A stretch of DNA of 64,000 bases from Candidatus Falkowbacteria bacterium GW2011_GWF2_43_32 (GTDB lineage: Bacteria > Patescibacteriota > Patescibacteriia > Patescibacteriales > UBA12465), in contig LCGL01000001.1 of assembly GCA_000999715.1 (NCBI GenBank), positions 3,139 through 67,138 on the forward strand. Reading direction: 5' to 3'. The position numbers and the translations under genes were made by a program. Below are positions 1-64,000 of this stretch, piece by piece; position 1 is the stretch's first letter, and every line of letters starts with the position of its first letter. The notes under the pieces were generated by a model. That model had not been told where the DNA came from and did no database searches. It was given only the letters and a program-made list of their open reading frames with translations.

Positions 1-38
1 AAATATTTTATCAAGGAAAGCTAAACGAACCGGAAATG

Positions 39-752
39 CTATTTCAACAATTCTCCGTCCTTGGCGCGACGACGATGTTTGATGGCCTGATCGGAAACGA
101 TGTGGCCGTCTTTGAGTTGAATAATGCGCTTGGCATGTTCGGCCGTATCGGTTTCATGCGTGACTAAAATAACGGTCCGGCCGTCATCGTTAAGCTGTTG
201 CAGAATTTCCATGATTTGCGTGCCGGACTTGGAATCCAAATTGCCGGTCGGCTCGTCCGCAAAAATCACCGCCGGATCGTTCACCAAGGCGCGGGCGATG
301 GCGACACGCTGTTTTTCACCGCCGGAAATTTGATTGGTATAGTAATCCAAGCGATGACCCAAACCCACGGATTCCAAAACCTTTTGGGCCCGGGCGCGGG
401 CGTTATGATGATCATGGGAATAGAACAAAGGCAATTCCACGTTTTCCAACACGGTCGTGCGCGGCAAAAGATTGAAAGCTTGAAAAACAAAACCGATTTT
501 TTTATTGCGATAGGCGGCCAGTTGATCGTCGTCCAAAGAACCGACTTCATGGCCGTTTAACTTATACGAGCCGGAACTGGGGCGCTCCAACAAACCCAAG
601 ATGTGCATTAAAGTGGACTTGCCGGAACCGGAGGGCCCCATGATGGAGACGAACTCCCCTTCCTCAATATCAAAAGACAGGTCGTGCAGAACCGGTGTGA
701 CCAGGTCGTCGGTTTGATATTCTTTAGTTAGATTTTTTAAGTGGATGAGCAT
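39..752 (-). CDS. ABC transporter ATP-binding protein, MacB/LolD (FtsE-like) type
   Basis: 237 aa; Walker [13 protein letters not shown] signature [15 protein letters not shown], Walker [14 protein letters not shown]-loop VTHE; ATG at 752. Confidence 0.9.
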
Positions 753-761
753 AATACTGAC

Positions 762-770
762 ATTATAGCA
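762..770 (-). promoter_or_regulatory. Extended -10 element (TGcTATAAT on minus strand) 9 nt upstream of the ABC ATPase ATG
   Basis: Plus strand reads attatagca at 762-770; reverse complement is TGCTATAAT. No SD between it and ATG 752, so the 5' UTR would be very short or absent. Confidence 0.4.
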
Positions 771-842
771 TGGAAAGAGGCGTTGGTTCTAGATACTGAT
801 AATATCGATAATTTAGTGGACTTCACGGACAACAAAAGATGA

Positions 843-871
843 TTGACATCGACTTTATTTTAATATATACT
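843..871 (+). promoter_or_regulatory. Near-consensus sigma70-type promoter TTGACA-N17-TATACT on plus strand
   Basis: TTGACA at 843-848, 17-nt spacer, TATACT at 866-871; no plus-strand ORF of 60 aa or more follows. Confidence 0.45.
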
Positions 872-877
872 ACAATC

Positions 878-938
878 ATACGGGCTTCGGCCTCCGAGAC
901 CTCACATTTTTTTAGAAAATTGTGAGGATCGTTTTTTT
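878..938 (+). ncRNA. Candidate ~60-nt small RNA (promoter + two hairpins + U-tract), convergent with the 3' end of the PemK-like gene
   Basis: GGC-UUCG-GCC hairpin at 883-892; CCTCACA/TGTGAGG stem at 900-927, then ATCG + T7 (932-938). The T-run overlaps the toxin stop codon at 937-939. Confidence 0.3.
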
Positions 939-1353
939 ATAAAAGGCTTTTTATATTTCTGATAACTTCCCGAAAGTCTTTTTTCGGCAAGGTTCTAATC
1001 TTACGTGATAATCTTTTACTACTGATAAGCCGCAGTTGTGACAAAATAATTGAATAGATACGAATTCCGTCCTGAAAATGATAATAGAACCGGTCAATCT
1101 TATTTCTACTAGTCAGTGGCAAAACCCATAAAGACCCCTCTCCAAATTTTCTTAGAATCAAAACCGGCCTTTCATATTTATCATGCTTGCCATTTTGCTC
1201 ATAGCCAATATTTACTCCTAGGCTCGCCCACCAAATTTCTCTGGTTTTAAAATATACATTGTTTCTGTTATTTAAAAAATGAATCTGAGGCTTAAGTTTT
1301 GCCCAGTTTGCAAAATCTTTCTCCTTCTGATAATCAATTAAAAAATCCTCCAT
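937..1353 (-). CDS. PemK/MazF-fold toxin-like protein (orphan, with an N-terminal extension of about 35 aa)
   Basis: 138 aa. REIWWASLGVNIGYEQNGK..ERPVLIL resembles MazF GDLIWVDFDPTKGSEQAGHRPAVVLS; the C-terminal LSQLRLISSKRLSRKIRTLPKKDFREVIRNI matches the MazF C-terminal pattern. AT-rich gene. Confidence 0.65.
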   Translation of the reverse strand: MEDFLIDYQKEKDFANWAKLKPQIHFLNNRNNVYFKTREIWWASLGVNIGYEQNGKHDKYERPVLILRKFGEGSLWVLPLTSRNKIDRFYYHFQDGIRIYSIILSQLRLISSKRLSRKIRTLPKKDFREVIRNIKSLL

Positions 1354-1462
1354 ATTTTCTCATAAGATTAATGAATAAGATAATCTTATTATAAAATATG
1401 CAGGATAAAGTTTAGTTAAAATTTTTCTAAAGAAAAAGTTTATTTTTAGAAGTCAGCAAAAA

Positions 1463-1828
1463 TCAATCCCCTTTTTTCTTGAATTTCGTCTTGGGCAATA
1501 AGCAAGCGCAGGGCTTTTTCTTGAGAATCACCCGTTGTTCGGCCAGGGTCTGCAAAAAGACGTCCTGACCGCCTTGACCGCGCGCCAGGCGTTTGTCCAG
1601 GGGAGTGCGGTGTTGATAGCCGCGGCGAACAAACTCCTTGACCAGGGCCTCGTGGCGCTCATAGAGAGCCTTGGTTTTCCCGACCCAGCGCAAAGTTTCC
1701 GGATGACGCGAATAACCGCCCCGACCGCCGTGCTTGGTCAGGATATTCCATAAACCATGCAGTTCACGGTGTTCGGCCAGCAGGTGCTGACGGCAAAGAT
1801 GTTGCGGATTAATGTCCCAGATACGCAT
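1463..1828 (-). CDS. Pyrimidine dimer DNA glycosylase / T4 endonuclease V family protein
   Basis: MRIWDINPQHLCRQHLLAEHRELHG resembles the T4 EndoV N-terminus (..DQHLMAEYRELP..). The ORF track starts at GTG 1846; ATG 1828 (MRIW) fits the family N-terminus better. GC-rich compared with its neighbours. Confidence 0.7.
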   Translation of the reverse strand: MRIWDINPQHLCRQHLLAEHRELHGLWNILTKHGGRGGYSRHPETLRWVGKTKALYERHEALVKEFVRRGYQHRTPLDKRLARGQGGQDVFLQTLAEQRVILKKKPCACLLPKTKFKKKGD

Positions 1829-1845
1829 AGCATTAGAAAAAAGCA

Positions 1846-3426
1846 CTATTTATTTTTTATCATACTCTTAAAATATTTTCGCAATTCTTGATCTACGATA
1901 AAGAGATAAGTGCCCTTCATGCCGCGCGTTAATAATGTTCTGTATATATTAATAATATATGCTTCCAACTCTTTTGGGTTATCGATTCCCTTTCTCCCAT
2001 TTACATCTTTGTAATTCTCCGGATGAATGACAAATTTTTTATTCTTCTTATCATAAGATAACTCCGGGCCAATTATTACTCCGGCATAATTAAGGTCATA
2101 ACCTTGCACCGTATGAATACAGCCAACCTCATTAATGGCATTAGCAGAATTGACCCAATTATGATTAACGCTATTCCAAAATAATTTTATTCCGTTAATC
2201 TCTATATCGTGTTTGTCGGGGTTCTTTTTCGAAACCCACGGCCAAGCGTAACCGGAAATCATCCTGCATAAACCTAATTTTCTATCCTTGCTCTTTATGT
2301 CATCGCGCATTTTCGCGATATTATCATAAATTTTGAAATCGTATTCTAAAAATTCAGACTTACCAGTGCTATTTAAATCAAATAAATTTTGTATAAAATC
2401 AATATATTTCTCACTCTCTTCGCCGACATCAATGCGTAATTGATTTTTTAATCTAAATTCCATGGCTCCTAATTCTAAGAATTTACCGCCGTTAACATCC
2501 GACGGACGAACGCTCTGACGTTCATCGTAAAAAAGTATTTGATGAGACGACGATTTAATAATCCAATCCAACTCCGTACCATTTTTCCCAAGGCCCAGCA
2601 CCTGATTATTTTTATCAAAACTGCGATAATTGGTAATATTTTTCCTTTTTCGCAATCTATGAGCTTCGTCAACCACCAATATATCATAACGACCGCCGAC
2701 CACCTCGCTCGGTCCGATGACCATGTCGGACCGCAAACCGGCAATATTTTTAAAAACTTTTTTAAGACTCCTCCGCAATGAAGTCATCGGAATCACCAAG
2801 GCGGCTTTTTTATTTTTTGTCTCTTTTAAATCACTGAACAATTTGAACAGATGCATGGCAACGATTGTTTTCCCCGTCCCCGGGCCGCCATGTACGATAA
2901 AAGTCTTAGCCAAACTATTTTTTATTTCATCAATCAACTGATTTTCAATTTTTAATTGATCTTCCGTTAACGCTTTGTAAGGCGAAAATTTAAACAAATC
3001 GCTATTCTTTATTTGCACCAAACTTTTTTCCGCCAACAACATTTTCTGCAATTCTTGCCATATAATCTCAAATTTGGCTCTGTACTTCTGCTTATCATAG
3101 TAATTATGGTCAAACAAACCATGATTACTATTTTGTATTATAAACTTACCGTCAGCCGCAAAATGTTGAATGAGCAACGACTCAATATCCAATGTCGCGG
3201 ATTTATTATATTCTTCATCAGATATAACATGTATCCTTTTTAATTTTGCTCTCTCGGGACGGTCATAATGTTGTTTACTGCGACTGTAAACATTAATCGT
3301 TTCGCCCACATAAATTTCCTGCTTGTTTTCAATAAGATAAACGACCGGCCAATTACGACCGAAAACACATGACCTAATTTGATCAAATTGATTTTTAACA
3401 AACGGAAAAGTCTGTATTTGAGACAT
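1846..3426 (-). CDS. GIY-YIG nuclease-like domain fused to a DUF2075-type (Schlafen-like) P-loop NTPase/helicase-like protein
   Basis: 526 aa. N-terminus VVYLIENKQEIYVGETINVYSRSKQH (GIY-YIG-like); Walker A GGPGTGKT; Walker B DILVVDEAHRL; C-terminal IHTVQGYDLNYAGVIIG and LTRGMKGTYLF (SF1-like motifs). Strongly AT-rich. Confidence 0.7.
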   Translation of the reverse strand: MSQIQTFPFVKNQFDQIRSCVFGRNWPVVYLIENKQEIYVGETINVYSRSKQHYDRPERAKLKRIHVISDEEYNKSATLDIESLLIQHFAADGKFIIQNSNHGLFDHNYYDKQKYRAKFEIIWQELQKMLLAEKSLVQIKNSDLFKFSPYKALTEDQLKIENQLIDEIKNSLAKTFIVHGGPGTGKTIVAMHLFKLFSDLKETKNKKAALVIPMTSLRRSLKKVFKNIAGLRSDMVIGPSEVVGGRYDILVVDEAHRLRKRKNITNYRSFDKNNQVLGLGKNGTELDWIIKSSSHQILFYDERQSVRPSDVNGGKFLELGAMEFRLKNQLRIDVGEESEKYIDFIQNLFDLNSTGKSEFLEYDFKIYDNIAKMRDDIKSKDRKLGLCRMISGYAWPWVSKKNPDKHDIEINGIKLFWNSVNHNWVNSANAINEVGCIHTVQGYDLNYAGVIIGPELSYDKKNKKFVIHPENYKDVNGRKGIDNPKELEAYIINIYRTLLTRGMKGTYLFIVDQELRKYFKSMIKNK

Positions 3427-3430
3427 GATT

Positions 3431-3778
3431 TTATAATTGATTATATTTGTAATATTTTCCCTTAGCCTTGCCGACAGGATATTTATCTGCGTTTTTTAAT
3501 ATTTTTTTCTCCAACGCATCGTAAATATCAATATCCAAATCATGAGCCATAAGTAAAACCCAACCCAAAACATCGGCTAATTCTTCCCCTATTTCGCTTC
3601 TATTATCCCTAATGTAATTTTCTAAAACAGCTCCATTTTTCCATTGGAAGTGCTCCAAAACCTCGGCCGCTTCAAGAGCTAAAGACAGGGCCATATCTTT
3701 AAGATTATGAAACTGCTCCCAATCTCTTTCATTACGGAAAGCTAACAATTTATCAGTCAAATTTTTTATTTCCGACAT
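3431..3778 (-). CDS. MazG-like nucleotide pyrophosphohydrolase (all-alpha NTP-PPase, dCTPase-like)
   Basis: LALEAAEVLEHFQW and EIGEELADVLGWVLLMAHDLDID acidic metal-binding motifs. The ORF track start at 3793 is TTG; the first ATG is at 3778. 4-nt gap to the next gene. Confidence 0.75.
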   Translation of the reverse strand: MSEIKNLTDKLLAFRNERDWEQFHNLKDMALSLALEAAEVLEHFQWKNGAVLENYIRDNRSEIGEELADVLGWVLLMAHDLDIDIYDALEKKILKNADKYPVGKAKGKYYKYNQL

Positions 3779-3871
3779 ACATTTACGAATCAAAATATTC
3801 TTAGAAACATTTTATATTTTACTTATCTTTATTTAATAATCTCATAAACTACGGCAAAAGTCAAAAATAAA

Positions 3872-3891
3872 AGCAACGGACCTCCGTTGCT
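3872..3891. terminator. Bidirectional rho-independent terminator after the adaptor gene
   Basis: AGCAACGG-ACCT-CCGTTGCT perfect 8-bp stem, with A-run on the plus side upstream and T-run downstream. Confidence 0.6.
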
Positions 3892-3925
3892 TTTTAGCTA
3901 AAATTAAATAAAAATATCTTGTCCC

Positions 3926-5821
3926 CTACTTCACAAAAGTCACCGCCAATTCTCCCGGTTGTAAGTCGCCGCTCACAATTTCCACCAAGCCTTCGTCGCC
4001 GCGCAGACCGACCGTCACCGGCACTTCCCTGACGGTCTTGCCCTCCAAGATGCGAACAAATTGTCCTTGGCCGTTCCTGTCCACAATCGCCCGTCCCGGC
4101 ACGATTAAAACATTATCGCGGCGGTCGGTGTTGATGACGATGTTGGCGGTCATCTCCGGTTTGATGAACGAAAACAAAGCGAAACTGGGATCGTCAAACG
4201 CCGGCGCACTCAAGCTCACTTTAACTTTATAATAAGGTTCCACAGAATAAACGGTACCGGTAAACTTATGGCTTTCGCCCAAGGCGTCAAAGGTAATCAC
4301 CGCTTCGTCGTTCACTTTGATTTTGGAAATGTCGGTTTCGGAAATGTCCGTCTCAATTTCAAAATTATTTTCCGTCAACAAGACAAAAACCGGTTGGGCG
4401 GCGGAAAACTGTTCGCCAACTTCATAATTCAAACCGACAATCTGACCGTCTATCGGCGCTTTCAAAATACTGTCGGCCTGCTGTTTTTTGATCAAATCCA
4501 AACTGGCCTGGGCCTGACGCACCTGCGCCTCCACCGAACTTAAATCTTCACTGCGTGCCGGCGCTTTCAGTTTCGTCAATTGCCGATCGGCCACACCCCA
4601 AGCCTCTTTGGCACTATCCATCGCCGCTTTGGCCGCGGCTATTTGCTTGTCGCCGGTCAAACGCGCCGAAGACAAAGTATTACGCGCCGTCGTCAGTCCT
4701 TCGCTGAGATTAACCTCGGCCTGCGCCAAAGCTTGCGTCAAAGAAGCGACATTGTTTCTGTAAGTCAAAAAAGCGTTATCCAAATTGTATTTGGCGGTTT
4801 GTAAAGAACTCAAACCGGTGTTGACCGCGGCAATTTGCGTATTGACGCTGGCTTTAAACGCGTCCAATTCCGTTTGCGTCATGGCCGCGGAAGAAATGGT
4901 ATATTCCAAACCGCTGTAACAACTGTTCAAAGCATTAAAAGTTTCATTAAGATAGGCGGCCACGGCGGTATTGAGAAGATTGAAATTATTTTCACTGCCC
5001 TCCAAGCGCGCCGCGCTTAAAGCGTCGTCCGCCGCGCTCTTCAAAGACTTTGCCTGATTATAATAATTTTCCGTGGCACTCTTATAGACGACATTCTTGA
5101 CGCTGAAGATGTTTTCCAAATCATCGTCTTCCAAGATGCCCCAAATTTTGTCCAAAGCGGTATTGGCGACGGAAATGTCATAACCGGCGGCGGTCAAAAA
5201 ATTGTTTTCGCCGTTATCAATGGCTTGCTGATAGCTGGTTCGGCCGTTAGCCAGATTGAGAGCGGCGATAGTCACCGCTTGTTCCAAAGCGGTCGGCGTG
5301 GCCGCGCCCGTATCTTCCAAATCGCTTAATTTCTTTTCCGCCTGACTGATCGTTTCCGCCACCGAAGCCCGAGTATTGTCATAGTCGTTGGCCGCACCTT
5401 CGTAGGCGGCCTTGGCTTGATTGGCTTGCGCCTGCAAAACCGCGATTTCCGAAGCGGTCGCTCCGCGCGTCAACTTGTCTTTATTGGCCAGCGCTAAATC
5501 AAAATTGGCTTGCGCCTCCTGTTCTTTGATCAATAATGAAGAATAGTCCAGCTCGGCCAAAATTTGATCTTTAACCACTTTATCGCCCACTCGCGCCTCT
5601 ATTTTCCCGATCTTGCCGACCTGAGGAAAATTCAATTCCAACTCCCGCAAGGGTTTCAGCGTGCCGGTTTCGGACACGGTCTGAATCAAGTCTCCTTGAA
5701 CAACGGTTGCGGTGGAATAGACCGGCTGAGGTTTTTTATTGCTCTGCCAAATAATCAAAACGACGACGACAAAAATCGCGCCGCCGATGATTAACCATCT
5801 TTTTTTATTTTTCTTGGACAT
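3926..5821 (-). CDS. HlyD/MacA-family periplasmic adaptor (membrane fusion protein) with a very long coiled-coil
   Basis: 631 aa; N-terminal TM helix, lipoyl-like GDKVVKDQILAELD, long A/Q/L-rich coiled-coil, C-terminal beta-barrel VPVTVGLRGDEGLVEIVSG. Confidence 0.8.
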   Translation of the reverse strand: MSKKNKKRWLIIGGAIFVVVVLIIWQSNKKPQPVYSTATVVQGDLIQTVSETGTLKPLRELELNFPQVGKIGKIEARVGDKVVKDQILAELDYSSLLIKEQEAQANFDLALANKDKLTRGATASEIAVLQAQANQAKAAYEGAANDYDNTRASVAETISQAEKKLSDLEDTGAATPTALEQAVTIAALNLANGRTSYQQAIDNGENNFLTAAGYDISVANTALDKIWGILEDDDLENIFSVKNVVYKSATENYYNQAKSLKSAADDALSAARLEGSENNFNLLNTAVAAYLNETFNALNSCYSGLEYTISSAAMTQTELDAFKASVNTQIAAVNTGLSSLQTAKYNLDNAFLTYRNNVASLTQALAQAEVNLSEGLTTARNTLSSARLTGDKQIAAAKAAMDSAKEAWGVADRQLTKLKAPARSEDLSSVEAQVRQAQASLDLIKKQQADSILKAPIDGQIVGLNYEVGEQFSAAQPVFVLLTENNFEIETDISETDISKIKVNDEAVITFDALGESHKFTGTVYSVEPYYKVKVSLSAPAFDDPSFALFSFIKPEMTANIVINTDRRDNVLIVPGRAIVDRNGQGQFVRILEGKTVREVPVTVGLRGDEGLVEIVSGDLQPGELAVTFVK

Positions 5822-5862
5822 AAAATATAAACTATCTCTCCGGCCGGACTCGCCGAAAACAT

Positions 5863-7152
5863 TTAATAATCCCGCAACTTTTCCAGGCCCTTGAACTTCC
5901 GAATCTTCTCCAAAGCTTTGGATTCAATCTGCCGGATGCGTTCGCGGGTCACTTCAAATTCCTGACCGACTTCCTCCAAAGTATGGGCGACGCCGTCCAC
6001 CAGCCCGAAGCGCATTTCCAAAATTTTCTGTTCGCGCGGCGATAACTGAGCGACGATATTTTTCACATAATCTTTCAGCAACTGCAAGGCGGCGGCGCGA
6101 TCCGGCGTGACGTTTTTGACGTCTTCGATAAAGTCCTCCAGAGTGGAATCTTCGTCATCGTCGCCGATGGTCGTTTCCAGCGAAATGGTATCTTGAGAAA
6201 TTTTCATGATATAGCGGACCTTGACGATGTCCTCGCCCATTTCCGAAGCGATTTCTTCGGCCAAGGGCTCGCGGCCGAGCTCCTGAATCAAATTGCGCTG
6301 AATCTGCTGAAATTTATTGATGGTTTCCACCATATGCACCGGAATGCGAATCGTGCGCGACTGATCGGCCAGGGCGCGCGTAATGGCTTGCCGAATCCAC
6401 CAAGTGGCATAGGTGGAAAATTTAAAACCTTTGCGATATTCAAATTTTTCCACGGCGCGAAACAAACCGATATTCCCTTCCTGAATCAAATCCAACAAAC
6501 TCATCCCTTTGGCGCCGGCGAATTTTTTGGCGATGGAAACCACCAGCCGCAAATTGGCTTCAATGATTCTTTTTTCCGCCTCCCGGTCGCCCTTTTCTTT
6601 ACGCTTGGCCAATTCCGTTTCTTCCTCACCGGTCAAAAGCGGCACTTTGCCGATTTCTTTCAAATACATCTGGATGGAATCGGCGCTTAATTTTGACAAA
6701 TCGATATTCAAAGCGTTCTGATGCGCCAAGGCCCGTCCGGTCAAAACCGGTTCGGCCGCTTTTTTCTCGGCCATTTCCAAAATCCGGCCGGAATCTTCCA
6801 TAATTTTTACCCCGCTTTTTTGCAAATCGCCAAGAAAAACATCGTAATCGTAAACATATTCTTCCACTTCCGGAAACAAATATAAAAGTTCGGTTTCGGT
6901 CACGAAACCGCGCAAACGCCCTTTGTCTATCAAACGAGTCAACTGTTCGGGGGTCGGCTTGATCGGCACACGCGGCTCTTTGAGACGAGTCTTCTTGGCG
7001 GACACCGGCGCTTTGATAATTTTAACGAAGCGACGGCGCGACGTCTTTTTTGCGCCCGCGGGACGCTGGTTCTTAGCCGCCGGCTTGGTTTTATTCTTGG
7101 CCTTATTGCCGGCCCGATTGTTGTTATTTTTCATTTTGGCTTTTTTAGTCAT
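5863..7152 (-). CDS. rpoD: RNA polymerase sigma factor RpoD (sigma-70)
   Basis: Regions 2-4 recognisable ([42 protein letters not shown]); unusually basic N-terminus. Confidence 0.95.
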
Positions 7153-7174
7153 ATTAATGATATAAAAGGCAGAA

Positions 7175-9019
7175 TTATTCTTTCGTCAAAACGTTGAGCT
7201 CGTCCATTAAGGCATTCAATTCTTCCGTCCGTCCGGAGGCTTCCGCCGACTGCAATTGCTTCTGCAATTTTTTTATTTTTTTCTGTTTGCCGTATTTTTT
7301 CAATTCCGAAATGATATTGATGATTTCCGTTTTGACCTGTCCGGACTCGTAGCTATAAAAATCTTTTTCACCCAATAAAATGAGCTTATCCAATAATTTT
7401 GTGTCCTCGGCTTGGTCTGTCGCCAACGACAAACGAAAATCGGCGTAATCCAAGGAAGCAGATTTATTATAATAAATTATCAGCTGATTGTAAAACCGGA
7501 CAAAACCCGGATCGCTCAAATATTGCGGCTCCAAATTGCCGGCGCCATAGTTGATAAATTCCGGAAAGCGAATCAAAAGAGCCAATAATAATTCCGCCAA
7601 TTTTTCTTCCCGGCCGGGACGACGGACGGCGGACGGCGCGGTTTTTTCAGTTGGCGCGGCGGCGGCCGAAGCGTTGCGCGGACCTTTCTTGGCGGTCAAC
7701 AAGGCCAATTTTTCCCGCAATTCTTTCTCGTTGGTGCCGATTTCTTCATTCAATCTGGTCAGCCAATAACTGCGCTCGATGTGATTATTGACCGCCGCCA
7801 ACATCGCCAGCATTTTCTCTTCTGCCAAACGGCGATCGGCCACTTCGTCCAAATTCAAACCGGCCGTAATTTTGGTAAAATAATATTCCAACATCGGTTT
7901 GGCCTCGACGACCGCTTTTTTAAAATCCTCCGGATTGTTTTTCAAACATTCGTCCGGATCTTTGCCGACGGACAAAACGATAATTTTCAAATTGACTTCC
8001 TGCGCCAAACATTCTTTGATTCCCCGGTCGGCCGCCAGTTGTCCGGCATCGTCCATATCAAACAACAAAGCGACATTGTTGGTAAAACGTTTTAACAGCG
8101 TCACTTGTTCGACGGTCAAGGCCGTGCCGGAAGAGGCGACGGTGTTTTCAAAACCGTGTTGATGGCAGGAAATCGCGTCCATCTGCCCTTCCACCACGAT
8201 AGCCAAATCTTTTTCCCGAATGGCATTCTTGGCCTTATTCAAAGCGAACAAGGTCCGGCTTTTATCATAGACCGCGGTTTGCGGACTGTTGATGTATTTG
8301 CCCAGCTTCTCGGTCTTTTCTTTTTCCGGACTAACCCGCGCCGTAAAAGCGATCAAATTGTTGTTGACGTCGAAAATCGGAAACATAATCCGGTCGCGGA
8401 AACGATCATAATAATCGCTTCGCCCCGGAGCGGCCGTCTCGCTCGCTCGCTCTTTTTTGATAATCAAACCGGCGGAAAAAATCTCTTCATCCGTGTATTT
8501 TCGTCCGCTAAGCGGTCGCTGTTTTAAAAATTTATACAATTCGCCCCAACCGCCGGTCGGCGGACCGGGACTAACGCCCAGTTGCCAGGCGGCGATAATT
8601 TCTTCCGTCAAACCGCGTTGCAAAAGATAATTTTTGGCGTTCTGTCCGGCCGGAGTCGTCAAAATATAAGCATAATATTTTCCGGCCAATTCCAAAATGT
8701 CCAACAAACGATTGCGTTGCGAATAAGCTTCCGGATTTTCGTTTTTCAGCACCACTCCGGCCTTGGAGGCCAACAAACGCAACGCCTCCATAAATCCCAG
8801 GCCCTCTTTTTCCATGACAAAAGAAAAAACATCGCCGCCGCGCCCGCAACCGAAACAGTGCCAGATTTGTTTTTCCGGCGAAATTACGAAAGACGGTGTC
8901 TTCTCGTTATGAAAAGGACAAAGCGCCTGAAAATTAACGCCGACCGCTTTGACCGGCACGTATTCGCGGATTATTTCCACGATGTCCAACTTTGATTTTA
9001 TTTCCTCGGACTGGGACAT
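7175..9019 (-). CDS. dnaG: DNA primase DnaG
   Basis: Zinc finger [18 protein letters not shown] and TOPRIM EGQMD..DMDDAGQ. Start moved to ATG 9019 (MSQSEE) because the ORF-track extension overlaps the upstream gene. Confidence 0.9.
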
Positions 9020-9038
9020 AGCTTGATATCTTGACCAA

Positions 9039-9368
9039 TTAAATAAAAATGTCCGGCACGACCAGCGCTTGCAAGCGGGCCACTTCCCCGGCCACCACTT
9101 CGCCGTCGTATTCGGCGTTATGCCGGCTGAAACCTTCATAGCCCGGCCGTTTCTGGTCCAAATGCAAATTAAAAACCACTTGCTCGCCGCCGGCGTTATT
9201 CCGGCTTTCTTTAAAATAAATATGAAAACGCGGATAAAAATCGCGCGTCAAACGACGGGCAAAACTGCGTTCCCCGTCCTCCCGTTCCGGAATAAAAGCG
9301 TAGCCGGCGCGGCGCAGCCACATTTCCGGCGCTTCGCCCAATTGTTGTTTAGTGACGGTAAACTTCAT
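9039..9368 (-). CDS. Hypothetical protein
   Basis: 109-aa ORF with host-like composition; overlaps the gtrA-like gene by 20 nt and ends 20 nt before dnaG. No motif recognised. Confidence 0.45.
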   Translation of the reverse strand: MKFTVTKQQLGEAPEMWLRRAGYAFIPEREDGERSFARRLTRDFYPRFHIYFKESRNNAGGEQVVFNLHLDQKRPGYEGFSRHNAEYDGEVVAGEVARLQALVVPDIFI

Positions 9369-9831
9369 TTAGATCATTTCTAAAAATAAGGAATTTATAA
9401 ATTAACCAACTCCACAAACCGATGATGATGTTGACGACGATTTGCGCCGCCAGATACCAGATGAAAAATCTGACGACCAGCAAATGCATGAATACGCCGT
9501 TCAAATAAAGAACGAAAATGATATTTAAAAAATATAAAAATAACTGGTTGGTGGTCGCGGCGCGATCGTGATTGCGGAAAGTCCAGAACTTGTGAAGCAT
9601 AAAACCGATCAGGAAAGAAATAATGAAAGCCAATGTGGTGGCGCCGACTATTTCCATTTTCAGCAAACCGTGAAAAATAAACAAAAAAATCAAATCAAAG
9701 ACGGTGGTCACACTGCCGGCCAGAGCATATTTGATCAAAGAATTCTGACGACCGCAAACTCCGGCCAAACGGGGAAAACGGGCAGAAAAGAAACGATGCA
9801 GTTTAAAATAGAAATCATGCAGGAAAGACAT
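9349..9831 (-). CDS. GtrA-family membrane protein
   Basis: 160 aa, four predicted TM helices, KYALAGSVTTVFDLIFLFIF typical of the GtrA-like family. Confidence 0.65.
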   Translation of the reverse strand: MSFLHDFYFKLHRFFSARFPRLAGVCGRQNSLIKYALAGSVTTVFDLIFLFIFHGLLKMEIVGATTLAFIISFLIGFMLHKFWTFRNHDRAATTNQLFLYFLNIIFVLYLNGVFMHLLVVRFFIWYLAAQIVVNIIIGLWSWLIYKFLIFRNDLNEVYRH

Positions 9832-9881
9832 AGAACAACTTTATTTTAAAATAATTAAATCAATGACGTTTTCCGTTCTTC

Positions 9882-10751
9882 TCACTTGATACGGCCGTAA
9901 TTTGTAAATACCCAATTAACCAATTTCTTGCTCTCCCGAAAGCGCTCGTTCTTGCCGTCCGAATTCAAGATGACGGAAATCACTTCCCGACCGCTCCGAT
10001 CTTTCAAACGACCGACAAAGCAATAACCGGCTTCGTCGGTATAACCGGTCTTGCCGCCCAAGACTTCAAAAGCATTCTGTTCCGTGTCAAATAAAAGATA
10101 ATCGGTGGACACCACTTTTTTTTCCCGGCCTTCCCGAGTCGTAAACTCATAATCGCGTCGCACGGTAGCATGGCTGATGTCGTCCCGGCGAAAAGCGCTT
10201 TGTGCCAATAAGGCCACTTCGCGCGCCGTGGAAACGTTTTGATCGCTCAAACCGATCGGATCGACAAAACGGGTGTTGACCAAACCGAGTCGGACGGCCC
10301 GGTCGTTCATTTGCGCGACGAATTCTTCTTCGCTCAAACCGGTGGCATGAACCAAAGCGGCGGTAGCACCATTATCGGAGGCCACCAGACTGGTATAGAA
10401 CAAATCCCGCACCGTGACATTCTCTCCCAAAAACAGATTCAAACGGCCGCCGGCGACATTATCGGCCGCCGTAATTTCATAATTCGTCTCCCAGCCCGGA
10501 TTATTGTCCAAAAAAACCAGCGCGGTCATCAATTTGGTGATACTGGCGATCGGCTGAACTTCGTCGGCCCGTTTGGTAAACAGAAAAATGCGATCGTCGG
10601 CGGTCAGTACCGCCCCTTTTTCGGCGGTCAATTCCATTACCGGCGCGTTCGGTTTCAAATTGATAAAGATCGCTTCATGATTAACCGTCGCCGTCAGATC
10701 GGCCCGGAGAAAAAACAAAGCCAAGATTAAATTGATAATTCCGGTCAGCAT
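9882..10751 (-). CDS. D-alanyl-D-alanine carboxypeptidase (peptidase S11, PBP5/6-like)
   Basis: SxxK (SITK), SxN (SDN) and KTG (GGKTGYT) motifs. Confidence 0.85.
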   Translation of the reverse strand: MLTGIINLILALFFLRADLTATVNHEAIFINLKPNAPVMELTAEKGAVLTADDRIFLFTKRADEVQPIASITKLMTALVFLDNNPGWETNYEITAADNVAGGRLNLFLGENVTVRDLFYTSLVASDNGATAALVHATGLSEEEFVAQMNDRAVRLGLVNTRFVDPIGLSDQNVSTAREVALLAQSAFRRDDISHATVRRDYEFTTREGREKKVVSTDYLLFDTEQNAFEVLGGKTGYTDEAGYCFVGRLKDRSGREVISVILNSDGKNERFRESKKLVNWVFTNYGRIK

Positions 10752-10767
10752 GATTTTTGATGATTAA

Positions 10768-11316
10768 TTATTCGGCCGCTTCACCGCCGGCCAAAACGGA
10801 AGCGATCGTTTCCGTTTTATTGAGCCGCTCATAATCCGGCAATCCGGCCAGACTGTTCAAACCCAGGAAACGGATAAAATCATGGGTAACCGTATAAAAA
10901 TATTCGCCCTTTTGCTTATCAAATTTTTCCTCGATCAAACCGCGCAACAACAAATTGCGGATAATCAAACTGCAATTGACGCCGCGGATTCTGTCCAACT
11001 CCAATTTGGCGATCGGACCGCGATAAGCGATAATGGTCAACGCTTCCAGGCTCGGTTGGGACAACTCGCCGCTCATTTCGCTCTGCAAAACTTTCTGCAC
11101 CAAAGCGGCATTGGCGGCGGCGGTGGTGATTTGATAGCGACCATTGTTGTCGATCAAAGCCAGGCCGCGATCGCCGTTCTGATAGTCGTCGGCCAATTCC
11201 TGCAAAGCTTTTTCCGCGTCCGAAACTTTGGCGCCCGTCGACGCCGCCAGTTCTTTCGCTCCCAGGGGCTTCAAAGAAACGAACAACAATGATTCTAATT
11301 GCGATTTTAGGGACAT
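10768..11316 (-). CDS. scpB: Segregation and condensation protein B
   Basis: LESLLFVS..PL N-terminus and tandem winged-helix pattern; adjacent to scpA. Confidence 0.85.
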   Translation of the reverse strand: MSLKSQLESLLFVSLKPLGAKELAASTGAKVSDAEKALQELADDYQNGDRGLALIDNNGRYQITTAAANAALVQKVLQSEMSGELSQPSLEALTIIAYRGPIAKLELDRIRGVNCSLIIRNLLLRGLIEEKFDKQKGEYFYTVTHDFIRFLGLNSLAGLPDYERLNKTETIASVLAGGEAAE

Positions 11317-11332
11317 ATGATTGAAAAATATT

Positions 11333-12076
11333 TTATTCCGTCGTGCGACCGCTGATCATAATTTCGCTGAACAGCTCACCCTGTTCAAACACCAATTCTT
11401 TTTGCTTCGCCAACTCCAGTACCGCCAAAAAACTGACGATCACTTCGGTTTTGGTGGTGGCGGCGGCCAACAATTTGGAAAAACTGATCTTGATTTTATC
11501 CACCAGCATTTTTTTGATCGATAAAATTTTGTCTTCAATGTTTATTTTCGGCTCCAAAGTTCTTTCCGCCAATTTCTCTTCCCTGGCCGCCTCCAATTGT
11601 CTGTCCAAATCCGCCAAAATTTTTAAAAACTGATTATGCAAGGCTGTCGCTTCCAATCCGCTCGGCGGCGAAAATAGTGGCAAATTGAATTGCTGACGGC
11701 GATTTCTGGCCAAAGGCGGCAGGTAGAGCCAATTCCGGGCGGCGATGATGTCTTTCACTTTTCGGCTGGCATCCACGAATTCTTTATACATCCGCAATTG
11801 CCGTTCCAAATCGTTGATCTCTTCGTCCTCCTCCGGCGAAGACAGATACGGCAAAAGCGCCTTGGATTTGATAAATAACAATTTGGCGGCGATGACCAAA
11901 AAATCAGCCAGCTCTTCCGGATTGATATCCCGGGCGCCGCGAATATAATTGACGTATTCGTCGGCAATCTTGGCCAAAGAAATTTCCGTAATGTCCATCT
12001 CTTCGCTTTCAATCAGCGTCAGGAGCAAGCCGAGCGGACCGGAAAATTTTTCTGTCGTGAAATCCATCATAATCAA
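11333..12076 (-). CDS. scpA: Segregation and condensation protein A (kleisin)
   Basis: FSGPLGLLLTLIESEEMDITEISLAKIADEY N-terminus typical of ScpA. Confidence 0.85.
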   Translation of the reverse strand: MIMMDFTTEKFSGPLGLLLTLIESEEMDITEISLAKIADEYVNYIRGARDINPEELADFLVIAAKLLFIKSKALLPYLSSPEEDEEINDLERQLRMYKEFVDASRKVKDIIAARNWLYLPPLARNRRQQFNLPLFSPPSGLEATALHNQFLKILADLDRQLEAAREEKLAERTLEPKINIEDKILSIKKMLVDKIKISFSKLLAAATTKTEVIVSFLAVLELAKQKELVFEQGELFSEIMISGRTTE

Positions 12077-12082
12077 ACGACG

Positions 12083-13084
12083 TTAATCGAGCAATTTGGG
12101 CGCGGCATAAAGAGTGCCTTTCAAACATTGGTAGCCGGCTTTATGATTTTTGTTATTGTCGGGATAATAAACCGTCCGGGCCCCGGAGCCGTTGTCGGCC
12201 GCGGCGCTGTCCAATCTGAACACGGCGCAAAACTCAAAATCTTCGTCGCTCAAACGATTATAAACGATGGCCGCTTTGGTGTCCGGATCAATCAGCGCGG
12301 CCGCGTCCAAATAAACGTTCGGATCGTTGGCCAATTCCGTCAAATTGTCCGGCAGTTGTTTGTGCCGATCGTAATAAGTGTTGACGGCGCTTTCCAGACT
12401 ATAAATATTATTGGTCAAAGCTTGATCCAAAAGACGGGCGCGGGCCGCCTGCGGCGCTTCCACAAAAAACCAGGAAGCCGTGAAAGCGGCTACGACCACG
12501 GCCAAGGAAGCGAAGAAAAAAATCTTCACGACCGGATCCTTCTTGTCCGCTTCTTCCCGCTTGATGTCGTAAAAATAAAAATAAAAAACCGCGGCGGAAA
12601 TAACAAAAACCGTCGCCGCCTTGAGAATAAAGCGGGCCGTCAATTCTCCGTCCAAGAAAGCGTTGATGACGCTGATTAAAACTCCCAACACCACCAAGGA
12701 AGAAACGAATAAAATCAAATAAGTCAACCAGCGTCGAATGGCGGAATCTTTATCCAGTTCTCCGGAACGACGGCCTTGATTGATCAAACCGGAAATCAGA
12801 TAAAAAATCGGCGCGGCAATCAATAAGGCGGAGATGGCGAATTTCAATTGCGAATCGTGACCGATAAAATTATTCAACACGTCGGCGACCGTCTTATCGA
12901 TGATGCTGAAAGCGATCATGCCGACGGACAGGGCCGTAAAAACCAGAGCGACAAGCGACAGCAGATAATAAAAAGCGTACTTGGCGTTGTGTTTGTTGGA
13001 CATATTGTTGTTTCCGTCCCGGAGCGCCAAGACAATGAAAATTATCAAGAGCACGATTCCGGGTAAAATTAAAAAACTCATCAT
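12083..13084 (-). CDS. Multi-pass membrane protein (DUF5671-like N-terminal region) with an extracytoplasmic C-terminal domain
   Basis: 333 aa, about 6 TM helices, then a soluble domain of about 110 aa; function unknown. Confidence 0.45.
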   Translation of the reverse strand: MMSFLILPGIVLLIIFIVLALRDGNNNMSNKHNAKYAFYYLLSLVALVFTALSVGMIAFSIIDKTVADVLNNFIGHDSQLKFAISALLIAAPIFYLISGLINQGRRSGELDKDSAIRRWLTYLILFVSSLVVLGVLISVINAFLDGELTARFILKAATVFVISAAVFYFYFYDIKREEADKKDPVVKIFFFASLAVVVAAFTASWFFVEAPQAARARLLDQALTNNIYSLESAVNTYYDRHKQLPDNLTELANDPNVYLDAAALIDPDTKAAIVYNRLSDEDFEFCAVFRLDSAAADNGSGARTVYYPDNNKNHKAGYQCLKGTLYAAPKLLD

Positions 13085-13105
13085 AAAATAATAAAAATTC
13101 CACTT

Positions 13106-14497
13106 TTAAAACTCCGCGTTCTTCGGCGTGCGCGGAAACGGAATGACATCGCGGATATTGGCCATGCCGGACAAGTACATAATCAATCTTTCAAAACCCA
13201 AACCGAAGCCGGCATGTTTGACCGAACCGTATTTGCGCAAATCCAAATACCAGGCGTAGTCTTCTTTTTTCAAGCCCATCTCCTCCAGCCGTTTTTCCAG
13301 TTTTTCCAAACGCTCTTCCCGCTGACTGCCGCCGATGATTTCCCCGATGCCCGGCGCCAGCAAATCCATGGCCGCCACCGTTTTTCCGTCTTCGTTCAAG
13401 CGCATATAAAACGCCTTGATATCCTTGGGATAATCACTGACAAAAACCGGCTTCTTATAAACCTTATCGGTCAAATAACGCTCGTGTTCGGTTTGCAAGT
13501 CAATTCCCCATTTGACCGGATAAACGAATTTTTCGCCGGATTTTTCCAAAATTTCAATCGCTTCGGTATAGGTGATACGCCCGAAAGAAGAATTCAAAAT
13601 ATTATCCCAGCGCGTCGCGATACCCGGCTCGATGAATTTGTTGAAAAATTCCATTTCTTCCGGCAATTCTTTCAGAATATAGGCGACCAGATATTTCAGC
13701 ATTTTTTCCGCCAAAGCCATGTCGTCGTTCAAATCCGCAAAAGCCATTTCCGGCTCCATCATCCAAAATTCCGACGCATGACGCGTCGTATTGGAATTCT
13801 CGGCGCGAAAAGTCGGACCGAAAGTATAAACTTTATTCAAACCCATGATCAAAGCTTCGGCGTTAAGCTGACCGCTGACGGTCAAGCCCGCTTTCCGGCC
13901 GAAAAAATCGGCGGCGTAATCGATTTCGCCCTTGGCGTCGCGCGACGGATTTTTTAAATCCAAAGTCGTGACCTGAAACATTTCCCCCGCACCTTCGCAA
14001 TCGCTGGTGGAAATAATCGGCGTCTGGATATAAGAAAATCCTTCTTCTTGAAAAAATTTATGAATGGCAAAAGACAAAACCGAACGCAAACGGAAAACCG
14101 CGGAAAAAGTATTACTGCGACCGCGCAGATGAGCGATGGTGCGCAGAAATTCAAAGCTATGCTTTTTTTTCTGCAAAGGATAATCGGCCGGCGCTTCGTT
14201 CAAAATCGTAATTTGCTTGGCTTTCAATTCAAAGGCCTGACCGGCGGCCGGCGAAGCCACCAATTCCCCGCTCACCGTTAACGACGAGCCGACGCCGATT
14301 TTTTCCGCCGCGGCAAAATTAGCCAAGTCCGTGCCGAAAACTATCTGCAAGCCTTTAAAAAAAGAACCGTCGTTTAATTCAATGAAGCCGAAATCTTTGG
14401 AAGCGCGGGCCGTTCGCACCCAGCCGGCCACGGCGATTTCTTTATTCAAAAAAGCGGCGGTGTCTTGATATAATGATTTGATTAAAATAGAAGACAT
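13106..14497 (-). CDS. asnS: Asparagine--tRNA ligase
   Basis: Class IIb motifs ([30 protein letters not shown]). Start set at ATG 14497 (MSSILIK). Confidence 0.9.
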
Positions 14498-14557
14498 AAT
14501 TTTTTTTAATTCTAAAAACCGATTGACGAATTTACCGACTACCGCCACCCGACCGAT

Positions 14558-15865
14558 TTAGGGGGTGAGCCTCTTCACGTCGCGCGGCAAGAAACAGGCC
14601 TCTTTGACGCTGTTCAGACCCAACATTTTCATGATAATCCGACCCGGCCCCATGCCGATACCGCTATGTTCCGGACAACCGTAACGGAAAAAATTCAAAT
14701 AATCTTTCAGCTCCTCCAAATTCATGCCTTTGTCCACGGCTTGTTTTTCCAACACTTCTATTCGATGTTCGCGTTCCGATCCGGTGGTTATTTCCAAACC
14801 GCGATAAAGCAAATCGAAACTTTTGGTCAAACCCGGATTGTCCTCGTGACGTCGATGATAAAAAGGTCGCGCCGCAATCGGATAATCGGTGACAAAAACA
14901 AAATCATGACCGGTTTCTTTTTTGATGATCGCGCCCAATTCTTTTTCTTCTTCCGTGGAAAAATCCCAATCTTTCTCGCCCTTGATTCCGGCCGCCCGTA
15001 ATTTTTCTTTCGCCTCGGCCAAAGTGATTTTCGGAAACGGCTTGGCCGGCACAGTTATTTCAAATTGCGATCCCAAGGCTTCCCGAACTTTTTCAAAACC
15101 GGAAATCAACAAATCTTCTTGCATGGACATAATATCCAAATAAGAAGCGTAGGAAACTTCCATGTCCCAGCCGGTAAACTCCGTCACGTGTCGGGTGGTA
15201 AAAGACAGCTCGGCGCGGAAAACCGTGCCGACCATGAAAACTTTCTCCAAACCGGAGGCCATGGCCATCTGTTTATAAAATTGCGGCGACTGCGCCAGAT
15301 AAGCGGAGCGATCAAAATATTTCACGGCAAAAACTTCCGCACCGCTTTCCGAAGCGGTACTCATCAAACAAGGCGTATAAATCTGAATAAAATTATTTTT
15401 TAACCAATATTCCCGACAGCCCTCTTCCAATTTCGTCCACACTTTAAAAATCAACTGATGCTCCGCCGGCCGCAAATCCAGCCAACGCCAATCCAAGCGA
15501 TTTTCTAAATTGGCTTCATTATCGGCTTTGGTGAGCACGGGAATGGGCAAATTTTCCTTAGCCAAAGAAATCAAACGCGCGTCCGTGGCGGCCAATTCAA
15601 AATCCTTGATCGGATTGGGGTCGTTTTTTTTGGTCGGCTTGGCTTGCAAATTGCCGGTCACCTCCACGACGCTTTCCAGAGTCAATTTTTCCGCCAATTC
15701 ATAGCCGCCTTGGCCGGCCGCGAAAACAATCTGCATCGTTCCCGAAATATCCGTCAAATCCACGAAAACCAAACCTTTGTGTGCCCGTAAATTACGCACC
15801 CAACCGGAAACGGTCACTTCCCCGGTCTCCTGTTTTTTCGCGTCTGTGATTAAAATTCTTGACAT
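14558..15865 (-). CDS. aspS: Aspartate--tRNA ligase, short archaeal/type-2 form
   Basis: 435 aa; FRAELSFTTRHVTEFTGWDME, GIGMGPGRI; lacks the bacterial insertion domain. Confidence 0.85.
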   Translation of the reverse strand: MSRILITDAKKQETGEVTVSGWVRNLRAHKGLVFVDLTDISGTMQIVFAAGQGGYELAEKLTLESVVEVTGNLQAKPTKKNDPNPIKDFELAATDARLISLAKENLPIPVLTKADNEANLENRLDWRWLDLRPAEHQLIFKVWTKLEEGCREYWLKNNFIQIYTPCLMSTASESGAEVFAVKYFDRSAYLAQSPQFYKQMAMASGLEKVFMVGTVFRAELSFTTRHVTEFTGWDMEVSYASYLDIMSMQEDLLISGFEKVREALGSQFEITVPAKPFPKITLAEAKEKLRAAGIKGEKDWDFSTEEEKELGAIIKKETGHDFVFVTDYPIAARPFYHRRHEDNPGLTKSFDLLYRGLEITTGSEREHRIEVLEKQAVDKGMNLEELKDYLNFFRYGCPEHSGIGMGPGRIIMKMLGLNSVKEACFLPRDVKRLTP

Positions 15866-15933
15866 ATAACGAAATTAATTCCGGCTCATCGAGAACCTGA
15901 ATTTATTAAGAAATAGCTTATTTATCTGTTTAA

Positions 15934-15962
15934 ATTTTACCTGATTTTGGGGATTTTAGCAA
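15934..15962 (-). promoter_or_regulatory. Candidate promoter TTGCTA-N17-TAAAAT for aspS
   Basis: On the minus strand, TTGCTA at 15962..15957, 17-nt spacer, TAAAAT at 15939..15934; lies directly after the recO terminator. Confidence 0.4.
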
Positions 15963-15976
15963 GCGGGCAAAACAAC

Positions 15977-16003
15977 AAAAAAGGTCTGATCTTGACCTTT
16001 TTT
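15977..16003. terminator. Rho-independent terminator downstream of recO
   Basis: AAAAAAGGTC-TGATCTT-GACCTTTTTT symmetric hairpin with flanking A/T runs. Confidence 0.55.
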
Positions 16004-16090
16004 CGTTTCGCGATACCGGACCGAAATATTTGACAATATCGGTATTTCTTGATTGTCGAATTTGAGATATAGCTCAAAAAGCGCTATTTC

Positions 16091-16861
16091 CTAAATATAA
16101 TTCAAAAAACAATCAATGATTTTTTTAGCTTCCTTGATCAAAGCGGGATTGGCTTTGATTTTCAGCTCTTGGCTGTCTAAGAGATAACGAATTAATTTAA
16201 CACAATTATCGGAAATAATCAATAAATCGGTCGACAAAACCTCTTCTTCGGTTTTCTTTTGTTCCCGACAAGTATCGCAAACCAAACCGCCGCCCTTAAG
16301 ATCGAAAAAATTCCGACCGGCGACTATCGGCCGTCCGCAAACCAGACAAGTTCTCATCTCCGGCACATAACCCAGCTCCGCCAAGAGCTTTAAAGCGAAA
16401 AAACTATAAAATAATTCCCCGTCGCCTTGGCTCAATCCCTGGGCCGAAGACTCTTTCGTCTGAGAATGCCGTTTTTCTTGAAAATCATTCAAAACGTCCA
16501 ACCAATCGCGCAATAAAAAAAACAGACGCTCGTCCGGATGACCTTCTTTGACAAATCGGCTGAAAAGATTGAGCGCCCGACCGGCGTAATATAATTTATT
16601 CAAATCGTTTCTGATGCCCGCATAAGCAGCTCGCGTCACGACACTGCCGGCATAATCAAAAGTTTTACCCGGGATAATTAAAAAATCCGCCCAGGTCAGC
16701 GGTTCAATGTGGCCGGCTAATTTGGATTGCAATTTTTTTACGCCGCGAACCACGAGCGACAAACGCCCGTAATCGCGGGTATAAACCGTCACCAAAGCGT
16801 CATATTCGCGATATGGCTGACGATTTAAAATTATGGCCGGCGTATTTTTGGTTGCGTCCAT
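16091..16861 (-). CDS. recO: DNA repair protein RecO
   Basis: OB-fold N-terminus (AIILNRQPYREYDALVTVYT..GR) and CxxC..CxxC zinc motif (CLVCGRP..CDTC). Confidence 0.85.
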   Translation of the reverse strand: MDATKNTPAIILNRQPYREYDALVTVYTRDYGRLSLVVRGVKKLQSKLAGHIEPLTWADFLIIPGKTFDYAGSVVTRAAYAGIRNDLNKLYYAGRALNLFSRFVKEGHPDERLFFLLRDWLDVLNDFQEKRHSQTKESSAQGLSQGDGELFYSFFALKLLAELGYVPEMRTCLVCGRPIVAGRNFFDLKGGGLVCDTCREQKKTEEEVLSTDLLIISDNCVKLIRYLLDSQELKIKANPALIKEAKKIIDCFLNYI

Positions 16862-16869
16862 AGATTAAA

Positions 16870-16996
16870 CTTTCAGATAATGCTTTCGAGGAGCGAATAT
16901 TTTTTCGTAAAGAAAAATTTAGCTAGCCGCCGGCAGGCGGATGGATAAATTTTTCCACAGAAAAAATCCTGAGCGGAGGAAAGCATTATCCGGAAG
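16870..16996 (+). ncRNA. Long-hairpin intergenic element, copy A (strand assignment tentative)
   Basis: 18-bp outer stem (16 WC, 1 U.G, 1 A.C); conserved loop GAGGAGCGAAU / ..UGAGCGGAG; 8-bp A/U stem; loop GUAAA/CACA; apical stem with CCGCC-GGCA-GGCGG. Fills the ruvX-recO spacer. Confidence 0.5.
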
Positions 16997-17034
16997 CTTA
17001 AAACTTTTCTTTTAATTTCGAATTATAAAACAAA

Positions 17035-17418
17035 TCAATTTCTGTCCAAATAATCCTGCAAAATAAGCGTGGCGGCGATTTCATCGCGCTCCGCTTTTTC
17101 CGTTCCCTGCCCGTCCAAAGAATCGGCCGCCAAACTGCTCAAGCGTTCGTCAACCAACTCCACCAATCGACCGCTCCGCTCTTTCAATTGCTCCAAGAAA
17201 CTGAGCCAAAGCGGATTGTCGGCCGCCTCGCCGCTCATTTTAGTCGGAGCGCCCAAAACCACGATATCGGTTTTTTCTTCTTTCATTACTTTTAAAACAT
17301 CCGCCAAAGTTTCCACCGTCTCCAAAGGCAAAGCCAAATTGGTTTCGCCGTCAGCGGTCGCCAAACCGATTCTTTTTTCCCCCCAATCGATACCCAAGTA
17401 TTTTTTAGTATTTTCCAT
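17035..17418 (-). CDS. ruvX: Holliday junction resolvase-like protein RuvX/YqgF
   Basis: YLGIDWGEKRIGLA N-terminus and GEAADNP motif typical of YqgF. Confidence 0.85.
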   Translation of the reverse strand: MENTKKYLGIDWGEKRIGLATADGETNLALPLETVETLADVLKVMKEEKTDIVVLGAPTKMSGEAADNPLWLSFLEQLKERSGRLVELVDERLSSLAADSLDGQGTEKAERDEIAATLILQDYLDRN

Positions 17419-17439
17419 ATAAATTATAATCCATTCTAG

Positions 17440-17569
17440 ATTTGCAAATCAAAATTATGTTTTAAGGAGCGATTGTTCTTTTCGTAGAGCAACCTTTATT
17501 CACCAACCGGCGAATAAAGTTTGCCACAGAAAAGAACTAGCGGGAAAAACATGATTTTGATTTGCAAAT
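17440..17569 (+). ncRNA. Long-hairpin intergenic element, copy B (strand assignment tentative)
   Basis: 24-bp outer stem (one U.G); loops AAGGAGCGAUU / UAGCGGGA; stem GUUCUUUUC/GAAAAGAAC; loop GUAGA/CACA; variable apical stem. Fills the map-ruvX spacer. Confidence 0.55.
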
Positions 17570-17586
17570 TTATTAACTTGATTAGA

Positions 17587-18417
17587 TTATTCAGTCAAAA
17601 TTTCGACTCCCTTGTCCGTCACCGCCACAGTATGTTCAAAATGCGCGCTTAAAGAGCCGTCGGCGGTCAAAATCGTATAACCGTTATCGGCCGTGACGAC
17701 GCGCCAATCGCCGATATTGATCATCGGTTCAATGGCGATAACCATACCCGATTTCAAAACAATGTTCTCCGGCGCTTTGTCGTTAATAGCGAAATTAAAG
17801 ACGTCCGGCGCTTCATGGGCAAAATAGCCGACGCCGTGTCCGACCAAGTCGCGCACCACGCCATAGCCATGCTTTTCGGCCTGTTGTTGGACGGTGCGGC
17901 CGATATCGTTAAGCCGCGCGCCCGGCCGAACGGCTTTAATCGCCAAGGCCAAACACTCGCGGGAAACGCTCAACAATTTTTTGGCTTCGACGCTGATTTT
18001 TCCCGCCGGGACGGTCACGCAAGTGTCGGTAAAAAAGCCGCCGAATTTAGAATGCGGATTAACGGGCGCCTGATATTCGGCTCTCAGCTCCGCGGTTATC
18101 GGCCACTCCATGCCGATATCCAAGTCAACAATATCGCCGGACTGAATCACGCGATTCGGCCAGGCCGCCCCGTGCACGACCTCGTTATTGATGGACACGC
18201 ATAAAGTGGACGGAAAAAACAAACCGCCCCCCAAAGGATAGTTTTTAAACGCCGAATGACCGCCGGTTTCCGTAATTAATTTATTGGCCAAGTCTTCCAA
18301 ATAAGCGGTTTCCACTCCGGGCCGCACTTCCGCGGCCAAACGCGCTAAAATGGCGGCCAAACGCCGGCCGCCCTCTTTGATAATCTTGATTTCCGCCGCT
18401 GTTTTAAGATAAATCAT
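17587..18417 (-). CDS. map: Type I methionyl aminopeptidase
   Basis: Metal ligands in VVHG, DIVDLDIG, GHGVG, IEPM, FEHTV. Confidence 0.95.
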   Translation of the reverse strand: MIYLKTAAEIKIIKEGGRRLAAILARLAAEVRPGVETAYLEDLANKLITETGGHSAFKNYPLGGGLFFPSTLCVSINNEVVHGAAWPNRVIQSGDIVDLDIGMEWPITAELRAEYQAPVNPHSKFGGFFTDTCVTVPAGKISVEAKKLLSVSRECLALAIKAVRPGARLNDIGRTVQQQAEKHGYGVVRDLVGHGVGYFAHEAPDVFNFAINDKAPENIVLKSGMVIAIEPMINIGDWRVVTADNGYTILTADGSLSAHFEHTVAVTDKGVEILTE

Positions 18418-18420
18418 AAA

Positions 18421-18780
18421 TTAGAGAATACGTCGCAAACCGCCGATCAAACCGGATTTTGCGCCGCTCCCGGAACCGCCGGTTTTGGCTTTATTGCTCG
18501 GTCCATTTTGCATTTCGCTGAAAGCTTTTTTTTGCAATTCCCGCGCCGTCGCGCTGGAGCCCAGGCGGGACATTTTATTATATTTTTGTTCCGCTCGCAA
18601 CAAACCTCTTTGTCCGTAAGCTTGCCCGCCGGCACTTGATCCCGCCAACCCGGTGAACTCCGCCTCCGTTTGAATTTTCAAACCGGCCCAATCCAACTGA
18701 TTGTTGGGATCGCGATTGATTCTTCCCGGCCGCGACACGGCTTTTTTGCCGCGAACGGCAAATAAATTCATATTACCCAT
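18421..18780 (-). CDS. Hypothetical protein (Gly/Ser/Ala-rich, likely disordered)
   Basis: 119-aa ORF; 3 nt before map and 1 nt after the upstream ORF; no recognisable motif. Confidence 0.4.
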   Translation of the reverse strand: MGNMNLFAVRGKKAVSRPGRINRDPNNQLDWAGLKIQTEAEFTGLAGSSAGGQAYGQRGLLRAEQKYNKMSRLGSSATARELQKKAFSEMQNGPSNKAKTGGSGSGAKSGLIGGLRRIL

Positions 18781-18781
18781 A

Positions 18782-19081
18782 TTATTTGGTTTTAAAACTT
18801 TCTAACAAATCCCTGATCTGCTCCAAATCTTGATAAGTCAATTTTAATTTCAAGCGATTTTGGTACAAACGATACATGTCTTCTCTGACGGTAAATCGTG
18901 ACGGCGTAATTCCGTCGCGCAATTTTTCCTGATATTTTTTAAGCAAATCCAAAATCAAACCGCGATTGGCCTCGTCCAGGTTTTTATAACGCGGATTAGT
19001 CCGCAACATTTTTTGGAATCGCTGTTCCAAACGATAAATGGTTTGATCGGCCAATCCCTTGGCCACGCCGGTTAAATCCAT
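18782..19081 (-). CDS. Hypothetical helical protein
   Basis: 99-aa ORF, first gene after the secY terminator; occupies the slot where adk normally sits. Confidence 0.4.
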   Translation of the reverse strand: MDLTGVAKGLADQTIYRLEQRFQKMLRTNPRYKNLDEANRGLILDLLKKYQEKLRDGITPSRFTVREDMYRLYQNRLKLKLTYQDLEQIRDLLESFKTK

Positions 19082-19132
19082 AGTAATCTCGATTAATAAA
19101 TTTCAAAAGATATATTTATTATATCATAAAAA

Positions 19133-19154
19133 ATAACGGCCAACCAGCCGCTAT
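19133..19154 (-). terminator. Rho-independent terminator after secY
   Basis: On the minus strand, AUAGCGGC-UGGUUG-GCCGUUAU (one G.U) followed by a U6 run. Confidence 0.55.
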
Positions 19155-19187
19155 TTTTTATTTTATATTAAACAAAATATATCAAAA

Positions 19188-20459
19188 TTAGAGTCCGTCA
19201 TACTCCCGCATGGTCAATTGGGATTCAATCTGCTTGACGGTTTCAATCACTACTGAAACGACAATCAACAAGCTCGTGCCGCCGATGGACAAAGCCTGAA
19301 TGCCGGTAAAATAACGCATCACCAGCGGTAAAACGGCAATCAAGCCCAAAAATAAAGCGCCGACCAAAATGATTTTATGAGTAGTCCCGGACAAATATTC
19401 TTCGGTATTCTTGCCCGGTCGGATACCGGGAATAAACCCACCTTGCTTCTGTAAATTCTCGGCGATTTGTTTGGGATGAAAAACGACTTCGGTATAAAAA
19501 TAAGTGAAAGCGAACACCATCAAAAAGTAAATGATGCCGTAAAATAATTGATTGTTGAATAACTCTATCGTTCCGGCCGCAGCCCGGGCAATCCAGGCTG
19601 TCTTCGCGTGAATGAAAAACTGCGCAATCATGGACGGAAACAACACCACGGAAATGGCGAAGATAATCGGAATAACGCCGGCCATATTGACGCGCAAAGG
19701 CAAATGCGAACTGGTGCCGCCATAAGCGCGGTTACCGCGAATCTGCCGCGCGTATTGCACCGGCACGTTACGTTGACCTTCATTAATAATAACGACGCCG
19801 ACTACCGTAATAATGGCGATAACGACGAAACCGATCAAAGTGAACAGTTGCGCCTGATCAAAAGTGATAATCAATTGTCGGAGAATCTGCGGCAAGCTGG
19901 CGACGATACCGGCGAAGATGAGCAAAGAAATACCGTTACCGATTTTCTTTTCGGAAATCAATTCTCCGATCCACATCAAGAAAATCGAACCGGCGGTAAT
20001 GGTCATGATCATAATGCCGAAATCCAACGGCGTAATCGTGCCCAAAATGGCGGCCGAACTGCGACGCAACAAGGTAATCATGCCGTAAGCCTGCAAAGCG
20101 CCCAACGGTACGGTCAACCAACGCGTCCACATATTGATTTTCTGTTGTCCGGCCTCCTCTTTCTGCATCTCTTCAACGGACGGAACAATCATGCCTAACA
20201 ATTGAAAAATAATGGATGAAGTGATATAAGGAGCGACGCCCATCATCACGATGGAAAAATTCTCCATGCCGCCGCCGGAAAACAAATTCATCAAACCTAA
20301 AATCTGATTGGAGGCGAACAAATTTTTTAAGGCCACATAGTTTACGCCGGGAATCGGAATATGAGCCGCCAAACGAAAAATAACCAGCATCGTCAAAACG
20401 AACAGAATGCTGTTCCGCAGATCCTTAGCCTTCCAGATTTGCGTTAGTTTATCAAACAT
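19188..20459 (-). CDS. secY: Preprotein translocase subunit SecY
   Basis: 423 aa, 10-TM pattern with typical SecY motifs; spc-operon position. Confidence 0.95.
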   Translation of the reverse strand: MFDKLTQIWKAKDLRNSILFVLTMLVIFRLAAHIPIPGVNYVALKNLFASNQILGLMNLFSGGGMENFSIVMMGVAPYITSSIIFQLLGMIVPSVEEMQKEEAGQQKINMWTRWLTVPLGALQAYGMITLLRRSSAAILGTITPLDFGIMIMTITAGSIFLMWIGELISEKKIGNGISLLIFAGIVASLPQILRQLIITFDQAQLFTLIGFVVIAIITVVGVVIINEGQRNVPVQYARQIRGNRAYGGTSSHLPLRVNMAGVIPIIFAISVVLFPSMIAQFFIHAKTAWIARAAAGTIELFNNQLFYGIIYFLMVFAFTYFYTEVVFHPKQIAENLQKQGGFIPGIRPGKNTEEYLSGTTHKIILVGALFLGLIAVLPLVMRYFTGIQALSIGGTSLLIVVSVVIETVKQIESQLTMREYDGL

Positions 20460-20489
20460 AAATGATTAAAGCTAAAAATTAACCGAGGT

Positions 20490-20912
20490 TTATTTTTGTC
20501 CGGCCGTTTGATCTTGCACGCCGGCGCTCATTTTTATTTTCTCAAATTTAACCTTAACGGTCAATTTTTCTTTGCCCAAAATCTTGACCGGCAAAGAGAC
20601 CGAGCCGATTAATTTCTTTTCCGCCAAAGTCGTCGGATTAACCGTTTCGCCGTCTTTGAAATGGCGATTAATCGCTTTAACGCTCACCACCTGATTCTTC
20701 GGTTGCAAGGAACGAAAGCCGCGAGACTTCGGAATTTGCAACAAACCGGCGCGCATACCCAAGCGCTTCAAACCGGAGACGCCGGAACGAGATTTTTGTC
20801 CTTTAAGACCGCGGGTACTGTAAGTACCATGACCGGAAGCGTTACCGCGACCGACACGTTTACCTTTCCGGGAAGAGCCTTTGGCTTTTTTAATCGTATT
20901 AAGTGATAACAT
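20490..20912 (-). CDS. rplO: 50S ribosomal protein L15
   Basis: GRGNASGHGTYSTRGLKGQKSRSG motif; synteny. Confidence 0.9.
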   Translation of the reverse strand: MLSLNTIKKAKGSSRKGKRVGRGNASGHGTYSTRGLKGQKSRSGVSGLKRLGMRAGLLQIPKSRGFRSLQPKNQVVSVKAINRHFKDGETVNPTTLAEKKLIGSVSLPVKILGKEKLTVKVKFEKIKMSAGVQDQTAGQK

Positions 20913-20949
20913 ATGAGTAATATCGCTTGTTAATTCTTAGCGGCGACTT

Positions 20950-21627
20950 TTAATTTTTATCGGCCACTTCTTTTTTATCTTCTTTAACTTCCTGACCGGA
21001 CTCCCGACGAGCTTCCTTGCCGGCGCCGGACGGTTCTTTCTTTCTCAATTGCGCCAAAGCGTCAATCGTACAACGAGCATTGTTGATTTTGCTCTTGGAA
21101 CCTAAAGTCTTGCTGGTAACGTTCTTGACACCGGCCAATTCCAAAATGATACGGGTAACGCCGCCGGCGATAACGCCGCGACCGGTTTTAGCCGGTTTCA
21201 ACATAATTTTGGCCGCGCCCATTTTATGAAAAATCGCGTGCGGAATGGTGTCTTTCACCGTCGGCACGTTAATCATTTTCTTTTTGGCGTGATTGACGGC
21301 TTTATTGACGGCCATAGTAACATCGGCGCCTTTGCCCAATCCGATACCGACATTTCCCTTTTTATCCCCCAAGGCCACGCAAGCCCGAAAATTCATTCTT
21401 TTACCACCGGCCATAACGCGCGTTACTCTGGCGATTTCCAAAATCCGTTGCTCCAAATCGTCTTTCGGACGATCGTCGCGTCTGGATCCGCCGCGTTGAC
21501 CGCGTCCGCCGTCGCGACCGCCTCCTTGGCGGCGATTCTTGGCGGCGCCATACAAATCTTTGGCCACGGTTTGAGCCGCACCTTTGTCAACAGCGTCGGT
21601 TGGTTGATTTTTTTTCTCTTCGGGCAT
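20950..21627 (-). CDS. rpsE: 30S ribosomal protein S5 (with RGG-rich N-terminal and K/E-rich C-terminal extensions)
   Basis: Core VTRVMAGGKRMNFRACVALGDKKGNVGIGLGKG; synteny. Confidence 0.9.
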   Translation of the reverse strand: MPEEKKNQPTDAVDKGAAQTVAKDLYGAAKNRRQGGGRDGGRGQRGGSRRDDRPKDDLEQRILEIARVTRVMAGGKRMNFRACVALGDKKGNVGIGLGKGADVTMAVNKAVNHAKKKMINVPTVKDTIPHAIFHKMGAAKIMLKPAKTGRGVIAGGVTRIILELAGVKNVTSKTLGSKSKINNARCTIDALAQLRKKEPSGAGKEARRESGQEVKEDKKEVADKN

Positions 21628-21648
21628 ATTGGCTAAATTATATGTTTA

Positions 21649-22002
21649 TTAAAATTCCAGACCGCCTTCGCGCGCTCCTTCGGCCGCCGCTTTCACCCGG
21701 CCATGATATTTATAAGAGCCGCGATCAAAAACCGCTTTGGTCACTTTCTTGGTTTTGGCTTTCTGGGCAATCAGTTTTCCCAATTCTTTTCCTAAGTCCA
21801 CCTTGCCGGCCGTTTTTTTGACTTCTTTCACGCCGGCACTGGCGATAGTGGTGCCTGTTGAATCATCAATCAATTGTAAAAACATCCCCTTGTTGGAACG
21901 AAAAACGCTCAAACGAGGTTTAAGCTCGGTCCCCGCAATCTTCGCGCGAACGCGACGATGACGGCTGAGCTGTTGTTGTCTTTTACCTTTAATTTTATTC
22001 AT
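21649..22002 (-). CDS. rplR: 50S ribosomal protein L18
   Basis: RHRRVRAKIAGTELKPRLSVFRSNK. Start set at ATG 22002, because the ORF-track extension overlaps rplF. Confidence 0.9.
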   Translation of the reverse strand: MNKIKGKRQQQLSRHRRVRAKIAGTELKPRLSVFRSNKGMFLQLIDDSTGTTIASAGVKEVKKTAGKVDLGKELGKLIAQKAKTKKVTKAVFDRGSYKYHGRVKAAAEGAREGGLEF

Positions 22003-22027
22003 ATGATTAAAAACTGATAATAAGGGA

Positions 22028-22576
22028 TTACTTGGCGCCCTTGACCGTCGCTTTTCCGGCTTTGCGTCTGATAATTTCTTCGGCATATTTAACGCCTTTG
22101 CCTTTATAAGGCTCCGGACGACGAATTTTTCTGATCTGCGCGGCCATTTCGCCGACTAAAGCTTTATCGATGCCGCTCAAAGTGATGACATTATCGGCGA
22201 CAGTGGCACTCACTCCGGCCGGTAATTTGAATTCTATCGGATGTGAGAACCCCAAACTCATATTCAAATTATTGCCGCTGACAGCGGCGCGATAACCGAC
22301 GCCGTTAATTTCCAATTTTCTGGTAAAACCGACTCCCACGCCTTCCACGGCATTTTTGATCAAACTCCACATCAAACCCCAAACCGCGGCGGCGTTTTTT
22401 TCCTCCTTATTGCGCAGAGCGACCGTAACTTCCGAAGGCGTGACCGTGACTTCAACATTGGCGTCAAGCTTCAAACGGAATTCTCCTTTCGGTCCTTTGA
22501 ACGTCATCTCCCCTTCCTGGACCGTGGCTTGAACGCCGGCGTTTAATTTAATTGGCAATTTTCCTAAACGTGACAT
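22028..22576 (-). CDS. rplF: 50S ribosomal protein L6
   Basis: MSRLGKLPIKL.. and GVGYRA motifs; synteny. Confidence 0.9.
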   Translation of the reverse strand: MSRLGKLPIKLNAGVQATVQEGEMTFKGPKGEFRLKLDANVEVTVTPSEVTVALRNKEEKNAAAVWGLMWSLIKNAVEGVGVGFTRKLEINGVGYRAAVSGNNLNMSLGFSHPIEFKLPAGVSATVADNVITLSGIDKALVGEMAAQIRKIRRPEPYKGKGVKYAEEIIRRKAGKATVKGAK

Positions 22577-22594
22577 AAACGGATAAATAATTGA

Positions 22595-23005
22595 TTAAAA
22601 GATTTCTCCCAAAACCTCTCCGCCGATCTGATTCTTTTTCGCTTCTTTGTCGGTCATCAAGCCTCGAGAGGTGGAGATGATCGCCAAACCGAAATGATTC
22701 AAAACCGTCGGAATTTCATTTTTAGAAACATAAATACGCAAACCCGGCCGACTGATGCGGTTAATAGCGCTAATCTGCGGCTTGCCGTTCTTGCGATATT
22801 TCAACTGAATCTGCAATTCGTCAAATTTGCTATGAGCGCCATTCAAGCCGCCGGGGATAACCGTCACTTTTTTAATCCAGCCTTCGGCTTCCAGAATCTT
22901 GGCCACCTCATATTTTAATTTGCTCATTGGCAAAACAAGCTCCGGTTTCTTGACGGCGGAGGCGTTTCTGATTCTTGTAAACATGTCTGCGATGGGATCC
23001 ATCAT
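22595..23005 (-). CDS. rpsH: 30S ribosomal protein S8
   Basis: DPIADMFTRIRNA N-terminus; synteny. Confidence 0.9.
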   Translation of the reverse strand: MMDPIADMFTRIRNASAVKKPELVLPMSKLKYEVAKILEAEGWIKKVTVIPGGLNGAHSKFDELQIQLKYRKNGKPQISAINRISRPGLRIYVSKNEIPTVLNHFGLAIISTSRGLMTDKEAKKNQIGGEVLGEIF

Positions 23006-23086
23006 ATTAGTTTGAAAGTTGAAGTTATAAAGTTAAACTCTGTTCGTCGCGATCTTGTATAACTTCACAACTCAATAAATGATAAC

Positions 23087-23272
23087 TTACCAGCTGGACT
23101 TCCTGATTCCCGGCAAATCGCCATTGTTGGCCAATTCTCGGAAACAAATCCGGCATAATTTAAAATCGCGCATATAGCCGTGATTACGGCCGCAACGCCA
23201 ACACCGATTGATCTTCCGGGTGGAAAATTTCGGTTTTCTTTTTGCCTTAACGATTAAAGCGGTTCTAGCCAT
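23087..23272 (-). CDS. rpsZ: 30S ribosomal protein S14, type Z (zinc-binding, 61 aa)
   Basis: [36 protein letters not shown]. Start at internal ATG 23272, because the longer ORF overlaps rplE. Confidence 0.9.
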
Positions 23273-23282
23273 AGTATTTAAA

Positions 23283-23831
23283 TTATTTGCTGTCTTTTTT
23301 AAAAGGGAAACCCAAAGCGCGGAACAATTCCAAACCCGCCTCCCGATTCTTGGCGCTCGTTCCCAAACAAACTTCCAAGCCGAAAATATTGCTGTCCGCT
23401 TCATCGGCCAAAATTTCCGGGAAAGAAACGTATTCCTTGAAACCGACCGTCATATTCCCTTCTCGATCCACCGACTTTTCGCTGATACCGCGAAAATCGC
23501 GAACGCGCGGAAAAACGATATTAACCAATCTTTCCACAAAGTCATACATCCGCTGTCCTCGCAAAGTGACTTTGGCGCCGATAATCAAACCTTCTCTGAT
23601 TTTGAAAGCGGAAATGGATTTTTTGGACACGGTTAAAACCGGTTTCTGTCCGGCAATCTTGGTCAAGCCCTTTTCCACGTTAGCCATAAAATCTTTTTCT
23701 TTGACGTGGCGGCCGAAACCGACGTTCAAAACCACCTTGGTCAAACGCGGCACCAGCAGGCTGTTCTTGAAGCCCAACTTGGTCTTCAATTCCGGGGCGA
23801 TTTGTTTTTGATATTTTTCTTTTAATCTCAT
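23283..23831 (-). CDS. rplE: 50S ribosomal protein L5
   Basis: [23 protein letters not shown]; synteny. Confidence 0.9.
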
Positions 23832-23835
23832 ATAA

Positions 23836-24171
23836 TTACTCGATTACTTCCTGACATTTCTGACAAACGCGGAATTTTTTCGCTTTTTTACCTTCAATAT
23901 TTAAAACTTTATGACCGACACGAGTGGCCTGTCCGCATTTCGGGCATAACAAAGCCAAATTGGAAACCGCCATAAAAGCGGGAAACTCGATTCTCTGGCC
24001 CTTTTCTCCTTGTTTGCTGGGACGCATGTGCTTAATCAGCAAATTCAAACCTTCAATGCTGGCTTTGCCGGCCGATTGGGAGGTGGCGGGAATGACTTGC
24101 AGAACCTTGCCGGTCTTGCCTTTGTCTTTCCCGGCGAGAATCTTCACTTTGTCGTTCTTTTTGATATTCAT
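23836..24171 (-). CDS. rplX: 50S ribosomal protein L24 (Cys-containing form, CPKC..CQKC)
   Basis: KOW motif KKNDKVKILAGKDKGKTGKV; synteny. Confidence 0.9.
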   Translation of the reverse strand: MNIKKNDKVKILAGKDKGKTGKVLQVIPATSQSAGKASIEGLNLLIKHMRPSKQGEKGQRIEFPAFMAVSNLALLCPKCGQATRVGHKVLNIEGKKAKKFRVCQKCQEVIE

Positions 24172-24189
24172 ATAAATGCCAACAAATGT

Positions 24190-24564
24190 TTATAAAACTT
24201 CCGGCGCCAACGAAGCGATTTTGGCGAAGCCCGCCTTTCTCACTTCACGGGCGATCGGTCCGAAAATACGCGTGCCTTTCGGTTCCTTTTTCTCGGCGTC
24301 AACGACAATCACGCAAGCGTTGTCGTCAAAACGCAGATAGGATCCGTCGGGACGACGAATTTCTTTTTTGGTGCGCACCACCACCGCTTTGACCACATCG
24401 CTTTTTTTGACGGCGGCATGCGGCACGGCCGATTTGACCGCGGCCACAATAATGTCGCCGACGTGGGCATAACGTCTTTTATAACCGCCGATAACCCGAA
24501 TGCATTGCACTTCTTTGGCTCCGGAATTGTCGGCCACCTTTAAATATGTTTGGACCTGAATCAT
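24190..24564 (-). CDS. rplN: 50S ribosomal protein L14
   Basis: [17 protein letters not shown]; synteny. Confidence 0.95.
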
Positions 24565-24569
24565 ATTGA

Positions 24570-24845
24570 TTAAATTTTATGACTTACCCGCCATCTTTTA
24601 TCGCGGCTCAAGGGACGACATTCCACAAACACGACCTTATCGCCGACGTGATATTCGTTTTTCTCGTCATGTACTTTAAAGCGTCGGCTAACCGTATAGC
24701 GTTTGTGATATTTGGGGTGCTGTTTGATGGACTCCACTTTAACGACGATGGTCTTGTCATTTTTATCGCTGACCACCGTGCCGTTGAATTGACGTCCGCC
24801 GATTTTCGGCTGTTCCGTTGTCGCCGCCGTTGAAACTTTAGACAT
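24570..24845 (-). CDS. rpsQ: 30S ribosomal protein S17
   Basis: [24 protein letters not shown]; synteny. Confidence 0.9.
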
Positions 24846-24846
24846 A

Positions 24847-25044
24847 TTATTTTTGCTTACTTAAGATAGTTAAAATCCGCGCTACCGTCTGCCGGACAAG
24901 CCGAATCTCCCGAATATTTTTCAATTGCTTGTTAGAATCTTTAAAACGCAAATCGCGAAGTTTTTCCTGATTGGCACTCAGCATTTTTTGCAAATCCGCC
25001 TTATCTTTAGTTTGTAATTCTTTAAATTCCATATGGTTAAACAA
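24847..25044 (-). CDS. rpmC: 50S ribosomal protein L29
   Basis: ELQTKDKADLQKML..LRDLRF; synteny. The start could instead be the internal Met at 25032. Confidence 0.85.
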   Translation of the reverse strand: MFNHMEFKELQTKDKADLQKMLSANQEKLRDLRFKDSNKQLKNIREIRLVRQTVARILTILSKQK

Positions 25045-25452
25045 TTATTCTTTGCTGATAAACTGACACTTGACCGGCAATTTATGCCCGGCCAATTCCA
25101 TCGCTTTTTTCGCCACTTCCCGGGTTATTCCTTCCATCTCAAACATAATCGTGCCCGGTTTGACGATCGCCACGTAATAATCCACCGCGCCCTTGCCTTT
25201 ACCCATGGGAATTTCCCCGCCATGCGCGGTGACCGGCTTATCCGGAAAAATTCTGATCCACACCCGGCCGCCCTTGGCGACATAACGGGTAAGCACGCGC
25301 CGCGCCGCTTCGATCTGGCGTGAAGTCACCCAACAAGCGGACAAACTCTTCAGGCCGAAACTGCCGAAACTGATATTCAAACAACGGCTGGCCTTACCGC
25401 CTCGCCGGCGCTTTTGATCTTTTCTCCATTTTGTTTTCTTGGGCATTAACAT
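25045..25452 (-). CDS. rplP: 50S ribosomal protein L16
   Basis: MLMPKKTKWRK..; IWIRIFPDKPVT; synteny. Confidence 0.95.
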   Translation of the reverse strand: MLMPKKTKWRKDQKRRRGGKASRCLNISFGSFGLKSLSACWVTSRQIEAARRVLTRYVAKGGRVWIRIFPDKPVTAHGGEIPMGKGKGAVDYYVAIVKPGTIMFEMEGITREVAKKAMELAGHKLPVKCQFISKE

Positions 25453-25480
25453 ATCTTTGGTTGAAAATGGTAAAATTAAT

Positions 25481-26161
25481 TTATTCGGCGATCACTTCGC
25501 CCTTGGCCGTTTTGTCTTTTTCAAAAACTTCTCCTTTGTAAACCCAAACTTTGATGCCGACCGCTCCGTAAGTGGTGTGAGCGGCGCCACGGGCATAATC
25601 AATATCGGCGCGCAAAGTTTGCAGAGGCACTTTGCCCCAAACCAATTTTTCGTCGCGAGCGATTTCCGCCCCGTTCAATCTTCCGGCCATCATGATTTTG
25701 GCGCCTAAAGCACCGGCTCGCTCCACTTTCGCCAAAGCCTGCTTCATCACTTTGCGAAAAGGCATTCTTTTTTCAATTTCCAAAATCATGGATTGAACGA
25801 CGATTTGCGCGCTCAAATTCGGACGATTGGCTTCTTTGATATTTAAATTTATTTCGCCTAAACGAAAATTGCGTAAAAACTTATCGTGTAATTTCTTTTT
25901 CAATTCTTCCGCGCCATTACCGCCCCGACCGATAATCAAACCCGGCTTGGCGGTGGCAACGTTAATTTCTATCTTATTGATACTGCGGATAATTTCCGTT
26001 TGATCGATGCCCGCTTCCTTGAATTCGCGCACCATATACTTGCGGATACCGACATCCTGCTTGATGTTCTGAACATATTTGTCGCCGCGCTCAAACCATA
26101 AAGACGGCCAAGTTTTGGTGACACCCATGCGAAAGATTTTCGGATTAACTTTTTTACCCAT
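25481..26161 (-). CDS. rpsC: 30S ribosomal protein S3
   Basis: MGKKVNPKIFRMG.. with KH domain; synteny. Confidence 0.95.
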   Translation of the reverse strand: MGKKVNPKIFRMGVTKTWPSLWFERGDKYVQNIKQDVGIRKYMVREFKEAGIDQTEIIRSINKIEINVATAKPGLIIGRGGNGAEELKKKLHDKFLRNFRLGEINLNIKEANRPNLSAQIVVQSMILEIEKRMPFRKVMKQALAKVERAGALGAKIMMAGRLNGAEIARDEKLVWGKVPLQTLRADIDYARGAAHTTYGAVGIKVWVYKGEVFEKDKTAKGEVIAE

Positions 26162-26184
26162 ATGTATTTGACAATAATAAATTA

Positions 26185-26796
26185 TTACCCGGACTTGCGT
26201 CTGAACATCTTGCCGGAAAAGCCTTTGCCGCCTTCAATCTTGGCATGGCCATGACGACCCTCCGAGCGCGGATCGACGATTTCCTTGACGCTTTCCGAAA
26301 CTACGGCCGTGCTCTTCGTCGGTTTCAAATCTTTATTGGCTTTGGACACTTCCCGCTTTTTTTCCGGTTTTGTTTTCAAAGTCTTCTCGCCGTCTTTCGC
26401 CAATTTTTCCAATTTTACCGGTTCGTCAACTTTAACTTTTTTCTTGTCCCGGGAACCGCTGGCCACTACTTCCGCCAAAACGATATAAATATGACAACCG
26501 CGTTTCCGCAAGGAGGTCGCCCGACCGTGCGCCCGCGGCATCCAGCGTTTCAACATGACCCCTTCGTCGGATCTGATTTCTTTGATATATAAATTATCGG
26601 CGGACAAACTATAAGTTTCAACCGCGTTGGCAATAGCCGATTTCAACAGTTTGGCTACCGGTTCGGCCGCGCCTTTATTAAGAAAACGCAATTGGTCCAA
26701 GGCGGTCTGCACCGGCATTTTGCGGATAACATCAATCACCAAACGGACTTTCCGCGGCGACATTCTTAAATGTTTTAAACTGGCTTTCACTTCCAT
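26185..26796 (-). CDS. rplV: 50S ribosomal protein L22 with a K/E-rich C-terminal extension of about 85 aa
   Basis: LKHLRMSPRKVRLVIDVIR core; synteny. Confidence 0.9.
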   Translation of the reverse strand: MEVKASLKHLRMSPRKVRLVIDVIRKMPVQTALDQLRFLNKGAAEPVAKLLKSAIANAVETYSLSADNLYIKEIRSDEGVMLKRWMPRAHGRATSLRKRGCHIYIVLAEVVASGSRDKKKVKVDEPVKLEKLAKDGEKTLKTKPEKKREVSKANKDLKPTKSTAVVSESVKEIVDPRSEGRHGHAKIEGGKGFSGKMFRRKSG

Positions 26797-26808
26797 ATGA
26801 TCTAATTA

Positions 26809-27105
26809 TTATTTTTTAGCCTTGGTGTCCGTCGCCTGCGCTTTGGCAATTTTTCCGCCGTGCGAAACGAATTTTCGCGTCGCGGCAAATTCGCCCAAAC
26901 GGTGCCCGACCATATTTTCCACGATATAAACGGGCAAATGAGTCTTGCCGTTATGGACGCCTAAAGTAAAGCCGACCATTTCCGGAGTAATGGAACACGC
27001 CCGATCCCAAACCTTAATTACGGTTTTGTCTCCCGGTTGCAAATTTTTTATTTTATTGAGCAGTCGTACATTCACATACGGCCCCTTTTTCGAACTTCTG
27101 GACAT
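26809..27105 (-). CDS. rpsS: 30S ribosomal protein S19
   Basis: [24 protein letters not shown]; synteny. Confidence 0.95.
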
Positions 27106-27122
27106 ATATTATAATTTAACGT

Positions 27123-27959
27123 TTATTTACGTTTTGTCCGGCGTCTGACAATCAAACGATCGGAACGGCCGCGCCGTCTGGTCTTGACTCCCAAGGCCGG
27201 CTTGCCCCAAATGGTCTTCGGATGACGCAAACCGATCGGCTGTTTGCCTTCACCACCGCCATGCGGATGATCGACCGGATTCATGGCCGTACCGCGAACC
27301 GTCGGACGAATTCCCAAATAACGACTGCGACCGGCTTTACCGAGCGAAACATGACGATGATCGGAATTGCTCACTTGGCCGACCGTGCACAAACATTCTT
27401 TTTTCACTTGACGAATTTCTCCGGACGGCATCTTCAACTGGGCATACTTCCCTTCCACACCCATGACATAAACGACGTTGCCGGCACTGCGAGCGATTTT
27501 CGCTCCCCGACCCGGTTCCAATTCAATGCAATTGACCGCCAAACCGGCCGGAATAAACTGCAAAGGTAAAGCATTACCGATTTTTATTTCAATTAATTCT
27601 TGCGAACTCATTATTTTATCGCCCACTTTTAAATCCTGAGGAGCGATGATATAGGTTTTTACTCCGTCAACATAATATAATAAAGCCAACCTGGCGCCGC
27701 GAGCCGGATCATATTCAATCGCCTTGACGATCGCCGGCACATTAAATTTATCGCGCTTAAAATCAATCAAGCGGATATAACGCTTGGCGCCGCCGCCACG
27801 ATGACGAACGGTGATTTTACCGCTGGCATTGCGACCGCCGCTGCGCTTGCGAATCATCACTAAATTCTTTTCCGGAGAAAATTTGGTCAAATCGGCAAAA
27901 TCGTCAAAAGTCGCTCCTCTTCTTCCCGGCGTATTCGCTTTTACTTTTTTTATTCCCAT
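27123..27959 (-). CDS. rplB: 50S ribosomal protein L2
   Basis: GRNASGKITVRHRGGG, MNPVDHPHGGGEG; synteny. Confidence 0.95.
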   Translation of the reverse strand: MGIKKVKANTPGRRGATFDDFADLTKFSPEKNLVMIRKRSGGRNASGKITVRHRGGGAKRYIRLIDFKRDKFNVPAIVKAIEYDPARGARLALLYYVDGVKTYIIAPQDLKVGDKIMSSQELIEIKIGNALPLQFIPAGLAVNCIELEPGRGAKIARSAGNVVYVMGVEGKYAQLKMPSGEIRQVKKECLCTVGQVSNSDHRHVSLGKAGRSRYLGIRPTVRGTAMNPVDHPHGGGEGKQPIGLRHPKTIWGKPALGVKTRRRGRSDRLIVRRRTKRK

Positions 27960-27982
27960 ATGTAAATAATAAAAGAGTTAAA

Positions 27983-28420
27983 TTAAACGCCTTCGTAAAT
28001 CTGAATAGTCTTGCCCGGCGGCAAAGTAACCACCGCTTTGCGCCAATCTTTTCTCTGACCGCTGATACGTCCGCGTACGGTTCGTTTGCCGGAAACATTC
28101 ATGATATTGACTTTTACCGGTTTGACTCCGTAAACGGTCTGAATCGCCTTGGCGACCGCAATAACGTTCGCTCCGTTATCCACGACAAATACATATTTAT
28201 TGGCCGCATTCAAGTTGGTGGCCTTTTCGGTCACCAAAGGTTTGACCAAAACAGTGGCCGCGGACGCCACGGCTCCGGCCACAGTCTTCGCTTGACCGCC
28301 GCTGGTCGCGGATACCGCCGCATCGCTATATAAATCCCGCATAGAGGTCGCCGATTTCTTTTCTTCCGTTTGAGGTTTGTTGACGACGTCCCCGGTTTTT
28401 TTTGATCCGAATAAAGACAT
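27983..28420 (-). CDS. rplW: 50S ribosomal protein L23 with an N-terminal extension of about 50 aa
   Basis: LVKPLVTEKAT..KYVFVVD core; synteny. Confidence 0.85.
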   Translation of the reverse strand: MSLFGSKKTGDVVNKPQTEEKKSATSMRDLYSDAAVSATSGGQAKTVAGAVASAATVLVKPLVTEKATNLNAANKYVFVVDNGANVIAVAKAIQTVYGVKPVKVNIMNVSGKRTVRGRISGQRKDWRKAVVTLPPGKTIQIYEGV

Positions 28421-28424
28421 AAAT

Positions 28425-29084
28425 TTAATTGGTCTTCTCTTTCTTAAGATAACGATCGCTTATGGTTTTGACGATGCTCTCCGTCAATAACAAATTTTTA
28501 TGATTTAATAAATCCAACAAATTGATATTTTCCAAATTAATGATTTTGACGCCGGTCAAATTGCGCGCGGAATATTTGGTCATTTCATCCTGAGAATCGT
28601 TAACCACCAAAATATCGCGTCGGTCGGTATTTAAAATCTTTTTTTCCACCGCCGTCAACAAAGCGTTAAAAGTTTTGGTTTTATATTCTTTAAACTGCAA
28701 ATTATCCAACACCACCAAAGATTCGGTGGCCACTTTGTCCGATAAAACCATCAAAAAAGCTTTTTGTTTCATTTTTTGATTAATTTTTTTCTTGAAATTG
28801 CGATCTTTGGTCGGACCGAAAGTCACACCGCCGCCGATCCAAATCGGCGAACGACTGGAGCCGGCGCGCGCGCGACCGGTACCTTTCTGTTTCCAGGGTT
28901 TTTTACCGCCGCCGGAAACTTCACTGCGGTCCTTGGTGTGCGCCAAAACTTGGCGAGAATTCGCCTGTTGGGCGACCATCGCCTGATGCAATAACTCGTT
29001 ATTGGGCTTGAGACCGAAAATTTTCTCGGATAATTCCAGATCCTTAACGGCGACAGCGGCTTGATTGTAAACTTTTATCTTCAT
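28425..29084 (-). CDS. rplD: 50S ribosomal protein L4
   Basis: KPWKQKGTGRARAGSSRSPIWIGGGVTFGP; synteny. Confidence 0.95.
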   Translation of the reverse strand: MKIKVYNQAAVAVKDLELSEKIFGLKPNNELLHQAMVAQQANSRQVLAHTKDRSEVSGGGKKPWKQKGTGRARAGSSRSPIWIGGGVTFGPTKDRNFKKKINQKMKQKAFLMVLSDKVATESLVVLDNLQFKEYKTKTFNALLTAVEKKILNTDRRDILVVNDSQDEMTKYSARNLTGVKIINLENINLLDLLNHKNLLLTESIVKTISDRYLKKEKTN

Positions 29085-29086
29085 AT

Positions 29087-29980
29087 TTATTTAGTTTGAT
29101 CCTTGTCTTTTTTTTCGTCTGACACGGCTTCGCTGGCTTCCGATTTGACTTCTTCCGTCTTGGCTTCTGCCGGTTTATTTTCTTGAACCGGCGCCTCCAC
29201 CTTGACTTCTTCCGTCCTGGCTTCTTCCATCTGGGTTTCTTCTTGTTTGTTTTCCGTCACCGGCGCCTCAGTCTTCGCTTCTTCCGGTTTGCCTTCTTCA
29301 ACCGCAGACGTTTCCTTGATTTCTTCTTTAACCGTTTGAGCGGCTGTTTTTAAATTAACCTGCAAATCGCCTTTGCTCCGAATCATCACTAGACTGTGCA
29401 AAGCGCCCGGAACCGCTCCGGCCACAAATAAAATATTATTTTCGGCGTCAATCGCCGCTATTTTTAAATTGGTGGTAGTTACTCTGTCGCCGCCCATTCT
29501 TCCGGCCATCCGCGTGCCTTTGAAAACGTGCGCCGGACCTTTGGCGCCGATGGATCCCGGCATTCTTTCCTGATCTTTGTTACCGTGCGTTTTGCGGAAA
29601 CCGTGAAAATGATGACGTTTCACTACGCCCTGAAAACCGCGACCCTTGGAAACGCCGCTAACATCAATGATATCGCCGACCGCAAAAGTCTCCACGCTGA
29701 CAACATCGCCTTCTTTGAAGGAGGGTGCTTCATCAACACGAAATTCCCGAACATGTTTCGGTTTAAGGCCGGTTTTTTTAAAATGCCCGCGCTGAGGTTT
29801 GTTGATATTCTTTTCTTTGCGTTCGCCAAAACCCATCTGCAAGGCGTTATAGCCGTCGGAAGTTTTATTTTTAACTTGCGTAATCACGCAAGGACCGGCC
29901 GATACCGGCGTTACCGCCACGACTTCGTCGCCGGACCAAATTTGCGTCATCATCGCTTTTTCTCCTAGAATAAATTTCAT
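29087..29980 (-). CDS. rplC: 50S ribosomal protein L3 with a repetitive E/K/T-rich C-terminal tail of about 85 aa
   Basis: GVSKGRGFQGVVKRHHF core; synteny. Confidence 0.9.
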   Translation of the reverse strand: MKFILGEKAMMTQIWSGDEVVAVTPVSAGPCVITQVKNKTSDGYNALQMGFGERKEKNINKPQRGHFKKTGLKPKHVREFRVDEAPSFKEGDVVSVETFAVGDIIDVSGVSKGRGFQGVVKRHHFHGFRKTHGNKDQERMPGSIGAKGPAHVFKGTRMAGRMGGDRVTTTNLKIAAIDAENNILFVAGAVPGALHSLVMIRSKGDLQVNLKTAAQTVKEEIKETSAVEEGKPEEAKTEAPVTENKQEETQMEEARTEEVKVEAPVQENKPAEAKTEEVKSEASEAVSDEKKDKDQTK

Positions 29981-30012
29981 AAACTATTTTTACAGACTGA
30001 ATTTAAAATAAA

Positions 30013-30032
30013 AACTGGTCGGAAAACCAGTT
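30013..30032 (-). terminator. Terminator-like hairpin inside the rpsJ-rplC spacer
   Basis: On the minus strand, AACUGGU-UUUCCG-ACCAGUU followed by UUUUAUUUUAAAU. Confidence 0.45.
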
Positions 30033-30193
30033 GAAAACAACAACAAAAAATAAATTAAAACTTTTATTTTTTACTTGTTCTTTTGACTGACTGATTTACC
30101 TCCTAATTTTGGCTAATTTTCACTTAAACACTTTCTAAAATGTTAGAGTTATTTAAACGAGTATAGGCCAAATAATATTACTTTTTTATACTA

Positions 30194-30535
30194 CTACATT
30201 TTTATTTCCACGTCAACCCCGGCCGGTAAGCTCAAATTCGTCAAATCATCGATGGTTTTGGAGCTGGGATTAATGATATCAATCATACGCTTGTGAATCC
30301 GCATTTCATATTGATCGCGCGCGTCTTTATGAACGAAAGTGGAACGATTAACGGTATATTTCCGTTTTTCCGTCGGTAACGGAATCGGTCCAAAAAACTG
30401 CGCGTCGGATCGGCCGACGGTTTCAATAATGGTTTTGGTGGATTGATCGATGATTTTATGATCAAAAGCTTTAATCTTGATTCTGATTCGCTGTTTAAAA
30501 TCTTTATCTTTCTCGTCTTTTTTGTTTTCGGACAT
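30194..30535 (-). CDS. rpsJ: 30S ribosomal protein S10
   Basis: [24 protein letters not shown]; synteny. Confidence 0.95.
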
Positions 30536-30561
30536 AGTAATTAATTAAATATACACTACAA

Positions 30562-30594
30562 CCTCGCCCTACCCGATTATCGGAAAGAGCGAGG
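30562..30594 (-). promoter_or_regulatory. Structured tuf-rpsJ intercistronic hairpin (leader or terminator candidate)
   Basis: CCTCGC...GCGAGG outer stem enclosing a CCGAT-T-ATCGG inner stem; 13 nt after the tuf stop and 27 nt before the rpsJ ATG. Confidence 0.3.
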
Positions 30595-30606
30595 CAAAGT
30601 ATCTAC

Positions 30607-31794
30607 TTATTTCAAAATTTTAGTGACCACGCCCGCGCCGACGGTCCGTCCGCCTTCACGAATGGTAAACTTCTGCTTGTCTTCCAAGGCAATCGGTGAA
30701 ATCAACTTGACGTTTAAGTTGGTGGTATCGCCCGGCATAACCATTTCCGTTCCGGTCGGCAAAGTAATGTCGCCGGTAACATCGGTGGTTTTGAAATAAA
30801 ATTGCGGTTTATAGCCGTTGAAAAACGGTTTATGGCGACCACCTTCTTCTTTGGACAAGACATAAACTTCCGCCGTAAATTCGGTGTGCGGCGTGATTGA
30901 ACCCGGTTTGCATAAAACCTGACCGCGTTCCACTTCGTCTTTCTTGGTGCCGCGCAACAGAATGCCGGCGTTATCTCCCGCCTGTCCTTGATCCAAAGAC
31001 TTGTTGAACATTTCAATGCCGGTAACGGTGGTCTTTTTGGTATCCATCAAACCGACGATTTCCACTTCATCGCCAACCTTGATGATACCTCTTTCAATAC
31101 GACCGGTAACTACGGTGCCGCGTCCTTCAATGGAGAAAATATCTTCAATCGGCATTAAATACGGATGATCGATATCGCGAGTCGGCTCCGGAATATAAGT
31201 ATCCAAAGCTTCCATCAATTTCATAATCGGTTCCGCATCCGCGCCGGTCGAATTTTCCAAAGCCTTCAAGGCGCTACCGCGAATAATCGGGGTAGTGTCG
31301 CCCGGGAATTCGTATTTTTTCAATAAATCGCGAATTTCTTCTTCCACCAAATCAATCAATTCTTTATCTTCAACCATGTCGCATTTGTTCAAAAAAACGA
31401 TGATATAAGGCACGCCAACCTGTCTGGCCAACAAAATATGTTCTCTGGTTTGAGGCATCGCGCCATCGGTCGCGGCCACCACTAAAATCGCTCCGTCCAT
31501 TTGAGCGGCGCCGGTAATCATGTTCTTCACATAATCGGCGTGACCCGGACAATCGACGTGCGCGTAGTGTCTCTTTTCCGACTCATATTCCACGTGAGCG
31601 GTGGCGATAGTAATACCGCGAGCCTTTTCTTCCGGAGCGGCATCGATTTCATTGACGCCTTTTTTGGAAGCTTTCATGCCCTTGGCATTGAAAACGGACA
31701 ACATCGCGGCGGTCAGCGTGGTTTTCCCATGGTCAACGTGGCCAATAGTACCGACGTTAACATGGGGCTTAGTGCGTTCAAATTTGTCTGCCAT
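30607..31794 (-). CDS. tuf: Elongation factor Tu
   Basis: [22 protein letters not shown]; 395 aa. Confidence 0.97.
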
Positions 31795-31810
31795 GTTTTT
31801 GTTGTACGGC

Positions 31811-31833
31811 CCCCGTTTGCCACGGGGTTTTTT
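31811..31833 (+). terminator. GC hairpin + T6 that reads as a terminator on the plus strand (antisense to the tuf 5' UTR)
   Basis: CCCCG-TTTGCCA-CGGGG then TTTTTT, 17 nt from the tuf ATG. On the minus strand the stem has no U-tract after it. Confidence 0.3.
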
Positions 31834-31898
31834 CCCTAATGGATTAGATCCATCGCCGGAAACCAGCCGAACTAAATTAAATTATTATTAATAAATTA

Positions 31899-32258
31899 TT
31901 ATTCTTGAATTTCTCGCGCCTTGTCTTTCACTTGCGGCGGAATTTGCCAAGCCTGTTTAGGCTTGTTTTCCTCGGTCGCGGAAGACAAATCATCCCGATT
32001 TTTCCACATCGAGATTTCGCGATTAATTTTATCAGTTAAATCTTCTTCTGTCAAATTTTCCGTCTGATCGGATTTTACCTCGGATTTGGCGGAAACTGGG
32101 GAAAAATTACCTGAATTTCCTGTTGCCGCCAGTTCGCTATAATTGTCAAAATTCATGATAACATAAGAATCGTCGGGGGCATTGCCGTCAAACACGATTA
32201 CCCGATCGCCGGTTTTTTTCACTAAATTTAAAATTTTTTTTAACTGCTCTGGGAACAT
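31899..32258 (-). CDS. Hypothetical protein inserted between fusA and tuf (N-terminus loosely Phd/YefM-like)
   Basis: 119-aa ORF. DRVIVFDGNAPDDSYVIMNFDNYSEL resembles the YefM ..[23 protein letters not shown] pattern; acidic, disordered C-terminus. Confidence 0.45.
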   Translation of the reverse strand: MFPEQLKKILNLVKKTGDRVIVFDGNAPDDSYVIMNFDNYSELAATGNSGNFSPVSAKSEVKSDQTENLTEEDLTDKINREISMWKNRDDLSSATEENKPKQAWQIPPQVKDKAREIQE

Positions 32259-32267
32259 ATAGTAAAT

Positions 32268-32385
32268 GTAAAATTAGAAATTGTGTTTTAAGGAGCGATT
32301 GTTCTTTTCGTCCAGCAAAATTTAGCGATAGCTAAATTTTGCCACAGAAAAGAACTAGCGGGAAAAACATAATTTCTGATTTTAC
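32268..32385 (+). ncRNA. Long-hairpin intergenic element, copy C (strand assignment tentative)
   Basis: 22-bp outer stem with a different sequence from copy B but still fully paired (two G.U on the plus strand). Loops and inner 9-bp stem identical to copy B; a different, still perfectly paired 12-bp apical stem. The right arm overlaps the fusA stop. Confidence 0.55.
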
Positions 32386-34460
32386 TTCCCTTTCTTTTCC
32401 TTAATCGCTTCTAAAATATTTCTTGGCACTTCGGCGTAATGAGAAAATTCCATGACATAACTGGCGCGCCCTTGACTCATGGAACGCAAAGACGTGGCGT
32501 AACCGAACATTTCCGCCAAAGGTACTTTCGCCTTAACCACTTTCACGTTGGCACGATCGGTCATTTCTTCAATCTGGCCGCGCTTGCTGTTCAAATCGCC
32601 GATAATATTGCCCATATAATCCTCCGGAGTAACCACTTCCACTTTCATAATCGGTTCCAACAAAACGGCCCCGGCTTTCTGACAAGCGTCTCGGAAAGCA
32701 AAAATAGCCGCCATTTTAAAAGCAATTTCCGAAGAATCAACTTCATGATAAGAACCGTAGAATACGGCCGCTTTAATATCCACCATCGGATAACCGGCCA
32801 CACCGCCGGACAGCAACGCTTCCTTGACGCCCTTTTCAATCGCCGGAATATATTCGCGCGGAATAACGCCGCCTTTCACTTCGTCCGCAAATTCAAAACC
32901 CGAACCGGCGGGCAAAGGCTCAATCCGTAAAGAGCAATGACCGTACTGACCGCGTCCGCCCGATTGCTTAACGTATTTATTCTCCGCTTCCGCTGTTTTG
33001 GTAATGGTTTCCCGATAAGAAACTTGGGGGTTGCCGACATTGGCTTCCACGCCGAATTCCCTTTTCATGCGATCAACAATAATTTCCAAATGTAATTCTC
33101 CCATGCCGGAAATCAACACCTGATTGGTTTCTTCATCGCTCTCCACGCGGAAAGTCGGATCTTCTTCGGCCAAGCGCTGTAAAGCGACGCCCATTTTTTC
33201 TTGATCGGCTTTAGTCTTCGGTTCCACGGCAATCTTAATGACCGGCTCCGGAAAAGTGATGGATTCCAATAGCAAAGGCACGGCTTCATCGCACAGCGTA
33301 TTGCCGGTTGTCGTATTCTTCAAACCGATAACCGCGGCAATGTCGCCGGCATATATTTCTTTGATTTCTTCGCGATGGTTGGCGTGCATGCGCACCAGAC
33401 GACCGATTCTCTCTTTAGTTCCTTTGGAAGAATTGGTGATATAAGATCCGGCCGATAAAACGCCCTGATAAACTCGCACAAAACACAATTTACCGACAAA
33501 AGGATCGGTGGCGATTTTAAACGCCAAGCCGATAAACGGTTTATCGTCGTCGGCTCTGATCGGGACTTTCTTTTCCGGATCGCGCACATCGCTGGCTTCG
33601 ACTTCCGGTACGTCCAACGGAGACGGCAAATACTCGGTCACGGCATCCAAAACCAATTGCACGCCGATATTTTGCAAAGCCGTTCCGCACAAAACCGGAT
33701 AAATAATATTGGCAATAACGCCTTTTCTGATAGCCGCTTTCAGCTCATCCAAAGATATTTCCTGACCGGCTAAATATTTTTCCATGGTCGCTTCATCGCA
33801 TTCCACGGCTTTTTCCACCAATTCATTGTAATATTGATCCACTTTTTCCTTCATGTCTTCCGGCACGGGAATTTCTTCAACATTGACGCCGTTCACGCCG
33901 GAAAATTTATAAGCCTTTTTGGTCAACAAATCAATGATGCCGCTGAGATTGTTTTCCGCACCGATAGGCAATTGTACGGCCACGGCTTTTTGATTCAAGC
34001 GCGTCCGAATTGACTGTAAACTCATATAAAAATCCGCGCCCATTTTATCCATTTTATTAATGAAACAAAGACGCGGAACCTGATATTTATCCGCTTGCCG
34101 CCAAACCGTTTCCGATTGCGGCTCCACCCCGGCCTGACCGTCAAAAACCGCCACCGCGCCGTCTAAAACGCGTAAGGAACGTTCCACTTCCACCGTAAAA
34201 TCCACGTGTCCGGGAGTGTCGATAATATTAATTTTCTTATTTTTCCAAAAACAAGTTGTGGCCGCCGAGGTAATCGTGATGCCTCTTTCTTTCTCCTGCT
34301 CCATCCAGTCCATTTCCGCCGCGCCCTCGTGCACTTCGCCGATCTTGTGTTTTTTACCGGTATAAAAAAGAACGCGCTCGGTAAAAGTCGTTTTGCCGGC
34401 GTCGATGTGGGCCATAATGCCGATGTTTCTAATGTTTTCTAAAGCGTAGTCTCGGGCCAT
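32382..34460 (-). CDS. fusA: Elongation factor G
   Basis: [21 protein letters not shown]; 692 aa. Confidence 0.97.
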
Positions 34461-34546
34461 AATTATAAAATTATTTATTGAAATTGAAATTGAAAATTGA
34501 TTATTTTTGAGTAGAATTTAGAAAGAAATCACAAGTTAAAGAAGTT

Positions 34547-34650
34547 AAATTTTGAGACGGATTTAAGGAAAAGACGAGGAGCGAACCGAGCCGTATTAAC
34601 ATACGGCGAGGGAGAACCGGAGTCTTTGACGAAAAAGCCGACCAAAATTT
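34547..34650 (+). ncRNA. Degenerate relative of the long-hairpin element (copy D)
   Basis: Outer stems AAATTTTG/CAAAATTT and AAAGAC/GTCTTT; 5' loop GAGGAGCGAA conserved; central GCCGTA-TTAACA-TACGGC hairpin; lacks the 9-bp stem and the GUNNA/CACA loop. Confidence 0.35.
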
Positions 34651-34659
34651 AGCTTCGCC

Positions 34660-35127
34660 TTATCTGGAAAAATGAGCGAAAGCTTTGTTGGATTCCGCCA
34701 TCTTATGAACAGCTTCTCTTTTTCTGAAAGCCGCGCCGTCGCCGTTGGAAGCGTCCAAAATCTCATAAGCCAATTTTTCCGCCATGGAATGACCTTTCCG
34801 GTCTTCCGCCGCCACAATCATCCAATTACAAGCCAAAAAATAGCGTCTTTCGCCTCGAACTTGAAACGGCACCTGGTAATTGGCGCCACCGACGCGCTTG
34901 CCGCGCACTTCCACCAAAGGCGAAACTTTTTTAATCGCTTTATTGAAAATATGGCGCGGATCCTGTTTGGTTTTGTCCTTTAAAATATCAAAAGCGCCAT
35001 AGACGATTTTCTCGGCGGCACTTTTCTTGCCGCGCTCCATGACGTAATTAATAAATTTGGCGATGCTGACATCGTTATATTTGGCGTCGCCCTCAACGGC
35101 TCTTTTTGGTGCTGGTTTACCTCTCAT
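34660..35127 (-). CDS. rpsG: 30S ribosomal protein S7
   Basis: DAKYNDVSIAKFINYVM..GKKS; str-operon synteny. Confidence 0.95.
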   Translation of the reverse strand: MRGKPAPKRAVEGDAKYNDVSIAKFINYVMERGKKSAAEKIVYGAFDILKDKTKQDPRHIFNKAIKKVSPLVEVRGKRVGGANYQVPFQVRGERRYFLACNWMIVAAEDRKGHSMAEKLAYEILDASNGDGAAFRKREAVHKMAESNKAFAHFSR

Positions 35128-35148
35128 ATGAATTGAATAAATTAAAAA

Positions 35149-35568
35149 TTATGCTTTCGGCTTTTTGGCACCATAGCAACTGCGCCCTTGACGTCTGGCT
35201 TCCACGCCGGAAGCGTCAAAAACGCCGCGCACCACTTTATAGCGTACACCCGGCAAATCTTTCGTTTTTCCGCCCTTGACCAGAACGATGGAGTGCTCCT
35301 GCAAATTATGGCCCATGCCCGGAATATAGGCGGTCACTTCCATGCCGTTAGACAAGCGCACGCGAGCGATTTTCCGCAAAGCCGAGTTCGGTTTCTTGGG
35401 AGTGGTCGTGGTCACTTTTAAACAGACTCCCTGTTTGAACGGGGCGCCTTTGGCCGTATCTTTCTTTTTACGATGCAAAGAATCAAGACTGACGTGAAGC
35501 GCCAAAGCGTTCCGTCTTTGGGATATTTTTTTGCGACCGTGACGAATTAACTGATTGGTAGTTGGCAT
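35149..35568 (-). CDS. rpsL: 30S ribosomal protein S12
   Basis: [20 protein letters not shown]; synteny. Confidence 0.97.
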
Positions 35569-35595
35569 AAGTTAAATTTATGATAAGCAAAAATA

Positions 35596-35613
35596 ATCCT
35601 GAGTACTCAGGAT
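35596..35613. promoter_or_regulatory. Perfect 18-bp palindrome ATCCTGAGTACTCAGGAT in the rpsL leader
   Basis: Lies between a minus-strand TATAAT (plus ATTATA at 35619-35624) and the rpsL ATG; operator or 5' hairpin candidate. Confidence 0.4.
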
Positions 35614-35716
35614 AAATATTATACTAGGCTTTTATACTAATTTAATTTAACAAAATCTACGGAGGAAGTCAAGGGTCGCGAAAGCATTATTTTGAATCAA
35701 AATTTTCCGATAAAAT

Positions 35717-36316
35717 CTAACTCCCCACAATCATCCTGAATAAAAAATTGACAATCGGGATAATCATTCCTCCCGCTAACATTACGAATAAAATTATCAA
35801 AATAAAGCCGGCGCGTTCACTGCCCAAATAACGGGCGCGGACGCTCGGCGACAAAAACACCGCCAGAATTTTGGAACCGTCCAGGGGAGGAATCGGCACC
35901 AAGTTGAAAACCATCAAAACCAGGTTAATATACACTACCACTCCCAAGAGTCCGATGAAGGTGATGTTAAAAACCGGCAGAACCCGAATCAGCAAACCGA
36001 AAGACAAAGCGATAATAAAATTAGCCAAAGGTCCGGCTAAAGCCACTTTCGCTTCGCCGTATTTCCGATCTTTCAGATTATAAGGATTATACGGCACCGG
36101 TTTGGCCCAACCGAAAACAAAAGGCATTTTAGTGATAATCATCACCAAGGGCAAGAAAAAAGACCCGAACCATTCCAGATGCGCCAAGGGGTTTAAAGTC
36201 AAACGTCCGGCATTTTTCGCGGTGGAATCGCCAAGACGATAAGCCATCCAGCCATGCATATATTCATGAGCAATGGCCGAAAAAATAAAAACGATAATTT
36301 GGAAGATTTCAATCAT
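35717..36316 (-). CDS. Site-2 protease family (M50) membrane metalloprotease
   Basis: HEYMHG zinc motif and NLVPIPPLDGSKIL motif; multi-TM. Confidence 0.85.
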   Translation of the reverse strand: MIEIFQIIVFIFSAIAHEYMHGWMAYRLGDSTAKNAGRLTLNPLAHLEWFGSFFLPLVMIITKMPFVFGWAKPVPYNPYNLKDRKYGEAKVALAGPLANFIIALSFGLLIRVLPVFNITFIGLLGVVVYINLVLMVFNLVPIPPLDGSKILAVFLSPSVRARYLGSERAGFILIILFVMLAGGMIIPIVNFLFRMIVGS

Positions 36317-36446
36317 ATTGACTCTATTCTATCACATCTTGATTATTTTTTAAAACATTGCTAGCATATAAGCATTATTGACTAATTTTCCGGTTTGTTT
36401 CCGATAAAGACTTGTCTTGAACGGATTGGACCGAATAATAATTTTT

Positions 36447-36653
36447 ATGGCCAAGAAATGTGATCTGTGCGGACGCAGCGCCACCAAAGGCGCCAGCCGA
36501 TCTCACTCCAAGATTAAAACTCTTAAAAGACAAAACATCAATTTGCAAAGCAAAGTAATCGACGGCCTTAAAGCAAAGGTTTGTTCGTCCTGCCTGCGAA
36601 CGATGGTCAAGCCGAAACGCGTCAAAGCGAAAAGAAAACCGGCGAAAAAATAA
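36447..36653 (+). CDS. rpmB: 50S ribosomal protein L28
   Basis: MAKKCDLCGRSATKGASRSHSKIKTLKRQNINLQ. Start at ATG 36447, inside the longer ORF-track call. Confidence 0.9.
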   Translation: MAKKCDLCGRSATKGASRSHSKIKTLKRQNINLQSKVIDGLKAKVCSSCLRTMVKPKRVKAKRKPAKK

Positions 36654-36681
36654 GGAAACAATAATTATCACGGATATTTTT

Positions 36682-36718
36682 AAAAATCGCTCGCTTCCGT
36701 AGGGGGGGGGCGATTTTT
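36682..36718. terminator. Bidirectional terminator between convergent rpmB and comEC
   Basis: AAAAATCGC ... GCGATTTTT stem with a 19-nt loop containing a G9 tract (36702-36710). Confidence 0.45.
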
Positions 36719-38112
36719 TATTGTCCGCGGTTGGCCGAACGACGTCCGACAATAATCCGCCGAGTGATAATCAAAAGGAACAAAAGCAAATAATATCCGC
36801 CGCCCCAACGCCAATCGAAGCCGGTCGTCTCGACGGCCGCCCAATTCGGTTCGGCCAATAATCCGGAAACGACAAAAATAAAGCGGAGCAAAAAATGCGC
36901 CGGCCAAAACCATAGAACTCCCAACGCCGGAATAAGCGCGGCTAGCGGCCAAGCGATAATCAAGGCGGCCAACAACGGCGGGAAAGTCCACAAAACCAAA
37001 ACATTGGCCAAAGGAGCGATCAGGGATAATTGCCGAAAATTAATCAAAGCAATCGGCAAAATCACTATCTGCGCCACCAAGGTCAAATTAACGGTATCGG
37101 CAATCAGCTTCCAAACGTCGCGCGACCGTTTTTTTAATTTCAGCTTATTCAAAACGCGCCGAGTAAAGGTTTCTCCGACAGGATAAATATAAATGATGCC
37201 CAAGACCGCCAAAAAAGATAACTGGAACCCGAGGTCGTCGCGCAACAAGCGCGGATTGGCAACCAGCATCAGAGCGGCGGCAAAAATCAAAGCGTTAATC
37301 AAGGAAGCGACGCGACCGTGATAAACCGCCAAAAAGGCCAAACTGCCCATGATGGCCGAACGCACCGCCGAGGCGGACAAACCGGTAATCAAAGGATATA
37401 CAAACAAAAAACCGAAAACAATCAATAAAGAACGACGACGACTGAAACCGAGCGCCAAAAGAAAATTGATAATCATCGCGCTCAAAATGGTGATATGCGA
37501 ACCGGAAATGGCAATCATATGACTCAAACCGACGCGCGCAAAAACATCCAAGTCTTCCCTGTTCACCGTACGCCGATAACCGAGCAAAATAGCATTCGCC
37601 AAGCCGGCTTCCGGCTCGGACAAATTGATATTGATCAAGCGCGCCAAATATTGTTTGCAGTCAATCAGCATCCGATAAATCGTCTGCGGCCAGGTCAAAG
37701 TTCCGGCGGTCAGATTGATTTTCGGATAATACATCACGGAATAAATATCATAGCGCGCCAAATAACTTTCATAATCGAAGCCGTCAATCGCCGGCGGCGC
37801 CTGTAAACGGCCGCTAATTTTTATAAAATCGCCGTAATCATAAACCGGGTATAAGTTCGTCGTTACCAACGCCCGACTGTTCAAGCGACCGCCGGCGCAA
37901 ACCGTCAAACGCCGGCTCTTATAATCCACATCCGCTTCTTCGCAAATTCGGGCGACAAACGACGTTTCTTCGCCGTTATAAAAAGACAAGTCTGCCGCCG
38001 TGGCCGGTCGGCGAAAAGCGTTCGACCGCGAACCGAGAAAAAATATGACGATAATAAAAATCAGGTTGCCCGACAGAAACAAGCGAGCGGCCGTCAATCT
38101 TATTTTATACAT
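36718..38112 (-). CDS. comEC: ComEC/Rec2-family DNA internalisation channel protein (short form)
   Basis: 464 aa, N-terminal OB-like region plus multi-TM competence domain (GLSHMIAISGSHITIL); no metallo-beta-lactamase domain. Confidence 0.8.
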   Translation of the reverse strand: MYKIRLTAARLFLSGNLIFIIVIFFLGSRSNAFRRPATAADLSFYNGEETSFVARICEEADVDYKSRRLTVCAGGRLNSRALVTTNLYPVYDYGDFIKISGRLQAPPAIDGFDYESYLARYDIYSVMYYPKINLTAGTLTWPQTIYRMLIDCKQYLARLININLSEPEAGLANAILLGYRRTVNREDLDVFARVGLSHMIAISGSHITILSAMIINFLLALGFSRRRSLLIVFGFLFVYPLITGLSASAVRSAIMGSLAFLAVYHGRVASLINALIFAAALMLVANPRLLRDDLGFQLSFLAVLGIIYIYPVGETFTRRVLNKLKLKKRSRDVWKLIADTVNLTLVAQIVILPIALINFRQLSLIAPLANVLVLWTFPPLLAALIIAWPLAALIPALGVLWFWPAHFLLRFIFVVSGLLAEPNWAAVETTGFDWRWGGGYYLLLFLLIITRRIIVGRRSANRGQ

Positions 38113-38175
38113 AAAAATACCGTTAAGATTAATAACGGTATTCTATAACATCGGCGATAAAGAAAAGATAAAGTC

Positions 38176-39291
38176 TTATTTCAAGCCCGACCGGCGCTCT
38201 TCTTTCAACCACTTCAGATACGCTTCCATAAAAGCTTTCAGGTCGCCGTCCAAAACGGCGTCAATATTGGCGGTTTCATAATTTGTCCGATGATCCTTGA
38301 TATAGCGCTTGCCGTATAAACAATAAGAGCGAATCTGCGAGCTCCAGGCGGCTTGCTGTACTTCGCCCCGCAAACGCCGTTCCTCCGCTTCTTTTTCTTC
38401 CAGCGCCAATTGATACAATTTAGTTTTTAAAATTTTCAAAGCATTTTCCTTGTTCTGATGCTGCGAGCGTTCGGATTGGCAAGAAACGGTTAAACCGGTC
38501 GGCAAATGAACAATCCGAATGGCCGAGTCCGTAGTGTTGACGCTTTGTCCGCCCGGACCGCTGGAACGAAAAACGTCAATTCGCAAATCATCGTCTTTGA
38601 TAACCACCGTGCCGTCATCCTTGATTTCCGGAATCACTTCCACGGAGGCATAAGAAGTCTGCCGTAAACCGTCGGCGTTGAAAGGCGAATTGCGCAACAG
38701 ACGATGCGGACCGTTTTCGCTTTTCAAATATCCGTAAGCCCAGGGACCGGCGAGACGCAAAACCACGCTTTTGATTCCGGCCTCGTTACCGTAATTTCTA
38801 TCCAAAATCTCCGCTTGCCAGCCTTGCCGTTCGCTAAAACGCAAATACATCCGTTCCAGCATCTGCGCCCAATCCTGAGCGTCCACGCCGCCCGTACCGG
38901 CATGAATGGCCAAGAGAGCATTGTCATGATCGTACTTGTCGGAAAAAAGCGATAGAAATTCTAAATCGGCAAATTTTTTTTCCAACTCTTCGGCTTTCTC
39001 GGCCAATTCCGTCAACAAATCTCCGCCGTCTTCTTGGCGCGCCAAAGCCGTCAATTCCTCCGCTTCCCTGATTTCTTTTTCCATCGCTCCCCATTCTTTG
39101 ACTTCCGCAAACAAAGCTTCCGCTTCCCGGCCGATCTGAGCGGCGGCGGCGCGGTCGTCCCAAAAATCGGGCTCCGACATTCTTAAACGCAACTCTTTCT
39201 CGCGCACCATTTTCCGATCAATATCCAAAAGCGCTTTCGTTCGTAAAAAGCGTTCCCGCAAATCCGCCAATTTTTTCAATAAGACTTCCAT
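38176..39291 (-). CDS. prfB: Peptide chain release factor 2
   Basis: SPF tripeptide (NSPFNA) and GGQ (SGPGGQSVNTT); single uninterrupted ORF. Confidence 0.9.
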   Translation of the reverse strand: MEVLLKKLADLRERFLRTKALLDIDRKMVREKELRLRMSEPDFWDDRAAAAQIGREAEALFAEVKEWGAMEKEIREAEELTALARQEDGGDLLTELAEKAEELEKKFADLEFLSLFSDKYDHDNALLAIHAGTGGVDAQDWAQMLERMYLRFSERQGWQAEILDRNYGNEAGIKSVVLRLAGPWAYGYLKSENGPHRLLRNSPFNADGLRQTSYASVEVIPEIKDDGTVVIKDDDLRIDVFRSSGPGGQSVNTTDSAIRIVHLPTGLTVSCQSERSQHQNKENALKILKTKLYQLALEEKEAEERRLRGEVQQAAWSSQIRSYCLYGKRYIKDHRTNYETANIDAVLDGDLKAFMEAYLKWLKEERRSGLK

Positions 39292-39382
39292 AATTGATTG
39301 TTACCATCATTATAATCAAAAACAGCGACTTTATCAAATCGCTGTTTTGTCAAAAATATAAAAATATTTGCTAAAAAATACC

Positions 39383-39883
39383 TTAACGCTTGCTCCATTG
39401 CGGGGCTTTGCGCGCTTTTTTCAAGCCGGCCTTCTTTCTTTCCACCTGGCGTGAATCGCGAACCAAAAAGTCGTTGGCTTTCAGTGCTTCTTTGGCGGCC
39501 GGATCATAAGCTAAAATGGCCCGGCTGATACCCAAACGAACGGCGCCAACCTGTCCTTGTTTACCGCCGCCTTGAGCGAGAACGGAAAAATTAAAATCAC
39601 GACCGTGACCGGTAACTTTCAAAGGTTGAGCGATCAAGTTTACTCCTTCGCCCGGAAAATATTCGCCGGCCTTCATGCCGTTTACCATGATAATACCTTT
39701 GCCGTTTTCATACAAACGAACTTTGGCCACCGCTCGCTTGCGGCGTCCGACCGCTTTGATATATTTACCGGAAAAATCGGCCCCGGCGCCCGCTTCTTCT
39801 TTTTCTTCCATTTCCGGCGCTTCGGAAATCAAAACCTTTTTGGTCGTTTTATCTTTAACGGCTTTAACTTTTTTTACTGCCAT
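39383..39883 (-). CDS. rpsI: 30S ribosomal protein S9 with an N-terminal extension of about 38 aa
   Basis: GRRKRAVAKVRL.. and C-terminal ..KAPQWSKR. Confidence 0.9.
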   Translation of the reverse strand: MAVKKVKAVKDKTTKKVLISEAPEMEEKEEAGAGADFSGKYIKAVGRRKRAVAKVRLYENGKGIIMVNGMKAGEYFPGEGVNLIAQPLKVTGHGRDFNFSVLAQGGGKQGQVGAVRLGISRAILAYDPAAKEALKANDFLVRDSRQVERKKAGLKKARKAPQWSKR

Positions 39884-39884
39884 A

Positions 39885-40241
39885 TTATTTGATAATTAAT
39901 CTTTTGATCATCGCCGTCCGCAATTTTATCGGCGGCAACATTTCCGTCACGGCGCGACGCAAAACCTCGTCCGGATTCTTCGCGTAAACTTCAGACATTT
40001 TTTTGCTCTTCAAACCGCCGCGATAACCGGAATAATGATGATATTGTTTCTGACTTAATTTCTGGCCGGTAAATTTCATTTTGGAAATATTGGCGACTTC
40101 CACGATATCCCCCAAATCCAAATGCGGCTCAAACTCGGGCTTGTTTTTTCCCCGCAATAAAACAGCGATTCTGGTGGCTAAACGGCCGACCGCTTGGCCG
40201 GTCGCGTCTATCTGATGTAATTTTCTGACGATATTTTTCAT
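39885..40241 (-). CDS. rplM: 50S ribosomal protein L13 (short, 118 aa)
   Basis: IDATGQAVGRLATRIAVLLRGKNKPEF. Confidence 0.9.
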   Translation of the reverse strand: MKNIVRKLHQIDATGQAVGRLATRIAVLLRGKNKPEFEPHLDLGDIVEVANISKMKFTGQKLSQKQYHHYSGYRGGLKSKKMSEVYAKNPDEVLRRAVTEMLPPIKLRTAMIKRLIIK

Positions 40242-40292
40242 ATATATTATTCCGCTATGTTATTCCGCTCGACGCCGTTCGGCGACAGCAAA

Positions 40293-40643
40293 TTATACTA
40301 ATTCAATTTGAACTATTTCCGCTCCGTCTCCGGCGCGCACGCCCAATTTAACGATTCGGGTATAGCCGCCCGGACGACTCTTATAACGGACACCGAGAAC
40401 TTCAATCGCTTTCTTGACCGCGTTTTTTTGCAATAAAACCTTAATCAAACCGCGACGAGCGTTCAAATCGCCGGCTTTGGCGGCCGTAATCGCTCTTTCC
40501 ACCAAAGGACGAACAACCGCCGCTTTCGCTTTGGTGGTTTTGACCTTTTCGTATATTAAAATGCTGGACGCCAAATTGCGTAACATCAATTCACGCGGCG
40601 CTTTCTTTCTGTCTAAAATTTTATTTTTATTTCGGTGACGCAT
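40293..40643 (-). CDS. rplQ: 50S ribosomal protein L17
   Basis: MRHRNKNKILDRKKAPRELMLRNL. Confidence 0.9.
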   Translation of the reverse strand: MRHRNKNKILDRKKAPRELMLRNLASSILIYEKVKTTKAKAAVVRPLVERAITAAKAGDLNARRGLIKVLLQKNAVKKAIEVLGVRYKSRPGGYTRIVKLGVRAGDGAEIVQIELV

Positions 40644-40654
40644 AATGGCAATGA

Positions 40655-41512
40655 TTATTTTTTGGTTTTCTTCTTAACTTCCTTTTTTTCTTTTTTGGCT
40701 TTTTTGGCCTCCTTGTCTTCATGAGAATCTTCAGTCGTCGTCCGATCGTCGACCGTTTCTTCAAGCTCCGCCGTCGCTTCTTCCGTCGACTCGGCCGCAA
40801 TTTCCGCCGGCAAAGCCTCGCCGGAACTCAAAGCCAATAAAGAATCAAACTGCTCCACCAAAATCTTGACCGCGCCCGTAAACGCTTCTTGCGGCGTCAT
40901 CGTACCGTCGGTCTTAACGTTTAAAATCAATTTGTCCCAATTGGTCATCTTGCCGACACGGGTATTTTCAATATTGATGCTCACCAGCACGACCGGAGAA
41001 AAGATGGAATCGATTTCAATATAACCGATTTCCCGATTTTCTTTTTTGGCTCCTTCGGTCATCTTGTAACCGCGTCCTTCCCGCGCGAAAATTTCCATTT
41101 CCAAACTGCCGGCTTCATCGGTGATATGCGCCAAAACCAAATCCGGATTCTTGATTTCCACGTTGGAATTCTTGACGATATCGCCCGCGGTCACCGCTTT
41201 TTTTCCTTTAACCTTCAGCTCCAAGCGCACTTCTTCTTCGGAGAAAAATTTCAAACGCAGTTGCTTTAAATTTAAAATCATTTCCAAAACATCCTCTTTG
41301 ACATGCGGCAAAGCCATAAATTCATGACTGGCACCTTTAATCTTTACGCCGATGACGGCCGCACCCGGCAAAGACGACAATAAAACGCGACGCAAAGAAT
41401 TGCCTAGAGTCATGCCATAACCCGGAAACAAAGGTTCAACCGTAATGACGCCTTCGTGCAGATTACTGCCGGCATTAAACTCGATTTTTTTAGGATTAGC
41501 AATGTTTTGCAT
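40655..41512 (-). CDS. rpoA: DNA-directed RNA polymerase subunit alpha, with the C-terminal domain replaced by a low-complexity tail
   Basis: The alpha-NTD is recognisable (GYGMTLGNSLRRVLLSSLPGAA). The last 55 aa or so are acidic then lysine-rich, with no helix-hairpin-helix region. Confidence 0.85.
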   Translation of the reverse strand: MQNIANPKKIEFNAGSNLHEGVITVEPLFPGYGMTLGNSLRRVLLSSLPGAAVIGVKIKGASHEFMALPHVKEDVLEMILNLKQLRLKFFSEEEVRLELKVKGKKAVTAGDIVKNSNVEIKNPDLVLAHITDEAGSLEMEIFAREGRGYKMTEGAKKENREIGYIEIDSIFSPVVLVSINIENTRVGKMTNWDKLILNVKTDGTMTPQEAFTGAVKILVEQFDSLLALSSGEALPAEIAAESTEEATAELEETVDDRTTTEDSHEDKEAKKAKKEKKEVKKKTKK

Positions 41513-41521
41513 ATTATTTTT

Positions 41522-42151
41522 TTATTTTGAATAATATTCGATGATAACCTGCACATTGAAATTTTGCGGCAAATCGGCGTCTTTAGGTTCATGCAAAATT
41601 TTGGCGCTTAACTCCGCACCGTCAAAATTCAACCAACTCGGCCGTTCCGCTTGTTTCAATTTTTCCCCCAAATTTTTAAAATATTTATTGTCTTGATGAC
41701 CTTTTTTGATTTTGATCACCTGACCGGTCTTGACGAGGAACGACGGCGCGCTGGCGCGCTTGTCATTGACCGTAAAATGGCCATGAGCGACCAACTGTCT
41801 GGCTTGCGCCCGGGAAGTCGCCCAGCCGAGACGATAAATGGTGTTATCCAAACGCATCTCCATGGCGCGCAAGAAATTTTTTCCGGCATCGCCGGCCTTT
41901 TTGGTGGCTTTGGTGAAAGTCAGACGAAACTGCTTCTCGCCCAAACCGTAAAATTTCTTGGCTTTTTGTTTTTCCAAAAGTTGCAAACCGTAACCGCTCA
42001 AGCGCTTGTGCCCTTTCGGACCGTGAAAACCGGGAGCGTAGTTTCGTTTAATCATCGCACATTTCGGGCCGGAGCAACGCTCTCCTTTCAAAAACAGCTT
42101 TTCACCGACGCGACGACATTGTTTACATTTATTATCAATATTCCTTCCCAT
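41522..42151 (-). CDS. rpsD: 30S ribosomal protein S4
   Basis: CKQCRRVGEKLFLKGERC, YGLQLLEKQKAK. Confidence 0.95.
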   Translation of the reverse strand: MGRNIDNKCKQCRRVGEKLFLKGERCSGPKCAMIKRNYAPGFHGPKGHKRLSGYGLQLLEKQKAKKFYGLGEKQFRLTFTKATKKAGDAGKNFLRAMEMRLDNTIYRLGWATSRAQARQLVAHGHFTVNDKRASAPSFLVKTGQVIKIKKGHQDNKYFKNLGEKLKQAERPSWLNFDGAELSAKILHEPKDADLPQNFNVQVIIEYYSK

Positions 42152-42157
42152 AGTGTT

Positions 42158-42754
42158 TTAAACCCGGCGGGGTTTTTTAGGCCGACAGCCATTATGCGGC
42201 ACCGGCGTCATATCTTTAATAGCGGAAACGTTTAAATTATTGGCATTCAAAGCGCGAATGGCCGCTTCCCGACCGGTTCCGACACCGGAAACAAAAACGC
42301 TCACCTCTTCCAAACCGTATTCTTCGCGCGCTTTCTGAGCGGCGATTTTGGTAATGATTTGTGCGGCATAAGGAGTGGCCTTTTTGGCCCCCTTGAATCC
42401 GGCCAAACCGGCACTGGCCCAAGAAATAACATCACCGTTGGTATCCGTTAAAGTGATAATGGTGTTATTATAAGTCGCCTGAATATAAGCCCGACCGACT
42501 TTGACGATTCTGGCCACTTTCTTCTTTTTCTTTTTGATTAATTTTTTCTTGGCGCGGGCCGCTTTATTTTTTTCCAGTTTCTGTTTGATTTCTTCCGGCA
42601 ATTCTTCCACTTCGGAATCAAAAGAAAACTCGGCGCCTTCATCCGCCGTGTTTTTTTTAGTCTTTTCTTCGGCTTCCGCCGCCAAAACGGTGTTCGGAGT
42701 ATCGGTCTCTACCGCCGCTTTTTCCTTTTCCGTTGTTTTAACTTCTTCAGACAT
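42158..42754 (-). CDS. rpsK: 30S ribosomal protein S11 with an E/K-rich N-terminal extension of about 70 aa
   Basis: Core [31 protein letters not shown]. Confidence 0.9.
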
Positions 42755-42773
42755 ATTTTATCTTTTAATAATC

Positions 42774-43169
42774 TTAGGTTTTCTGCAGGCCGGCCTTGCT
42801 CTTGCCGCTACCCATGGTCACGCGCTTATTGCCGCGAACCGTTCGGCTATTGGTTTTGGTGCGTTGACCGCGAACCGGCAAATGCTTTAAATGACGCAAA
42901 CCGCGATAACAGCCGATTTCTTTCAAACGTTTGATGTTGCTTTGCACTTCCCGACGCAGATCGCCTTCCACCGTGTGTTTCTTTTCTATAATTTCCCGTA
43001 AAGTGTTCACATCGGCTTCGGCCAAATCTTTGACCCGAGTATCCGGATTGACTTTCGCCGTCGCCAAAATCTTCTGAGCGCGGCTGCGGCCGACTCCATA
43101 AATATAGGTTAAAGCGATTGCAATTCTTTTTTCGTTGGGGATATTAACTCCCGCAATTCTGACTGCCAT
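42774..43169 (-). CDS. rpsM: 30S ribosomal protein S13
   Basis: [20 protein letters not shown]. Confidence 0.95.
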
Positions 43170-43194
43170 AAGTTATGAATAAGGTATAAAAAAA

Positions 43195-43308
43195 TTACCC
43201 TTGTCTTTGTTTGTGTTTAGGGTTCTTACAAATAACGCGGACCCGACCTTGGCGCCGCACTACTTTACAATCTTTACAGATTTTTTTAACGCTGGCTCGT
43301 ACCTTCAT
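43195..43308 (-). CDS. rpmJ: 50S ribosomal protein L36
   Basis: Not in the ORF track (37 aa). My translation: [37 protein letters not shown]. Confidence 0.9.
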
Positions 43309-43329
43309 ATTTAAAATTGATTACAATTG

Positions 43330-43587
43330 TCACATGCGATAAGTGATCCGCCCCTTGGTTAAATCATAAGGACTGATCTGCAATTTTACTTTATCGCCGG
43401 GCAAAAGACGAATCTTATTCATTCTCATTTTCCCGGAGAGATGCGCCAAAATCTGATGTCCGTTTTCCAGCGCTACTTTAAAGCTGGCGGCCGGCATCAA
43501 CTCCAACACTTCTCCTTGCATTTCAATAAAATCTTTAGCATTAAGAGTGGCGGAACTGTCGTTATTATTTTCTCGTTTGTTTGACAT
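43330..43587 (-). CDS. infA: Translation initiation factor IF-1
   Basis: [47 protein letters not shown]. The ORF-track start at 43593 is GTG; the first ATG is at 43587. Confidence 0.9.
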
Positions 43588-43593
43588 TAACAC

Positions 43594-43629
43594 AAAAAAA
43601 TTTGATAAAGATCATCTCACTTTATCAAA
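43594..43629 (-). terminator. Terminator/attenuator-like hairpin + U7 directly abutting the infA start
   Basis: On the minus strand, UUUGAUAAAG-9 nt-CUUUAUCAAA then U7 (43600..43594), 6 nt before the ATG. Confidence 0.45.
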
Positions 43630-43680
43630 ATTCTTTATAAAGTTATTTAAGTTTATTTTTATAATAATCTTAATAAAATT

Positions 43681-43709
43681 ATTATAGAGATAAGATTAGG
43701 AATTGTCAA
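43681..43709 (-). promoter_or_regulatory. Perfect consensus promoter TTGACA-N17-TATAAT upstream of infA
   Basis: On the minus strand, TTGACA at 43709..43704, 17-nt spacer, TATAAT at 43686..43681. Confidence 0.55.
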
Positions 43710-43749
43710 GAGTCAATCGGCCGACGAAACTCGTTTAATTTTAGCCGTA

Positions 43750-45564
43750 TTATTCTAATATCGCTTTTATCCGTCTGACCCCGGCGCTGGAGGCCTCTTC
43801 TTTCTGAATTTTAAAATGCCCCAAATCGCCGATTGCCTGCACATGCGGACCGCCGCAAATTTCTTGGGAAAAAGCCTGAGCAAAATTAATTTGCCCGGAA
43901 TCGTCCGCAAGACCGATCGTATACACTTTCACTCTTTCTCCGTATTTTGAATCAAAAACTCCCATGGCGCCACGTTTTTTAGCCTCTTCCAAGAAAAGCT
44001 CTTCGCAAGAAACCCGAAGATTTTGAGCAATCGCTCCGTTAACGTCATCTTCCACTTCTTTAATTTGTGCCGGCGTCAATTTATCGGGATGAGAAAAGTC
44101 CAAACGCAGTCTTTCCGGCGTAATATTGCTTCCCTTCTGCAAGACATGCTCGCCGAGAGTCTTGCGCAAGGCGGCCAACAACAGATGAGCGGCGGTATGC
44201 AATTTAACCGTTCCCTCGCCGGCATCGGCCAAGCCGCCCTTGAATTTTCCGGCGGCGGCGGTGCGAGAAAGTTCTTGATGCTTTTGAAGTTCCGCCTCAA
44301 AGCCGTCGCGATCTACCGCAATTTTTTTCTCTTTGGCCAATTCCTCGGTAATTTCCAGAGGAAAACCGTAACTTTGATATAATTTAAAAGCTTCCGCGCC
44401 GCTGATACCGTTCGCCGACAATTTATTGAATTCGGACAAGCCTTTTTCTAAAGTATGACTGAATTTATCTTCTTCCTGATTCAATTTCGTCAAAATAAAT
44501 TCTTGCCGACGCGACAACTCCGGATAAACCGGTTGATAGTCGGCAATAACCGTTCGAGCGATTTCTGTCGTCCAGGAATTTTGTTTGATACCCAATTGCC
44601 GGCCGTGACGAATCGCCCTTCTGATCAAACGACGCACCACATATCCTTGATCCATATTGGACGGCGCCACGCCCTTGTCGTCACCGATGATAAACGTAGC
44701 CGCTTTGAGATGATCGGCGATAATACGCATCACGCGCGTCATTTCCGAATTTTCGTCATAACGATGCCCGCTCAGCTCTTCAATCTTACGGATGAGCCCG
44801 GCAAACAAATCCGTCCGATAATTGTCCTCCAGATTGTTTATGACGGCGACCACTCTTTCCAAACCGAAGCCGGTGTCCACGTTATGTTGCGACAACAATT
44901 CATATTTTCCGGCCGCGTTCTTGTTATATTCCATGAAAACATTGTTCCAAATCTCCACCCAGGCCTCGTGATCATCGTTAAAACCCGACGGCAGGGCCGC
45001 CGCCTCGCCGGTCCAATAAAAAATTTCCGTATCCGGTCCGCAAGGACCGGTCGTCCCGGCCGGACCCCACCAATTGTTTTTCTTGGGGAGTTTGGCGATG
45101 CGCTCTAAAGGCAAATCATTCTGTTTGAATATTTCCGACCAAAGACCATAGGCTTCTTCGTCGAAAGGAACGTCGTCATCGCCGGCAAAAACGGAAACGG
45201 CCAAACGATTTTTGTCTAAATTCAACCACTCGGGACTAGTTAAAAACTCCCAACTGTAAGCGATGGCTTCTTTTTTAAAATAATCGCCCAATGACCAATT
45301 GCCCATCATTTCAAAAAAAGTGTGATGAGTTTTATCGCCAACCTCTTCAATGTCGCCGGTCCGAATGCATTTCTGCGCATTGGTCAAGCGCCGGCCGGCC
45401 GGATGTTTTTCTCCCAAAAGAAAAGGCACGAGCGGATGCATGCCGGCGGTCGTGAATAAAACCGTCGGATCGTTTTCCGGAATTAAAGACGCGCCGGAAA
45501 TCACGGCGTGATTTTTGGCTTTAAAAAAATCTAAATATTTTTGACGCAATTCCAATGAGGTCAT
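43750..45564 (-). CDS. alaS: Alanine--tRNA ligase, short form lacking the C-terminal C-Ala/DHHA1 region
   Basis: Catalytic and editing domains present (HTAAHLL, CGGPHV); about 604 aa from ATG 45564. Confidence 0.9.
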   Translation of the reverse strand: MTSLELRQKYLDFFKAKNHAVISGASLIPENDPTVLFTTAGMHPLVPFLLGEKHPAGRRLTNAQKCIRTGDIEEVGDKTHHTFFEMMGNWSLGDYFKKEAIAYSWEFLTSPEWLNLDKNRLAVSVFAGDDDVPFDEEAYGLWSEIFKQNDLPLERIAKLPKKNNWWGPAGTTGPCGPDTEIFYWTGEAAALPSGFNDDHEAWVEIWNNVFMEYNKNAAGKYELLSQHNVDTGFGLERVVAVINNLEDNYRTDLFAGLIRKIEELSGHRYDENSEMTRVMRIIADHLKAATFIIGDDKGVAPSNMDQGYVVRRLIRRAIRHGRQLGIKQNSWTTEIARTVIADYQPVYPELSRRQEFILTKLNQEEDKFSHTLEKGLSEFNKLSANGISGAEAFKLYQSYGFPLEITEELAKEKKIAVDRDGFEAELQKHQELSRTAAAGKFKGGLADAGEGTVKLHTAAHLLLAALRKTLGEHVLQKGSNITPERLRLDFSHPDKLTPAQIKEVEDDVNGAIAQNLRVSCEELFLEEAKKRGAMGVFDSKYGERVKVYTIGLADDSGQINFAQAFSQEICGGPHVQAIGDLGHFKIQKEEASSAGVRRIKAILE

Positions 45565-45635
45565 ATATTTTAACGCTTCGGAGATCTGCTTGTCCGGCCG
45601 ACAATTCATTGCTCGGAATCCGAAGCAAAGCTTAG

Positions 45636-46655
45636 TTATATTATATTAACTTCTTCTTCCAAATCAATGGCGAATTTTCTTTTGACCGCGGCTTTGACCT
45701 TTCTGACCAAAGCCAAAACTTGCTTAACGTCGGCGCGGCCGTCGTGCACCAAAATCAACGCCTGTTTCTCGTACATGCGGACCGGACCGAACTTCCGCCC
45801 CTTCAAACCGACCGCTTCAATCAGCCAACCGGCCGGAATCTTCATTTTTGTCCGGCCTTCCGGCCAACTTGGTATGGTCGGATATTTTTTTTGCAATTCC
45901 CGAAAATGCGCGCGACTGATAAAAGCGTTTTTGAAAAAAGAGCCGGCGTTAGGCAATACTACGGGATTCGGCAATTTGCTGTGGCGAATCTCTTGAATCG
46001 CGTCAATAATATCGCGTTGCTCGGGATGAGTCAAACCTTTTTCTTGCAATTTTTCGCGCAAAGGGGCATAACCCAAATTAAAGGCCGGACTTTTCTTCAG
46101 CCGCATAGTCACGGAATAAATAAAGTATTTGTTTTTTAAACGACGTTTAAAAATACTATCGCGATAACCGAAGCGACAATCCGACCGCGCAAAAATTTTT
46201 TCATGACCGGTTTTCAAATCCACGGCGCGCAGATGATAAAAAGAATCTTTCAGCTCCACCCCGTAGGCGCCGATATTCTGAATCGGCGCGGCGCCGACCG
46301 TGCCGTAAATCAAAAAAAGATTTTCCAAACCGGATAAACCGCGCTCCACCGTAAAATTGACGAATTTACTCCAAAGCTCTCCGGATTTCGCTTCTACAAA
46401 AGCATAATCTTTATCTTGCTTGATTATTTCTTTGCCTTTAATTTCATTTTTGATAACCAGGCCCTTAATTTTTTTGGCGATTAAAACATTGGAACCGCCG
46501 CCCAAAACCCATAAGGGTTTTTTATGATCGCGTGCCCAGGCAATCGCTTCCGACAAGTCTTCCCGACTGCCGACCAAAGCAAAAAATTCCGCGGCGGCGC
46601 CGATTTTCATGGTGGTATAAGGAGCTAGCGATTTATTTTTTTCAATGGTCAGCAT
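45636..46655 (-). CDS. murB: UDP-N-acetylmuramate dehydrogenase
   Basis: FAD-binding GGGSNVL and YGTVGAAPIQNIGAYG. Confidence 0.9.
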   Translation of the reverse strand: MLTIEKNKSLAPYTTMKIGAAAEFFALVGSREDLSEAIAWARDHKKPLWVLGGGSNVLIAKKIKGLVIKNEIKGKEIIKQDKDYAFVEAKSGELWSKFVNFTVERGLSGLENLFLIYGTVGAAPIQNIGAYGVELKDSFYHLRAVDLKTGHEKIFARSDCRFGYRDSIFKRRLKNKYFIYSVTMRLKKSPAFNLGYAPLREKLQEKGLTHPEQRDIIDAIQEIRHSKLPNPVVLPNAGSFFKNAFISRAHFRELQKKYPTIPSWPEGRTKMKIPAGWLIEAVGLKGRKFGPVRMYEKQALILVHDGRADVKQVLALVRKVKAAVKRKFAIDLEEEVNII

Positions 46656-46714
46656 AAATTAATTATAGTAAAAATCACGCCGCTTAACAATCCGCCCGCC
46701 GAAACGGCCGATCG

Positions 46715-48502
46715 TCAATCCACTTCTCCCATTTTCTGCAATTTTAACAATTCGGCATATAAACCGCCCGAAACTTGTGCCAATTCCCGATGACTACCCT
46801 CTTCGGCCACCCGGCCGTTCTTTAAAACGACAATCTTATCCGCCTGCCGGATAGTGCTTAAACGATGCGCAATAACGATCATGGTCCGATCGCGACTGAT
46901 TTTTTTCATGGCATCCTGAATCAGGACTTCGCTTTGGCTGTCCAAGCTGGAAGTGGCTTCGTCAAAAATCAGCACTCGCGGATTGGCCAAAATGGCGCGA
47001 GCAATGCCGATGCGCTGGCGTTGTCCGCCCGATAATTTGATACCCCGTTCGCCGACCATGGTCTCGTAGCCGTTGGCCAATTTATTGATAAATTCTTCCG
47101 CATTGGCGATTCGGGCGGCCGCCTGGATTTCGGCGCGATCGGCGCGCGGTTTGGCGTAAGCAATATTTTCGGCCACACTCAAATCAAAAATTTCCACTTC
47201 CTGCGGTACGATGGACAAGAATTTGCGGAAACTCGACAAATCATAATCCCGCAAATCCCGACCGTCCAATAAAACTCGGCCAGCTTGCGGATCATAATGA
47301 CGGTAAATCAGGCGCGCCACCGTCGTCTTGCCGCCGCCGGAAGGACCGACCAGGGCCGTCACGCAACCGGAAGTTATTTTAAAATTCAAATTCTTGACCG
47401 CCGGACGCTTGTTGTCGGCATAAGAAAACGAGGCTTGTTCAAATTTTATTTCTCCCTCGATTTTTTTCGGCTTATAAGCGTCGGCCCGATTGACAATCTC
47501 ATTTTCGGCGTTAAATAACACCATCAAGCGATGTACGCCTTCGCGCCCCTCTTCCATCCGATCGTAAAAACGCGACAAACGATAAATGGCATTATATGCA
47601 TGATCGCTCAAAGTAAAAATAAAAATCAAAGTACCGATAGTCATCGAGCCCTGCATCACGAAATAAGCGCCGAACAAAAGCACTGCCACGCGACCGAAAT
47701 CCACCAAAGAATTGCGCCCCAAACCGACTTTCATCATCCAACCCCATTGACGATCTTCGTTATCGCGCAAACGGGCGCGCGTTTTTTCGAACATCGCCAA
47801 CTCGCGATTCTCTTGGACAAAAGACTGGACGGCATTGATATTGATAATCGCTTGCGCCATCTGGCCGGAGGCGATTTCATAATCGCGAAAGATCTGCTTC
47901 CGCACCGAATACATTTTTTTATTGGCCCAATACGTAATGACGATAAAAATTATCGCAAAAAACAAAAATGACAAACCGATACGCCAATCCGTTATCAACA
48001 AAGCGACGCAGGTGGCGACCAGCTGAATCATGGTCGGCAAAGCTTCCCAAAAAACATTGTTTAAAAACTCGGAAATCTTATCCACACCTTTCTCGATCTT
48101 GATAATTTTACTGCCGGTATTTTCGCGCTCGTGATAACCGAGACTCAAATTGACCAATTTTTCCTGGGCTTTCATACCCAAAAAATATTCCGTTTTCACC
48201 AACAAACGTAAAATGCGACGGTCGCCGAGATATTGAATCAAAGAACGAACCTCATCCGTAACCAAATATAAAGCCAATAATTTCAAAAAAAACAGAAAAT
48301 TTCCGGCCGCCAAATTATTCAAGCCGTCAATGACGACTTTCAAAATATACGGTTTGGCCAAATCCAAAAAAGTGGAAATCAAAATAATGGCGGTAATGGA
48401 AAAGAAATATTTCCGAAAAGGACGCAAAAGTTTCCACAGCTCCGACCAGAACTTTTGCCGCTGAGCCGATTTAGCGTGTCGGTTGTTTTTTGTTTCGGGC
48501 AT
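46715..48502 (-). CDS. ABC exporter, fused permease/ATPase (MsbA/type IV exporter-like)
   Basis: Six-TM N-terminal half; Walker A GPSGGGKTT, LSGGQRQRIGIARA, VLIFDEATSSLD. Confidence 0.9.
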   Translation of the reverse strand: MPETKNNRHAKSAQRQKFWSELWKLLRPFRKYFFSITAIILISTFLDLAKPYILKVVIDGLNNLAAGNFLFFLKLLALYLVTDEVRSLIQYLGDRRILRLLVKTEYFLGMKAQEKLVNLSLGYHERENTGSKIIKIEKGVDKISEFLNNVFWEALPTMIQLVATCVALLITDWRIGLSFLFFAIIFIVITYWANKKMYSVRKQIFRDYEIASGQMAQAIININAVQSFVQENRELAMFEKTRARLRDNEDRQWGWMMKVGLGRNSLVDFGRVAVLLFGAYFVMQGSMTIGTLIFIFTLSDHAYNAIYRLSRFYDRMEEGREGVHRLMVLFNAENEIVNRADAYKPKKIEGEIKFEQASFSYADNKRPAVKNLNFKITSGCVTALVGPSGGGKTTVARLIYRHYDPQAGRVLLDGRDLRDYDLSSFRKFLSIVPQEVEIFDLSVAENIAYAKPRADRAEIQAAARIANAEEFINKLANGYETMVGERGIKLSGGQRQRIGIARAILANPRVLIFDEATSSLDSQSEVLIQDAMKKISRDRTMIVIAHRLSTIRQADKIVVLKNGRVAEEGSHRELAQVSGGLYAELLKLQKMGEVD

Positions 48503-49985
48503 AAGATGATAATAATCGGTCGCCGACGCGAAAAACGTCGCCGGCTCCCATCAATAACAGCAAATCGCCGTTGCCGAGTTTATTTTTTAAATATTTCACT
48601 GCCGCCGTCATGGACGGAATGTGTTTGACCGTTTGGACAATGCCGTGATTCCGATTATGCACCCGCACCGCCGCCGCCAACTGGCGGCTGGAAGTTCCGC
48701 CCTGTTTTTCTCGCGCCGAACCGTAAATATCCAAAATTATCAATTCGTCGCTGATAATGAAACTGCGCGCGAAGTCCGCAAAAAAAGCTTTAGTACGCGT
48801 AAAAGTATGCGGATGAAAAACCGTCAAAATTTTCCGGTCGGGATAACGATCGCGCAAGCCCTTGAGCGTTTCCCGTATTTCCGTAGGATGATGGGCATAA
48901 TCGTCAATCAGCAAAGTGCCGCGATATTTACCCAAAATTTGCGCTCGTCGTTCCGTTCCCCGAAAAGCGGCCAAATGCTTTTTAATTGCCGACAACGGAA
49001 CCTGCAATTCCCGCGCGGTCGCGATCACGGCCAAGGCATTTAGAATATTATGCTCTCCCCAAAGCGCTATTTCAAAGCGTCCCAAATATTTCGCGCTTCG
49101 GCCGCCCTTTCCCTCGCCACGGCAGACCACCCGAAAAAATTGTCGGCCATTTTCTTTTTGCCAATCATAAGCCAAGTAATCGGCGGCCAAAATTTCGGTA
49201 ATGACCGACATTTTATTGGCGGCGATACTCGCTCCGGTCACCAAATCGTAACTGATGGTCCGACCGCGATTATGCCGTTTGATTTTCCTAATTTCTTGGT
49301 CGCGCCGACTGACAACCAAAAATCCGCGTGCCGGAATTTTCTTAACGAAATCGGCAAAAACTTTCGTATAAGCGGCCGGAGTTTTAAAATAATCCGGGTG
49401 GTCATAATCAATATTGTTCAAAACGACGCCGCGCGGTTGAAAATATTTCAACTTATTCTGATATTCGTCCACTTCGGCGACAAAATATTTGGCTTGACCG
49501 ACCAGGCTACTCCCCTTAAACTGCGGCACCCGAGAACCGACCAAAACATTCGGCTTTTTTCCGGCGCACCATAAAACATAGCCGAGCCAAGCCGTCACCG
49601 TGGTTTTACCGTGACTGCCGCAAACGGCCAGGCCGTAATACTGATTAAAAATTTCCCCCAAAGCTTCCGGGTAAGACAAAACGCGAACATTTTTAAAACG
49701 CGCCGGATTGTTTTTGACAAAAGCCAGCTCCGGATTGTTTTGGAAATTATAAGCCGTGGAATAAATCAACCGATCCAATTTGTCCGGAATATTCCGAGCG
49801 TCAAAAGGCGAAAAAACTTTAATTTTCGCGTCGCGCAAAACCTTGTCGGTTAAAAAAACGTCTTTAATATCGGAACCGCTGACTTTGTTGCCTCGAGACG
49901 CCAAAAATTGCGCCAACATGGTCAGGCCGACGCCCTTGAGGCCGACGAAGTAGATATTTTTATTTTTTTCTTTTTTCTTGGACAT
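48471..49985 (-). CDS. murC: UDP-N-acetylmuramate--L-alanine ligase
   Basis: IYFVGLKGVGLTMLAQFL, GSHGKTT; the 3' end overlaps the ABC exporter start by 32 nt. Confidence 0.9.
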   Translation of the reverse strand: MSKKKEKNKNIYFVGLKGVGLTMLAQFLASRGNKVSGSDIKDVFLTDKVLRDAKIKVFSPFDARNIPDKLDRLIYSTAYNFQNNPELAFVKNNPARFKNVRVLSYPEALGEIFNQYYGLAVCGSHGKTTVTAWLGYVLWCAGKKPNVLVGSRVPQFKGSSLVGQAKYFVAEVDEYQNKLKYFQPRGVVLNNIDYDHPDYFKTPAAYTKVFADFVKKIPARGFLVVSRRDQEIRKIKRHNRGRTISYDLVTGASIAANKMSVITEILAADYLAYDWQKENGRQFFRVVCRGEGKGGRSAKYLGRFEIALWGEHNILNALAVIATARELQVPLSAIKKHLAAFRGTERRAQILGKYRGTLLIDDYAHHPTEIRETLKGLRDRYPDRKILTVFHPHTFTRTKAFFADFARSFIISDELIILDIYGSAREKQGGTSSRQLAAAVRVHNRNHGIVQTVKHIPSMTAAVKYLKNKLGNGDLLLLMGAGDVFRVGDRLLSSYARNKKQPTR

Positions 49986-50008
49986 TGTATTATAACCGCC
50001 ACTTTTTA

Positions 50009-51136
50009 TTATTCGATAATTTTTTTGATCAAGCCGGCGATAGTTTCGGTCGCACCCCGCTTAATTATTTTTCCGATATTCCGGCTCAAATTTTCTTTCA
50101 AAACGGAATCATGCAACACTCTTTCAATCTCCGCCGTCAATTTTTCCGGCGTCAAATCTCTTTGTTCCAAAATCACGGCCGCTTCGGCTTTGGCCAATAC
50201 CGCCGCATTGTCTTCTTGGTGACTGTTCGGCATCGGAATCAGAATGACCGGCTTATTCAAGGCCGACAATTCCGTCAAAATGCCCAAACCGGCGCGAGAA
50301 ACGACCAAATCGGCCAGAGCCAACAAAGATAAAAATTCTTCATGATCCAAAAATTCAAAAGCTTGATAAGCGCGCATTTCTGTCGGCGTCATGGTCGGAA
50401 TCGCTTTGCCGGCGCCGGTAATATGGATTATTTGACCAAGGACGCTCAGTTTGCCGATAGCCGGAGAAATTAATTTGTTGATCGCCGTCGCACCGGTGGC
50501 GCCGCCGATAATCACTATCAAGGGACAATTGCCGTCCAGACCATATTTGGCTTTTATCGCTTCGCTTCGGACACGATTTTTATCAATCTCCGAAAAAGGA
50601 TTGCCGGTCAAAACCGCCCGCGAACCGTAATCCGACAAAGACTTTTCAAAAGTAACGCTAATCACTCGCGCAAAGGGGGCCATCAATTTATTCGCCAACC
50701 CCGGTCGAACATCCTGTTGATGGATTAAAATCGGAATTTTCCGACCGGCGGCTGCCCAAACCAGAGGCGCACTCACAAAACTGCCGGCAGAAATCACGAT
50801 AGCCGGCCGGTATTGTTTTAAAATTCTCCCGGATCGCAAAAAAGCGGCCATAATTCTAAAAATATCTCCCAGGTTGGCTAAAGAAAAATAACGACGCAAT
50901 TTTCCGCTCGGCAAGGAAATAAATTCCAATTGTCCACCGGTCGCCCCGATGGCCGCGTTAAAGTGATTTATCATCTCCCGTTCCGGACCCGACGCCGTGC
51001 CGACAAAAACCAAACGATAAGCGGTTTTATCGGCGGTACCGATCAGTTTTTCCGCCACGGCCAAAAGCGGCGTCACCGAACCGCCCGTCCCGCCGCCGGA
51101 AAACATAATTGTTTTTTCAATCTTAAAATTATCCAT
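50009..51136 (-). CDS. murG: Undecaprenyldiphospho-muramoylpentapeptide beta-N-acetylglucosaminyltransferase
   Basis: FSGGGTGGSVTPLLAV N-terminus, C-terminal HQEDNA motif. Confidence 0.9.
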   Translation of the reverse strand: MDNFKIEKTIMFSGGGTGGSVTPLLAVAEKLIGTADKTAYRLVFVGTASGPEREMINHFNAAIGATGGQLEFISLPSGKLRRYFSLANLGDIFRIMAAFLRSGRILKQYRPAIVISAGSFVSAPLVWAAAGRKIPILIHQQDVRPGLANKLMAPFARVISVTFEKSLSDYGSRAVLTGNPFSEIDKNRVRSEAIKAKYGLDGNCPLIVIIGGATGATAINKLISPAIGKLSVLGQIIHITGAGKAIPTMTPTEMRAYQAFEFLDHEEFLSLLALADLVVSRAGLGILTELSALNKPVILIPMPNSHQEDNAAVLAKAEAAVILEQRDLTPEKLTAEIERVLHDSVLKENLSRNIGKIIKRGATETIAGLIKKIIE

Positions 51137-51151
51137 TTTATTCGTTTTAAA

Positions 51152-52324
51152 TCACCGTTTCAAGCCGGCGCGCCCGCTTCTGGCCGGCCGCCGCGTCTGT
51201 TTACTGATATTAAGTAAAATCCCCATCGCCAGCAAGGAAGATAAAATCGCCGAACCGCCCTTGGAAACAAAGGGCAAAGGCACGCCGGTCATGGGAATCA
51301 GATTTATCATCCCGCCGATGTTCAAAAAAGTCTGCACGGCCAGCCAAACGACGATGCCGATGGCCAAAGTACTGCCATAAATATCCGGCGCGGCGCGGGC
51401 AATCAATAAGCCGCGATAAAAAATGAACAGGTAAAGCAAGATGAACAGCGTGCTGAAAAAAAATCCGGTTTCTTCGGCCACGATGGAAAAAATGGAGTCC
51501 CCCCACACCTCGGGCAGATATAGAAATTTTTGCCGGCTCGCGCCCAAGCCCCGACCGAAAAATCCTCCGGAACCGACCGCAATCAACGACTGATTGATCT
51601 GATAACATTTATCCTGAGCGCTATAACCGGGATCTTTCAAACATTTAAAACGATCGCTTTGATAAGATTGCTCCGAACCGATGACGATATACAAAATCAA
51701 AATGGCCGACAAAACAATCACGGCGATATGCGTCACTTTTCCGCCGCCGGCAAAGAATACCACAAAAGCGGTAAAAGCGATAATGAATAAAGTGCCCAAA
51801 TCCGGTTGGGCGATCATCAAGAGGCTAATCACTCCCAAAATCATCAAAAAAGGAATGATGCCGCCGCTCCAACTGTTCAATTGACCCTTTTTCGCCTCCA
51901 ACCAAGTGGCCAGATAAATCAGAAAAGATATTTTCACCAGTTCCGCGGGCTGAAAAGAATAACCGAAAATATTTATCCAACTGCGTGCCGAGCCGTAACC
52001 GGCGCTCAATCCGGGAATAAACACCAATAACAGCAAGACGACGGAAAAAAATAAAAAAAAACCGGCAAATTTTTTCCACCAATGATAATCAACGCGCATC
52101 GCCGCAAAAAAGAAAACCAAACCGATCGCCAAACTGAACAGCTGACCGACCAAATAATGATAGGTGTTGCCGCGACTGGCATAGGAAACGACCGAAGAGG
52201 CGCTGAAAAGCATGATTAAACCGAAAACGATCAAAACGGCCAAAGCCGCCAGCAAACTCTTGTCCGCCTCATGTCCGCCGTTCGGCGTCGCAGAAAATTT
52301 TTTAGACAAACGAGCAAACATCAT
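51152..52324 (-). CDS. ftsW: FtsW/RodA/SpoVE-family (SEDS) protein
   Basis: 10-TM SEDS pattern, PEVWGDSIFSIVAEETG, PFVSKGGSA. Confidence 0.9.
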   Translation of the reverse strand: MMFARLSKKFSATPNGGHEADKSLLAALAVLIVFGLIMLFSASSVVSYASRGNTYHYLVGQLFSLAIGLVFFFAAMRVDYHWWKKFAGFFLFFSVVLLLLVFIPGLSAGYGSARSWINIFGYSFQPAELVKISFLIYLATWLEAKKGQLNSWSGGIIPFLMILGVISLLMIAQPDLGTLFIIAFTAFVVFFAGGGKVTHIAVIVLSAILILYIVIGSEQSYQSDRFKCLKDPGYSAQDKCYQINQSLIAVGSGGFFGRGLGASRQKFLYLPEVWGDSIFSIVAEETGFFFSTLFILLYLFIFYRGLLIARAAPDIYGSTLAIGIVVWLAVQTFLNIGGMINLIPMTGVPLPFVSKGGSAILSSLLAMGILLNISKQTRRPARSGRAGLKR

Positions 52325-52329
52325 GACGA

Positions 52330-53379
52330 TTAAAACTTTTTATCCAATAAAAATACCATCAAACCGACGGCGGCACCGATAGCCGCAATTACCCAAAACC
52401 GCATCACCACTTTGGCCTCCGGCCAACCGATGGCCTGAAAATGATGATGGATGGGCGACGATAAAAATACTTTCTTGCCGCGAAATTTTTTGGACAGAAC
52501 CTGAATGATGACCGATTTTGACTCCAAAAGAAAAATCAAACCGATAAAAATCAACAATAAAGAATTATTGGTCAACATGGCGATAATGCCCAAAGTCACC
52601 CCCAAACTCATTGCCCCGGTGTCTCCCATGTAAAAACGGGCGGGCGGAATATTAAACCACAAGAAAGCCAACAGCGCACCGATAATCACACCGCAAAAAG
52701 TGGCCAATTCATAGCGTCCCAAAGCGAAGGCGATGACGCCGTAAGCGGTAAAAGCGATCAACAAGGTGCCACCCGCCAAACCGTCCAAACCGTCGGTTTC
52801 GTTGACGGAAAAGGAGGTGGCCACGATGATAAAAATAAAAATCGGAATATACCAGGCGCCAATTTCAAAATTGCCGAAAAAAGGCACATGAAATACCGTC
52901 CAATCCAGTTTAAAATAAAACCACAACGCGCCGACAATGGCAATCAGAGTATAAATAAATAAGCGATGACGCAATTTCAAACCGCCGCCGCCCAAAACTC
53001 CTCGGCCGCGAACGTCCAGCCAATCGTCAAACAAACCGATTAAAGCCGAAATAACCAAGGCTCCCAACGGCAATAAAGTTTCCGCCCGCGACAGAAAATT
53101 CAAATAAGAAAAAATGTCGGCGACAAACAATCTGTCCAATAAGGCAAACAATAAAATAAAAATCAACACCGTTCCCCAAATCAACACCCCGCCCATCGTC
53201 GGCGTCCCTTCTTTGTGAGCGTGCAAACCGGTAAAAATCGGCGTCTCGCCGTTCGCCCGCACTTTTTTGCCCAGTTTGTATTTGTATAAATAGCGCGTCA
53301 AAAGAGGTGTGACTAACATGGCAAAAATAAAAGCCAGCGTGGAAAAAAACAAAATTTTAATGACATAAGCTTCCAGCAT
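52330..53379 (-). CDS. mraY: Phospho-N-acetylmuramoyl-pentapeptide transferase
   Basis: KEGTPTMGG, NETDGLDGLA, MGDTGAMSLG motifs. Confidence 0.95.
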   Translation of the reverse strand: MLEAYVIKILFFSTLAFIFAMLVTPLLTRYLYKYKLGKKVRANGETPIFTGLHAHKEGTPTMGGVLIWGTVLIFILLFALLDRLFVADIFSYLNFLSRAETLLPLGALVISALIGLFDDWLDVRGRGVLGGGGLKLRHRLFIYTLIAIVGALWFYFKLDWTVFHVPFFGNFEIGAWYIPIFIFIIVATSFSVNETDGLDGLAGGTLLIAFTAYGVIAFALGRYELATFCGVIIGALLAFLWFNIPPARFYMGDTGAMSLGVTLGIIAMLTNNSLLLIFIGLIFLLESKSVIIQVLSKKFRGKKVFLSSPIHHHFQAIGWPEAKVVMRFWVIAAIGAAVGLMVFLLDKKF

Positions 53380-53385
53380 AAATTC

Positions 53386-53799
53386 TTAACGAAAATTAAC
53401 TAAATAAATAAACATCATCGCCAAACCGAGAAACACCGCAAAAACCGTGGCGGCCACCGACAAAAGATGAGTAAAGGTGAAAAAATTTTTATGACGACTC
53501 AAGCCGGCGGCCACGCTTAAATTTAATATCAAAATCGCCAGTCCGAAAAGCGGATAATAAAAAATGTGCGACGGATCTCCGGCCAAATCGATTCCGTAAT
53601 CCACATTATAATGCTGAACCAACAACTTGCCGGTCAGGTGGCGATATATATAAACGGCCGCCCACCAAGCGCCCAACTGCAATAAACCGTTAATTATCAG
53701 ATAGACACGGCTGGGACGAAAACGCCAAACGGCCAGCAAGGCCGTGCCGACTCGCCGTCGCCAGTCATGAAAACGGGCATAAAAATCGGAATAAACCAT
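53386..53799 (-). CDS. Small membrane protein, unknown function
   Basis: Start set at ATG 53799 (MVYSDFY); four TM segments. The longer ORF would overlap the divergent promoter region. Confidence 0.4.
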   Translation of the reverse strand: MVYSDFYARFHDWRRRVGTALLAVWRFRPSRVYLIINGLLQLGAWWAAVYIYRHLTGKLLVQHYNVDYGIDLAGDPSHIFYYPLFGLAILILNLSVAAGLSRHKNFFTFTHLLSVAATVFAVFLGLAMMFIYLVNFR

Positions 53800-53868
53800 A
53801 AAATAAGAAAAATAATCAAATAATTGACCTGATTTAAGTTTATCACATTTTAAAATAATACAAAACCG

Positions 53869-53877
53869 TGTTATAAT
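53869..53877 (+). promoter_or_regulatory. Extended -10 element TGtTATAAT 9 nt upstream of the GspE-like ATG
   Basis: tgttataat at 53869-53877; no SD before ATG 53887. Confidence 0.4.
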
Positions 53878-53886
53878 AAAGCCATT

Positions 53887-54894
53887 ATGAGCAAAAAAAT
53901 CATTACCAATCTTCTCCGCTACGCCACCCGGGAAGGGGCGCATAATTTGACGATTACCAGCCGGCCGCACCAGATCTCTTTTGATTATCTGCCGGCGGAC
54001 GGTGTCCGACGAGAGTTTAGTTTACCGAAAAAATTGGAACAAAACTTCATCGGCAATCTGCGACAAATTCTGGCTGTCGCGCCGCAGGAATTAATTGTCA
54101 AAAAATATTGCCGACTAAACGACCAGCAGGGTCGCCTGGCTTTTTATCTGACCATTCTGCCGGACGGACAAGGAGAAAAAATCATCATCAATATCAACAA
54201 TCGGGAAAACGACATTTGGCGGCTCAATCAGTTGGGACTGCAAACGTCGGACAGGCACGCCCTGCAAAAAGCTATCCACGGCCGTTCCGGCCTGATTATC
54301 ATCAGTTCTCCGCCGGACGGCGGCAAAAGCACCACTCTCCGTGCCCTGCTGACGGAACTGAACGATCCGCGACTGAATATTTATTTCCTGTCGGAAAATC
54401 TGCCGATTGAATTGCCCGGCATCAACCTATTGGCCAACCGACCGGCGAACTGGGACAAAATAATCCGCCATGACTGCGAAATAATCGCCGTTGACGATTT
54501 GGATGAAGCCGGAAGCTTGGAAAAAGCTCTCCGGGCGGCCGCCTCCGGACGTTTAGTTCTAGGCACCATGACCGGTGACGATTCCTTTGAAATCTTGAAT
54601 AAATTGCTGGCAGTCAACCTGCCCTTGAAATTAAAACTGGACGGACTTAAAATGATTGTCAGCCAACGTTTAGCCGATTTGAAGCGAAGCGGAACGAAAA
54701 AAAATCAACGGCAAAAAATCGCTTTGTTTGAAATTCTTTCCCTGAATGCGGACCTAAAAAAATTCCTGTCGGAAACAAATTCGGATGAAACCCGCGAGTT
54801 TGCCGCCGCATTGGAAAAAATAGCGCTGACCAGCGGTTTTCGCCCCTGGACAACGGACCGGCGACAAAAAATCAAAGACGGCTTGCTTGTTTAA
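53887..54894 (+). CDS. GspE/PilB-family secretion-ATPase-like protein with degenerate catalytic motifs
   Basis: Walker A-like SSPPDGGKSTT. The Walker B/Glu region reads EIIAVDDLDE and the His-box region reads SGRLVLGTMTGD (no His). The N-terminal domain resembles the GspE N2 domain. Confidence 0.65.
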   Translation: MSKKIITNLLRYATREGAHNLTITSRPHQISFDYLPADGVRREFSLPKKLEQNFIGNLRQILAVAPQELIVKKYCRLNDQQGRLAFYLTILPDGQGEKIIININNRENDIWRLNQLGLQTSDRHALQKAIHGRSGLIIISSPPDGGKSTTLRALLTELNDPRLNIYFLSENLPIELPGINLLANRPANWDKIIRHDCEIIAVDDLDEAGSLEKALRAAASGRLVLGTMTGDDSFEILNKLLAVNLPLKLKLDGLKMIVSQRLADLKRSGTKKNQRQKIALFEILSLNADLKKFLSETNSDETREFAAALEKIALTSGFRPWTTDRRQKIKDGLLV

Positions 54895-54909
54895 AAGATT
54901 CACGGTCAT

Positions 54910-55572
54910 ATGGCAAAAATCATTTGTATCATCCCGGCCTGGAACGAAGCCGGCAATATCGCCAAAGTCATCAACGGCGCTCGCTCGCAAGTTGACGAAG
55001 TCGTGGTCGTCGATGACGGTTCCACCGACGACACTTATCGCGTCGCGGCGGCTACAGGCGTGACGGTTTTGCGTCACCCCATCAATCGCGGTCAAGGCGC
55101 CGCTCTGCAAACCGGCAACGACTACGCCTTAAAAAACGGCGCGGACATCATCATTCATTTTGACGGCGACGATCAATTTTTGGCCGCGGAAATAAAAGAT
55201 CTGGCCGCTCCCCTCTTGGACAATCGAGCCGATATTGTTTTCGGTTCCCGTTTTCTGGGAAAAAAAAGCAATTTGCCTTTCGGAAAAAAATATTTTATCA
55301 TGCCTCTGGCCAAAATATTCATGCGCTTGTTGGGCATTAAGCTCAGCGATCCGCAAAACGGTTTCCGGGCTTTAAACCGATTGGCCGCGCAAAAAATCGT
55401 CATCGCCAATCGGGAGATGGCGCACAGCAGTGAAATTCAAGCGAAAGCTTTTCAATACAAACTAAGGGTCGCGGAGGTGCCGGTCACCGTAATTTATCAT
55501 CATTTCGGACAAAAATTTTCCGGCGGACTGAAAGTCATCAACGATTTGTTAATCCATAAAATAATCAAATAA
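54910..55572 (+). CDS. Family 2 glycosyltransferase (polyprenyl-phosphate sugar synthase-like)
   Basis: IIPAWNEAGNI..VVVVDDGSTDDT, DGDDQ motif. Confidence 0.85.
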   Translation: MAKIICIIPAWNEAGNIAKVINGARSQVDEVVVVDDGSTDDTYRVAAATGVTVLRHPINRGQGAALQTGNDYALKNGADIIIHFDGDDQFLAAEIKDLAAPLLDNRADIVFGSRFLGKKSNLPFGKKYFIMPLAKIFMRLLGIKLSDPQNGFRALNRLAAQKIVIANREMAHSSEIQAKAFQYKLRVAEVPVTVIYHHFGQKFSGGLKVINDLLIHKIIK

Positions 55573-55576
55573 TCTT

Positions 55577-55903
55577 ATGTTCCAGCAAATTATCGCTCTG
55601 GCCATCATCTTTTTTTTCGTTCTGCGTTTATTGAGCCAGAAGAAAAAAAACCAGCTTAGCACCAACGAATTCGCTTTATGGCTGACTTTCTGGTTGCTCG
55701 CGGCGACGGCAATAATTTTTATCAGACAAATCGACCGCTTGGTGGCCTGGCTCGGTTTTTCCGGCACCGGCATCAATTTCCTGATTTATCTGGCTGTCTT
55801 GGTTTTGTTCTATTTGGTTTTCCGCTTACGTTTGACTTTCGCCAAAATGGATCGTCATTTGACGGACATCGCCCGCCAAATCACTTTAAACGACAAAAAA
55901 TAA
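55577..55903 (+). CDS. DUF2304-like small membrane protein
   Basis: 108 aa, three TM helices, directly after a GT2 gene as is typical for this family. Confidence 0.6.
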   Translation: MFQQIIALAIIFFFVLRLLSQKKKNQLSTNEFALWLTFWLLAATAIIFIRQIDRLVAWLGFSGTGINFLIYLAVLVLFYLVFRLRLTFAKMDRHLTDIARQITLNDKK

Positions 55904-55906
55904 CTT

Positions 55907-57049
55907 ATGAAAATCGCCCAAGTCGTCTGCGCCTTTCCGCCTTATGCCGGCGGCATCGGTAACAGCGCTTTTGAAATCGGCAAAATTTTGGCGACGCGGC
56001 ATCAGGTCGTTAATTTCACGCCGCACAATCTCAAACCGTGGTTCAAATATGGCCACGGCGCTTTTTTACCGCAATTACTCGGCAAATTGCGAAACTTCGA
56101 TTACATTTATTTGCATTATCCTTTTTTCGGTACGGCGGAAATCGTCTGGCTCTTAAAATTATTCTGCCGTCGGCCCAAGCTGATCATTCATTATCATATG
56201 GATGTCAAAAATTCCGATTGGTTGGCCAAACTTTTAAGTCTGCCCGATTGGTTCATCCGCCGTTCCCTGTTTCGCCAGGCGGACGCGATTGTCGGCGCCA
56301 GCCTGGACTACATCGCTCAAAGCAAAATAAAAAAATACTATCGTCGCCATCCGGAAAAATTCCGTGAAATTCCTTTCGGCGTTGATTTGAAAAAATTTCG
56401 GCCTAAACTGATCAACCGTCCGACCGACGGCTCCATTGTCGCTCGCGCTCAAGAAATCGTCCATTACATCAACGATAAGTTCATCAAAAAAGATCGCCTG
56501 GATTTGTTGTTCGTCGGCGGTTTGGACGCGGCCCACTATTTTAAAGGCTTGGACATTTTATTGAAAGCGTTGGCGGAGATGACGACCCGCCCCTGGCGAC
56601 TGACAGTCATCGGCAGTGGCGACCGGCAAAAAAATTACGAATCTTTGGCCCGCCGCTTGAATCTGAATAAACGCATAGATTTTCGCGGCAAACTGGCAGA
56701 GACCGATTTGATTCGCGCCTATCAAAACGCCGATTTGCTGATTTTACCGTCAATCAACAGCAACGAGGCTTTCGGTTTGGTATTGATTGAAGCCCTGGCC
56801 TGCGGCGTGCCGGTGATCGCTTCCGATTTGCCGGGCGTGCGGCGCGTTTTTGACAGTCATAAACAAGGGCTGTTGATCGCACCGGGAAACGCGGCGGATT
56901 TAAAAAAGAAATTGGAATTCATTTTTAACAATGAAGAAATGCGTCGCGTCATGTCGTTGGCGGCGCGTCGACTGGCGGAAGAAAAATATGATTTGAAAAT
57001 GATGGAAGAAAAATTAATGGCCTTATATGAAAATCGGTCTCATACATAA
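55907..57049 (+). CDS. Family 4 (GT-B) glycosyltransferase
   Basis: C-terminal EAFGLVLIEALACGVPVIASD motif. Confidence 0.85.
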   Translation: MKIAQVVCAFPPYAGGIGNSAFEIGKILATRHQVVNFTPHNLKPWFKYGHGAFLPQLLGKLRNFDYIYLHYPFFGTAEIVWLLKLFCRRPKLIIHYHMDVKNSDWLAKLLSLPDWFIRRSLFRQADAIVGASLDYIAQSKIKKYYRRHPEKFREIPFGVDLKKFRPKLINRPTDGSIVARAQEIVHYINDKFIKKDRLDLLFVGGLDAAHYFKGLDILLKALAEMTTRPWRLTVIGSGDRQKNYESLARRLNLNKRIDFRGKLAETDLIRAYQNADLLILPSINSNEAFGLVLIEALACGVPVIASDLPGVRRVFDSHKQGLLIAPGNAADLKKKLEFIFNNEEMRRVMSLAARRLAEEKYDLKMMEEKLMALYENRSHT

Positions 57050-58088
57050 TTTATACGGACAATTCAGCCGCGGCGGCGCCGAAACCGTCGTGGAAATGAT
57101 GTTAAACGAACTCCGGCAAAGCGGCCATGAAGTTTTTTTAATCAGCACGCGTCCGCTTGATCGCCCCCGGGACAAAAATCAAAATTCGACGACGCAAGCT
57201 TTTAAAATTTATGACCGACCTTCCCGATTTTACCGGCTGGCCGAAATGCCCAAATGGCGACGCTTGCTTTGGCACGGCGGTCAACTGTTTTTTCCGACGA
57301 AGCGACAAATCCGGAAAATTCTGCTGACAGAAAAACCGGATCTGATAATCACGCACAACTTGTCGGGCCTGGGATTCCGTCTGCCAATCATGCTGAGAAA
57401 ATTAAAAATTCGTCATGAACATTTCCTTCACGACATCCAACTGCTTCACCCCTCCGGCTTACTGCTTTGGGGACAAGAAAAAAAACTTGAGACCCGATCG
57501 GCCAAAATATATCAAGCGCTCACTCGCGCCTATTTTGCTTCACCGGCAAAAATAATTTCTCCGTCTCGCTGGCTGTTGGAAACGCACCGACAACGCGGTT
57601 TCTTCAAAAATTCGGCTACCGAGATTCGACCTTTCCGCTGGCCGCAGTCCGCGGAACAACGTCAAATCACGGACAAAACCGCCAAACATTTTCTGTTTGT
57701 CGGCCAAATTGAAGAACAAAAAGGCGTCTTCCTGCTGATTAAGGCGTTTCGAAAATTGACCGATCCCGACGTCAGCCTGACTTTTGCCATTCGGAACGGC
57801 GGCCAAAAAATAACGGCGGCCCAAAAAGCCGCCGCCGGCGACACCAGAATCAAATTTCTGGGACCGCTCAGTTATGAAGAAACCAAAAAAATCATGTTAA
57901 CCGGCGATTGTCTGGTCGTGCCTTCCTTATGTTATGAAAATTCACCCACGGTCATTTACGGCGCTCAGTCCGTCAATTTGCCGGTTCTCGCCGCCGCCAT
58001 CGGCGGCATTCCGGAAATAATCGGACCGCGCGATCGTTTGTTCCGACCGGGAGACGAAAGCGATTTGTTAAAAAAACTGGCCGCCTAG
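57027..58088 (+). CDS. Family 4 (GT-B) glycosyltransferase
   Basis: GGAETVV N-terminus, ENSPTVIYGAQSVNLPVLAAAIGGIPE; overlaps the upstream GT by 23 nt. Confidence 0.8.
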   Translation: MKIGLIHNLYGQFSRGGAETVVEMMLNELRQSGHEVFLISTRPLDRPRDKNQNSTTQAFKIYDRPSRFYRLAEMPKWRRLLWHGGQLFFPTKRQIRKILLTEKPDLIITHNLSGLGFRLPIMLRKLKIRHEHFLHDIQLLHPSGLLLWGQEKKLETRSAKIYQALTRAYFASPAKIISPSRWLLETHRQRGFFKNSATEIRPFRWPQSAEQRQITDKTAKHFLFVGQIEEQKGVFLLIKAFRKLTDPDVSLTFAIRNGGQKITAAQKAAAGDTRIKFLGPLSYEETKKIMLTGDCLVVPSLCYENSPTVIYGAQSVNLPVLAAAIGGIPEIIGPRDRLFRPGDESDLLKKLAA

Positions 58089-58102
58089 GCCAGTTTTCTT
58101 TA

Positions 58103-59125
58103 TTATCCGCCCAAGCCTTGCAATCTTTTATGCGCCTCGATATCGAAAATGGTTTTTTTCAAGCCGTTTTCCAAAGTGACCACCGGCATCCAACCCAATT
58201 CATTTTTGGCCAAACGAATATCCGGCAAAACCAACTCCGAAAAGAATAGTTTGCCGTCGGCATAAGTGATTGAGGATTGCGAGCCGGTTTCTTTAATGAT
58301 AATCTTGACCAAATCGGTCAAATTGACGTCCACATCGGAACCGATATTGATCGGTCCGGCCAAATCGGAATTCATAAATTTAAAAATGGCATCCAAGGCG
58401 TCGCTGATATAACAAAAAGAAGAAGAAAAATCGGTGTCGCCGGCAATCGTAATATCTTTGTTGTCCAAAGCGGCAGTAATATAATCGGGAATCATTTGGT
58501 CATCGTTGGCTTCCAAGCGCGGACCGTAAATGCGAAATAAACGAATGATTCGAGCATCGATGTTATGAATGGCGCGATAATTGGACACCATCGTTTCGGC
58601 AAAACGCTTCCCTTCGTCATAAGCACTGCGCTCGGATAATTGATCCACAAACCCCAAATCGCTTTCCTTGGCTTGCTTGCCGCGAGCTTCGCTCTGGCGC
58701 GGCCCGTAAACCACCGAAGAAGAAAATTGCAACAATTTGGAATTATATTTGACGGCCAAATCCAAAAGATTTTTAACCGCATACGAATTGGCCAAAAGGG
58801 TCGCCAAACGATTCTCCAAAAAATTCCGCGGCGACATCGGACAGGCGAGATTATAAATCTCTTGCAAGCCCTGAAATTCAATCTTAAATTTTTTCAAACC
58901 GGCCTGCGCTTCCAAATCCAGCGGTTGCGACAAGTCGTGATTGATAAAAACGAAATTCGGATTGGCCAGAAGATGATCAATATTGCGCTCACTGCCGGTC
59001 ACAAAGTTGTCTACGCAAATTACTTTATCGGTTTTAACCAATTCGTCGCAAAGATGCGAACCGATAAACCCGGCGCCGCCGGCGACCAGAACATTCTTTT
59101 TGTCGAAAATAACTTGTTTGGACAT
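58103..59125 (-). CDS. NAD-dependent epimerase/dehydratase, UDP-glucuronate decarboxylase (UXS)-like
   Basis: GGAGFIGSHLCDEL, VDNFVTGS, YDEGKRFAETM (YxxxK). Confidence 0.8.
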   Translation of the reverse strand: MSKQVIFDKKNVLVAGGAGFIGSHLCDELVKTDKVICVDNFVTGSERNIDHLLANPNFVFINHDLSQPLDLEAQAGLKKFKIEFQGLQEIYNLACPMSPRNFLENRLATLLANSYAVKNLLDLAVKYNSKLLQFSSSVVYGPRQSEARGKQAKESDLGFVDQLSERSAYDEGKRFAETMVSNYRAIHNIDARIIRLFRIYGPRLEANDDQMIPDYITAALDNKDITIAGDTDFSSSFCYISDALDAIFKFMNSDLAGPINIGSDVDVNLTDLVKIIIKETGSQSSITYADGKLFFSELVLPDIRLAKNELGWMPVVTLENGLKKTIFDIEAHKRLQGLGG

Positions 59126-59138
59126 ATAAAAACTGCTA

Positions 59139-61175
59139 TTAATTAGACACCTTTATTATACCAATATTCACGCCGCCGTTAAAGCCTTCTTCCCAAGCAT
59201 AGAAAGATTCCAGCAATGTGCCGGCACCGTCGAAAGAACGGACATGCGGTGCGGCTCCCGGTCGGGCGCCGACCAAAATCTCGGCGCGGCCGTCGTTATC
59301 CAAATCGCCGGCGGCCAGATTGACGCCGCCCTGCCAAGCGCGACCGTAAGCCAAAAATTGCTTTTTCATAATCGCGTGATGATCGAAAATTTTAATCAAC
59401 GGTTCTCGCCCCTTGCCGGGAGCGACGATTATTTCCGCTTTACCGCGATCTCGGCGACCGTCTAAATTCGCCACCGCCACCGACACGCCGCCGCGAAAAC
59501 TTTTTTCGTACGGCGCGAAGGCGCTTAATATCCGACCGGCCGGCGTAAAAATTTTAATCAAGGGTTCGCGTCCAGCGCCGTAAGCGACGACTATTTCCTG
59601 ATTGCCTTTGCCGTCCAAATCGCCGACGGCCACATCCAATCCTCCCCGCCAAGAGCGACTATCCGCAAAAAATTGTTTTTTTAATTTGCCGCCGGCATCA
59701 AAAATCCGCACTTGACCGTTGCCGCCCGAAGCCTGGGCGACAATAATTTCCGCCCGATCGTCGCCGTCGACATCAGCCGCGGCCACGCTGACGCCGCCGC
59801 GAAAATTTTTATCAAACACCAAAAATTCTTTCAATAATTTGCCGTCCAGGTTAAAAATTTTCACCTGCGGTTCTTGTCCGACGCCGGCCGCCACAATCAA
59901 TTCTTCCGCTCCGTCACCGTTAATATCCCCAGCCGCCAAATCAAATCCGCTTTTAATGCCCGCGGCCGAAAACTTTTCCACTAAATTGCCGTTGGCCGCT
60001 CTGATTTCCGGACTCTTGTCCGCCCCCTTAATCTCGCTGTCGGCTAAAAGCACTATACGTCCCACGCGACTGTACAGACTTTCTTTGGCCAATTCCACGG
60101 CGCGATCCACATTCAAACGGCCGTTACCCAGTTGGCCCGGATAATCCGGATTCAAGCGGGTAATATTGTCGGTGGAAGCGAATAGAATATTGACAATTTC
60201 CCGCCGGCTCAAACTGGGGTCGGCCGTGGCGATTAACGCCAAAGTGGCGGACACCAAAGGCGCCGCCATGGAAGTGCCCGACCAATAACCGTCGTAAATA
60301 TTTTGCGGATTTTCCAAATCACTGCCGATACTGGTCGCTCCGAAAAAACTGATGCCCGGCGCGACAATATCCACGCAACGGGAACCGTAACTGGAAAATT
60401 TGGCTTTCTGATCCAAAGCATCGGTAGCCGCTACGCCGATAACCATATTCTCTCCCCAGGCGCCGTCATAACAAGCCGGATAAATCGGAGTTTGATCGAT
60501 GTTATAACCCTCGCCGGCCGCTTGCTCGTTTCCGGCGGCGGCGACAACCATTACTCCGGCTTGATGAGCCCGCTTCACCGCCTCTTGCAAAGATTCATTA
60601 TAAGTAAAACTCACGAAGCTCAAATTGATAATATCGGCGCCGTTATTGACCGCGTAATCGATGGCTCGCACCACGTCGCTCGTCTTCCCCTCGCCTTTGT
60701 CGTTCAAAGCTTTCAAGGGCATAAGTTTGGCCTCCCAAGTGACTCCGGCAATTCCCTGACTGTTGTTGCCGCGAGCGGCAATCACTCCGGCCACCGCCGT
60801 TCCGTGCGTCACGCCGGCTTCCGTCCAACCGGGAATAAATTTCGGCGACGGATCGGAAGTATTATCGGTGAAATCCCAGCCGTTTACATCATCGATAAAA
60901 CCGTTGCGATCGTCGTCAATTCCGTTGCCGGCAATCTCCCGGGAATTGGTCCAAATATTATCGCGTAAATCGGGATGACTGATTTGCAGACCGGAGTCAA
61001 TGATCGCGATAACGACGTCCGGACTGGCGGAAATTTTGTCCCAAGCACTATCGGCTTTGATTTTCATCAAATACCATTGATTGCCGTAATAAGGATCGTT
61101 CGGCGTAATGTCGGCCAAAACCGGCTCAACCAAAAATAGCGAGAGAATAAAAAAAGATGTTATCAGTTTTTTCAT
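59139..61175 (-). CDS. Secreted S8 (subtilisin-like) peptidase fused to an FG-GAP/VCBS-type repeat propeller
   Basis: Signal peptide MKKLITSFFILSLFLVEPVLA; catalytic triad in IDSG, HGTAVAG, GTSMAAP; about 7 repeats of GDxDGDGxxEIxV..G..P.V..F. Confidence 0.85.
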   Translation of the reverse strand: MKKLITSFFILSLFLVEPVLADITPNDPYYGNQWYLMKIKADSAWDKISASPDVVIAIIDSGLQISHPDLRDNIWTNSREIAGNGIDDDRNGFIDDVNGWDFTDNTSDPSPKFIPGWTEAGVTHGTAVAGVIAARGNNSQGIAGVTWEAKLMPLKALNDKGEGKTSDVVRAIDYAVNNGADIINLSFVSFTYNESLQEAVKRAHQAGVMVVAAAGNEQAAGEGYNIDQTPIYPACYDGAWGENMVIGVAATDALDQKAKFSSYGSRCVDIVAPGISFFGATSIGSDLENPQNIYDGYWSGTSMAAPLVSATLALIATADPSLSRREIVNILFASTDNITRLNPDYPGQLGNGRLNVDRAVELAKESLYSRVGRIVLLADSEIKGADKSPEIRAANGNLVEKFSAAGIKSGFDLAAGDINGDGAEELIVAAGVGQEPQVKIFNLDGKLLKEFLVFDKNFRGGVSVAAADVDGDDRAEIIVAQASGGNGQVRIFDAGGKLKKQFFADSRSWRGGLDVAVGDLDGKGNQEIVVAYGAGREPLIKIFTPAGRILSAFAPYEKSFRGGVSVAVANLDGRRDRGKAEIIVAPGKGREPLIKIFDHHAIMKKQFLAYGRAWQGGVNLAAGDLDNDGRAEILVGARPGAAPHVRSFDGAGTLLESFYAWEEGFNGGVNIGIIKVSN

Positions 61176-61250
61176 ATAACATCTATATAATATCATATTA
61201 TGATTATTTATAAAACCTCGTTTTATCCGTTCCGACTGCCGCCAAACGAC

Positions 61251-62462
61251 CTAGCAAGTCTCTATTTCTTTCAAGGTTTCACGGGCGCATTTTTCCCAAC
61301 TGAAGGCTTTCGCCCGCTCCAGTCCTTTAGTAATCAGTCGGCGGCGCAATTCGGCCTCGCTGACAATCCTTCTCATCGCCGTCGCGATGGCATATTTGTC
61401 GTGTTGATTGAAATACAATACACCCTCCCCGGCGATTTCTCTTAACACCGGCAAATCGGAAACGGCGGCGGGCACGCCGCAAGCCATTGCCTGCACCACC
61501 GGCAAACCGAAGCCTTCATGTTTGGAAGGAAAAATAAAGGCGCTAGCGGCGTTGAAAATATAAGGCAGATCGGCCTCGCTCACCCAACCGGGCATAATCA
61601 CTTCATCGTTCAAATTAAATTCTTCGATTGAATATTCAATTTCGTCAAAACCGAAACCGGCATCGCCGATTAAAACCAACTTGGCCTTGATTTCCGGATG
61701 ATGATCGCGAAGAATGGCTAGAGCCTCCACCAAAGCGGAAACGTTCTTTTTCTTTTCCAAGCGACCGACATATAAAAAGTAGAGATCCGGCAATTCATAT
61801 TTGCGCAAAACCGCCTGCGTCTTTTCCGGTTCGTTTATCGGCCGAAATAACTCGCGCACATAACCGTTGTGGACTACGGCGATCTTGTCTTTCGGAGTGT
61901 GCGGATAAAAATCCAAGATTTCCCGACGGGTAAATTCGGAAACGGCGATAATTTTGCGCGCATGTCGCAAAGAAAACGCCGTCGACCAATAAAGATAATC
62001 CACCGATCGGGAGCTGTATTTGCCGAGAGTCAAAGATTTCACCGACAAATCGAGCAAACGTTGCGAGCCGGGACGAATATCTCTGACTTTCCAGGAATGA
62101 TACAGATTTTGTTCGCGAACAAAAGCGATATCATGAATGGTGTTGATGGTTTTGCGCGGACCGAAAAGCGGCAAAGCGTGCGCCGGAATAAAAAGGACGT
62201 CCGGACGACGCCACAACATTTCCAGGGTCAAACGACCCAAAGTCCAAAAATAACGCACCGGCCAATTCAATAACCGAAAAGAAAAATTCGGATTATCTTG
62301 AATCGCTTCCCGCAATTCTTTGACGGGCGGGCGATTCACATAAAGCCAATAAGTATTTTTTTTATCGATCGCCGCCAAACTCTTAATCAAATAAAAAGAA
62401 TACCATTCCGTACCGGTCTTATGTTGAAGATTGGCGCGCGAAGCGTCGATGCCGATAATCAT
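61251..62462 (-). CDS. Family 4 (GT-B) glycosyltransferase
   Basis: HEGFGLPVVQAMACGVPAAVSD. Start at ATG 62462 (MIIGIDAS), because the longer ORF overlaps mreB. Confidence 0.8.
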   Translation of the reverse strand: MIIGIDASRANLQHKTGTEWYSFYLIKSLAAIDKKNTYWLYVNRPPVKELREAIQDNPNFSFRLLNWPVRYFWTLGRLTLEMLWRRPDVLFIPAHALPLFGPRKTINTIHDIAFVREQNLYHSWKVRDIRPGSQRLLDLSVKSLTLGKYSSRSVDYLYWSTAFSLRHARKIIAVSEFTRREILDFYPHTPKDKIAVVHNGYVRELFRPINEPEKTQAVLRKYELPDLYFLYVGRLEKKKNVSALVEALAILRDHHPEIKAKLVLIGDAGFGFDEIEYSIEEFNLNDEVIMPGWVSEADLPYIFNAASAFIFPSKHEGFGLPVVQAMACGVPAAVSDLPVLREIAGEGVLYFNQHDKYAIATAMRRIVSEAELRRRLITKGLERAKAFSWEKCARETLKEIETC

Positions 62463-62493
62463 AATATAAAAAACTAACTGAAAATAATTTTTA

Positions 62494-63501
62494 TTATTTG
62501 GTCGCCAAAATACTGCGCTTATAAGAATCCAAATTATCCAAAGCGATACCGGTGCCTTTGGCGACGCAGAGCATGGCATCGTCGGCCACGTAGGCGGACA
62601 CGCCGGTGGTGCGGGAAATCAACTGGTCGATATTGCGCAGCAGCGCACTGCCGCCGGTCAACACAATTCCTTTATCTATAATATCGGCCGACAATTCCGG
62701 CGGCGTTTTATGCAAAACTTTCTTGGCCGCCGCGATAATCGCTTCCAGTTCATTTTGAATCGCCTCCGTCACGTCGTCGGAACTGACCGTAATACTGCGC
62801 GGCAAGCCGGTGACGATATCGCGACCGCGCGTTTCCAAATATAATTTATCTTCCATATATAAAGCCGAACCGATATTGATTTTAATCTCTTCGGCCGTGC
62901 GTTCGCCGATGGCCAAATTATATTTTTTGCGGACATATTCCAAAATCGCCGCGTCAAATTTATTGCCGCCGACCCGCACCGAAGTGGAGGCAACGATACC
63001 GCCCAAAGAAATCACCGCCATTTCCGCGGTTCCGCCGCCGATATCAATCACCATGTGCCCGGTGGACGAACCGATGGGAATATCGGCGCCGATGGCGGCC
63101 GCCACCGGCTCTTTAATAATATAAGCCGCTTTCGCACCGGCGGCGATAGTCGCCTCGATAACCGCCCGCCGTTCCGTGGAAGAAATTCCGGCCGGTACCG
63201 CCACCATCACTTCCGGACGAAACAAGCGAATGCCGCCCAGAGTCTTATTGATAAAATAACGAATCATCGCCTCGGTCGCGCGATAGTCGGCAATAACGCC
63301 GTCTTTTAAGGGACGAACGGCCATAATCGTATCCGGCGTTCGGCCAATCATGTCTTTCGCTTCGTTGCCGACCGCCAAAATTTTCTTATCGTCAAGAGAA
63401 ACCGCCACCACGGAAGGTTCGTTAATAACGATGCCGCGGCGCGGCAAATGAATCAAAGTATAGGTTGTTCCGAGATCGATCCCGATTCTTTTTATAAACA
63501 T
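62494..63501 (-). CDS. mreB: Rod shape-determining protein MreB
   Basis: GIDLGTTYT, actin-fold phosphate and adenosine motifs; 335 aa. Confidence 0.95.
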   Translation of the reverse strand: MFIKRIGIDLGTTYTLIHLPRRGIVINEPSVVAVSLDDKKILAVGNEAKDMIGRTPDTIMAVRPLKDGVIADYRATEAMIRYFINKTLGGIRLFRPEVMVAVPAGISSTERRAVIEATIAAGAKAAYIIKEPVAAAIGADIPIGSSTGHMVIDIGGGTAEMAVISLGGIVASTSVRVGGNKFDAAILEYVRKKYNLAIGERTAEEIKINIGSALYMEDKLYLETRGRDIVTGLPRSITVSSDDVTEAIQNELEAIIAAAKKVLHKTPPELSADIIDKGIVLTGGSALLRNIDQLISRTTGVSAYVADDAMLCVAKGTGIALDNLDSYKRSILATK

Positions 63502-63524
63502 AAAAACGATAAAAACAAAAAATT

Positions 63525-63557
63525 AACCTTAAATCATCTTAGTATTTTTTAAGGGTT
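63525..63557 (-). terminator. Rho-independent terminator between the response regulator gene and mreB
   Basis: On the minus strand, AACCCUUAAA-14 nt-UUUAAGGUU followed by AAUUUUUUGUUUUU. Confidence 0.5.
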
Positions 63558-63574
63558 TAGTCAATCAAACGACC

Positions 63575-63988
63575 CTATTCTTCATAGTCGCGTTCTTCGG
63601 TTTTTTCTTGATTGGCGATAATTTTTTTCACTTTTTCCGCGAACTCAAAAGTATCAAATTCTTCTTTGAAAAAAACATAATCCGCCCCCAGATCCAAACT
63701 GCGCTGACGGCTGTCTTCGTCGCTTAAATCGGTAAAAATAAAAATTTGTCGGTCATCAAGTTCATCGTCCGCTTTCATTTTTTTGATAATTTCAAAACCG
63801 TCCACTTTCGGTAAAATCAAATCCAGGACCACATAATCGGGATCGAAGTCGCGCATCCTGGTCAAGAGCTCCTCCAGTTCTTCTTCGCCGGTAGAAGTTT
63901 CCACTTGGAACTCGCCGAATTCGAATTGCGCTTCCAAGCCGTAAAGCAGATTGGCGTCGTCCTCAATAATAAATATTTTTTTATTCAT
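63575..63988 (-). CDS. Stand-alone response regulator receiver domain protein (CheY-like)
   Basis: IFIIEDD, VVLDLILPKVDG (phospho-acceptor Asp), IFTDL; no output domain. Confidence 0.85.
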   Translation of the reverse strand: MNKKIFIIEDDANLLYGLEAQFEFGEFQVETSTGEEELEELLTRMRDFDPDYVVLDLILPKVDGFEIIKKMKADDELDDRQIFIFTDLSDEDSRQRSLDLGADYVFFKEEFDTFEFAEKVKKIIANQEKTEERDYEE

Positions 63989-64000
63989 ACCGATAAAATT

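Follow-up and report, generated by a model that had tools for sequence, protein, structure and literature searches.

A MazG-like pyrophosphohydrolase and a GIY-YIG nuclease-helicase as a conserved gene pair, inserted beside a native glycosylase gene in a Candidatus Falkowbacteria genome

A gene for a MazG-like pyrophosphohydrolase and a gene for a GIY-YIG nuclease fused to a DUF2075-type helicase form a near-obligate, often translationally coupled two-gene module across many phyla; one copy lies in the window, i.e. the whole 64,000-nt stretch of DNA that was analysed. We think it likely that the pair serves in phage defence or DNA surveillance, as a module not described before. A first-pass annotation had grouped with these two genes a third, for a glycosylase of the T4 endonuclease V family, as a single candidate module lying next to a toxin gene. 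Its domain assignments, the unnamed status of the genes and the plausibility of a defence or surveillance role for genes 1 and 2 stood up; the three-gene unit and the meaning given to the toxin context did not.

Gene content and domain architecture

Three co-directional, close-packed ORFs are present as described, all on the minus strand (Table 1). The spacings are also as first given: 4 nt separate genes 1 and 2 (TAA-aatc-ATG) and the gene 3 ATG at 1828 follows the TAG stop of gene 2 (1846-1848) after 17 nt, a GTG 1846 start giving instead a 1-nt overlap. ATG 1828 is the start of gene 3, and the resulting 121 aa are identical to a database protein. The ORF of gene 1 can be extended to TTG 3793, which had been taken as its start; ATG 3778 is likelier, since all homologues and the public gene calls agree on a protein beginning MSEIK. 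No antitoxin ORF was found beside the PemK-like gene. HMM searches supported all the families initially proposed (GIY-YIG, DUF2075, MazG-like and Pyr_excise).

Table 1. Features of the cassette and of its borders (positions in the window)
Feature	Position	Strand	Basis
Gene 1, MazG-like all-alpha NTP pyrophosphohydrolase, DCTPP1/RS21-C6-like, 115 aa	3431..3778	-	PF12643, DCTPP1 match
Gene 2, predicted GIY-YIG nuclease fused to SF1B Schlafen-group-3/DUF2075-type helicase, 526 aa	1846..3426	-	PF09848, AF2
GIY-YIG nuclease domain of gene 2, about aa 24-101	3124..3357	-	PF01541, invariant residues, model
Helicase/ATPase core of gene 2, aa 174-512 (GPGTGKT, DEAH box, IHTVQGYD, LLTRG)	1891..2907	-	Pfam, alignment, Foldseek
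Gene 3, Pyr_excise (T4 EndoV family) pyrimidine-dimer glycosylase, 121 aa	1463..1828	-	PF03013
PemK/MazF-like gene, 138 aa	937..1353	-	PF02452, 5.6e-10
Promoter-like site, TTGACT-17-GATTAT with TG, 5' of gene 1	3836..3864	-	consensus match only
Terminator-like hairpin closing the upstream HlyD-like gene; upstream boundary of the low-GC cassette	3869..3894	-	sequence, GC

The MazG-like assignment of gene 1 was borne out by a match to PF12643 (2.2e-17; 63.5 bits against a cut-off of 27) and, in the PDB, by matches to DCTPP1 (6sqw/2a3q, 6.9e-14) and to 4qgp (1.2e-16). Its metal motifs are intact, with metal ligands and base-stacking residues all conserved: W47, E63, E66, W73, E95 and D98 of DCTPP1 align with W20, E36, E39, W46, E66 and D69 of the gene 1 protein, in which R18, W20, H24, E36, E39, E66 and D69 are invariant among 28 helicase-linked partners. 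Judged on sequence, the protein is DCTPP1-like, with a predicted dCTP-type substrate. It has in common with DCTPP1/RS21-C6, the mammalian dCTP pyrophosphatase 1, the all-alpha MazG superfamily and the RDWEQFH, ExxE and EELxD motifs; it differs in its bacterial origin, its smaller size (115 aa) and its genetic coupling to nucleases.

The DUF2075/Schlafen-like call for gene 2 corresponds to PF09848 (SLFN-g3_helicase, the former DUF2075; 6.1e-67), matched with 226.8 bits (cut-off 24) by aa 174-512 on model positions 2-354 of 354. The P-loop and DEAH motifs (GPGTGKT, VVDEAHRL) and the SF1 C-terminal motifs (IHTVQGYD, TR(G)) that had been noticed in it are all there, and all invariant in 30 homologues. 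Structure prediction (AF2, pLDDT 87) supported an SF1B fold, and the best PDB matches of the model in Foldseek were RecD2, SLFN11 (7zel), RecD, Upf1 and Dda, with probability 1.00, in agreement with two RecA-like domains. ATP-dependent translocation or unwinding is a predicted activity. By sequence, a 30-sequence profile found no relative of solved structure at E<=0.001, and no modified-base reader domain was recognisable in the 526-aa protein. In one population variant the helicase gene has lost 16 nt and is thereby frameshifted.

The GIY-YIG N-terminus was recovered (PF01541) with 25.0 bits against a cut-off of 22.6 when the N-terminal 170 aa were scanned alone, and with 22.4 bits, just under the cut-off, in the full-length protein; four homologues gave 27-31 bits. 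Y30, Y39, G41, R49, H53, E82 and N99/N101 are invariant (alignment A1), and presumably include the catalytic residues, their roles having been assigned by motif order and established knowledge and not by structural superposition. In the AF2 model the domain has the order beta-beta-beta-alpha-alpha-beta-alpha.

Most relatives of gene 2 carry an additional domain. In 48 of 79 full-length homologues a LexA/UmuD-like C-terminal S24 domain is intact, with the Ala/Cys-Gly cleavage site, the G[DE]SM serine and the downstream lysine (xxK) of LexA, UmuD and phage cI (best PDB match LexA, 8e-13; UmuD, 9e-10). In contrast to these proteins, the S24 domain is joined to a nuclease-helicase and not to a DNA-binding domain. 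The protein of the window lacks it and ends at aa 526, directly after the helicase.

Gene 3 belongs to the T4 EndoV family as proposed (PF03013, 4.5e-25; 88.3 bits against a cut-off of 23). T4 EndoV was its only PDB match at E<=10, QHLLAEHREL being aligned to QHLMAEYREL; the AEYRE of the phage enzyme contains the catalytic Glu23. The likeness to T4 endonuclease V, through PF03013 and the AEHRE/AEYRE motif, concerns gene 3 only.

Distribution of the pair and origin of the cassette

Homologues of the 526-aa protein number more than 7,700 in the database and occur in at least 241 species genomes. A MazG-like gene adjoins the gene 2 homologue in 79 of 82 loci, from at least six phyla (E values from 1e-38 to 1e-50), and of the three loci without one, two stop at a contig end. 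In 75 loci the MazG-like gene precedes the helicase gene in the same orientation, and the two overlap by 4 nt in 25. No other family was present in more than 9 of the 82, and a third conserved partner gene was accordingly rejected. The pair occurs in Patescibacteria, Bacteroidota, Clostridia, Proteobacteria, Actinobacteria, one Woesearchaeote and on megaplasmids of Bacilli; most copies are chromosomal, some being on Bacillus megaplasmids. It is patchily distributed, with relationships between phyla that suggest horizontal transfer. The residues predicted to be catalytic are conserved in all three enzymatic parts, pyrophosphatase, nuclease and ATPase. A phage or prophage origin of the family was rejected, with only 4 of 50,697 phage records (INPHARED) and 2 IMG/VR contigs containing it, and so was a MazG-helicase fusion of the Rosetta stone type, the long frame seen at one locus (L125) having no extra domain.

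A second MazG-linked DUF2075 subfamily (about 620 aa) shows at its N-terminus no more than a D...ELK motif, along with a weak NERD match (0.024), which makes its assignment to the PD-(D/E)xK nucleases tentative; its matches to the PADLOC models for Nhi, AbiO and PDC-S41 are partial only, and membership of these was rejected. Elsewhere, the MazG clade of gene 1 adjoins other nuclease-DUF2075 proteins, McrB-N/HNH, HNH and Vsr genes. It is found as well beside housekeeping genes such as TGT, MraW and formyltransferase, and so does not count as a component reserved for defence.

The surroundings of the pair vary. Among 150 immediate neighbours were Fic/SoFic (5), PLD (3), NERD (3), AAA_21 (3), DUF3427 type IV enzymes (2) and Mrr (2). 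Single loci had near the pair a type III R-M system with an AAA_13 gene (L001), SocA/Panacea and Mrr (L002), EVE and Smr genes downstream plus Exo_endo_phos (L180), or RadC and a dCTP deaminase (L179); in another (L181) the 3' end of the pair runs into an overlapping McrB-N/HNH gene. Defence-type neighbours are frequent and housekeeping ones are also many, this being a qualitative judgement with no background correction.

The co-occurrence expected of a three-gene module was observed for DUF2075 and MazG-like genes and failed for the glycosylase, of which no homologue was found in 82 helicase loci or in 80 MazG-like loci (160 comparison loci). For gene 3 the database has a Candidatus Falkowbacteria protein with 100% identity, and identity remains at 75-86% across Patescibacteria, where the gene stands in other contexts; unlike its phage relative, it is a conserved housekeeping-type gene of this group, elsewhere unlinked to the pair. 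Composition tells the same story. GC3 is 0.63 in gene 3 and 0.57-0.60 in the ABC ATPase, HlyD-like, RpoD and DnaG genes, the low outliers being the MazG-like gene (0.33), the helicase gene (0.37) and PemK (0.34). The GC contrast on which the first-pass annotation had based its caveat of a mosaic is real, but its polarity is reversed: gene 3 is host-like and the pair atypical. A foreign origin of the GC-rich gene 3 was rejected, its GC3 being equal to that of the backbone.

Synteny adds to this. A related Patescibacteria locus (L091) has the order EndoV-DUF1294-PemK-ABC-MacB-MacB, with an ABC ATPase 84% identical to that of the window, without the pair; its upstream slot holds an OLD-like gene and a type I R-M system where the window has the pair. 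The PemK-like gene had been read as the sign of a defence island. It adjoins Pyr_excise in this locus and in two other related ones (L089, L093) and occurs in only 1 of 82 helicase loci, so that it is a recurrent neighbour of the glycosylase and marks no insertion; it was rejected both as an island marker and as a module partner. The glycosylase and PemK genes are host backbone and not members of the module. Searches around the insertion for flanking direct repeats or att sites gave only short AT-rich chance matches. From the host-like gene 3, the low-GC3 pair and the contents of the L091 slot, we concluded that the corrected anatomy of the window is that of a foreign two-gene cassette, which occupies a variable hotspot on the upstream side of a native UV-repair gene.

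Comparison with known systems

No named system matches the three genes, as had been stated. PADLOC v2 gave only partial matches for gene 2, to Nhi, AbiO, PDC-S41 and PDC-S14, and none for genes 1 and 3; NCBIfam contained no family for the genes. The literature searched (DUF2075 with MazG, MazG with type IV restriction, S24 with anti-phage) does not describe the pair, the nearest being an HNH group adjoining MazG genes. The PADLOC matches fall on generic parts of the protein only, an observation that goes against an immune reading.

Nhi of Staphylococcus epidermidis (SERP2475; 10.1101/776245) and the 'Nhi-like' protein of Millman et al. 2022 (10.1101/2022.05.11.491447) were both shown experimentally to be anti-phage, and both combine a nuclease with a DUF2075/SF1B helicase, the nuclease of Nhi being N-terminal. 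Gene 2 has this architecture, and its ATPase half matches the PADLOC models for Nhi (7.6e-15) and AbiO (2.8e-13). The matches do not extend to full length, however, covering aa 130-366 (52.5 bits) for Nhi and aa 140-380 for AbiO. Moreover, the nuclease of Nhi is of the PD-(D/E)xK type and that of gene 2 GIY-YIG; Nhi and the Nhi-like protein act as single genes whereas the gene 2 family has its MazG-like partner, and most members of this family add the LexA-like S24 domain.

The human Schlafens of group III (SLFN11, SLFN5, SLFN13 and SLFN14) fall in the same Pfam family as gene 2. If defensive, the pair would link the helicase half of these proteins to a prokaryotic setting in which DNA is the target. 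RecA* sensing through the S24 domain of the gene 2 homologues may parallel the response of SLFN11 to ssDNA and replication stress. Gene 2 lacks the Schlafen N-terminal tRNA-nuclease core and has a GIY-YIG DNA-nuclease domain instead. Published work on bacterial Schlafen defence concerns the RNase domain and mentions neither DUF2075, MazG nor GIY-YIG.

Precedents exist for an immune effector partnered by a protein of nucleotide-hydrolase fold. In Gabija, nucleotide hydrolysis by the UvrD-like GajB licenses the GajA nuclease. In Kongming, KomB is a HAM1-like NTP pyrophosphatase that has lost catalysis and serves as a dITP sensor (PMC13434031). The HAM1 and UvrD-like folds have no sequence relationship with the all-alpha MazG fold, and the catalytic residues of gene 1, in contrast to those of KomB, are invariant.

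Possible functions of the pair

The reading that we favour, at a probability of roughly 0.55, is that a horizontally acquired MazG-like and nuclease-helicase cassette, set between the HlyD-like gene and the native glycosylase gene, serves for restriction-like defence or for DNA surveillance, with a nucleotide-sanitising or nucleotide-sensing partner. The helicase would load on, or translocate along, foreign or abnormal DNA, which the GIY-YIG domain would cut. The MazG-like enzyme would hydrolyse dCTP-type nucleotides, most plausibly 5-modified ones; this could starve phages that build modified DNA, keep such nucleotides from host DNA, or both, and we propose that in the latter case the nuclease would thereby spare self. 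In most relatives the LexA/UmuD-like domain probably makes the enzyme dependent on RecA-ssDNA filaments, a gate that the copy of the window lacks. The defence-type neighbours and the nuclease partners of the MazG clade favour this reading; the many housekeeping neighbours, the occurrence of that clade beside housekeeping genes and the lack of a recognisable modified-base reader domain count against it. A defensive pair would be a two-component relative of Nhi with an intact dCTP-pyrophosphatase-like partner, linking nucleotide-pool hygiene to a nuclease, and a LexA-type switch joined directly to an effector would make a simple, testable reader of RecA activation. Since the family is present in cultivable Bacillus, Pedobacter, Flavobacterium, Clostridium, Comamonas and Marinobacter, these hypotheses are directly testable.

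A more specific version, which we advance tentatively as possible and no likelier than that, makes the pair, usually with its LexA-like autoprotease, a widespread undescribed immune system: the DCTPP1-like subunit would sense or destroy non-canonical dCTP-type nucleotides of phages, and the S24 domain would let the nuclease-helicase fire only on RecA-ssDNA filaments. If true, this would be a bacterial counterpart of the killing by SLFN11 of cells under replication stress, and the sanitiser would shield the host from its own modification-dependent nuclease, a general principle that would also hold for the pairs of MazG with McrB-N/HNH.

The same components could serve a DNA-damage response, the nuclease-helicase processing lesions or stalled forks, or killing heavily damaged cells in the manner of SLFN11 and BapE, the MazG-like enzyme sanitising damaged dCTP-type nucleotides, and the LexA-like domain of most relatives tying the activity to RecA* in the SOS response. 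DCTPP1-type enzymes are known as house-cleaning enzymes, and together with the intact self-cleavage domain of the 48 homologues and the analogy with SLFN11, to whose family the helicase belongs, they suit a damage role and an immune one equally. Repair-type neighbours are also on record (Smr, Exo_endo_phos, RadC, the dCTP deaminase and, in the window, the glycosylase). However, the link with the glycosylase fails in the 160 loci, the flanks are variable and often contain R-M, OLD, Mrr or McrB-N/HNH genes, the composition is foreign in the window, one strain variant has the gene frameshifted, and the pair is patchily distributed with HGT-like relationships between phyla. We regard a role in damage rather than immunity as unlikely.

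Less probable still is a selfish toxin-immunity pair, in which the coupled upstream MazG-like protein would neutralise a nuclease-helicase toxin, by binding it or by removing an activating nucleotide, and which would persist mainly through post-segregational killing on mobile DNA. The gene order is that of an antitoxin, small protein first, with the 4-nt overlap of 25 loci; megaplasmid copies and variable flanks would fit as well, and the disrupted helicase gene of the variant suggests a cost. But most copies are chromosomal, no DNA-binding autoregulator domain is present, the MazG clade also stands alone beside housekeeping genes, and a purely binding antitoxin would not need invariant catalytic residues.

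That all three genes form one defence or UV-repair cassette is largely refuted and very improbable: the 17-nt spacing, the lack of a predicted terminator between genes 2 and 3 and one locus (L093) with the MazG/DUF2075 pair 3 kb from a Pyr_excise gene speak for it, but co-occurrence, the host-like composition and conservation of the glycosylase in other contexts and the synteny kept in L091 without the pair are all against. The same spacing and lack of a terminator make it likely that gene 3 is co-transcribed with the pair, probably by read-through.

Architecture and conservation of the MazG-like/helicase pair

The features considered here are listed in the table below. As the first-pass annotation had claimed, three co-directional ORFs with spacers of 4 and 17 nt are present on the minus strand, and its domain calls (MazG-like, DUF2075 and Pyr_excise) were borne out by Pfam. 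The GIY-YIG nuclease that it placed at the N-terminus of the 526-aa helicase protein scored 22.4 bits on the full protein, barely below the cut-off of 22.6, and passed when the N-terminal 170 aa were scanned separately (25.0 bits); homologues scored 27-31 bits, and residues Y30, Y39, G41, R49, H53, E82 and N99 did not vary across 30 of them. By sequence profile alone, no relative of the protein with a solved structure was found. The solved structures closest to its AlphaFold2 model (pLDDT 87, pTM 0.83) were RecD2, SLFN11, RecD, Upf1, Dda and Pif1, from which the modelled core is of the SF1B helicase type. No terminator was predicted between the helicase and glycosylase genes, and a search for repeats flanking the pair found none.

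Coordinates of the genes and sites discussed (window positions, or positions in the comparison locus named)
Feature	Position	Strand	Domain or remark
MazG-like gene	3431-3778	minus	PF12643 MazG-like, 2.2e-17 (Pfam); extension to TTG 3793 possible
Helicase gene, 526 aa	1846-3426	minus	PF09848 SLFN-g3_helicase (ex-DUF2075), 6.1e-67, whole model (Pfam)
Glycosylase gene, 121 aa	1463-1828	minus	PF03013 Pyr_excise, 4.5e-25 (Pfam); GTG 1846 a possible longer start
PemK gene	937-1353		PF02452 PemK (Pfam); next after glycosylase
Promoter-like site	3836-3864		upstream of pair
Terminator-like hairpin	3869-3894		upstream of pair
McrB-N + HNH gene	L155:447-1472		abuts same-clade MazG-like gene
McrB-N + HNH gene	L172:373-1266		abuts same-clade MazG-like gene
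McrB-N + HNH gene	L181:8574-9857		after MazG/GIY-YIG-helicase pair, 8-nt overlap with 3' end

The MazG-like and helicase genes make up a two-gene module that is near-obligate and has its catalytic motifs intact. Database homologues of the 526-aa protein number more than 7,700; the majority are in Patescibacteria, and the best is 77% identical. Co-occurrence was scored in 82 helicase loci (2 metagenomic and 80 from species genomes, 40-71% identity) originating from Patescibacteria, Bacteroidota, Clostridia, Proteobacteria, Actinobacteria and one Woesearchaeote. A MazG-like homologue (E 1e-38 to 1e-50) immediately adjoins the helicase gene in 79 of them, and two of the three remaining loci are contig ends. 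The MazG-like gene is on the same strand and upstream in 75 loci, with a 4-nt overlap between the genes in 25; two Butyrivibrio loci have the reverse order, and in two Clostridium loci the genes are divergent. No other gene family was found in more than nine of the 82 loci.

The structures closest to the MazG-like protein were the archaeal pyrophosphatase 4qgp (1.2e-16) and mammalian DCTPP1/RS21-C6 (6.9e-14), with which it shares an identical RDWEQFH stretch. The positions aligned to DCTPP1 W47, E63, E66, W73, E95 and D98, which we take to be metal ligands and base-stacking tryptophans, were invariant or nearly so among 28 partner sequences. Judged from this conservation, the partner is very likely an active enzyme of the dCTP or modified-dCTP type. 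By analogy, a Kongming-like sensor role is conceivable for such a pyrophosphatase; because the active site is conserved, an enzyme is preferred to a sensor.

Glycosylase and PemK genes as bystanders

The first-pass annotation had joined all three genes into one module and had read the neighbouring toxin gene as a sign of a defence island. Neither proposal survived. A glycosylase homologue was found in none of the 82 helicase loci, nor in any of another 80 loci obtained by searching with the MazG-like protein, which makes a single three-gene cassette highly improbable. A Candidatus Falkowbacteria protein matches the glycosylase at 100% identity, and hundreds of Patescibacteria proteins do so at 75-86%. 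The GC3 of the glycosylase gene (0.63) matches that of the housekeeping genes around it (ABC ATPase 0.60, HlyD-like 0.59, RpoD 0.60, DnaG 0.57); the genes that stand out are those for the MazG-like protein (0.33), the helicase (0.37) and PemK (0.34). The related genome L091 keeps the backbone Pyr_excise-DUF1294-PemK-ABC ATPase-MacB-MacB, in which the ABC ATPase is 84% identical to its counterpart in the window, the glycosylase 80% and PemK 62%. There the pair is absent, and the slot upstream of the glycosylase (L091, 37-5434) contains an OLD-like AAA_15/TOPRIM gene together with a type I R-M system (HsdS, HsdR), which suggests that this slot is a variable defence hotspot adjoining a MacB efflux operon. 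The earlier suspicion of an evolutionary mosaic was correct, but the polarity is opposite: GC3 and the comparison with L091 mark the glycosylase as backbone and the pair as foreign to the host genome, in a slot occupied by other defence genes in a relative. PemK, syntenic in L091 and with Pyr_excise near PemK-like genes in further relatives as well, also belongs to the backbone, so that both genes are bystanders and not parts of the module.

The PemK/MazF-like gene (138 aa) is solitary next to Pyr_excise in the window, where no antitoxin ORF was found for it. It has a foreign-like GC3 yet a syntenic position, and PemK-like genes recur near Pyr_excise in three related Patescibacteria loci (L089, L091 and L093, twice in the last). 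The start of the gene is overlapped by a possible operator, an inverted repeat of 26 nt (1345-1370/1381-1406) with 88% complementarity.

Six public contigs have the identical arrangement. In one of them, ERZ28564033 (L088), from the same organism, a 16-nt frameshifting deletion (window 2508-2523) breaks the helicase gene up into pieces of 311 and 205 aa, as expected of a dispensable accessory gene; its PemK gene is a net 45 nt shorter (window 1155-1222). These differences reflect either population-level decay of accessory genes or assembly error. Two other differences from public contigs were seen nearby. The HlyD-like gene (3926-5821) codes for 631 aa in the window and for 640 aa in otherwise identical public contigs (L083-L087), owing to an in-frame indel (27 extra nt at 4235/4236). 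Compared with the 614-aa call of most public contigs, the longest DnaG ORF (7175-9139, 654 aa) begins 40 codons further upstream; its N-terminal extension is probably not translated.

Alternative partners and the LexA-like domain

The reciprocal search, made with the MazG-like alignment, gave 80 metagenomic loci, 72 of which had enough flank to be judged. A DUF2075-type helicase gene adjoins the MazG-like gene in 33 of the 72: 8 of these helicases are of the GIY-YIG type, and about 22 fall into a subfamily of about 620 aa whose N-terminus differs and is tentatively PD-(D/E)xK/NERD-like. In this subfamily (L093:790-2997; L102, L105, L107 and about 18 more) the helicase part shares 30% identity with the window protein, and the N-terminus of about 245 aa has a D...ELKQW motif. 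Elsewhere the MazG-like gene abuts genes for McrB-N + HNH proteins (L155, L172), an HNH protein (L099), Vsr-type nucleases or REase-like proteins; in several loci its neighbours are plain housekeeping genes. The McrB-N (5mC-reader type) + HNH genes of L155, L172 and L181 hint at a general theme of a 'dNTP sanitiser plus modification-dependent nuclease'. At L180 (9040-11842), a pair whose helicase carries an S24 (LexA/UmuD-like self-cleaving) domain is followed by genes for YgjP-like, EVE and Smr proteins, EVE being a fold that reads modified bases; this locus also encodes a stand-alone 188-aa S24 protein. YgjP-like genes lie near the pair in at least six Patescibacteria loci. An HNH group encoded beside MazG genes has already been noted (PMC5714182); in the literature searched, no paper was found on a DUF2075-MazG link.

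A C-terminal S24 domain is present in 41 of the 120 best homologues of the 526-aa protein (best 120 of more than 7,700), in 48 of 79 full-length species-genome homologues and in three members of the 620-aa subfamily; it is absent from the window protein. Aligned to E. coli LexA and UmuD, it has the serine of the G[DE]SM motif, a lysine further downstream and a cleavage site that is Cys-Gly in the Patescibacteria type and Ala-Gly in the Bacteroidota/Proteobacteria type. The former matches LexA (8e-13) and UmuD (9e-10) structures; the Bacteroidota type was detected by Pfam only.

Possible function of the pair

Next to the closest homologue of the 526-aa protein lie an AAA_13 gene and a type III R-M system, and the second closest has SocA/Panacea and Mrr genes alongside. 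Among 150 immediate neighbours, many of them housekeeping genes, the defence-type families that recur are, in raw counts, Fic/SoFic (5), PLD (3), NERD (3), AAA_21 (3), DUF3427 type IV enzymes (2), Mrr (2), PbeA (2) and several PDC candidates. The helicase family is nearly missing from viral collections.

We infer, with a probability of roughly 55%, that the pair is a restriction-like system of defence or DNA surveillance whose architecture relates it to Nhi, Nhi-like and AbiO. The helicase-nuclease would attack foreign or abnormal DNA, and the DCTPP1-like enzyme would clear modified dCTP-type nucleotides, starving phages that use them and/or avoiding self-targeting after salvage. Gating of the activity by RecA-stimulated self-cleavage would apply to most members. 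The main rival, a DNA-damage module with no immune role, is a good deal less probable; a house-cleaning enzyme, an S24 domain and the analogy with SLFN11 suit damage as well as defence. That the two genes are a toxin and its immunity partner, maintained by addiction, is more doubtful still.

As the first-pass annotation had held, no named system matches: PADLOC v2 recognized the helicase gene in generic parts only and the MazG-like gene not at all, and NCBIfam gave no family. Recent papers on Schlafen defence treat the RNase domain and are silent on the architecture of the 526-aa protein. We regard the pair as a candidate of a known kind, the nuclease-DUF2075 helicase defence proteins, with an obligate MazG-like partner and a LexA-like gate as the unreported elements; it is not categorically new. 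RefSeq annotation of the Bacillus copies is generic ('nucleotide pyrophosphohydrolase' and 'DUF2075 domain-containing protein' on B. cereus-group megaplasmids). The B. thuringiensis pIS56-233 copy has the locus tags H175_RS30570/RS30565. The megaplasmids of Bacillus thuringiensis and B. cereus (L175, NC_020394.1 104617-106776; L176) are cultivable sources of the pair; on them, an HNH endonuclease gene lies about 1 kb upstream.

Follow-up and report, generated by a model that had tools for sequence, protein, structure and literature searches.

Three long intergenic hairpins, copies A, B and C, in the 64-kb stretch of DNA analyzed here (the window) are probably members of a low-copy, non-autonomous palindromic DNA element of about 120–140 bp that belongs to Falkowbacteria-like Patescibacteria and is similar in kind to ERIC, REPIN and Correia elements. 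A first-pass annotation had regarded them as a selected RNA structure rather than MITE-like copies, and as candidate small RNA genes antisense to the operons. Neither claim was supported by the comparison with related genomes, as the same junctions lack the elements in relatives, the strand is random relative to the operon, and copy A is flipped in a strain of 97.9% identity. Our data show that this DNA has been inserted into the tiny junctions of tightly abutting co-directional genes, that some relatives have it at a given junction and others do not, and that it can occur in either orientation and invert in place, with both arms changing in concert.

As the first-pass annotation had described, imperfect hairpins of 130–140 nt almost fill the 173-nt recO–ruvX spacer (copy A) and the 168-nt ruvX–map spacer (copy B), and a third copy was likewise located (copy C, Table 1). 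The motif pattern matches A, B and C and no other site in the window, with a chance expectation of 0. On both strands, copies A and B are predicted to fold far more stably than shuffled sequences, with z-scores of −6.2 and −6.7 for copy A (minimum free energy −50.9 kcal/mol, z −6.2) and of −10.4 and −9.8 for copy B (−60.4 kcal/mol, z −10.4). The outer stem P1 of copy A was also detected by an inverted-repeat search as a 23-nt repeat with 87% complementarity. In copy C, the fusA stop codon (32382–32384) falls within the outer stem, and ORF119 starts at 32258. The polarity of the element is set by the AGGAGCGA motif, and by that rule copy A is antisense to its operon.

Table 1. Element copies, their predicted parts, neighboring genes and an empty site in the window.
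Feature	Position	Strand	Basis or remark
recO, downstream neighbor of copy A	16091..16861	-	Pfam RecO_N, RecO_C
Copy A, whole hairpin element, recO–ruvX spacer	16863..17003	+	covariance model 88.9 bits, E 1e-19
Copy A P1, 5' arm	16865..16887	+	pairs with 16979-17001
Copy A loop 1, 5' strand, GAGGAGCGAAU, conserved core	16888..16898	+	fold; segment 90-98% identical among copies
Copy A interior (P2, loop 2, P3)	16899..16967	+	fold
Copy A P2	16899-16906 with 16960-16967	+	fold
Copy A loop 2	GUAAA 16907-16911, CACA 16956-16959	+	fold
Copy A variable apical stem-loop P3	16912-16955	+	fold
Copy A loop 1, 3' strand, CCUGAGCGGAG	16968..16978	+	fold
Copy A P1, 3' arm	16979..17001	+	inverted-repeat search, fold
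ruvX, copies A and B on its two sides	17035..17418	-	PF03652 in 98% identical P0121
Copy B, whole hairpin element, ruvX–map spacer	17437..17572	+	covariance model 130.1 bits
Copy B P1	17437-17463 with 17546-17572	+	27-nt inverted repeat, 93% complementary
Copy B loop 1, 5' strand, AAGGAGCGAUU	17464..17474	+	fold
Copy B interior (P2, loop 2, P3)	17475..17537	+	fold
Copy B P2	GUUCUUUUC 17475-17483 with GAAAAGAAC 17529-17537	+	fold
Copy B loop 2	GUAGA 17484-17488, CACA 17525-17528	+	fold
Copy B apex P3	17489-17524	+	fold
Copy B loop 1, 3' strand, UAGCGGGA	17538..17545	+	fold
map (methionine aminopeptidase), upstream neighbor of copy B	17587..18417	-	Pfam Peptidase_M24
Copy C, between fusA and ORF119	32266..32387	+	covariance model 134.2 bits
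Copy C P1	32268-32289 with 32364-32385	+	fold
Empty site, DUF2304–GT4 3-nt junction	55904..55906	.	syntenic L012 has a copy, spacer about 137 nt

The folds of A, B and C agree with the shared architecture that had been proposed, with the same order of parts in each copy: the outer stem P1, loop 1 (5' (A/G)AGGAGCGA(A/U)U, 3' ..AGCGG..), the 8–9-bp U/A-rich stem P2, loop 2 (5' GUNNA, 3' CACA) and the variable apical stem P3. The CACA of loop 2 does not vary among copies, and the CCUGAGCGGAG variant of loop 1 in copy A recurs in the corresponding copy of a close strain (L034 A), while the copy in L018 has CCUGAGCGGGA. Identity declines outward from the core, from 0.9–1.0 in the loops to 0.82–0.86 in P2 and 0.81–0.84 in the proximal part of P1, and the distal part of P1 (0.43–0.48) and the apex (0.50) are least conserved. 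The outer stems had been described as divergent between copies, which holds for the distal 9 bp (45% identity) and, equally free, the apex (50%), but not for the 11 bp next to the core, which are 84% identical among copies. Pairing was kept in 95.6% of the cells, compared with about 50% in slid controls, and double changes were seen at 23 pairs; the earlier view that conserved internal loops together with stems that stay paired despite two-sided changes mark a real family is thus upheld. The stem covariation is strong, but such covariation can be obtained by conversion between the arms of a palindrome, and it is therefore no proof of a selected RNA. This is a caution for RNA discovery in general, as covariation statistics alone would misclassify the present repeat as a structured RNA.

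Pattern scans detected ten further copies, every one of them in Patescibacteria contigs. The copy number is low: a scan of 241 million metagenome records with the strict pattern gave eight matches, the entire genome containing L002 gave one, and the window holds three copies in 64 kb. Among 41 loci, the arm motif was confined to element copies. Eight pattern matches (L001, L003, L010, L015, L017, L019, L020 and L022) were discarded as chance hits, and a viral origin was rejected, as a looser scan of IMG/VR gave six matches that were all unrelated and GC-rich, none forming the hairpin. Across genomes, the copies resemble one another more than the surrounding genes do. Copy C and the copy in L016 are 86.7% identical, with 64 identical core nucleotides, whereas their flanks are 77.7% identical, and copy C is 89–90% identical to the copies in L013 and L014, genomes whose shared genes reach only 60–71%.

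At several of the gene junctions concerned, relatives carry no element. The map–ruvX junction, 168 nt long in the window, shrinks to 4 nt in L036 and to 39 nt in L039; the ruvX–recO junction measures 173 nt versus 4 nt and 1 nt in the same two loci; and the fusA–ORF119 junction, 123 nt in the window, is empty and only 6–21 nt long in L023, L026, L029 and L031. The reverse case is the DUF2304–GT4 junction of Table 1, which brings to four the sites that are filled in one genome but vacant in its relatives. Apart from the copies of the L034 strain, no member of the family was present in about 158 kb of related loci. Every copy with readable context sits between co-directional genes, the base of the hairpin being 0–22 nt from the stop and start codons of the flanking genes. 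No consistent direct repeat, and hence no direct target-site duplication, was found at the element flanks. The outermost P1 sequence is locus-specific and the termini are little conserved, and in C, B, L002, L013, L014 and L018 the two flanks next to the conserved part mirror each other as inverted complements.

Orientation relative to the flanking genes is random: six of the 13 copies (A, B, C, L011, L014 and L034 B) are antisense and seven (L002, L012, L013, L016, L018, L021 and L034 A) are sense. Copy A is inverted in L034 relative to the window while its flanks have not moved, and in this pair of sequences, identical at 97.9% over 11.3 kb, the copy A element itself is only 91.9% identical. 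The two arms show the same shortening by 1 nt (ATAATGC/GCATTAT to ATAGGC/GTCTAT). Neither orientation state of copy A is confined to a single sample: one was found in L040 and L041, the other in L034 and L035, each in at least two samples. At site C, L016 has a copy in the opposite orientation, with an apex of the type seen in L002 and L021. Copy B differs between the window and L034 by four substitutions, all within P3, and no orientation change of copies B and C was seen in any close strain examined. Every assembly examined had one orientation per strain. Breaks of Logan contigs within copy B might have been taken for mixed orientations, but B and C have a 33-nt stretch in common, the contigs start exactly at its end, and such breaks are expected at k=31 from this common repeat.

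If the family is a palindromic mobile element, as we favor, recombination between its arms, or a template switch within it, would keep the stems paired, extend them into locus-specific sequence and flip the interior. Much of the apparent covariation would then arise without selection on RNA. Selection would act on the invariant asymmetric core, composed of loop 1 (AAGGAGCGAWU / UAGCGGGA), P2 and loop 2 (GUNNA / CACA), which may be the recognition module for a putative trans-acting factor. Such a factor would most likely be an element-mobilizing enzyme that acts on one folded single strand, and this would account for a weak G.T/G.U polarity. Given their location within operons, the copies are presumably part of the operon transcripts, in which they would form long hairpins whichever their orientation. 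Neither the 64-kb window nor the neighborhood of any copy contains a transposase or recombinase, and the mobilizing activity is therefore hypothetical. The missing target-site duplication, the poor conservation of the termini and the extension of the palindrome by its flanks also speak against a mobile element, the last not being accounted for by classical MITE transposition, and so do the low copy number and the constant orientation of B and C in close strains.

The almost invariant core loops with variable stems could also suggest that the copies are genes for a small structured RNA, read on the AAGGAGCGA strand and thus antisense to the operons of the window, with a loop 1 that forms a K-turn bound by an L7Ae/YbxF-type protein. 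We consider this highly unlikely, given the seven copies that are sense to their flanking genes, the empty sites in relatives, and the flip of copy A between near-identical strains with fixed flanks, which implies that a flanking promoter cannot belong to the RNA-gene unit. The −10 hexamers that had been pointed out on the plus strand are not above chance; positions 16700–17700 contain no plus-strand promoter-like site, where 1.5 are expected for both strands together, and no terminator-like site. The K-turn signature that had been recognized in loop 1—a helix, the 3-nt bulge AAG, then G.A/A.G—can indeed be written for eight of the 12 complete copies, but it fails in the other four, which have GGAA (L011), GGUA (L013) or a register slip (GGAG-G in A and L034 A), so that position 2n has A (L011) or U (L013) in place of G, and the slip shifts this G in both A and L034 A. 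The K-turn columns are otherwise invariant, and covariation is thus no test of the K-turn. No PF01248 match, and hence no L7Ae-type protein, was found among the scanned proteins of the window, ORF119 included; one homologue of ORF119 carries the JGI label ‘L30E’, but an L7Ae-like identity was rejected as there is no significant Pfam match. The whole window had no Rfam match at gathering thresholds, and its weak matches (E<=10) were to generic-hairpin plant microRNA models, with 17–33 bits against cut-offs of 83–144. The bias toward G.U in the outer stems, put forward earlier as a sign of the transcribed strand, is weaker than was stated. On the motif strand, P1 has 12 G.U versus two A.C, the whole plus-strand fold 25 versus six, and the motif strand is the more stably folded one in 11 of 12 copies. 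However, P1 of copy A, in the plus-strand fold, has one U.G and two A.C, and when both strands are allowed to fold freely the G.U counts are 25 versus 30; the outcome of this test for a preferred strand depends on the counting, and it is only suggestive. A replication-linked mutation bias behind the plus-strand G.U was rejected, as the plus strand has a negative GC skew, from which the opposite bias is predicted. Two further roles of the conserved purine stretch were dismissed. AAGGAG/CUCCUU is not a Shine-Dalgarno/anti-Shine-Dalgarno pair, as only three of 68 genes have a purine-rich motif upstream of the start, and in a genome that makes no use of Shine-Dalgarno sequences AAGGAG is not a ribosome-binding site; a small open reading frame starting from AAGGAG is unconserved, with four codons in B, eight in C and 25 in L002.

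The position of the copies invites another explanation, which the first-pass annotation had given as its alternative: a long hairpin between cistrons may be required in the operon transcript and would work in either orientation. Such a hairpin might be an RNase III processing site, an mRNA stabilizer, or a means to bring stop and start codons together after the insertion. The location between co-directional genes close to stop and start codons, the fusA stop within the stem of copy C, and stems of 20–27 bp that are stable on both strands agree with it, as do the lack of Shine-Dalgarno use and the 1–4-nt junctions of relatives that are typical of coupled genes. Hairpins in the operon transcript may well be a side effect of insertion, but a need for them is unlikely to be the main explanation, as it explains neither the asymmetric loops that are invariant across genomes nor the random orientation, relatives manage without any hairpin at these junctions, and co-directional spacers are in any case the majority in this genome. 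Still more improbable is an inverton, in which site-specific recombination would invert the asymmetric core, bounded by the outer inverted repeats, and thereby change the expression of the neighboring gene. The interior of site A is indeed inverted between its outer arms in closely related strains, and two genomes carry copies of opposite orientation at site C, but a recombinase gene is absent from the window and from the surroundings of every copy, the invertible part has no promoter, each strain showed a single orientation, and B and C never differ. The inversion at A was moreover accompanied by extra sequence changes, so that it looks like a rare recombination accident. We regard it as a minor possibility that the asymmetric core, with its K-turn-like loop 1, is a strand-specific folded RNA or ssDNA module recognized by a novel Patescibacteria protein, the family then being a new class of structured mobile RNA/ssDNA element or a spreading functional ncRNA that tolerates either orientation; this would agree with the weak G.U polarity, with the low copy number and with a core that is better conserved than coding DNA next to tuf. 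The strong core conservation and the 12:2 ratio of G.U to A.C in P1 would also fit a functional RNA, but overall the palindromic mobile element remains the best explanation.

The closest analogues are found among known palindromic repeats. ERIC sequences are imperfect palindromes of about 127 bp that are intergenic within transcription units, occur in either orientation, are present or absent at orthologous sites, and are closer between species than the flanking genes are; no transposase is known to be associated with them (Wilson and Sharp 2006; De Gregorio et al. 2005). The Falkowbacteria element shows no resemblance by eye to the ERIC consensus, and we take it to be an analogue, not a member. 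It shares with ERIC the closeness of copies between species and the presence or absence at orthologous sites, and it is likewise a single long imperfect hairpin (120–141 nt) between co-directional genes, with six antisense and seven sense copies. Unlike ERIC, it occurs in a different phylum, at much lower copy number and without a TA target duplication, and its conserved part is the internal asymmetric core, not the whole element. ERIC is counted among the presumed MITEs (PMC3116915). Our element has in common with Correia/NEMIS and other bacterial MITEs that it is a short non-coding intergenic hairpin insertion. Correia/NEMIS elements are short non-coding intergenic insertions that are co-transcribed, and their inverted repeats form RNA hairpins cleavable by RNase III. 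In MITEs, the terminal inverted repeats are conserved and the target site is duplicated as a direct repeat; our element appears to differ, with locus-specific termini (between copies, the terminal repeats are 81–84% identical in the proximal 11 bp of P1 and 43–48% in the outermost 9 bp) and with flanks that are inverted complements.

REPINs are REP doublets that form hairpins and are mobilized by RAYT (Y1 HUH) transposases. They consist of conserved inverted blocks and a less conserved hairpin-forming spacer with frequent compensatory changes, and the hairpin is predicted in ssDNA or mRNA (PMC3116915). Similarly, the core blocks of our element are 0.8–1.0 identical and the apex 0.50 with pairing maintained, and strand-specific recognition is plausible. 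In contrast to REPINs, the two conserved blocks do not match as inverted copies at the loops (AAGGAGCGAUU vs UAGCGGGA), there are few copies per genome instead of tens to hundreds, and there is no RAYT gene within the 64-kb window. REP palindromes carry a GTAG or CGTC tetranucleotide at their head (PMC3733652), which is present in only seven of 13 copies (GTAG in three, CGTC in four); loop 2 reads CGU-NN-AG, and this frequency is about that expected from two free positions. Loop 1 of most copies resembles kink-turns in its helix, 3-nt bulge and tandem G.A/A.G, but some copies lack the signature, U-A is the closing pair, and 3b.3n would be G.G. With integron attC sites, the element shares a folded single-strand hairpin between genes, whose stems enclose unpaired central positions and whose terminal structure varies; it differs from them in having no RYYYAAC/GTTRRRY boxes at the hairpin bases (by eye), no integrase and a variable orientation, and its neighbors are conserved housekeeping genes whose order is conserved as well (recO, ruvX, map, fusA and tuf).

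The genomes of Patescibacteria are tiny and streamlined, and their gene junctions are very short. A hairpin repeat that enters such junctions, flips within them and is more conserved between species than the adjacent genes would mean that selfish or semi-domesticated palindromic DNA is active even there. In the literature that we searched, we found no description of Patescibacteria repeats, MITEs or REPINs of this sort. Should a new mobilizing enzyme or RNA-binding protein turn out to use the core as its handle, the element would offer a route to that protein. A degenerate fourth copy, D, had also been proposed at about 34500–34650, but the covariance model gave no match there even with filters off and E<=10; both the model and the alignment reject D as a member of the family, and it is a separate conserved hairpin.

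Two long imperfect hairpins occupy the recO–ruvX and ruvX–map spacers, among genes that all lie on the minus strand, and a third, the family member that the first-pass annotation had placed 15–17 kb away, is equally real (copies A, B and C in the table). Copies A and B fold well beyond their dinucleotide shuffles on both strands (z = −6.2 and −6.7 for A, −10.4 and −9.8 for B), and the architecture that had been described for the family is correct. An outer stem of 20–27 bp (P1) leads to an asymmetric loop 1, with 5' (A/G)AGGAGCGA(A/U)U and 3' (CC)U(G)AGCGG(GA/AG), followed by a U/A-rich stem of 8–9 bp (P2), loop 2 with 5' GUNNA and 3' CACA, and a variable apical stem-loop (P3). Two distinct motif patterns match exactly A, B and C in the window, where none would be expected by chance.

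Hairpin copies and other features of the window
Feature	Position	Strand	Remark
MazF/PemK-like toxin, pyrimidine-dimer glycosylase, Schlafen-group-3-type helicase, MazG-like protein	937–3793	minus	gene cluster
Class II aminoacyl-tRNA synthetase gene	13106–14548	minus	Asp/Asn/Lys type
Class II aminoacyl-tRNA synthetase gene	14558–15865	minus	Asp/Asn/Lys type
Non-coding gap	15866–16090		225 nt, after recO
recO	16091–16861	minus	Pfam
Copy A	16863–17003		inside 173-nt recO–ruvX spacer
ruvX	17035–17418	minus	Pfam
Promoter-like TTGATT-18-TATAAT	17423–17452	minus	4 nt before ruvX ATG
Copy B	17437–17572		inside 168-nt ruvX–map spacer
map	17587–18417	minus	Pfam
AT-rich imperfect palindrome	19097–19190		upstream of secY
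ORF119	31899–32258	minus	119 aa, wedged between fusA and tuf
Copy C	32266–32387		between fusA and ORF119, conserved and upstream of tuf
Separate hairpin, ~95 nt	34545–34650		rpsG–fusA spacer
DUF2304–GT4 junction	55904–55906		3 nt, empty

Mean pairwise identity between copies peaks in the core and drops both outward and towards the tip: it is 0.81–0.90 in loop 1 (0.94–0.98 within the main subtype), 1.00 in the 3' CACA of loop 2, 0.82–0.86 in P2 and 0.81–0.84 in the proximal 11 bp of P1, and 0.43–0.48 in the distal 9 bp of P1 and 0.50 in P3 and the apex. The outer stems had been said to differ between copies, which holds for the outermost part of P1 but not for its proximal part. That the stems are divergent yet still paired was upheld, as standard pairs make up 95.6% of the cells of the model alignment, versus 42–54% with the partners slid, and 23 of the 43 pairs are changed on both sides, with clean double changes in P2 (e.g., GUCAUUUUC/GAAAAUGAC in the metagenome copy L012).

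The degenerate fourth copy proposed at ~34500–34650 had to be abandoned. With a covariance model built from ten copies and run with all filters off, A, B and C were the only matches in the 64 kb; this region gave none at E≤10 and has a different fold. It is a separate hairpin that is kept in the same spacer and orientation in the related loci L023 and L031 and missing from L026 and L029; across three sequences, both partners have changed in 10 of its 33 pairs. It has nothing but GAGGAGCGAA in common with copy A, and may have arisen as another, earlier hairpin insertion or may serve as the leader of fusA. The palindrome upstream of secY (44-nt arms, 73% complementary) reached a weak family-model score of 18 bits, owed solely to its hairpin shape.

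Comparison with Rfam gave no family at gathering thresholds anywhere in the 64 kb, tRNAs included, and at a permissive threshold the only matches were generic hairpin ones, to plant microRNA models. One genome per species was scanned with an exact pattern, which yielded one true copy, upstream of trmD in a Patescibacteria MAG (L002), and a scan of JGI metagenomes yielded seven more (L011, L012, L013, L014, L016, L018 and the truncated L021); six other metagenome matches, on GC-rich contigs, were discarded as chance, and a viral scan found only chance matches. Together with the orthologues of A and B in L034, a strain 97.9% identical to the window, 13 copies are known, a number that undercounts divergent members, as the genome and metagenome scans needed exact core motifs.

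All four comparable junctions are tiny and empty in relatives. The map–ruvX junction, filled with 168 nt in the window, is TAA-aaat-ATG in L036 and 39 nt in L039; ruvX–recO (173 nt) is reduced to 4 nt and 1 nt in the same two loci, and fusA–ORF119 (123 nt) to 6–21 nt in L023, L026, L029 and L031, while the DUF2304–GT4 junction is filled with ~137 nt in L012 and empty in the window. Apart from the copies of strain L034, ~158 kb of related loci contained none. The copies lack a direct target duplication, and the flanks beside the conserved part are mutual inverted complements. For copy C, the target seems to have contained the outermost 6 bp (GTAAAA/TTTTAC) already, as fusA ends in GTAAAA and the empty L031 site has a related TTTTAC spacer. 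Going by this one site, the element may insert at the centre of short AT-rich palindromes, or the palindrome may grow outward. No transposase or recombinase gene was found within the window or beside any copy.

Copy C and the copy in the fusA–ORF119 junction of L016 are 86.7% identical, with 64 core nt the same, and their flanking DNA, including the start of tuf, is 77.7% identical; copies at unrelated loci of other genomes are 89–90% identical to C, with shared genes at 60–71%. Judged from these sequences, the element moves between genomes, its core is maintained by purifying selection, or both apply. The changes that separate the window from L034 since insertion lie in the apex and arms and never in conserved loop positions or P2, and we infer that the core is a recognition module for whatever mobilises or otherwise binds the element.

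Copy orientation is not coupled to the neighbouring genes, relative to which six (A, B, C, L011, L014 and L034 B) are antisense and seven (L002, L012, L013, L016, L018, L021 and L034 A) are sense. Compared with the window, L034 carries the interior of copy A as its reverse complement, with the spacer upstream of the hairpin unmoved, and the element is just 91.9% identical within 11.3 kb that are 97.9% identical. Both arms show the same 1-nt shortening (ATAATGC/GCATTAT in the window versus ATAGGC/GTCTAT in L034); the distal arms of the L034 copy are perfect complements (AAGCTTCCGG/CCGGAAGCTT), and the window's downstream arm differs at three positions. Each state occurs in independent samples (L040 and L041 versus L034 and L035). 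The L016 copy, with flanks that align to the window's minus strand and a core that aligns to its plus strand, has an apex of the L002/L021 type, that of copy C being of the L013/L014 type, and it has the look of a separate insertion into this site or of a replacement there. Among close strains, copies B and C show no orientation differences. Two independent Logan contigs (L035:1 and L041:1) start at the same base inside copy B, at the end of 33 nt that B and C share without a difference; orientation heterogeneity was rejected here in favor of a repeat-induced assembly break at k=31.

The covariation had been read as evidence of a selected RNA structure. However, concerted arm changes at ~2% divergence are far more easily produced by arm-to-arm recombination or template switching than by RNA-selected paired point mutations, and because these processes in a DNA palindrome would explain such changes, the covariation, striking as it is, is not proof of a selected RNA. 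The same phenomenon is known from REPINs (PMC3116915). Small RNAs antisense to the operons are likewise not supported, with seven of 13 copies sense; such a gene would require a promoter outside the hairpin, and the in-place flip of copy A breaks any arrangement of this kind. A consensus scan of 16700–17700 found neither a plus-strand promoter-like site nor a terminator-like site, and the −10-like hexamers taken for plus-strand promoters sit within AT-rich sequence abutting minus-strand start codons. The genome makes essentially no use of Shine–Dalgarno sequences, a purine-rich motif preceding only 3 of 68 window start codons, so AAGGAG as a ribosome-binding site and CUCCUU as an anti-Shine–Dalgarno decoy were rejected; upstream regions of window genes are plain AT-rich, and many gene junctions of relatives measure 1–4 nt. 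The promoter-like site before ruvX derives partly from the copy B arm, and this insertion may supply a promoter for a near-leaderless ruvX; the single site is within chance expectation.

The reported G.U bias of the plus strand stood for P1, where the motif strand, which carries the loop 1 5' core, has 12 G.U or U.G pairs versus 2 A.C mismatches; a G-C to G.U change next to loop 1 recurs at the same position in four copies, the motif strand folds more stably than its complement in 11 of 12, and the negative plus-strand GC skew means that replication-linked mutation bias predicts the opposite asymmetry. It did not stand for copy A (two A.C, one U.G in P1) or for freely folded strands (25 and 30 G.U), and the apex has 6 G.U versus 4 A.C. 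The polarity is suggestive of one folded strand being recognised, as RNA or ssDNA (roughly p = 0.01 before correction for shared ancestry). In 8 of 12 complete copies, loop 1 can be drawn as the proposed K-turn, with a helix, an AAG bulge and G.A/A.G, but the second tandem-position G is A in L011, U in L013 and out of place in A and L034 A. A different register, with AGCG facing AGCG, is the predicted MFE fold and is equally possible; the loop 1 columns are otherwise invariant, so covariation cannot choose between the two. No L7Ae/L30e-type domain was found among the ~37 window proteins scanned, ORF119 included; one ORF119 homologue bears the JGI label L30E.

The original observation is thus real, the fourth copy excepted, and its interpretation as an antisense K-turn RNA is not supported. 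The best explanation, which we consider somewhat probable, is that Patescibacteria harbour a new palindromic insertion element, low in copy number, whose arms would recombine while its asymmetric core stays conserved; a structured module of RNA or ssDNA, whether functional or mobile, appears improbable. Effects of intercistronic hairpins on the operon mRNA are probably by-products of the family, not the cause of its existence.

ERIC is the closest analogue of this putative insertion element, which it matches in size, in lying within transcription units in either orientation, in insertion polymorphism and in high similarity between species; to our knowledge, there is no sequence similarity to the ERIC consensus. 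REPINs resemble it in having conserved inverted blocks on either side of a free spacer that forms a hairpin, and in possible single-strand recognition, but the family lacks a consistent GTAG/CGTC head and no RAYT was seen in the window. The low copy number differs from both, and the family is a member of neither. Unlike MITEs, it has no target-site duplication, and unlike integron attC sites, it has neither attC boxes nor the attC genomic context.

ORF119 has no significant Pfam match; its 294 homologues, nearly all from Patescibacteria where named, carry conflicting source labels ("L30E" versus "YefM antitoxin"). The toxin–helicase cluster, located where window GC is lowest (0.39 versus ~0.46), may be an islet of defence or repair genes. 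Window–L034 synteny stops at the gap after recO; in L034 and L036, the gene immediately following recO encodes a DUF5663 protein. The two adjacent synthetase genes both encode tRNA-synt_2 and an OB anticodon domain, and the same tandem pair is present in L039.

Follow-up and report, generated by a model that had tools for sequence, protein, structure and literature searches.

A family of palindromic hairpin elements between housekeeping genes of Falkowbacteria-like Patescibacteria, possibly mobile as folded single strands

Introduction

What is a hairpin of 118 bases doing at one of the most conserved operon junctions? In Candidatus Falkowbacteria bacterium GW2011_GWF2_43_32, such a hairpin separates fusA from a gene of 119 codons (ORF119) that is followed by tuf. 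We analyzed the 64,000-nucleotide stretch of DNA that contains it (GCA_000999715.1, LCGL01000001.1:3139-67138; hereafter the window). An initial annotation of the window, made from the sequence alone, had described the hairpin as copy C of a family with two further copies, A and B, and implied a functional RNA that was tied to the fusA–tuf junction and had arrived together with the neighboring ORF. Patescibacteria (CPR) have very small, dense genomes, and few mobile or regulatory non-coding elements have been described in them. A literature search returned nothing relevant on the hairpin family, which appears to be previously undescribed.

Results

Copy C folds into a three-stem hairpin

All elements are described here in the element frame, whose plus strand reads AAGGAGCGA... 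In this frame, copy C consists of an outer stem, an internal loop, a short stem (P2), a second internal loop and an apical stem-loop (Table 1), with the stem lengths, the GATA loop and the CACA strand that the initial annotation had given. The plus strand folds as RNA at -52.9 kcal/mol (z = -9.7), and none of 200 shuffled sequences is as stable, while the minus strand folds at -45.2 kcal/mol (z = -7.2). Folding with DNA parameters ranks the two strands as for RNA (-33.6 kcal/mol for plus versus -29.6 kcal/mol for minus). The sole non-Watson-Crick pairs in the stems are one U.G and one G.U on the plus strand, as had been noted. The right arm indeed covers the end of fusA, and the left arm indeed lies 9 nt from the start codon of ORF119 (32256-32258). 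The order on the minus strand is fusA, hairpin, ORF119 and tuf (30607-31794).

Table 1. Coordinates of the copy C modules, of copies A and B and of neighboring features (window positions unless another locus is named)
Feature	Position	Strand	Remarks
Copy C, whole hairpin, 118 bases	32268-32385	+	covariance model R1, 128.4 bits, E = 5e-29
Copy C, outer stem 5' arm, 22 bp	32268-32289	+	pairs with 32364-32385
Copy C, internal loop 1, 5' side, AAGGAGCGATT	32290-32300	+	opposite TAGCGGGA; GGAGCGA in every copy (part of the search pattern)
Copy C, P2 5' strand, GTTCTTTTC, 9 bp	32301-32309	+	pairs with 32347-32355
Copy C, internal loop 2, 5' side, GTCCA	32310-32314	+	consensus GUNNA, then a conserved closing G at 32315
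Copy C, apical stem-loop, 12 bp, GCAAAATTTAGC-GATA-GCTAAATTTTGC	32315-32342	+	from sequence and fold
Copy C, internal loop 2, 3' side, CACA	32343-32346	+	part of the conserved CCACAGAAAA
Copy C, P2 3' strand, GAAAAGAAC	32347-32355	+	
Copy C, internal loop 1, 3' side, TAGCGGGA	32356-32363	+	AGCG kept in all copies
Copy C, outer stem 3' arm	32364-32385	+	overlaps the fusA stop codon, 32382-32384
Copy B	17437-17572	+	R1, 115.6 bits; between map (17587-18417, minus) and ruvX (17035-17418, minus)
Copy A (subtype 1)	16865-17001	+	R1, 85.9 bits; between ruvX and recO (16091-16861, minus)
fusA (EF-G), upstream neighbor of copy C	32382-34460	-	Pfam GTP_EFTU, EFG_III, EFG_IV, EFG_C
ORF119, conserved hypothetical, downstream neighbor of copy C, outside the element	31899-32258	-	
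rpsJ–rplC spacer	29980-30194		
rpsJ–rplC spacer, L028	12071-12381		
rpsJ–rplC spacer, L029	12076-12283		
rpsJ–rplC spacer, L034	12129-12476		

Copies A, B and C belong to a family with compensatory changes

Two conserved blocks of 20 nt and 17 nt occur exactly twice each in the window, in copies B and C, against 0.03 and 0.17 occurrences expected; the shared loops and 9-bp stem that had been reported for these two copies are thereby borne out. Pattern scans of public collections yielded 11 further members in other Patescibacteria: one in a complete Falkowbacteria chromosome (L009), one in a metagenome-assembled Patescibacteria genome (L010) and nine in metagenome contigs (L019-L027). In the scan of genome collections, 13 of the 15 matches were chance matches in unrelated phyla, and the viral contigs and the phage and plasmid collections held no copies. 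So far as sampled, the family is confined to Falkowbacteria-like Patescibacteria.

A covariance model (R1) built from 13 copies (~10 genomes) assigns 86-128 bits (E ≤ 1e-18) to A, B and C. The alternative of independent, unrelated palindromes, which had been raised from the start, does not hold. Run over the whole window with filters off, R1 found no copy beyond A, B and C. Across the 13 copies, 96.3% of the stem cells are paired and 25 of the 36 pairs have changed on both sides; none of 500 shuffles reaches the observed values, and shifted partner columns pair at 44-60%. Within P2, the covarying combinations TTC/GAA, TCA/TGA, TCC/GGA and TCG/TGA are found among the copies. These results uphold the compensatory evidence first claimed for copy C and support A, B and C as a true family, with its fold conserved and its base changes compensatory. 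Covariation in palindromic DNA, however, does not alone prove that RNA is the functional form.

The elements are 105-140 bp long, with a GC content of 32-42% versus ~46% for the genome. Two subtypes can be distinguished by their loops. Subtype 2 (B, C, L010, L019-L022, L024 and L026) carries AAGGAGCGAUUG ... CUAGCGGRA and a 9-bp P2, and subtype 1 (A, L009, L025 and L027, with L023 as an intermediate) carries GGAGCGAAUR ... YCCUGAGCGGAG and a 7-8-bp P2. A tandem G.A arrangement can be read from the alignment in the subtype 1 loops, and a GNNA tetraloop stands at the apex of 7 of the 13 copies. GGAGCGA, TTTTCG and CCACAGAAA were part of the search pattern, so that their invariance outside the window is partly by construction. 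Conservation also extends to bases outside the genome-collection pattern: AGCG in the 3' loop, the AG that precedes the apical stem, and the U that follows UUUUCG. The stricter metagenome pattern did demand that U (as T), plus one more A.

Rfam 15 gave no match in the whole window at the gathering threshold. At E ≤ 10, the region 32200-32450 matched only generic plant and animal miRNA-precursor hairpins, at no more than 35 bits versus thresholds of 74-117. No tRNA or tmRNA was found in the window.

The modules of the element are mosaic

The internal loops and the 9-bp P2 are shared, identical, by copies B and C. Measured by region, identity between the two copies is 96% for the loops plus P2, 68% for the outer stem and 50% for the apical region. 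The stems of B and C had been called entirely different and yet perfectly paired; the pairing stands, but the stems are diverged homologues. The inner ~16-18 nt of the copy C 5' arm (TTAGAAATTGTGTTTT) have homologues in the arms of B, L010, L021, L022, L023 and L026. More generally, the inner 13-18 bp of the outer stem are common within subfamilies (e.g. TYAGAAATTATGTTTT), the outermost 4-12 bp vary between copies, and the arms differ strongly between subfamilies.

Different modules of one copy resemble different relatives. The outer stem of copy C is closest to that of L022 (90%), while its apical hairpin is closest to that of L021 (86%). Although C and L022 occupy the same junction, their apical hairpins are only 59% identical, and that of L022 matches L010 (93%). 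L024 combines subtype 2 loops with the apical hairpin of the subtype 1 copies L025, L027 and L009 (93-96%). The apical hairpin is the most variable module, and the four differences between copy B of the window and that of strain L035 all fall in it. As judged from these identities, the outer stem, the loops with P2 and the apical hairpin have discordant, mosaic relationships among the copies. A role of the arms as guides that pair with other loci was rejected, as only chance 12-mers matched.

The hairpin is the variable part of the fusA–tuf junction

ORF119 had been taken for an inserted ORF. Its protein family has at least 294 members in Patescibacteria, and homologues of ORF119 lie between fusA and tuf in six other lineages without the hairpin. 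Since ORF119 homologues follow fusA without the hairpin elsewhere, the hairpin, and not the ORF, is the variable part of the junction and its insertion. An element occupies the fusA|ORF119 spacer in L022 and in the window species (L001-L003); the spacer is empty, with a gap of 6-21 nt, in L028, L029, L030, L031/L032 and L033. In L034, fusA and the ORF119 homologue are separated by an extra gene of 240 aa without Pfam match (L034 9268-9990), and no element was detected there. The hairpin is thus present at the fusA–tuf junction in 2 of 8 lineages, in opposite orientations. It is not absent from all relatives, and it does not travel together with the ORF.

In the ORF119 family, a low-complexity, variable linker connects a conserved N-terminal domain of ~45 aa to the C-terminal motif NLTEEDLTDKINREISMWKN...W.IP, which hardly varies among 30 aligned homologues. 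ORF119 has no Pfam match and no PDB relative; among its homologues (P0001-P0120), two source records carry the putative labels L30e-like or YefM-like. The family is specific to Patescibacteria and fixed between fusA and tuf, and ORF119 is an old resident of the junction. A link of the element to ORF119 or to another gene family was rejected, because ORF119 is present without the hairpin and other copies adjoin unrelated genes.

Two other features were observed at the relatives' loci. L034 670-5106, just upstream of the str operon, holds a radical-SAM/SPASM cluster with three tiny ORFs (35-75 aa), RiPP-like by look. In L033, an rve-family (IS3/IS481-like) transposase at 3789-4733 lies between comEC and rpmB; it has no similarity to the hairpin element, and its insertion in this relative indicates that classical IS are active in this clade.

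Elements are gained, lost and inverted at stop–start junctions

Besides fusA|ORF119, three orthologous junctions could be compared. The map|ruvX spacer is filled in the window and L035, and empty in L027, L036, L037 and L038-42. The ruvX|recO spacer is filled in the window species and in the distant L027, and empty in the nearer relatives L036 and L037 and also in L038-42. The spacer between DUF2304 and a glycosyltransferase gene (GT1) is filled in L020 and empty in the window (55903-55907). All four junctions vary, showing that elements are gained or lost in tiny stop–start spacers between housekeeping genes. The neighbors of the other copies are unrelated genes, namely iscS, khpA/trmD, pgk, a U32 peptidase gene, rnhB, recR and an acetyl-CoA synthetase-like gene. 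Two of the nine metagenome copies lie at junctions that are also occupied in the window, and this shared occupancy suggests a site preference. Against targeting, old orthology with repeated loss could be the source of filled junctions shared by distant lineages.

Orientation to the host genes is not fixed: nine copies are in sense, five in antisense, and one sits between genes that converge. Two junctions are occupied in two lineages each, and in both cases the paired copies are oppositely oriented. A direct case of inversion is provided by copy A, which is antisense to ruvX and recO in the window, L043 and L044, and sense in strain L035. The RuvX proteins of L035 and the window are 98% identical and the flanking DNA is a few percent diverged. 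In the element frame, only 3 substitutions separate the two copy A cores, and copy B has the same orientation in both strains. The segment between the long inverted arms can thus invert in place. The arms of copy A in the window contain two A.C mismatches and one U.G; with the core flipped back, these become two G.U and one C.A, which suggests that the window state may be the derived one. With copies at unrelated housekeeping genes in both orientations and a copy A that flips, the implied tie of the family to fusA–tuf is not supported, nor is the picture of a functional RNA that came with the ORF: the ORF is ancestral and the hairpin sporadic.

Two independent assemblies (L044 1-106 and a second Logan contig, SRR29904083) break exactly at the arm-core boundary of copy B. 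The breaks could reflect orientation heterogeneity or an assembly-graph tangle induced by the palindrome.

The arms abut or overlap stop codons, and the next ATG is 3-21 nt away in most copies (~33 nt in L010). With the arms crowding stop and start codons, most copies lack the space for a promoter or terminator of their own. At copy B, a promoter-like site was observed on the minus strand (17423-17452), with a -35 hexamer TTGATT inside the arm, 18 nt, and TATAAT before the ruvX ATG. In relatives without copy B, ruvX abuts or overlaps map directly, and the insertion of copy B may have created a new ruvX promoter.

The folding strand is fixed in the element frame

In the stems, G.U pairs outnumber A.C mismatches by 18:4 in the element frame, in line with the plus-strand preference proposed initially. 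The excess is found both in antisense copies (8:2) and in sense copies (10:2), and RNA folding favors the plus strand of the element in 11 of 12 copies. Since the G.U excess and the fold bias hold in either orientation, the preserved fold belongs to the element strand and not to the host transcript. The strand reading GGAGCGA...CCACAGAAAA...AGCG is the one with preserved folding, regardless of the direction of the host gene.

Search for mobility hallmarks and known functional classes

No transposase, HUH protein or recombinase was found among the ~40 window ORFs that were scanned and the Pfam-annotated ones (~10 ORFs, mostly near the 3' end, fell outside the scan), no integrase was found in the window, and no transposase, HUH protein or recombinase was seen near any other copy. 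No direct repeat was present as a target-site duplication at 13 boundaries or in the comparisons of filled with empty sites. Copy B, with its 27-bp outer stem, is flanked on both sides by ATTTGCAAAT, which is itself palindromic and hence ambiguous as a target duplication. No conserved terminal nucleotides were definable at the boundaries, and blastn of the element against all fetched loci gave no match at IS ends. Copy number is low: the 64 kb of the window contain three, and ~200 kb of related genomes contain none.

Several functional classes were rejected. A cis-regulatory leader or riboswitch is excluded by the mixed orientation (9/5/1) and the unrelated neighbors. An intrinsic terminator was rejected since the scanner found none around A, B or C on either strand and the AT-rich stems of 20-27 bp have no U tract; the classical terminator of L010 is separate and lies just upstream of its element. 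A Shine-Dalgarno or anti-Shine-Dalgarno role of AAGGAG/CUCCUU was rejected because the genome makes almost no use of such motifs (5/70) and the motif lies ~100 nt from the next ATG. The plus strand offers only an 8-codon frame, too little for a small ORF. A sigma-70 promoter of its own upstream of each copy is unsupported, as -10-like hexamers are no commoner than expected in AT-rich DNA. A retron msr/msd, a group II intron domain V, a hairpin-ribozyme architecture and a K-turn are all improbable from the sequence, with no reverse transcriptase, no Rfam match and misfitting registers. Resemblances to parS, a DnaA box and dif (XerD arm ATTATGTT) are partial, limited to one subfamily and subject to multiple testing, and were set aside. 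Insertion into pre-existing long palindromes, considered for the variable distal stems, is in general unsupported: the empty sites show a GTAA/TTAC palindrome of at most 4 bp (L028).

Other features of the window

Almost all genes in the first 53 kb of the window are on the minus strand. The 507-nt gap at 53379-53887, between divergent operons (mraY side and T2SSE-ATPase side), is the sole strand switch in the window; GC skew is negative across the window, so that the gap is no obvious replication origin. A Shine-Dalgarno-like motif was seen at just 5 of the 70 window genes, and at many genes TATAAT precedes the ATG by 5-12 nt (gene starts checked include 752, 3426, 17418, 34460 and 53887). 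This pattern suggests that leaderless or very short-leader mRNAs may be widespread in this genome. Between rpsJ (S10) and rplC (L3), a long spacer (200-350 nt; Table 1) recurs consistently in operons that are otherwise very compact; it could have room for a leader or another structured element, and has no Rfam match in the window.

Other AT-rich intergenic inverted repeats, at 19097-19190, 1345-1406 and 43648-43698, are unrelated in sequence to A, B and C. One such repeat, after the gene at 18782-19081, has 44-nt arms with 73% complementarity. A defence/toxin-like cluster at 937-3793 encodes a MazF/PemK-like toxin, a pyrimidine-dimer glycosylase, a Schlafen-group-3-like helicase and a MazG-like protein. 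GC content across positions 1-4000 is 39%, below the surroundings.

Discussion

Together, our results point to a non-coding mobile palindromic element that is recognized as a folded single strand of fixed polarity. Mobile palindromic DNA fits best because it accounts for gain and loss, the reuse of junctions, low GC content, modular mosaicism and the fixed folding strand. No partner enzyme, conserved ends or target duplication were found and the copy number is low, which counts against this reading, and we give it a probability of only about 0.45.

In the model that we favor, the element would be active as a single strand, folded and always of the same polarity, most likely as single-stranded DNA from replication or uptake. 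The asymmetric purine-rich internal loops and the short P2 would be read by a trans-acting enzyme. Analogous systems (IS200/IS605 ends, REPINs, integron attC sites and CTX attP(+)) make an HUH/Y1-type nuclease or a tyrosine recombinase the candidates. Of the long AT-rich stems, pairing alone would be needed. Quasipalindrome template switching and recombination between arms yield near-perfect, fast-changing stems and flips without selection on RNA. Such palindrome dynamics (template switching or arm conversion) may be what keeps the stems near-perfect, and may also be the source of the flips. The unpaired asymmetric loops persist against this homogenizing tendency, which argues that they are under selection. 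The hairpin in host mRNA would probably be a passenger, which may incidentally change the expression of the downstream gene.

A structured non-coding RNA is the main rival, a reading that we regard as rather unlikely. The plus strand would be transcribed from nearby AT-rich promoters or by read-through, the resulting RNA rod would bind a protein or another RNA through its two purine-rich internal loops, and copies would have spread by duplication or recombination. The strong covariation and the G.U excess on one strand are consistent with such an RNA. The GNNA tetraloops, the tandem G.A of the subtype 1 loops and the purine-rich loops are typical of RNA and count against the mobile reading. 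So does the identity of loops and P2 in B and C beside stems that are 30-50% diverged, which also fits purifying selection on each copy, as in a host-useful RNA. L009 and L010 moreover lie in sense 20-25 nt downstream of good promoter-like sequences (TTGAAA-17-TATAAT and TGATATAAT, respectively). Promoters and terminators are not a consistent feature of the family, however: scans of the window gave none on the element strand, and the flanks of 13 copies show only non-significant -10-like hexamers and no consistent T-run. At 5 of 15 placements it is the complementary strand that lies in the host transcript, the element is sporadic among close relatives, and Rfam offers no matching family even at E ≤ 10. 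The findings also fit poorly with an independent small-RNA gene: in most copies only 3-21 nt separate the element from a start codon, some copies lie over a stop codon, expression signals are not consistent, and copy A flipped recently between near-identical strains and yet persists.

Two further readings both seem improbable. One is an orientation-independent mRNA hairpin kept by the host, in which a 20-27-bp duplex directly upstream of the start codon serves as an RNase III site, mRNA stabilizer or operon insulator. The stem does form on either strand, also on the minus strand of copy C, and the short distance to the next ATG would suit a genome with few Shine-Dalgarno-like motifs and with TATAAT directly before many ATGs. 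It leaves the conserved, asymmetric, strand-specific loops unexplained, the wobble pairs track the element frame and not the transcribed strand, and the nearest relatives lack the element at the same junctions. Slightly more doubtful still is an inverton, or a binding or recombination site in double-stranded DNA, where a recombinase acting on the inverted arms of 20-27 bp would flip the core and alter the expression of the adjacent gene. Such a switch would account for the inverted copy A of L035, for the hybrid promoter-like site that reads into ruvX and for the two Logan contigs that end at the arm-core boundary of copy B. On the other hand, copy C has the same orientation in the window and L001-L003, and copy A in L043 and L044, although some of these may be the window's own source contig. 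The arm sequences differ between copies, so that there is no common recombinase site, the window contains no invertase gene that we could find, and the resemblance to the XerD arm of dif is limited to one subfamily. A 75-bp invertible segment is also very short for recombinase synapsis.

It is tempting to speculate further, though the odds are clearly against it, that the hairpin is a genetic unit specified by structure: either a cargo-less hairpin that, like attC or CTX attP, is recognized as a folded single strand and moved or inverted in this form, or a new RNA class. The cargo-less unit would use a host recombinase or a novel nuclease, and its targets would be the stop–start junctions of streamlined CPR genomes; in the RNA class, a biochemical activity would reside in the two conserved purine-rich loops. 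Both versions would account for the conserved loops, free-running stems, fixed folding strand, mosaic modules and repeated junction use. Were the loops the site of a nuclease or recombinase, or the seat of an RNA activity, a new mobilization system or a new RNA class would be indicated.

Even junctions as conserved as fusA–tuf and map–ruvX–recO accept structured insertions of 120 bp that flip. In this family, nature offers a clean case in which selection on a folded single strand can be told from the self-correction of DNA palindromes. In practical terms, these elements can cause breaks in metagenome-assembled CPR genomes and lead the annotation of genes and operons astray.

Returning to the mobile palindromic element that we prefer, how does it compare with known systems? 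REPIN/REP sequences, which depend on the IS200-like Y1 HUH protein RAYT, are likewise non-coding intergenic hairpin repeats of ~100 nt without target-site duplications, and they lack hallmark terminal inverted repeats as well. Their movement is believed to involve single-stranded DNA hairpins; paired changes maintain the stems, and both orientations occur. Unlike the present element, they have a conserved GTAG-type 5' tetranucleotide and stem sequence, tens to hundreds of copies per genome and a RAYT gene; here the conserved bases are in the internal loops, the termini are variable, the copy number is low and no RAYT was seen. In attC and CTX attP(+), as proposed for our element, structure and not stem sequence is recognized, asymmetric unpaired bases or loops confer strand selectivity, the size is 57-150 nt and the terminal hairpin is variable. 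In contrast to attC, the hairpin element has no R''/R' boxes (RYYYAAC/GTTRRRY) at the stem base, no cassette array, no intI and no cargo gene, and its neighbors are core housekeeping genes; compared with CTX attP(+) and attC, its similarity to the XerD arm of dif is weak and confined to one subfamily.

The palindromic MITE-like or stem-loop families (Correia/NEMIS, ERIC, YPAL and RUP/BOX) are similar in size (100-170 bp), in their long hairpin and in their placement next to stop codons and inside operons in either orientation, with possible side effects on promoters or mRNA processing. They have conserved terminal inverted repeats, where the hairpin element shares the inner part of its arms only within subfamilies, and they also differ in their defined target duplications (e.g. 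TA) and high copy number, neither of which is seen in the hairpin element. Small hairpin inversions in chloroplasts and bacterial quasipalindrome template switching share the recurrent flips among close relatives and arms perfected without RNA selection, but these are generic mutations at arbitrary hairpins, whereas the present element is a dispersed family with conserved asymmetric loops. Conserved termini or GTAG, target duplication and R boxes, which define one or other of these classes, are absent here, no partner gene was seen, and the copy number is low. The hairpin element belongs with the dispersed palindromic intergenic elements, for which a selfish repeat is an ordinary explanation: by analogy, it would work most like REPINs or attC-type substrates, while it looks like the palindromic stem-loop repeats.
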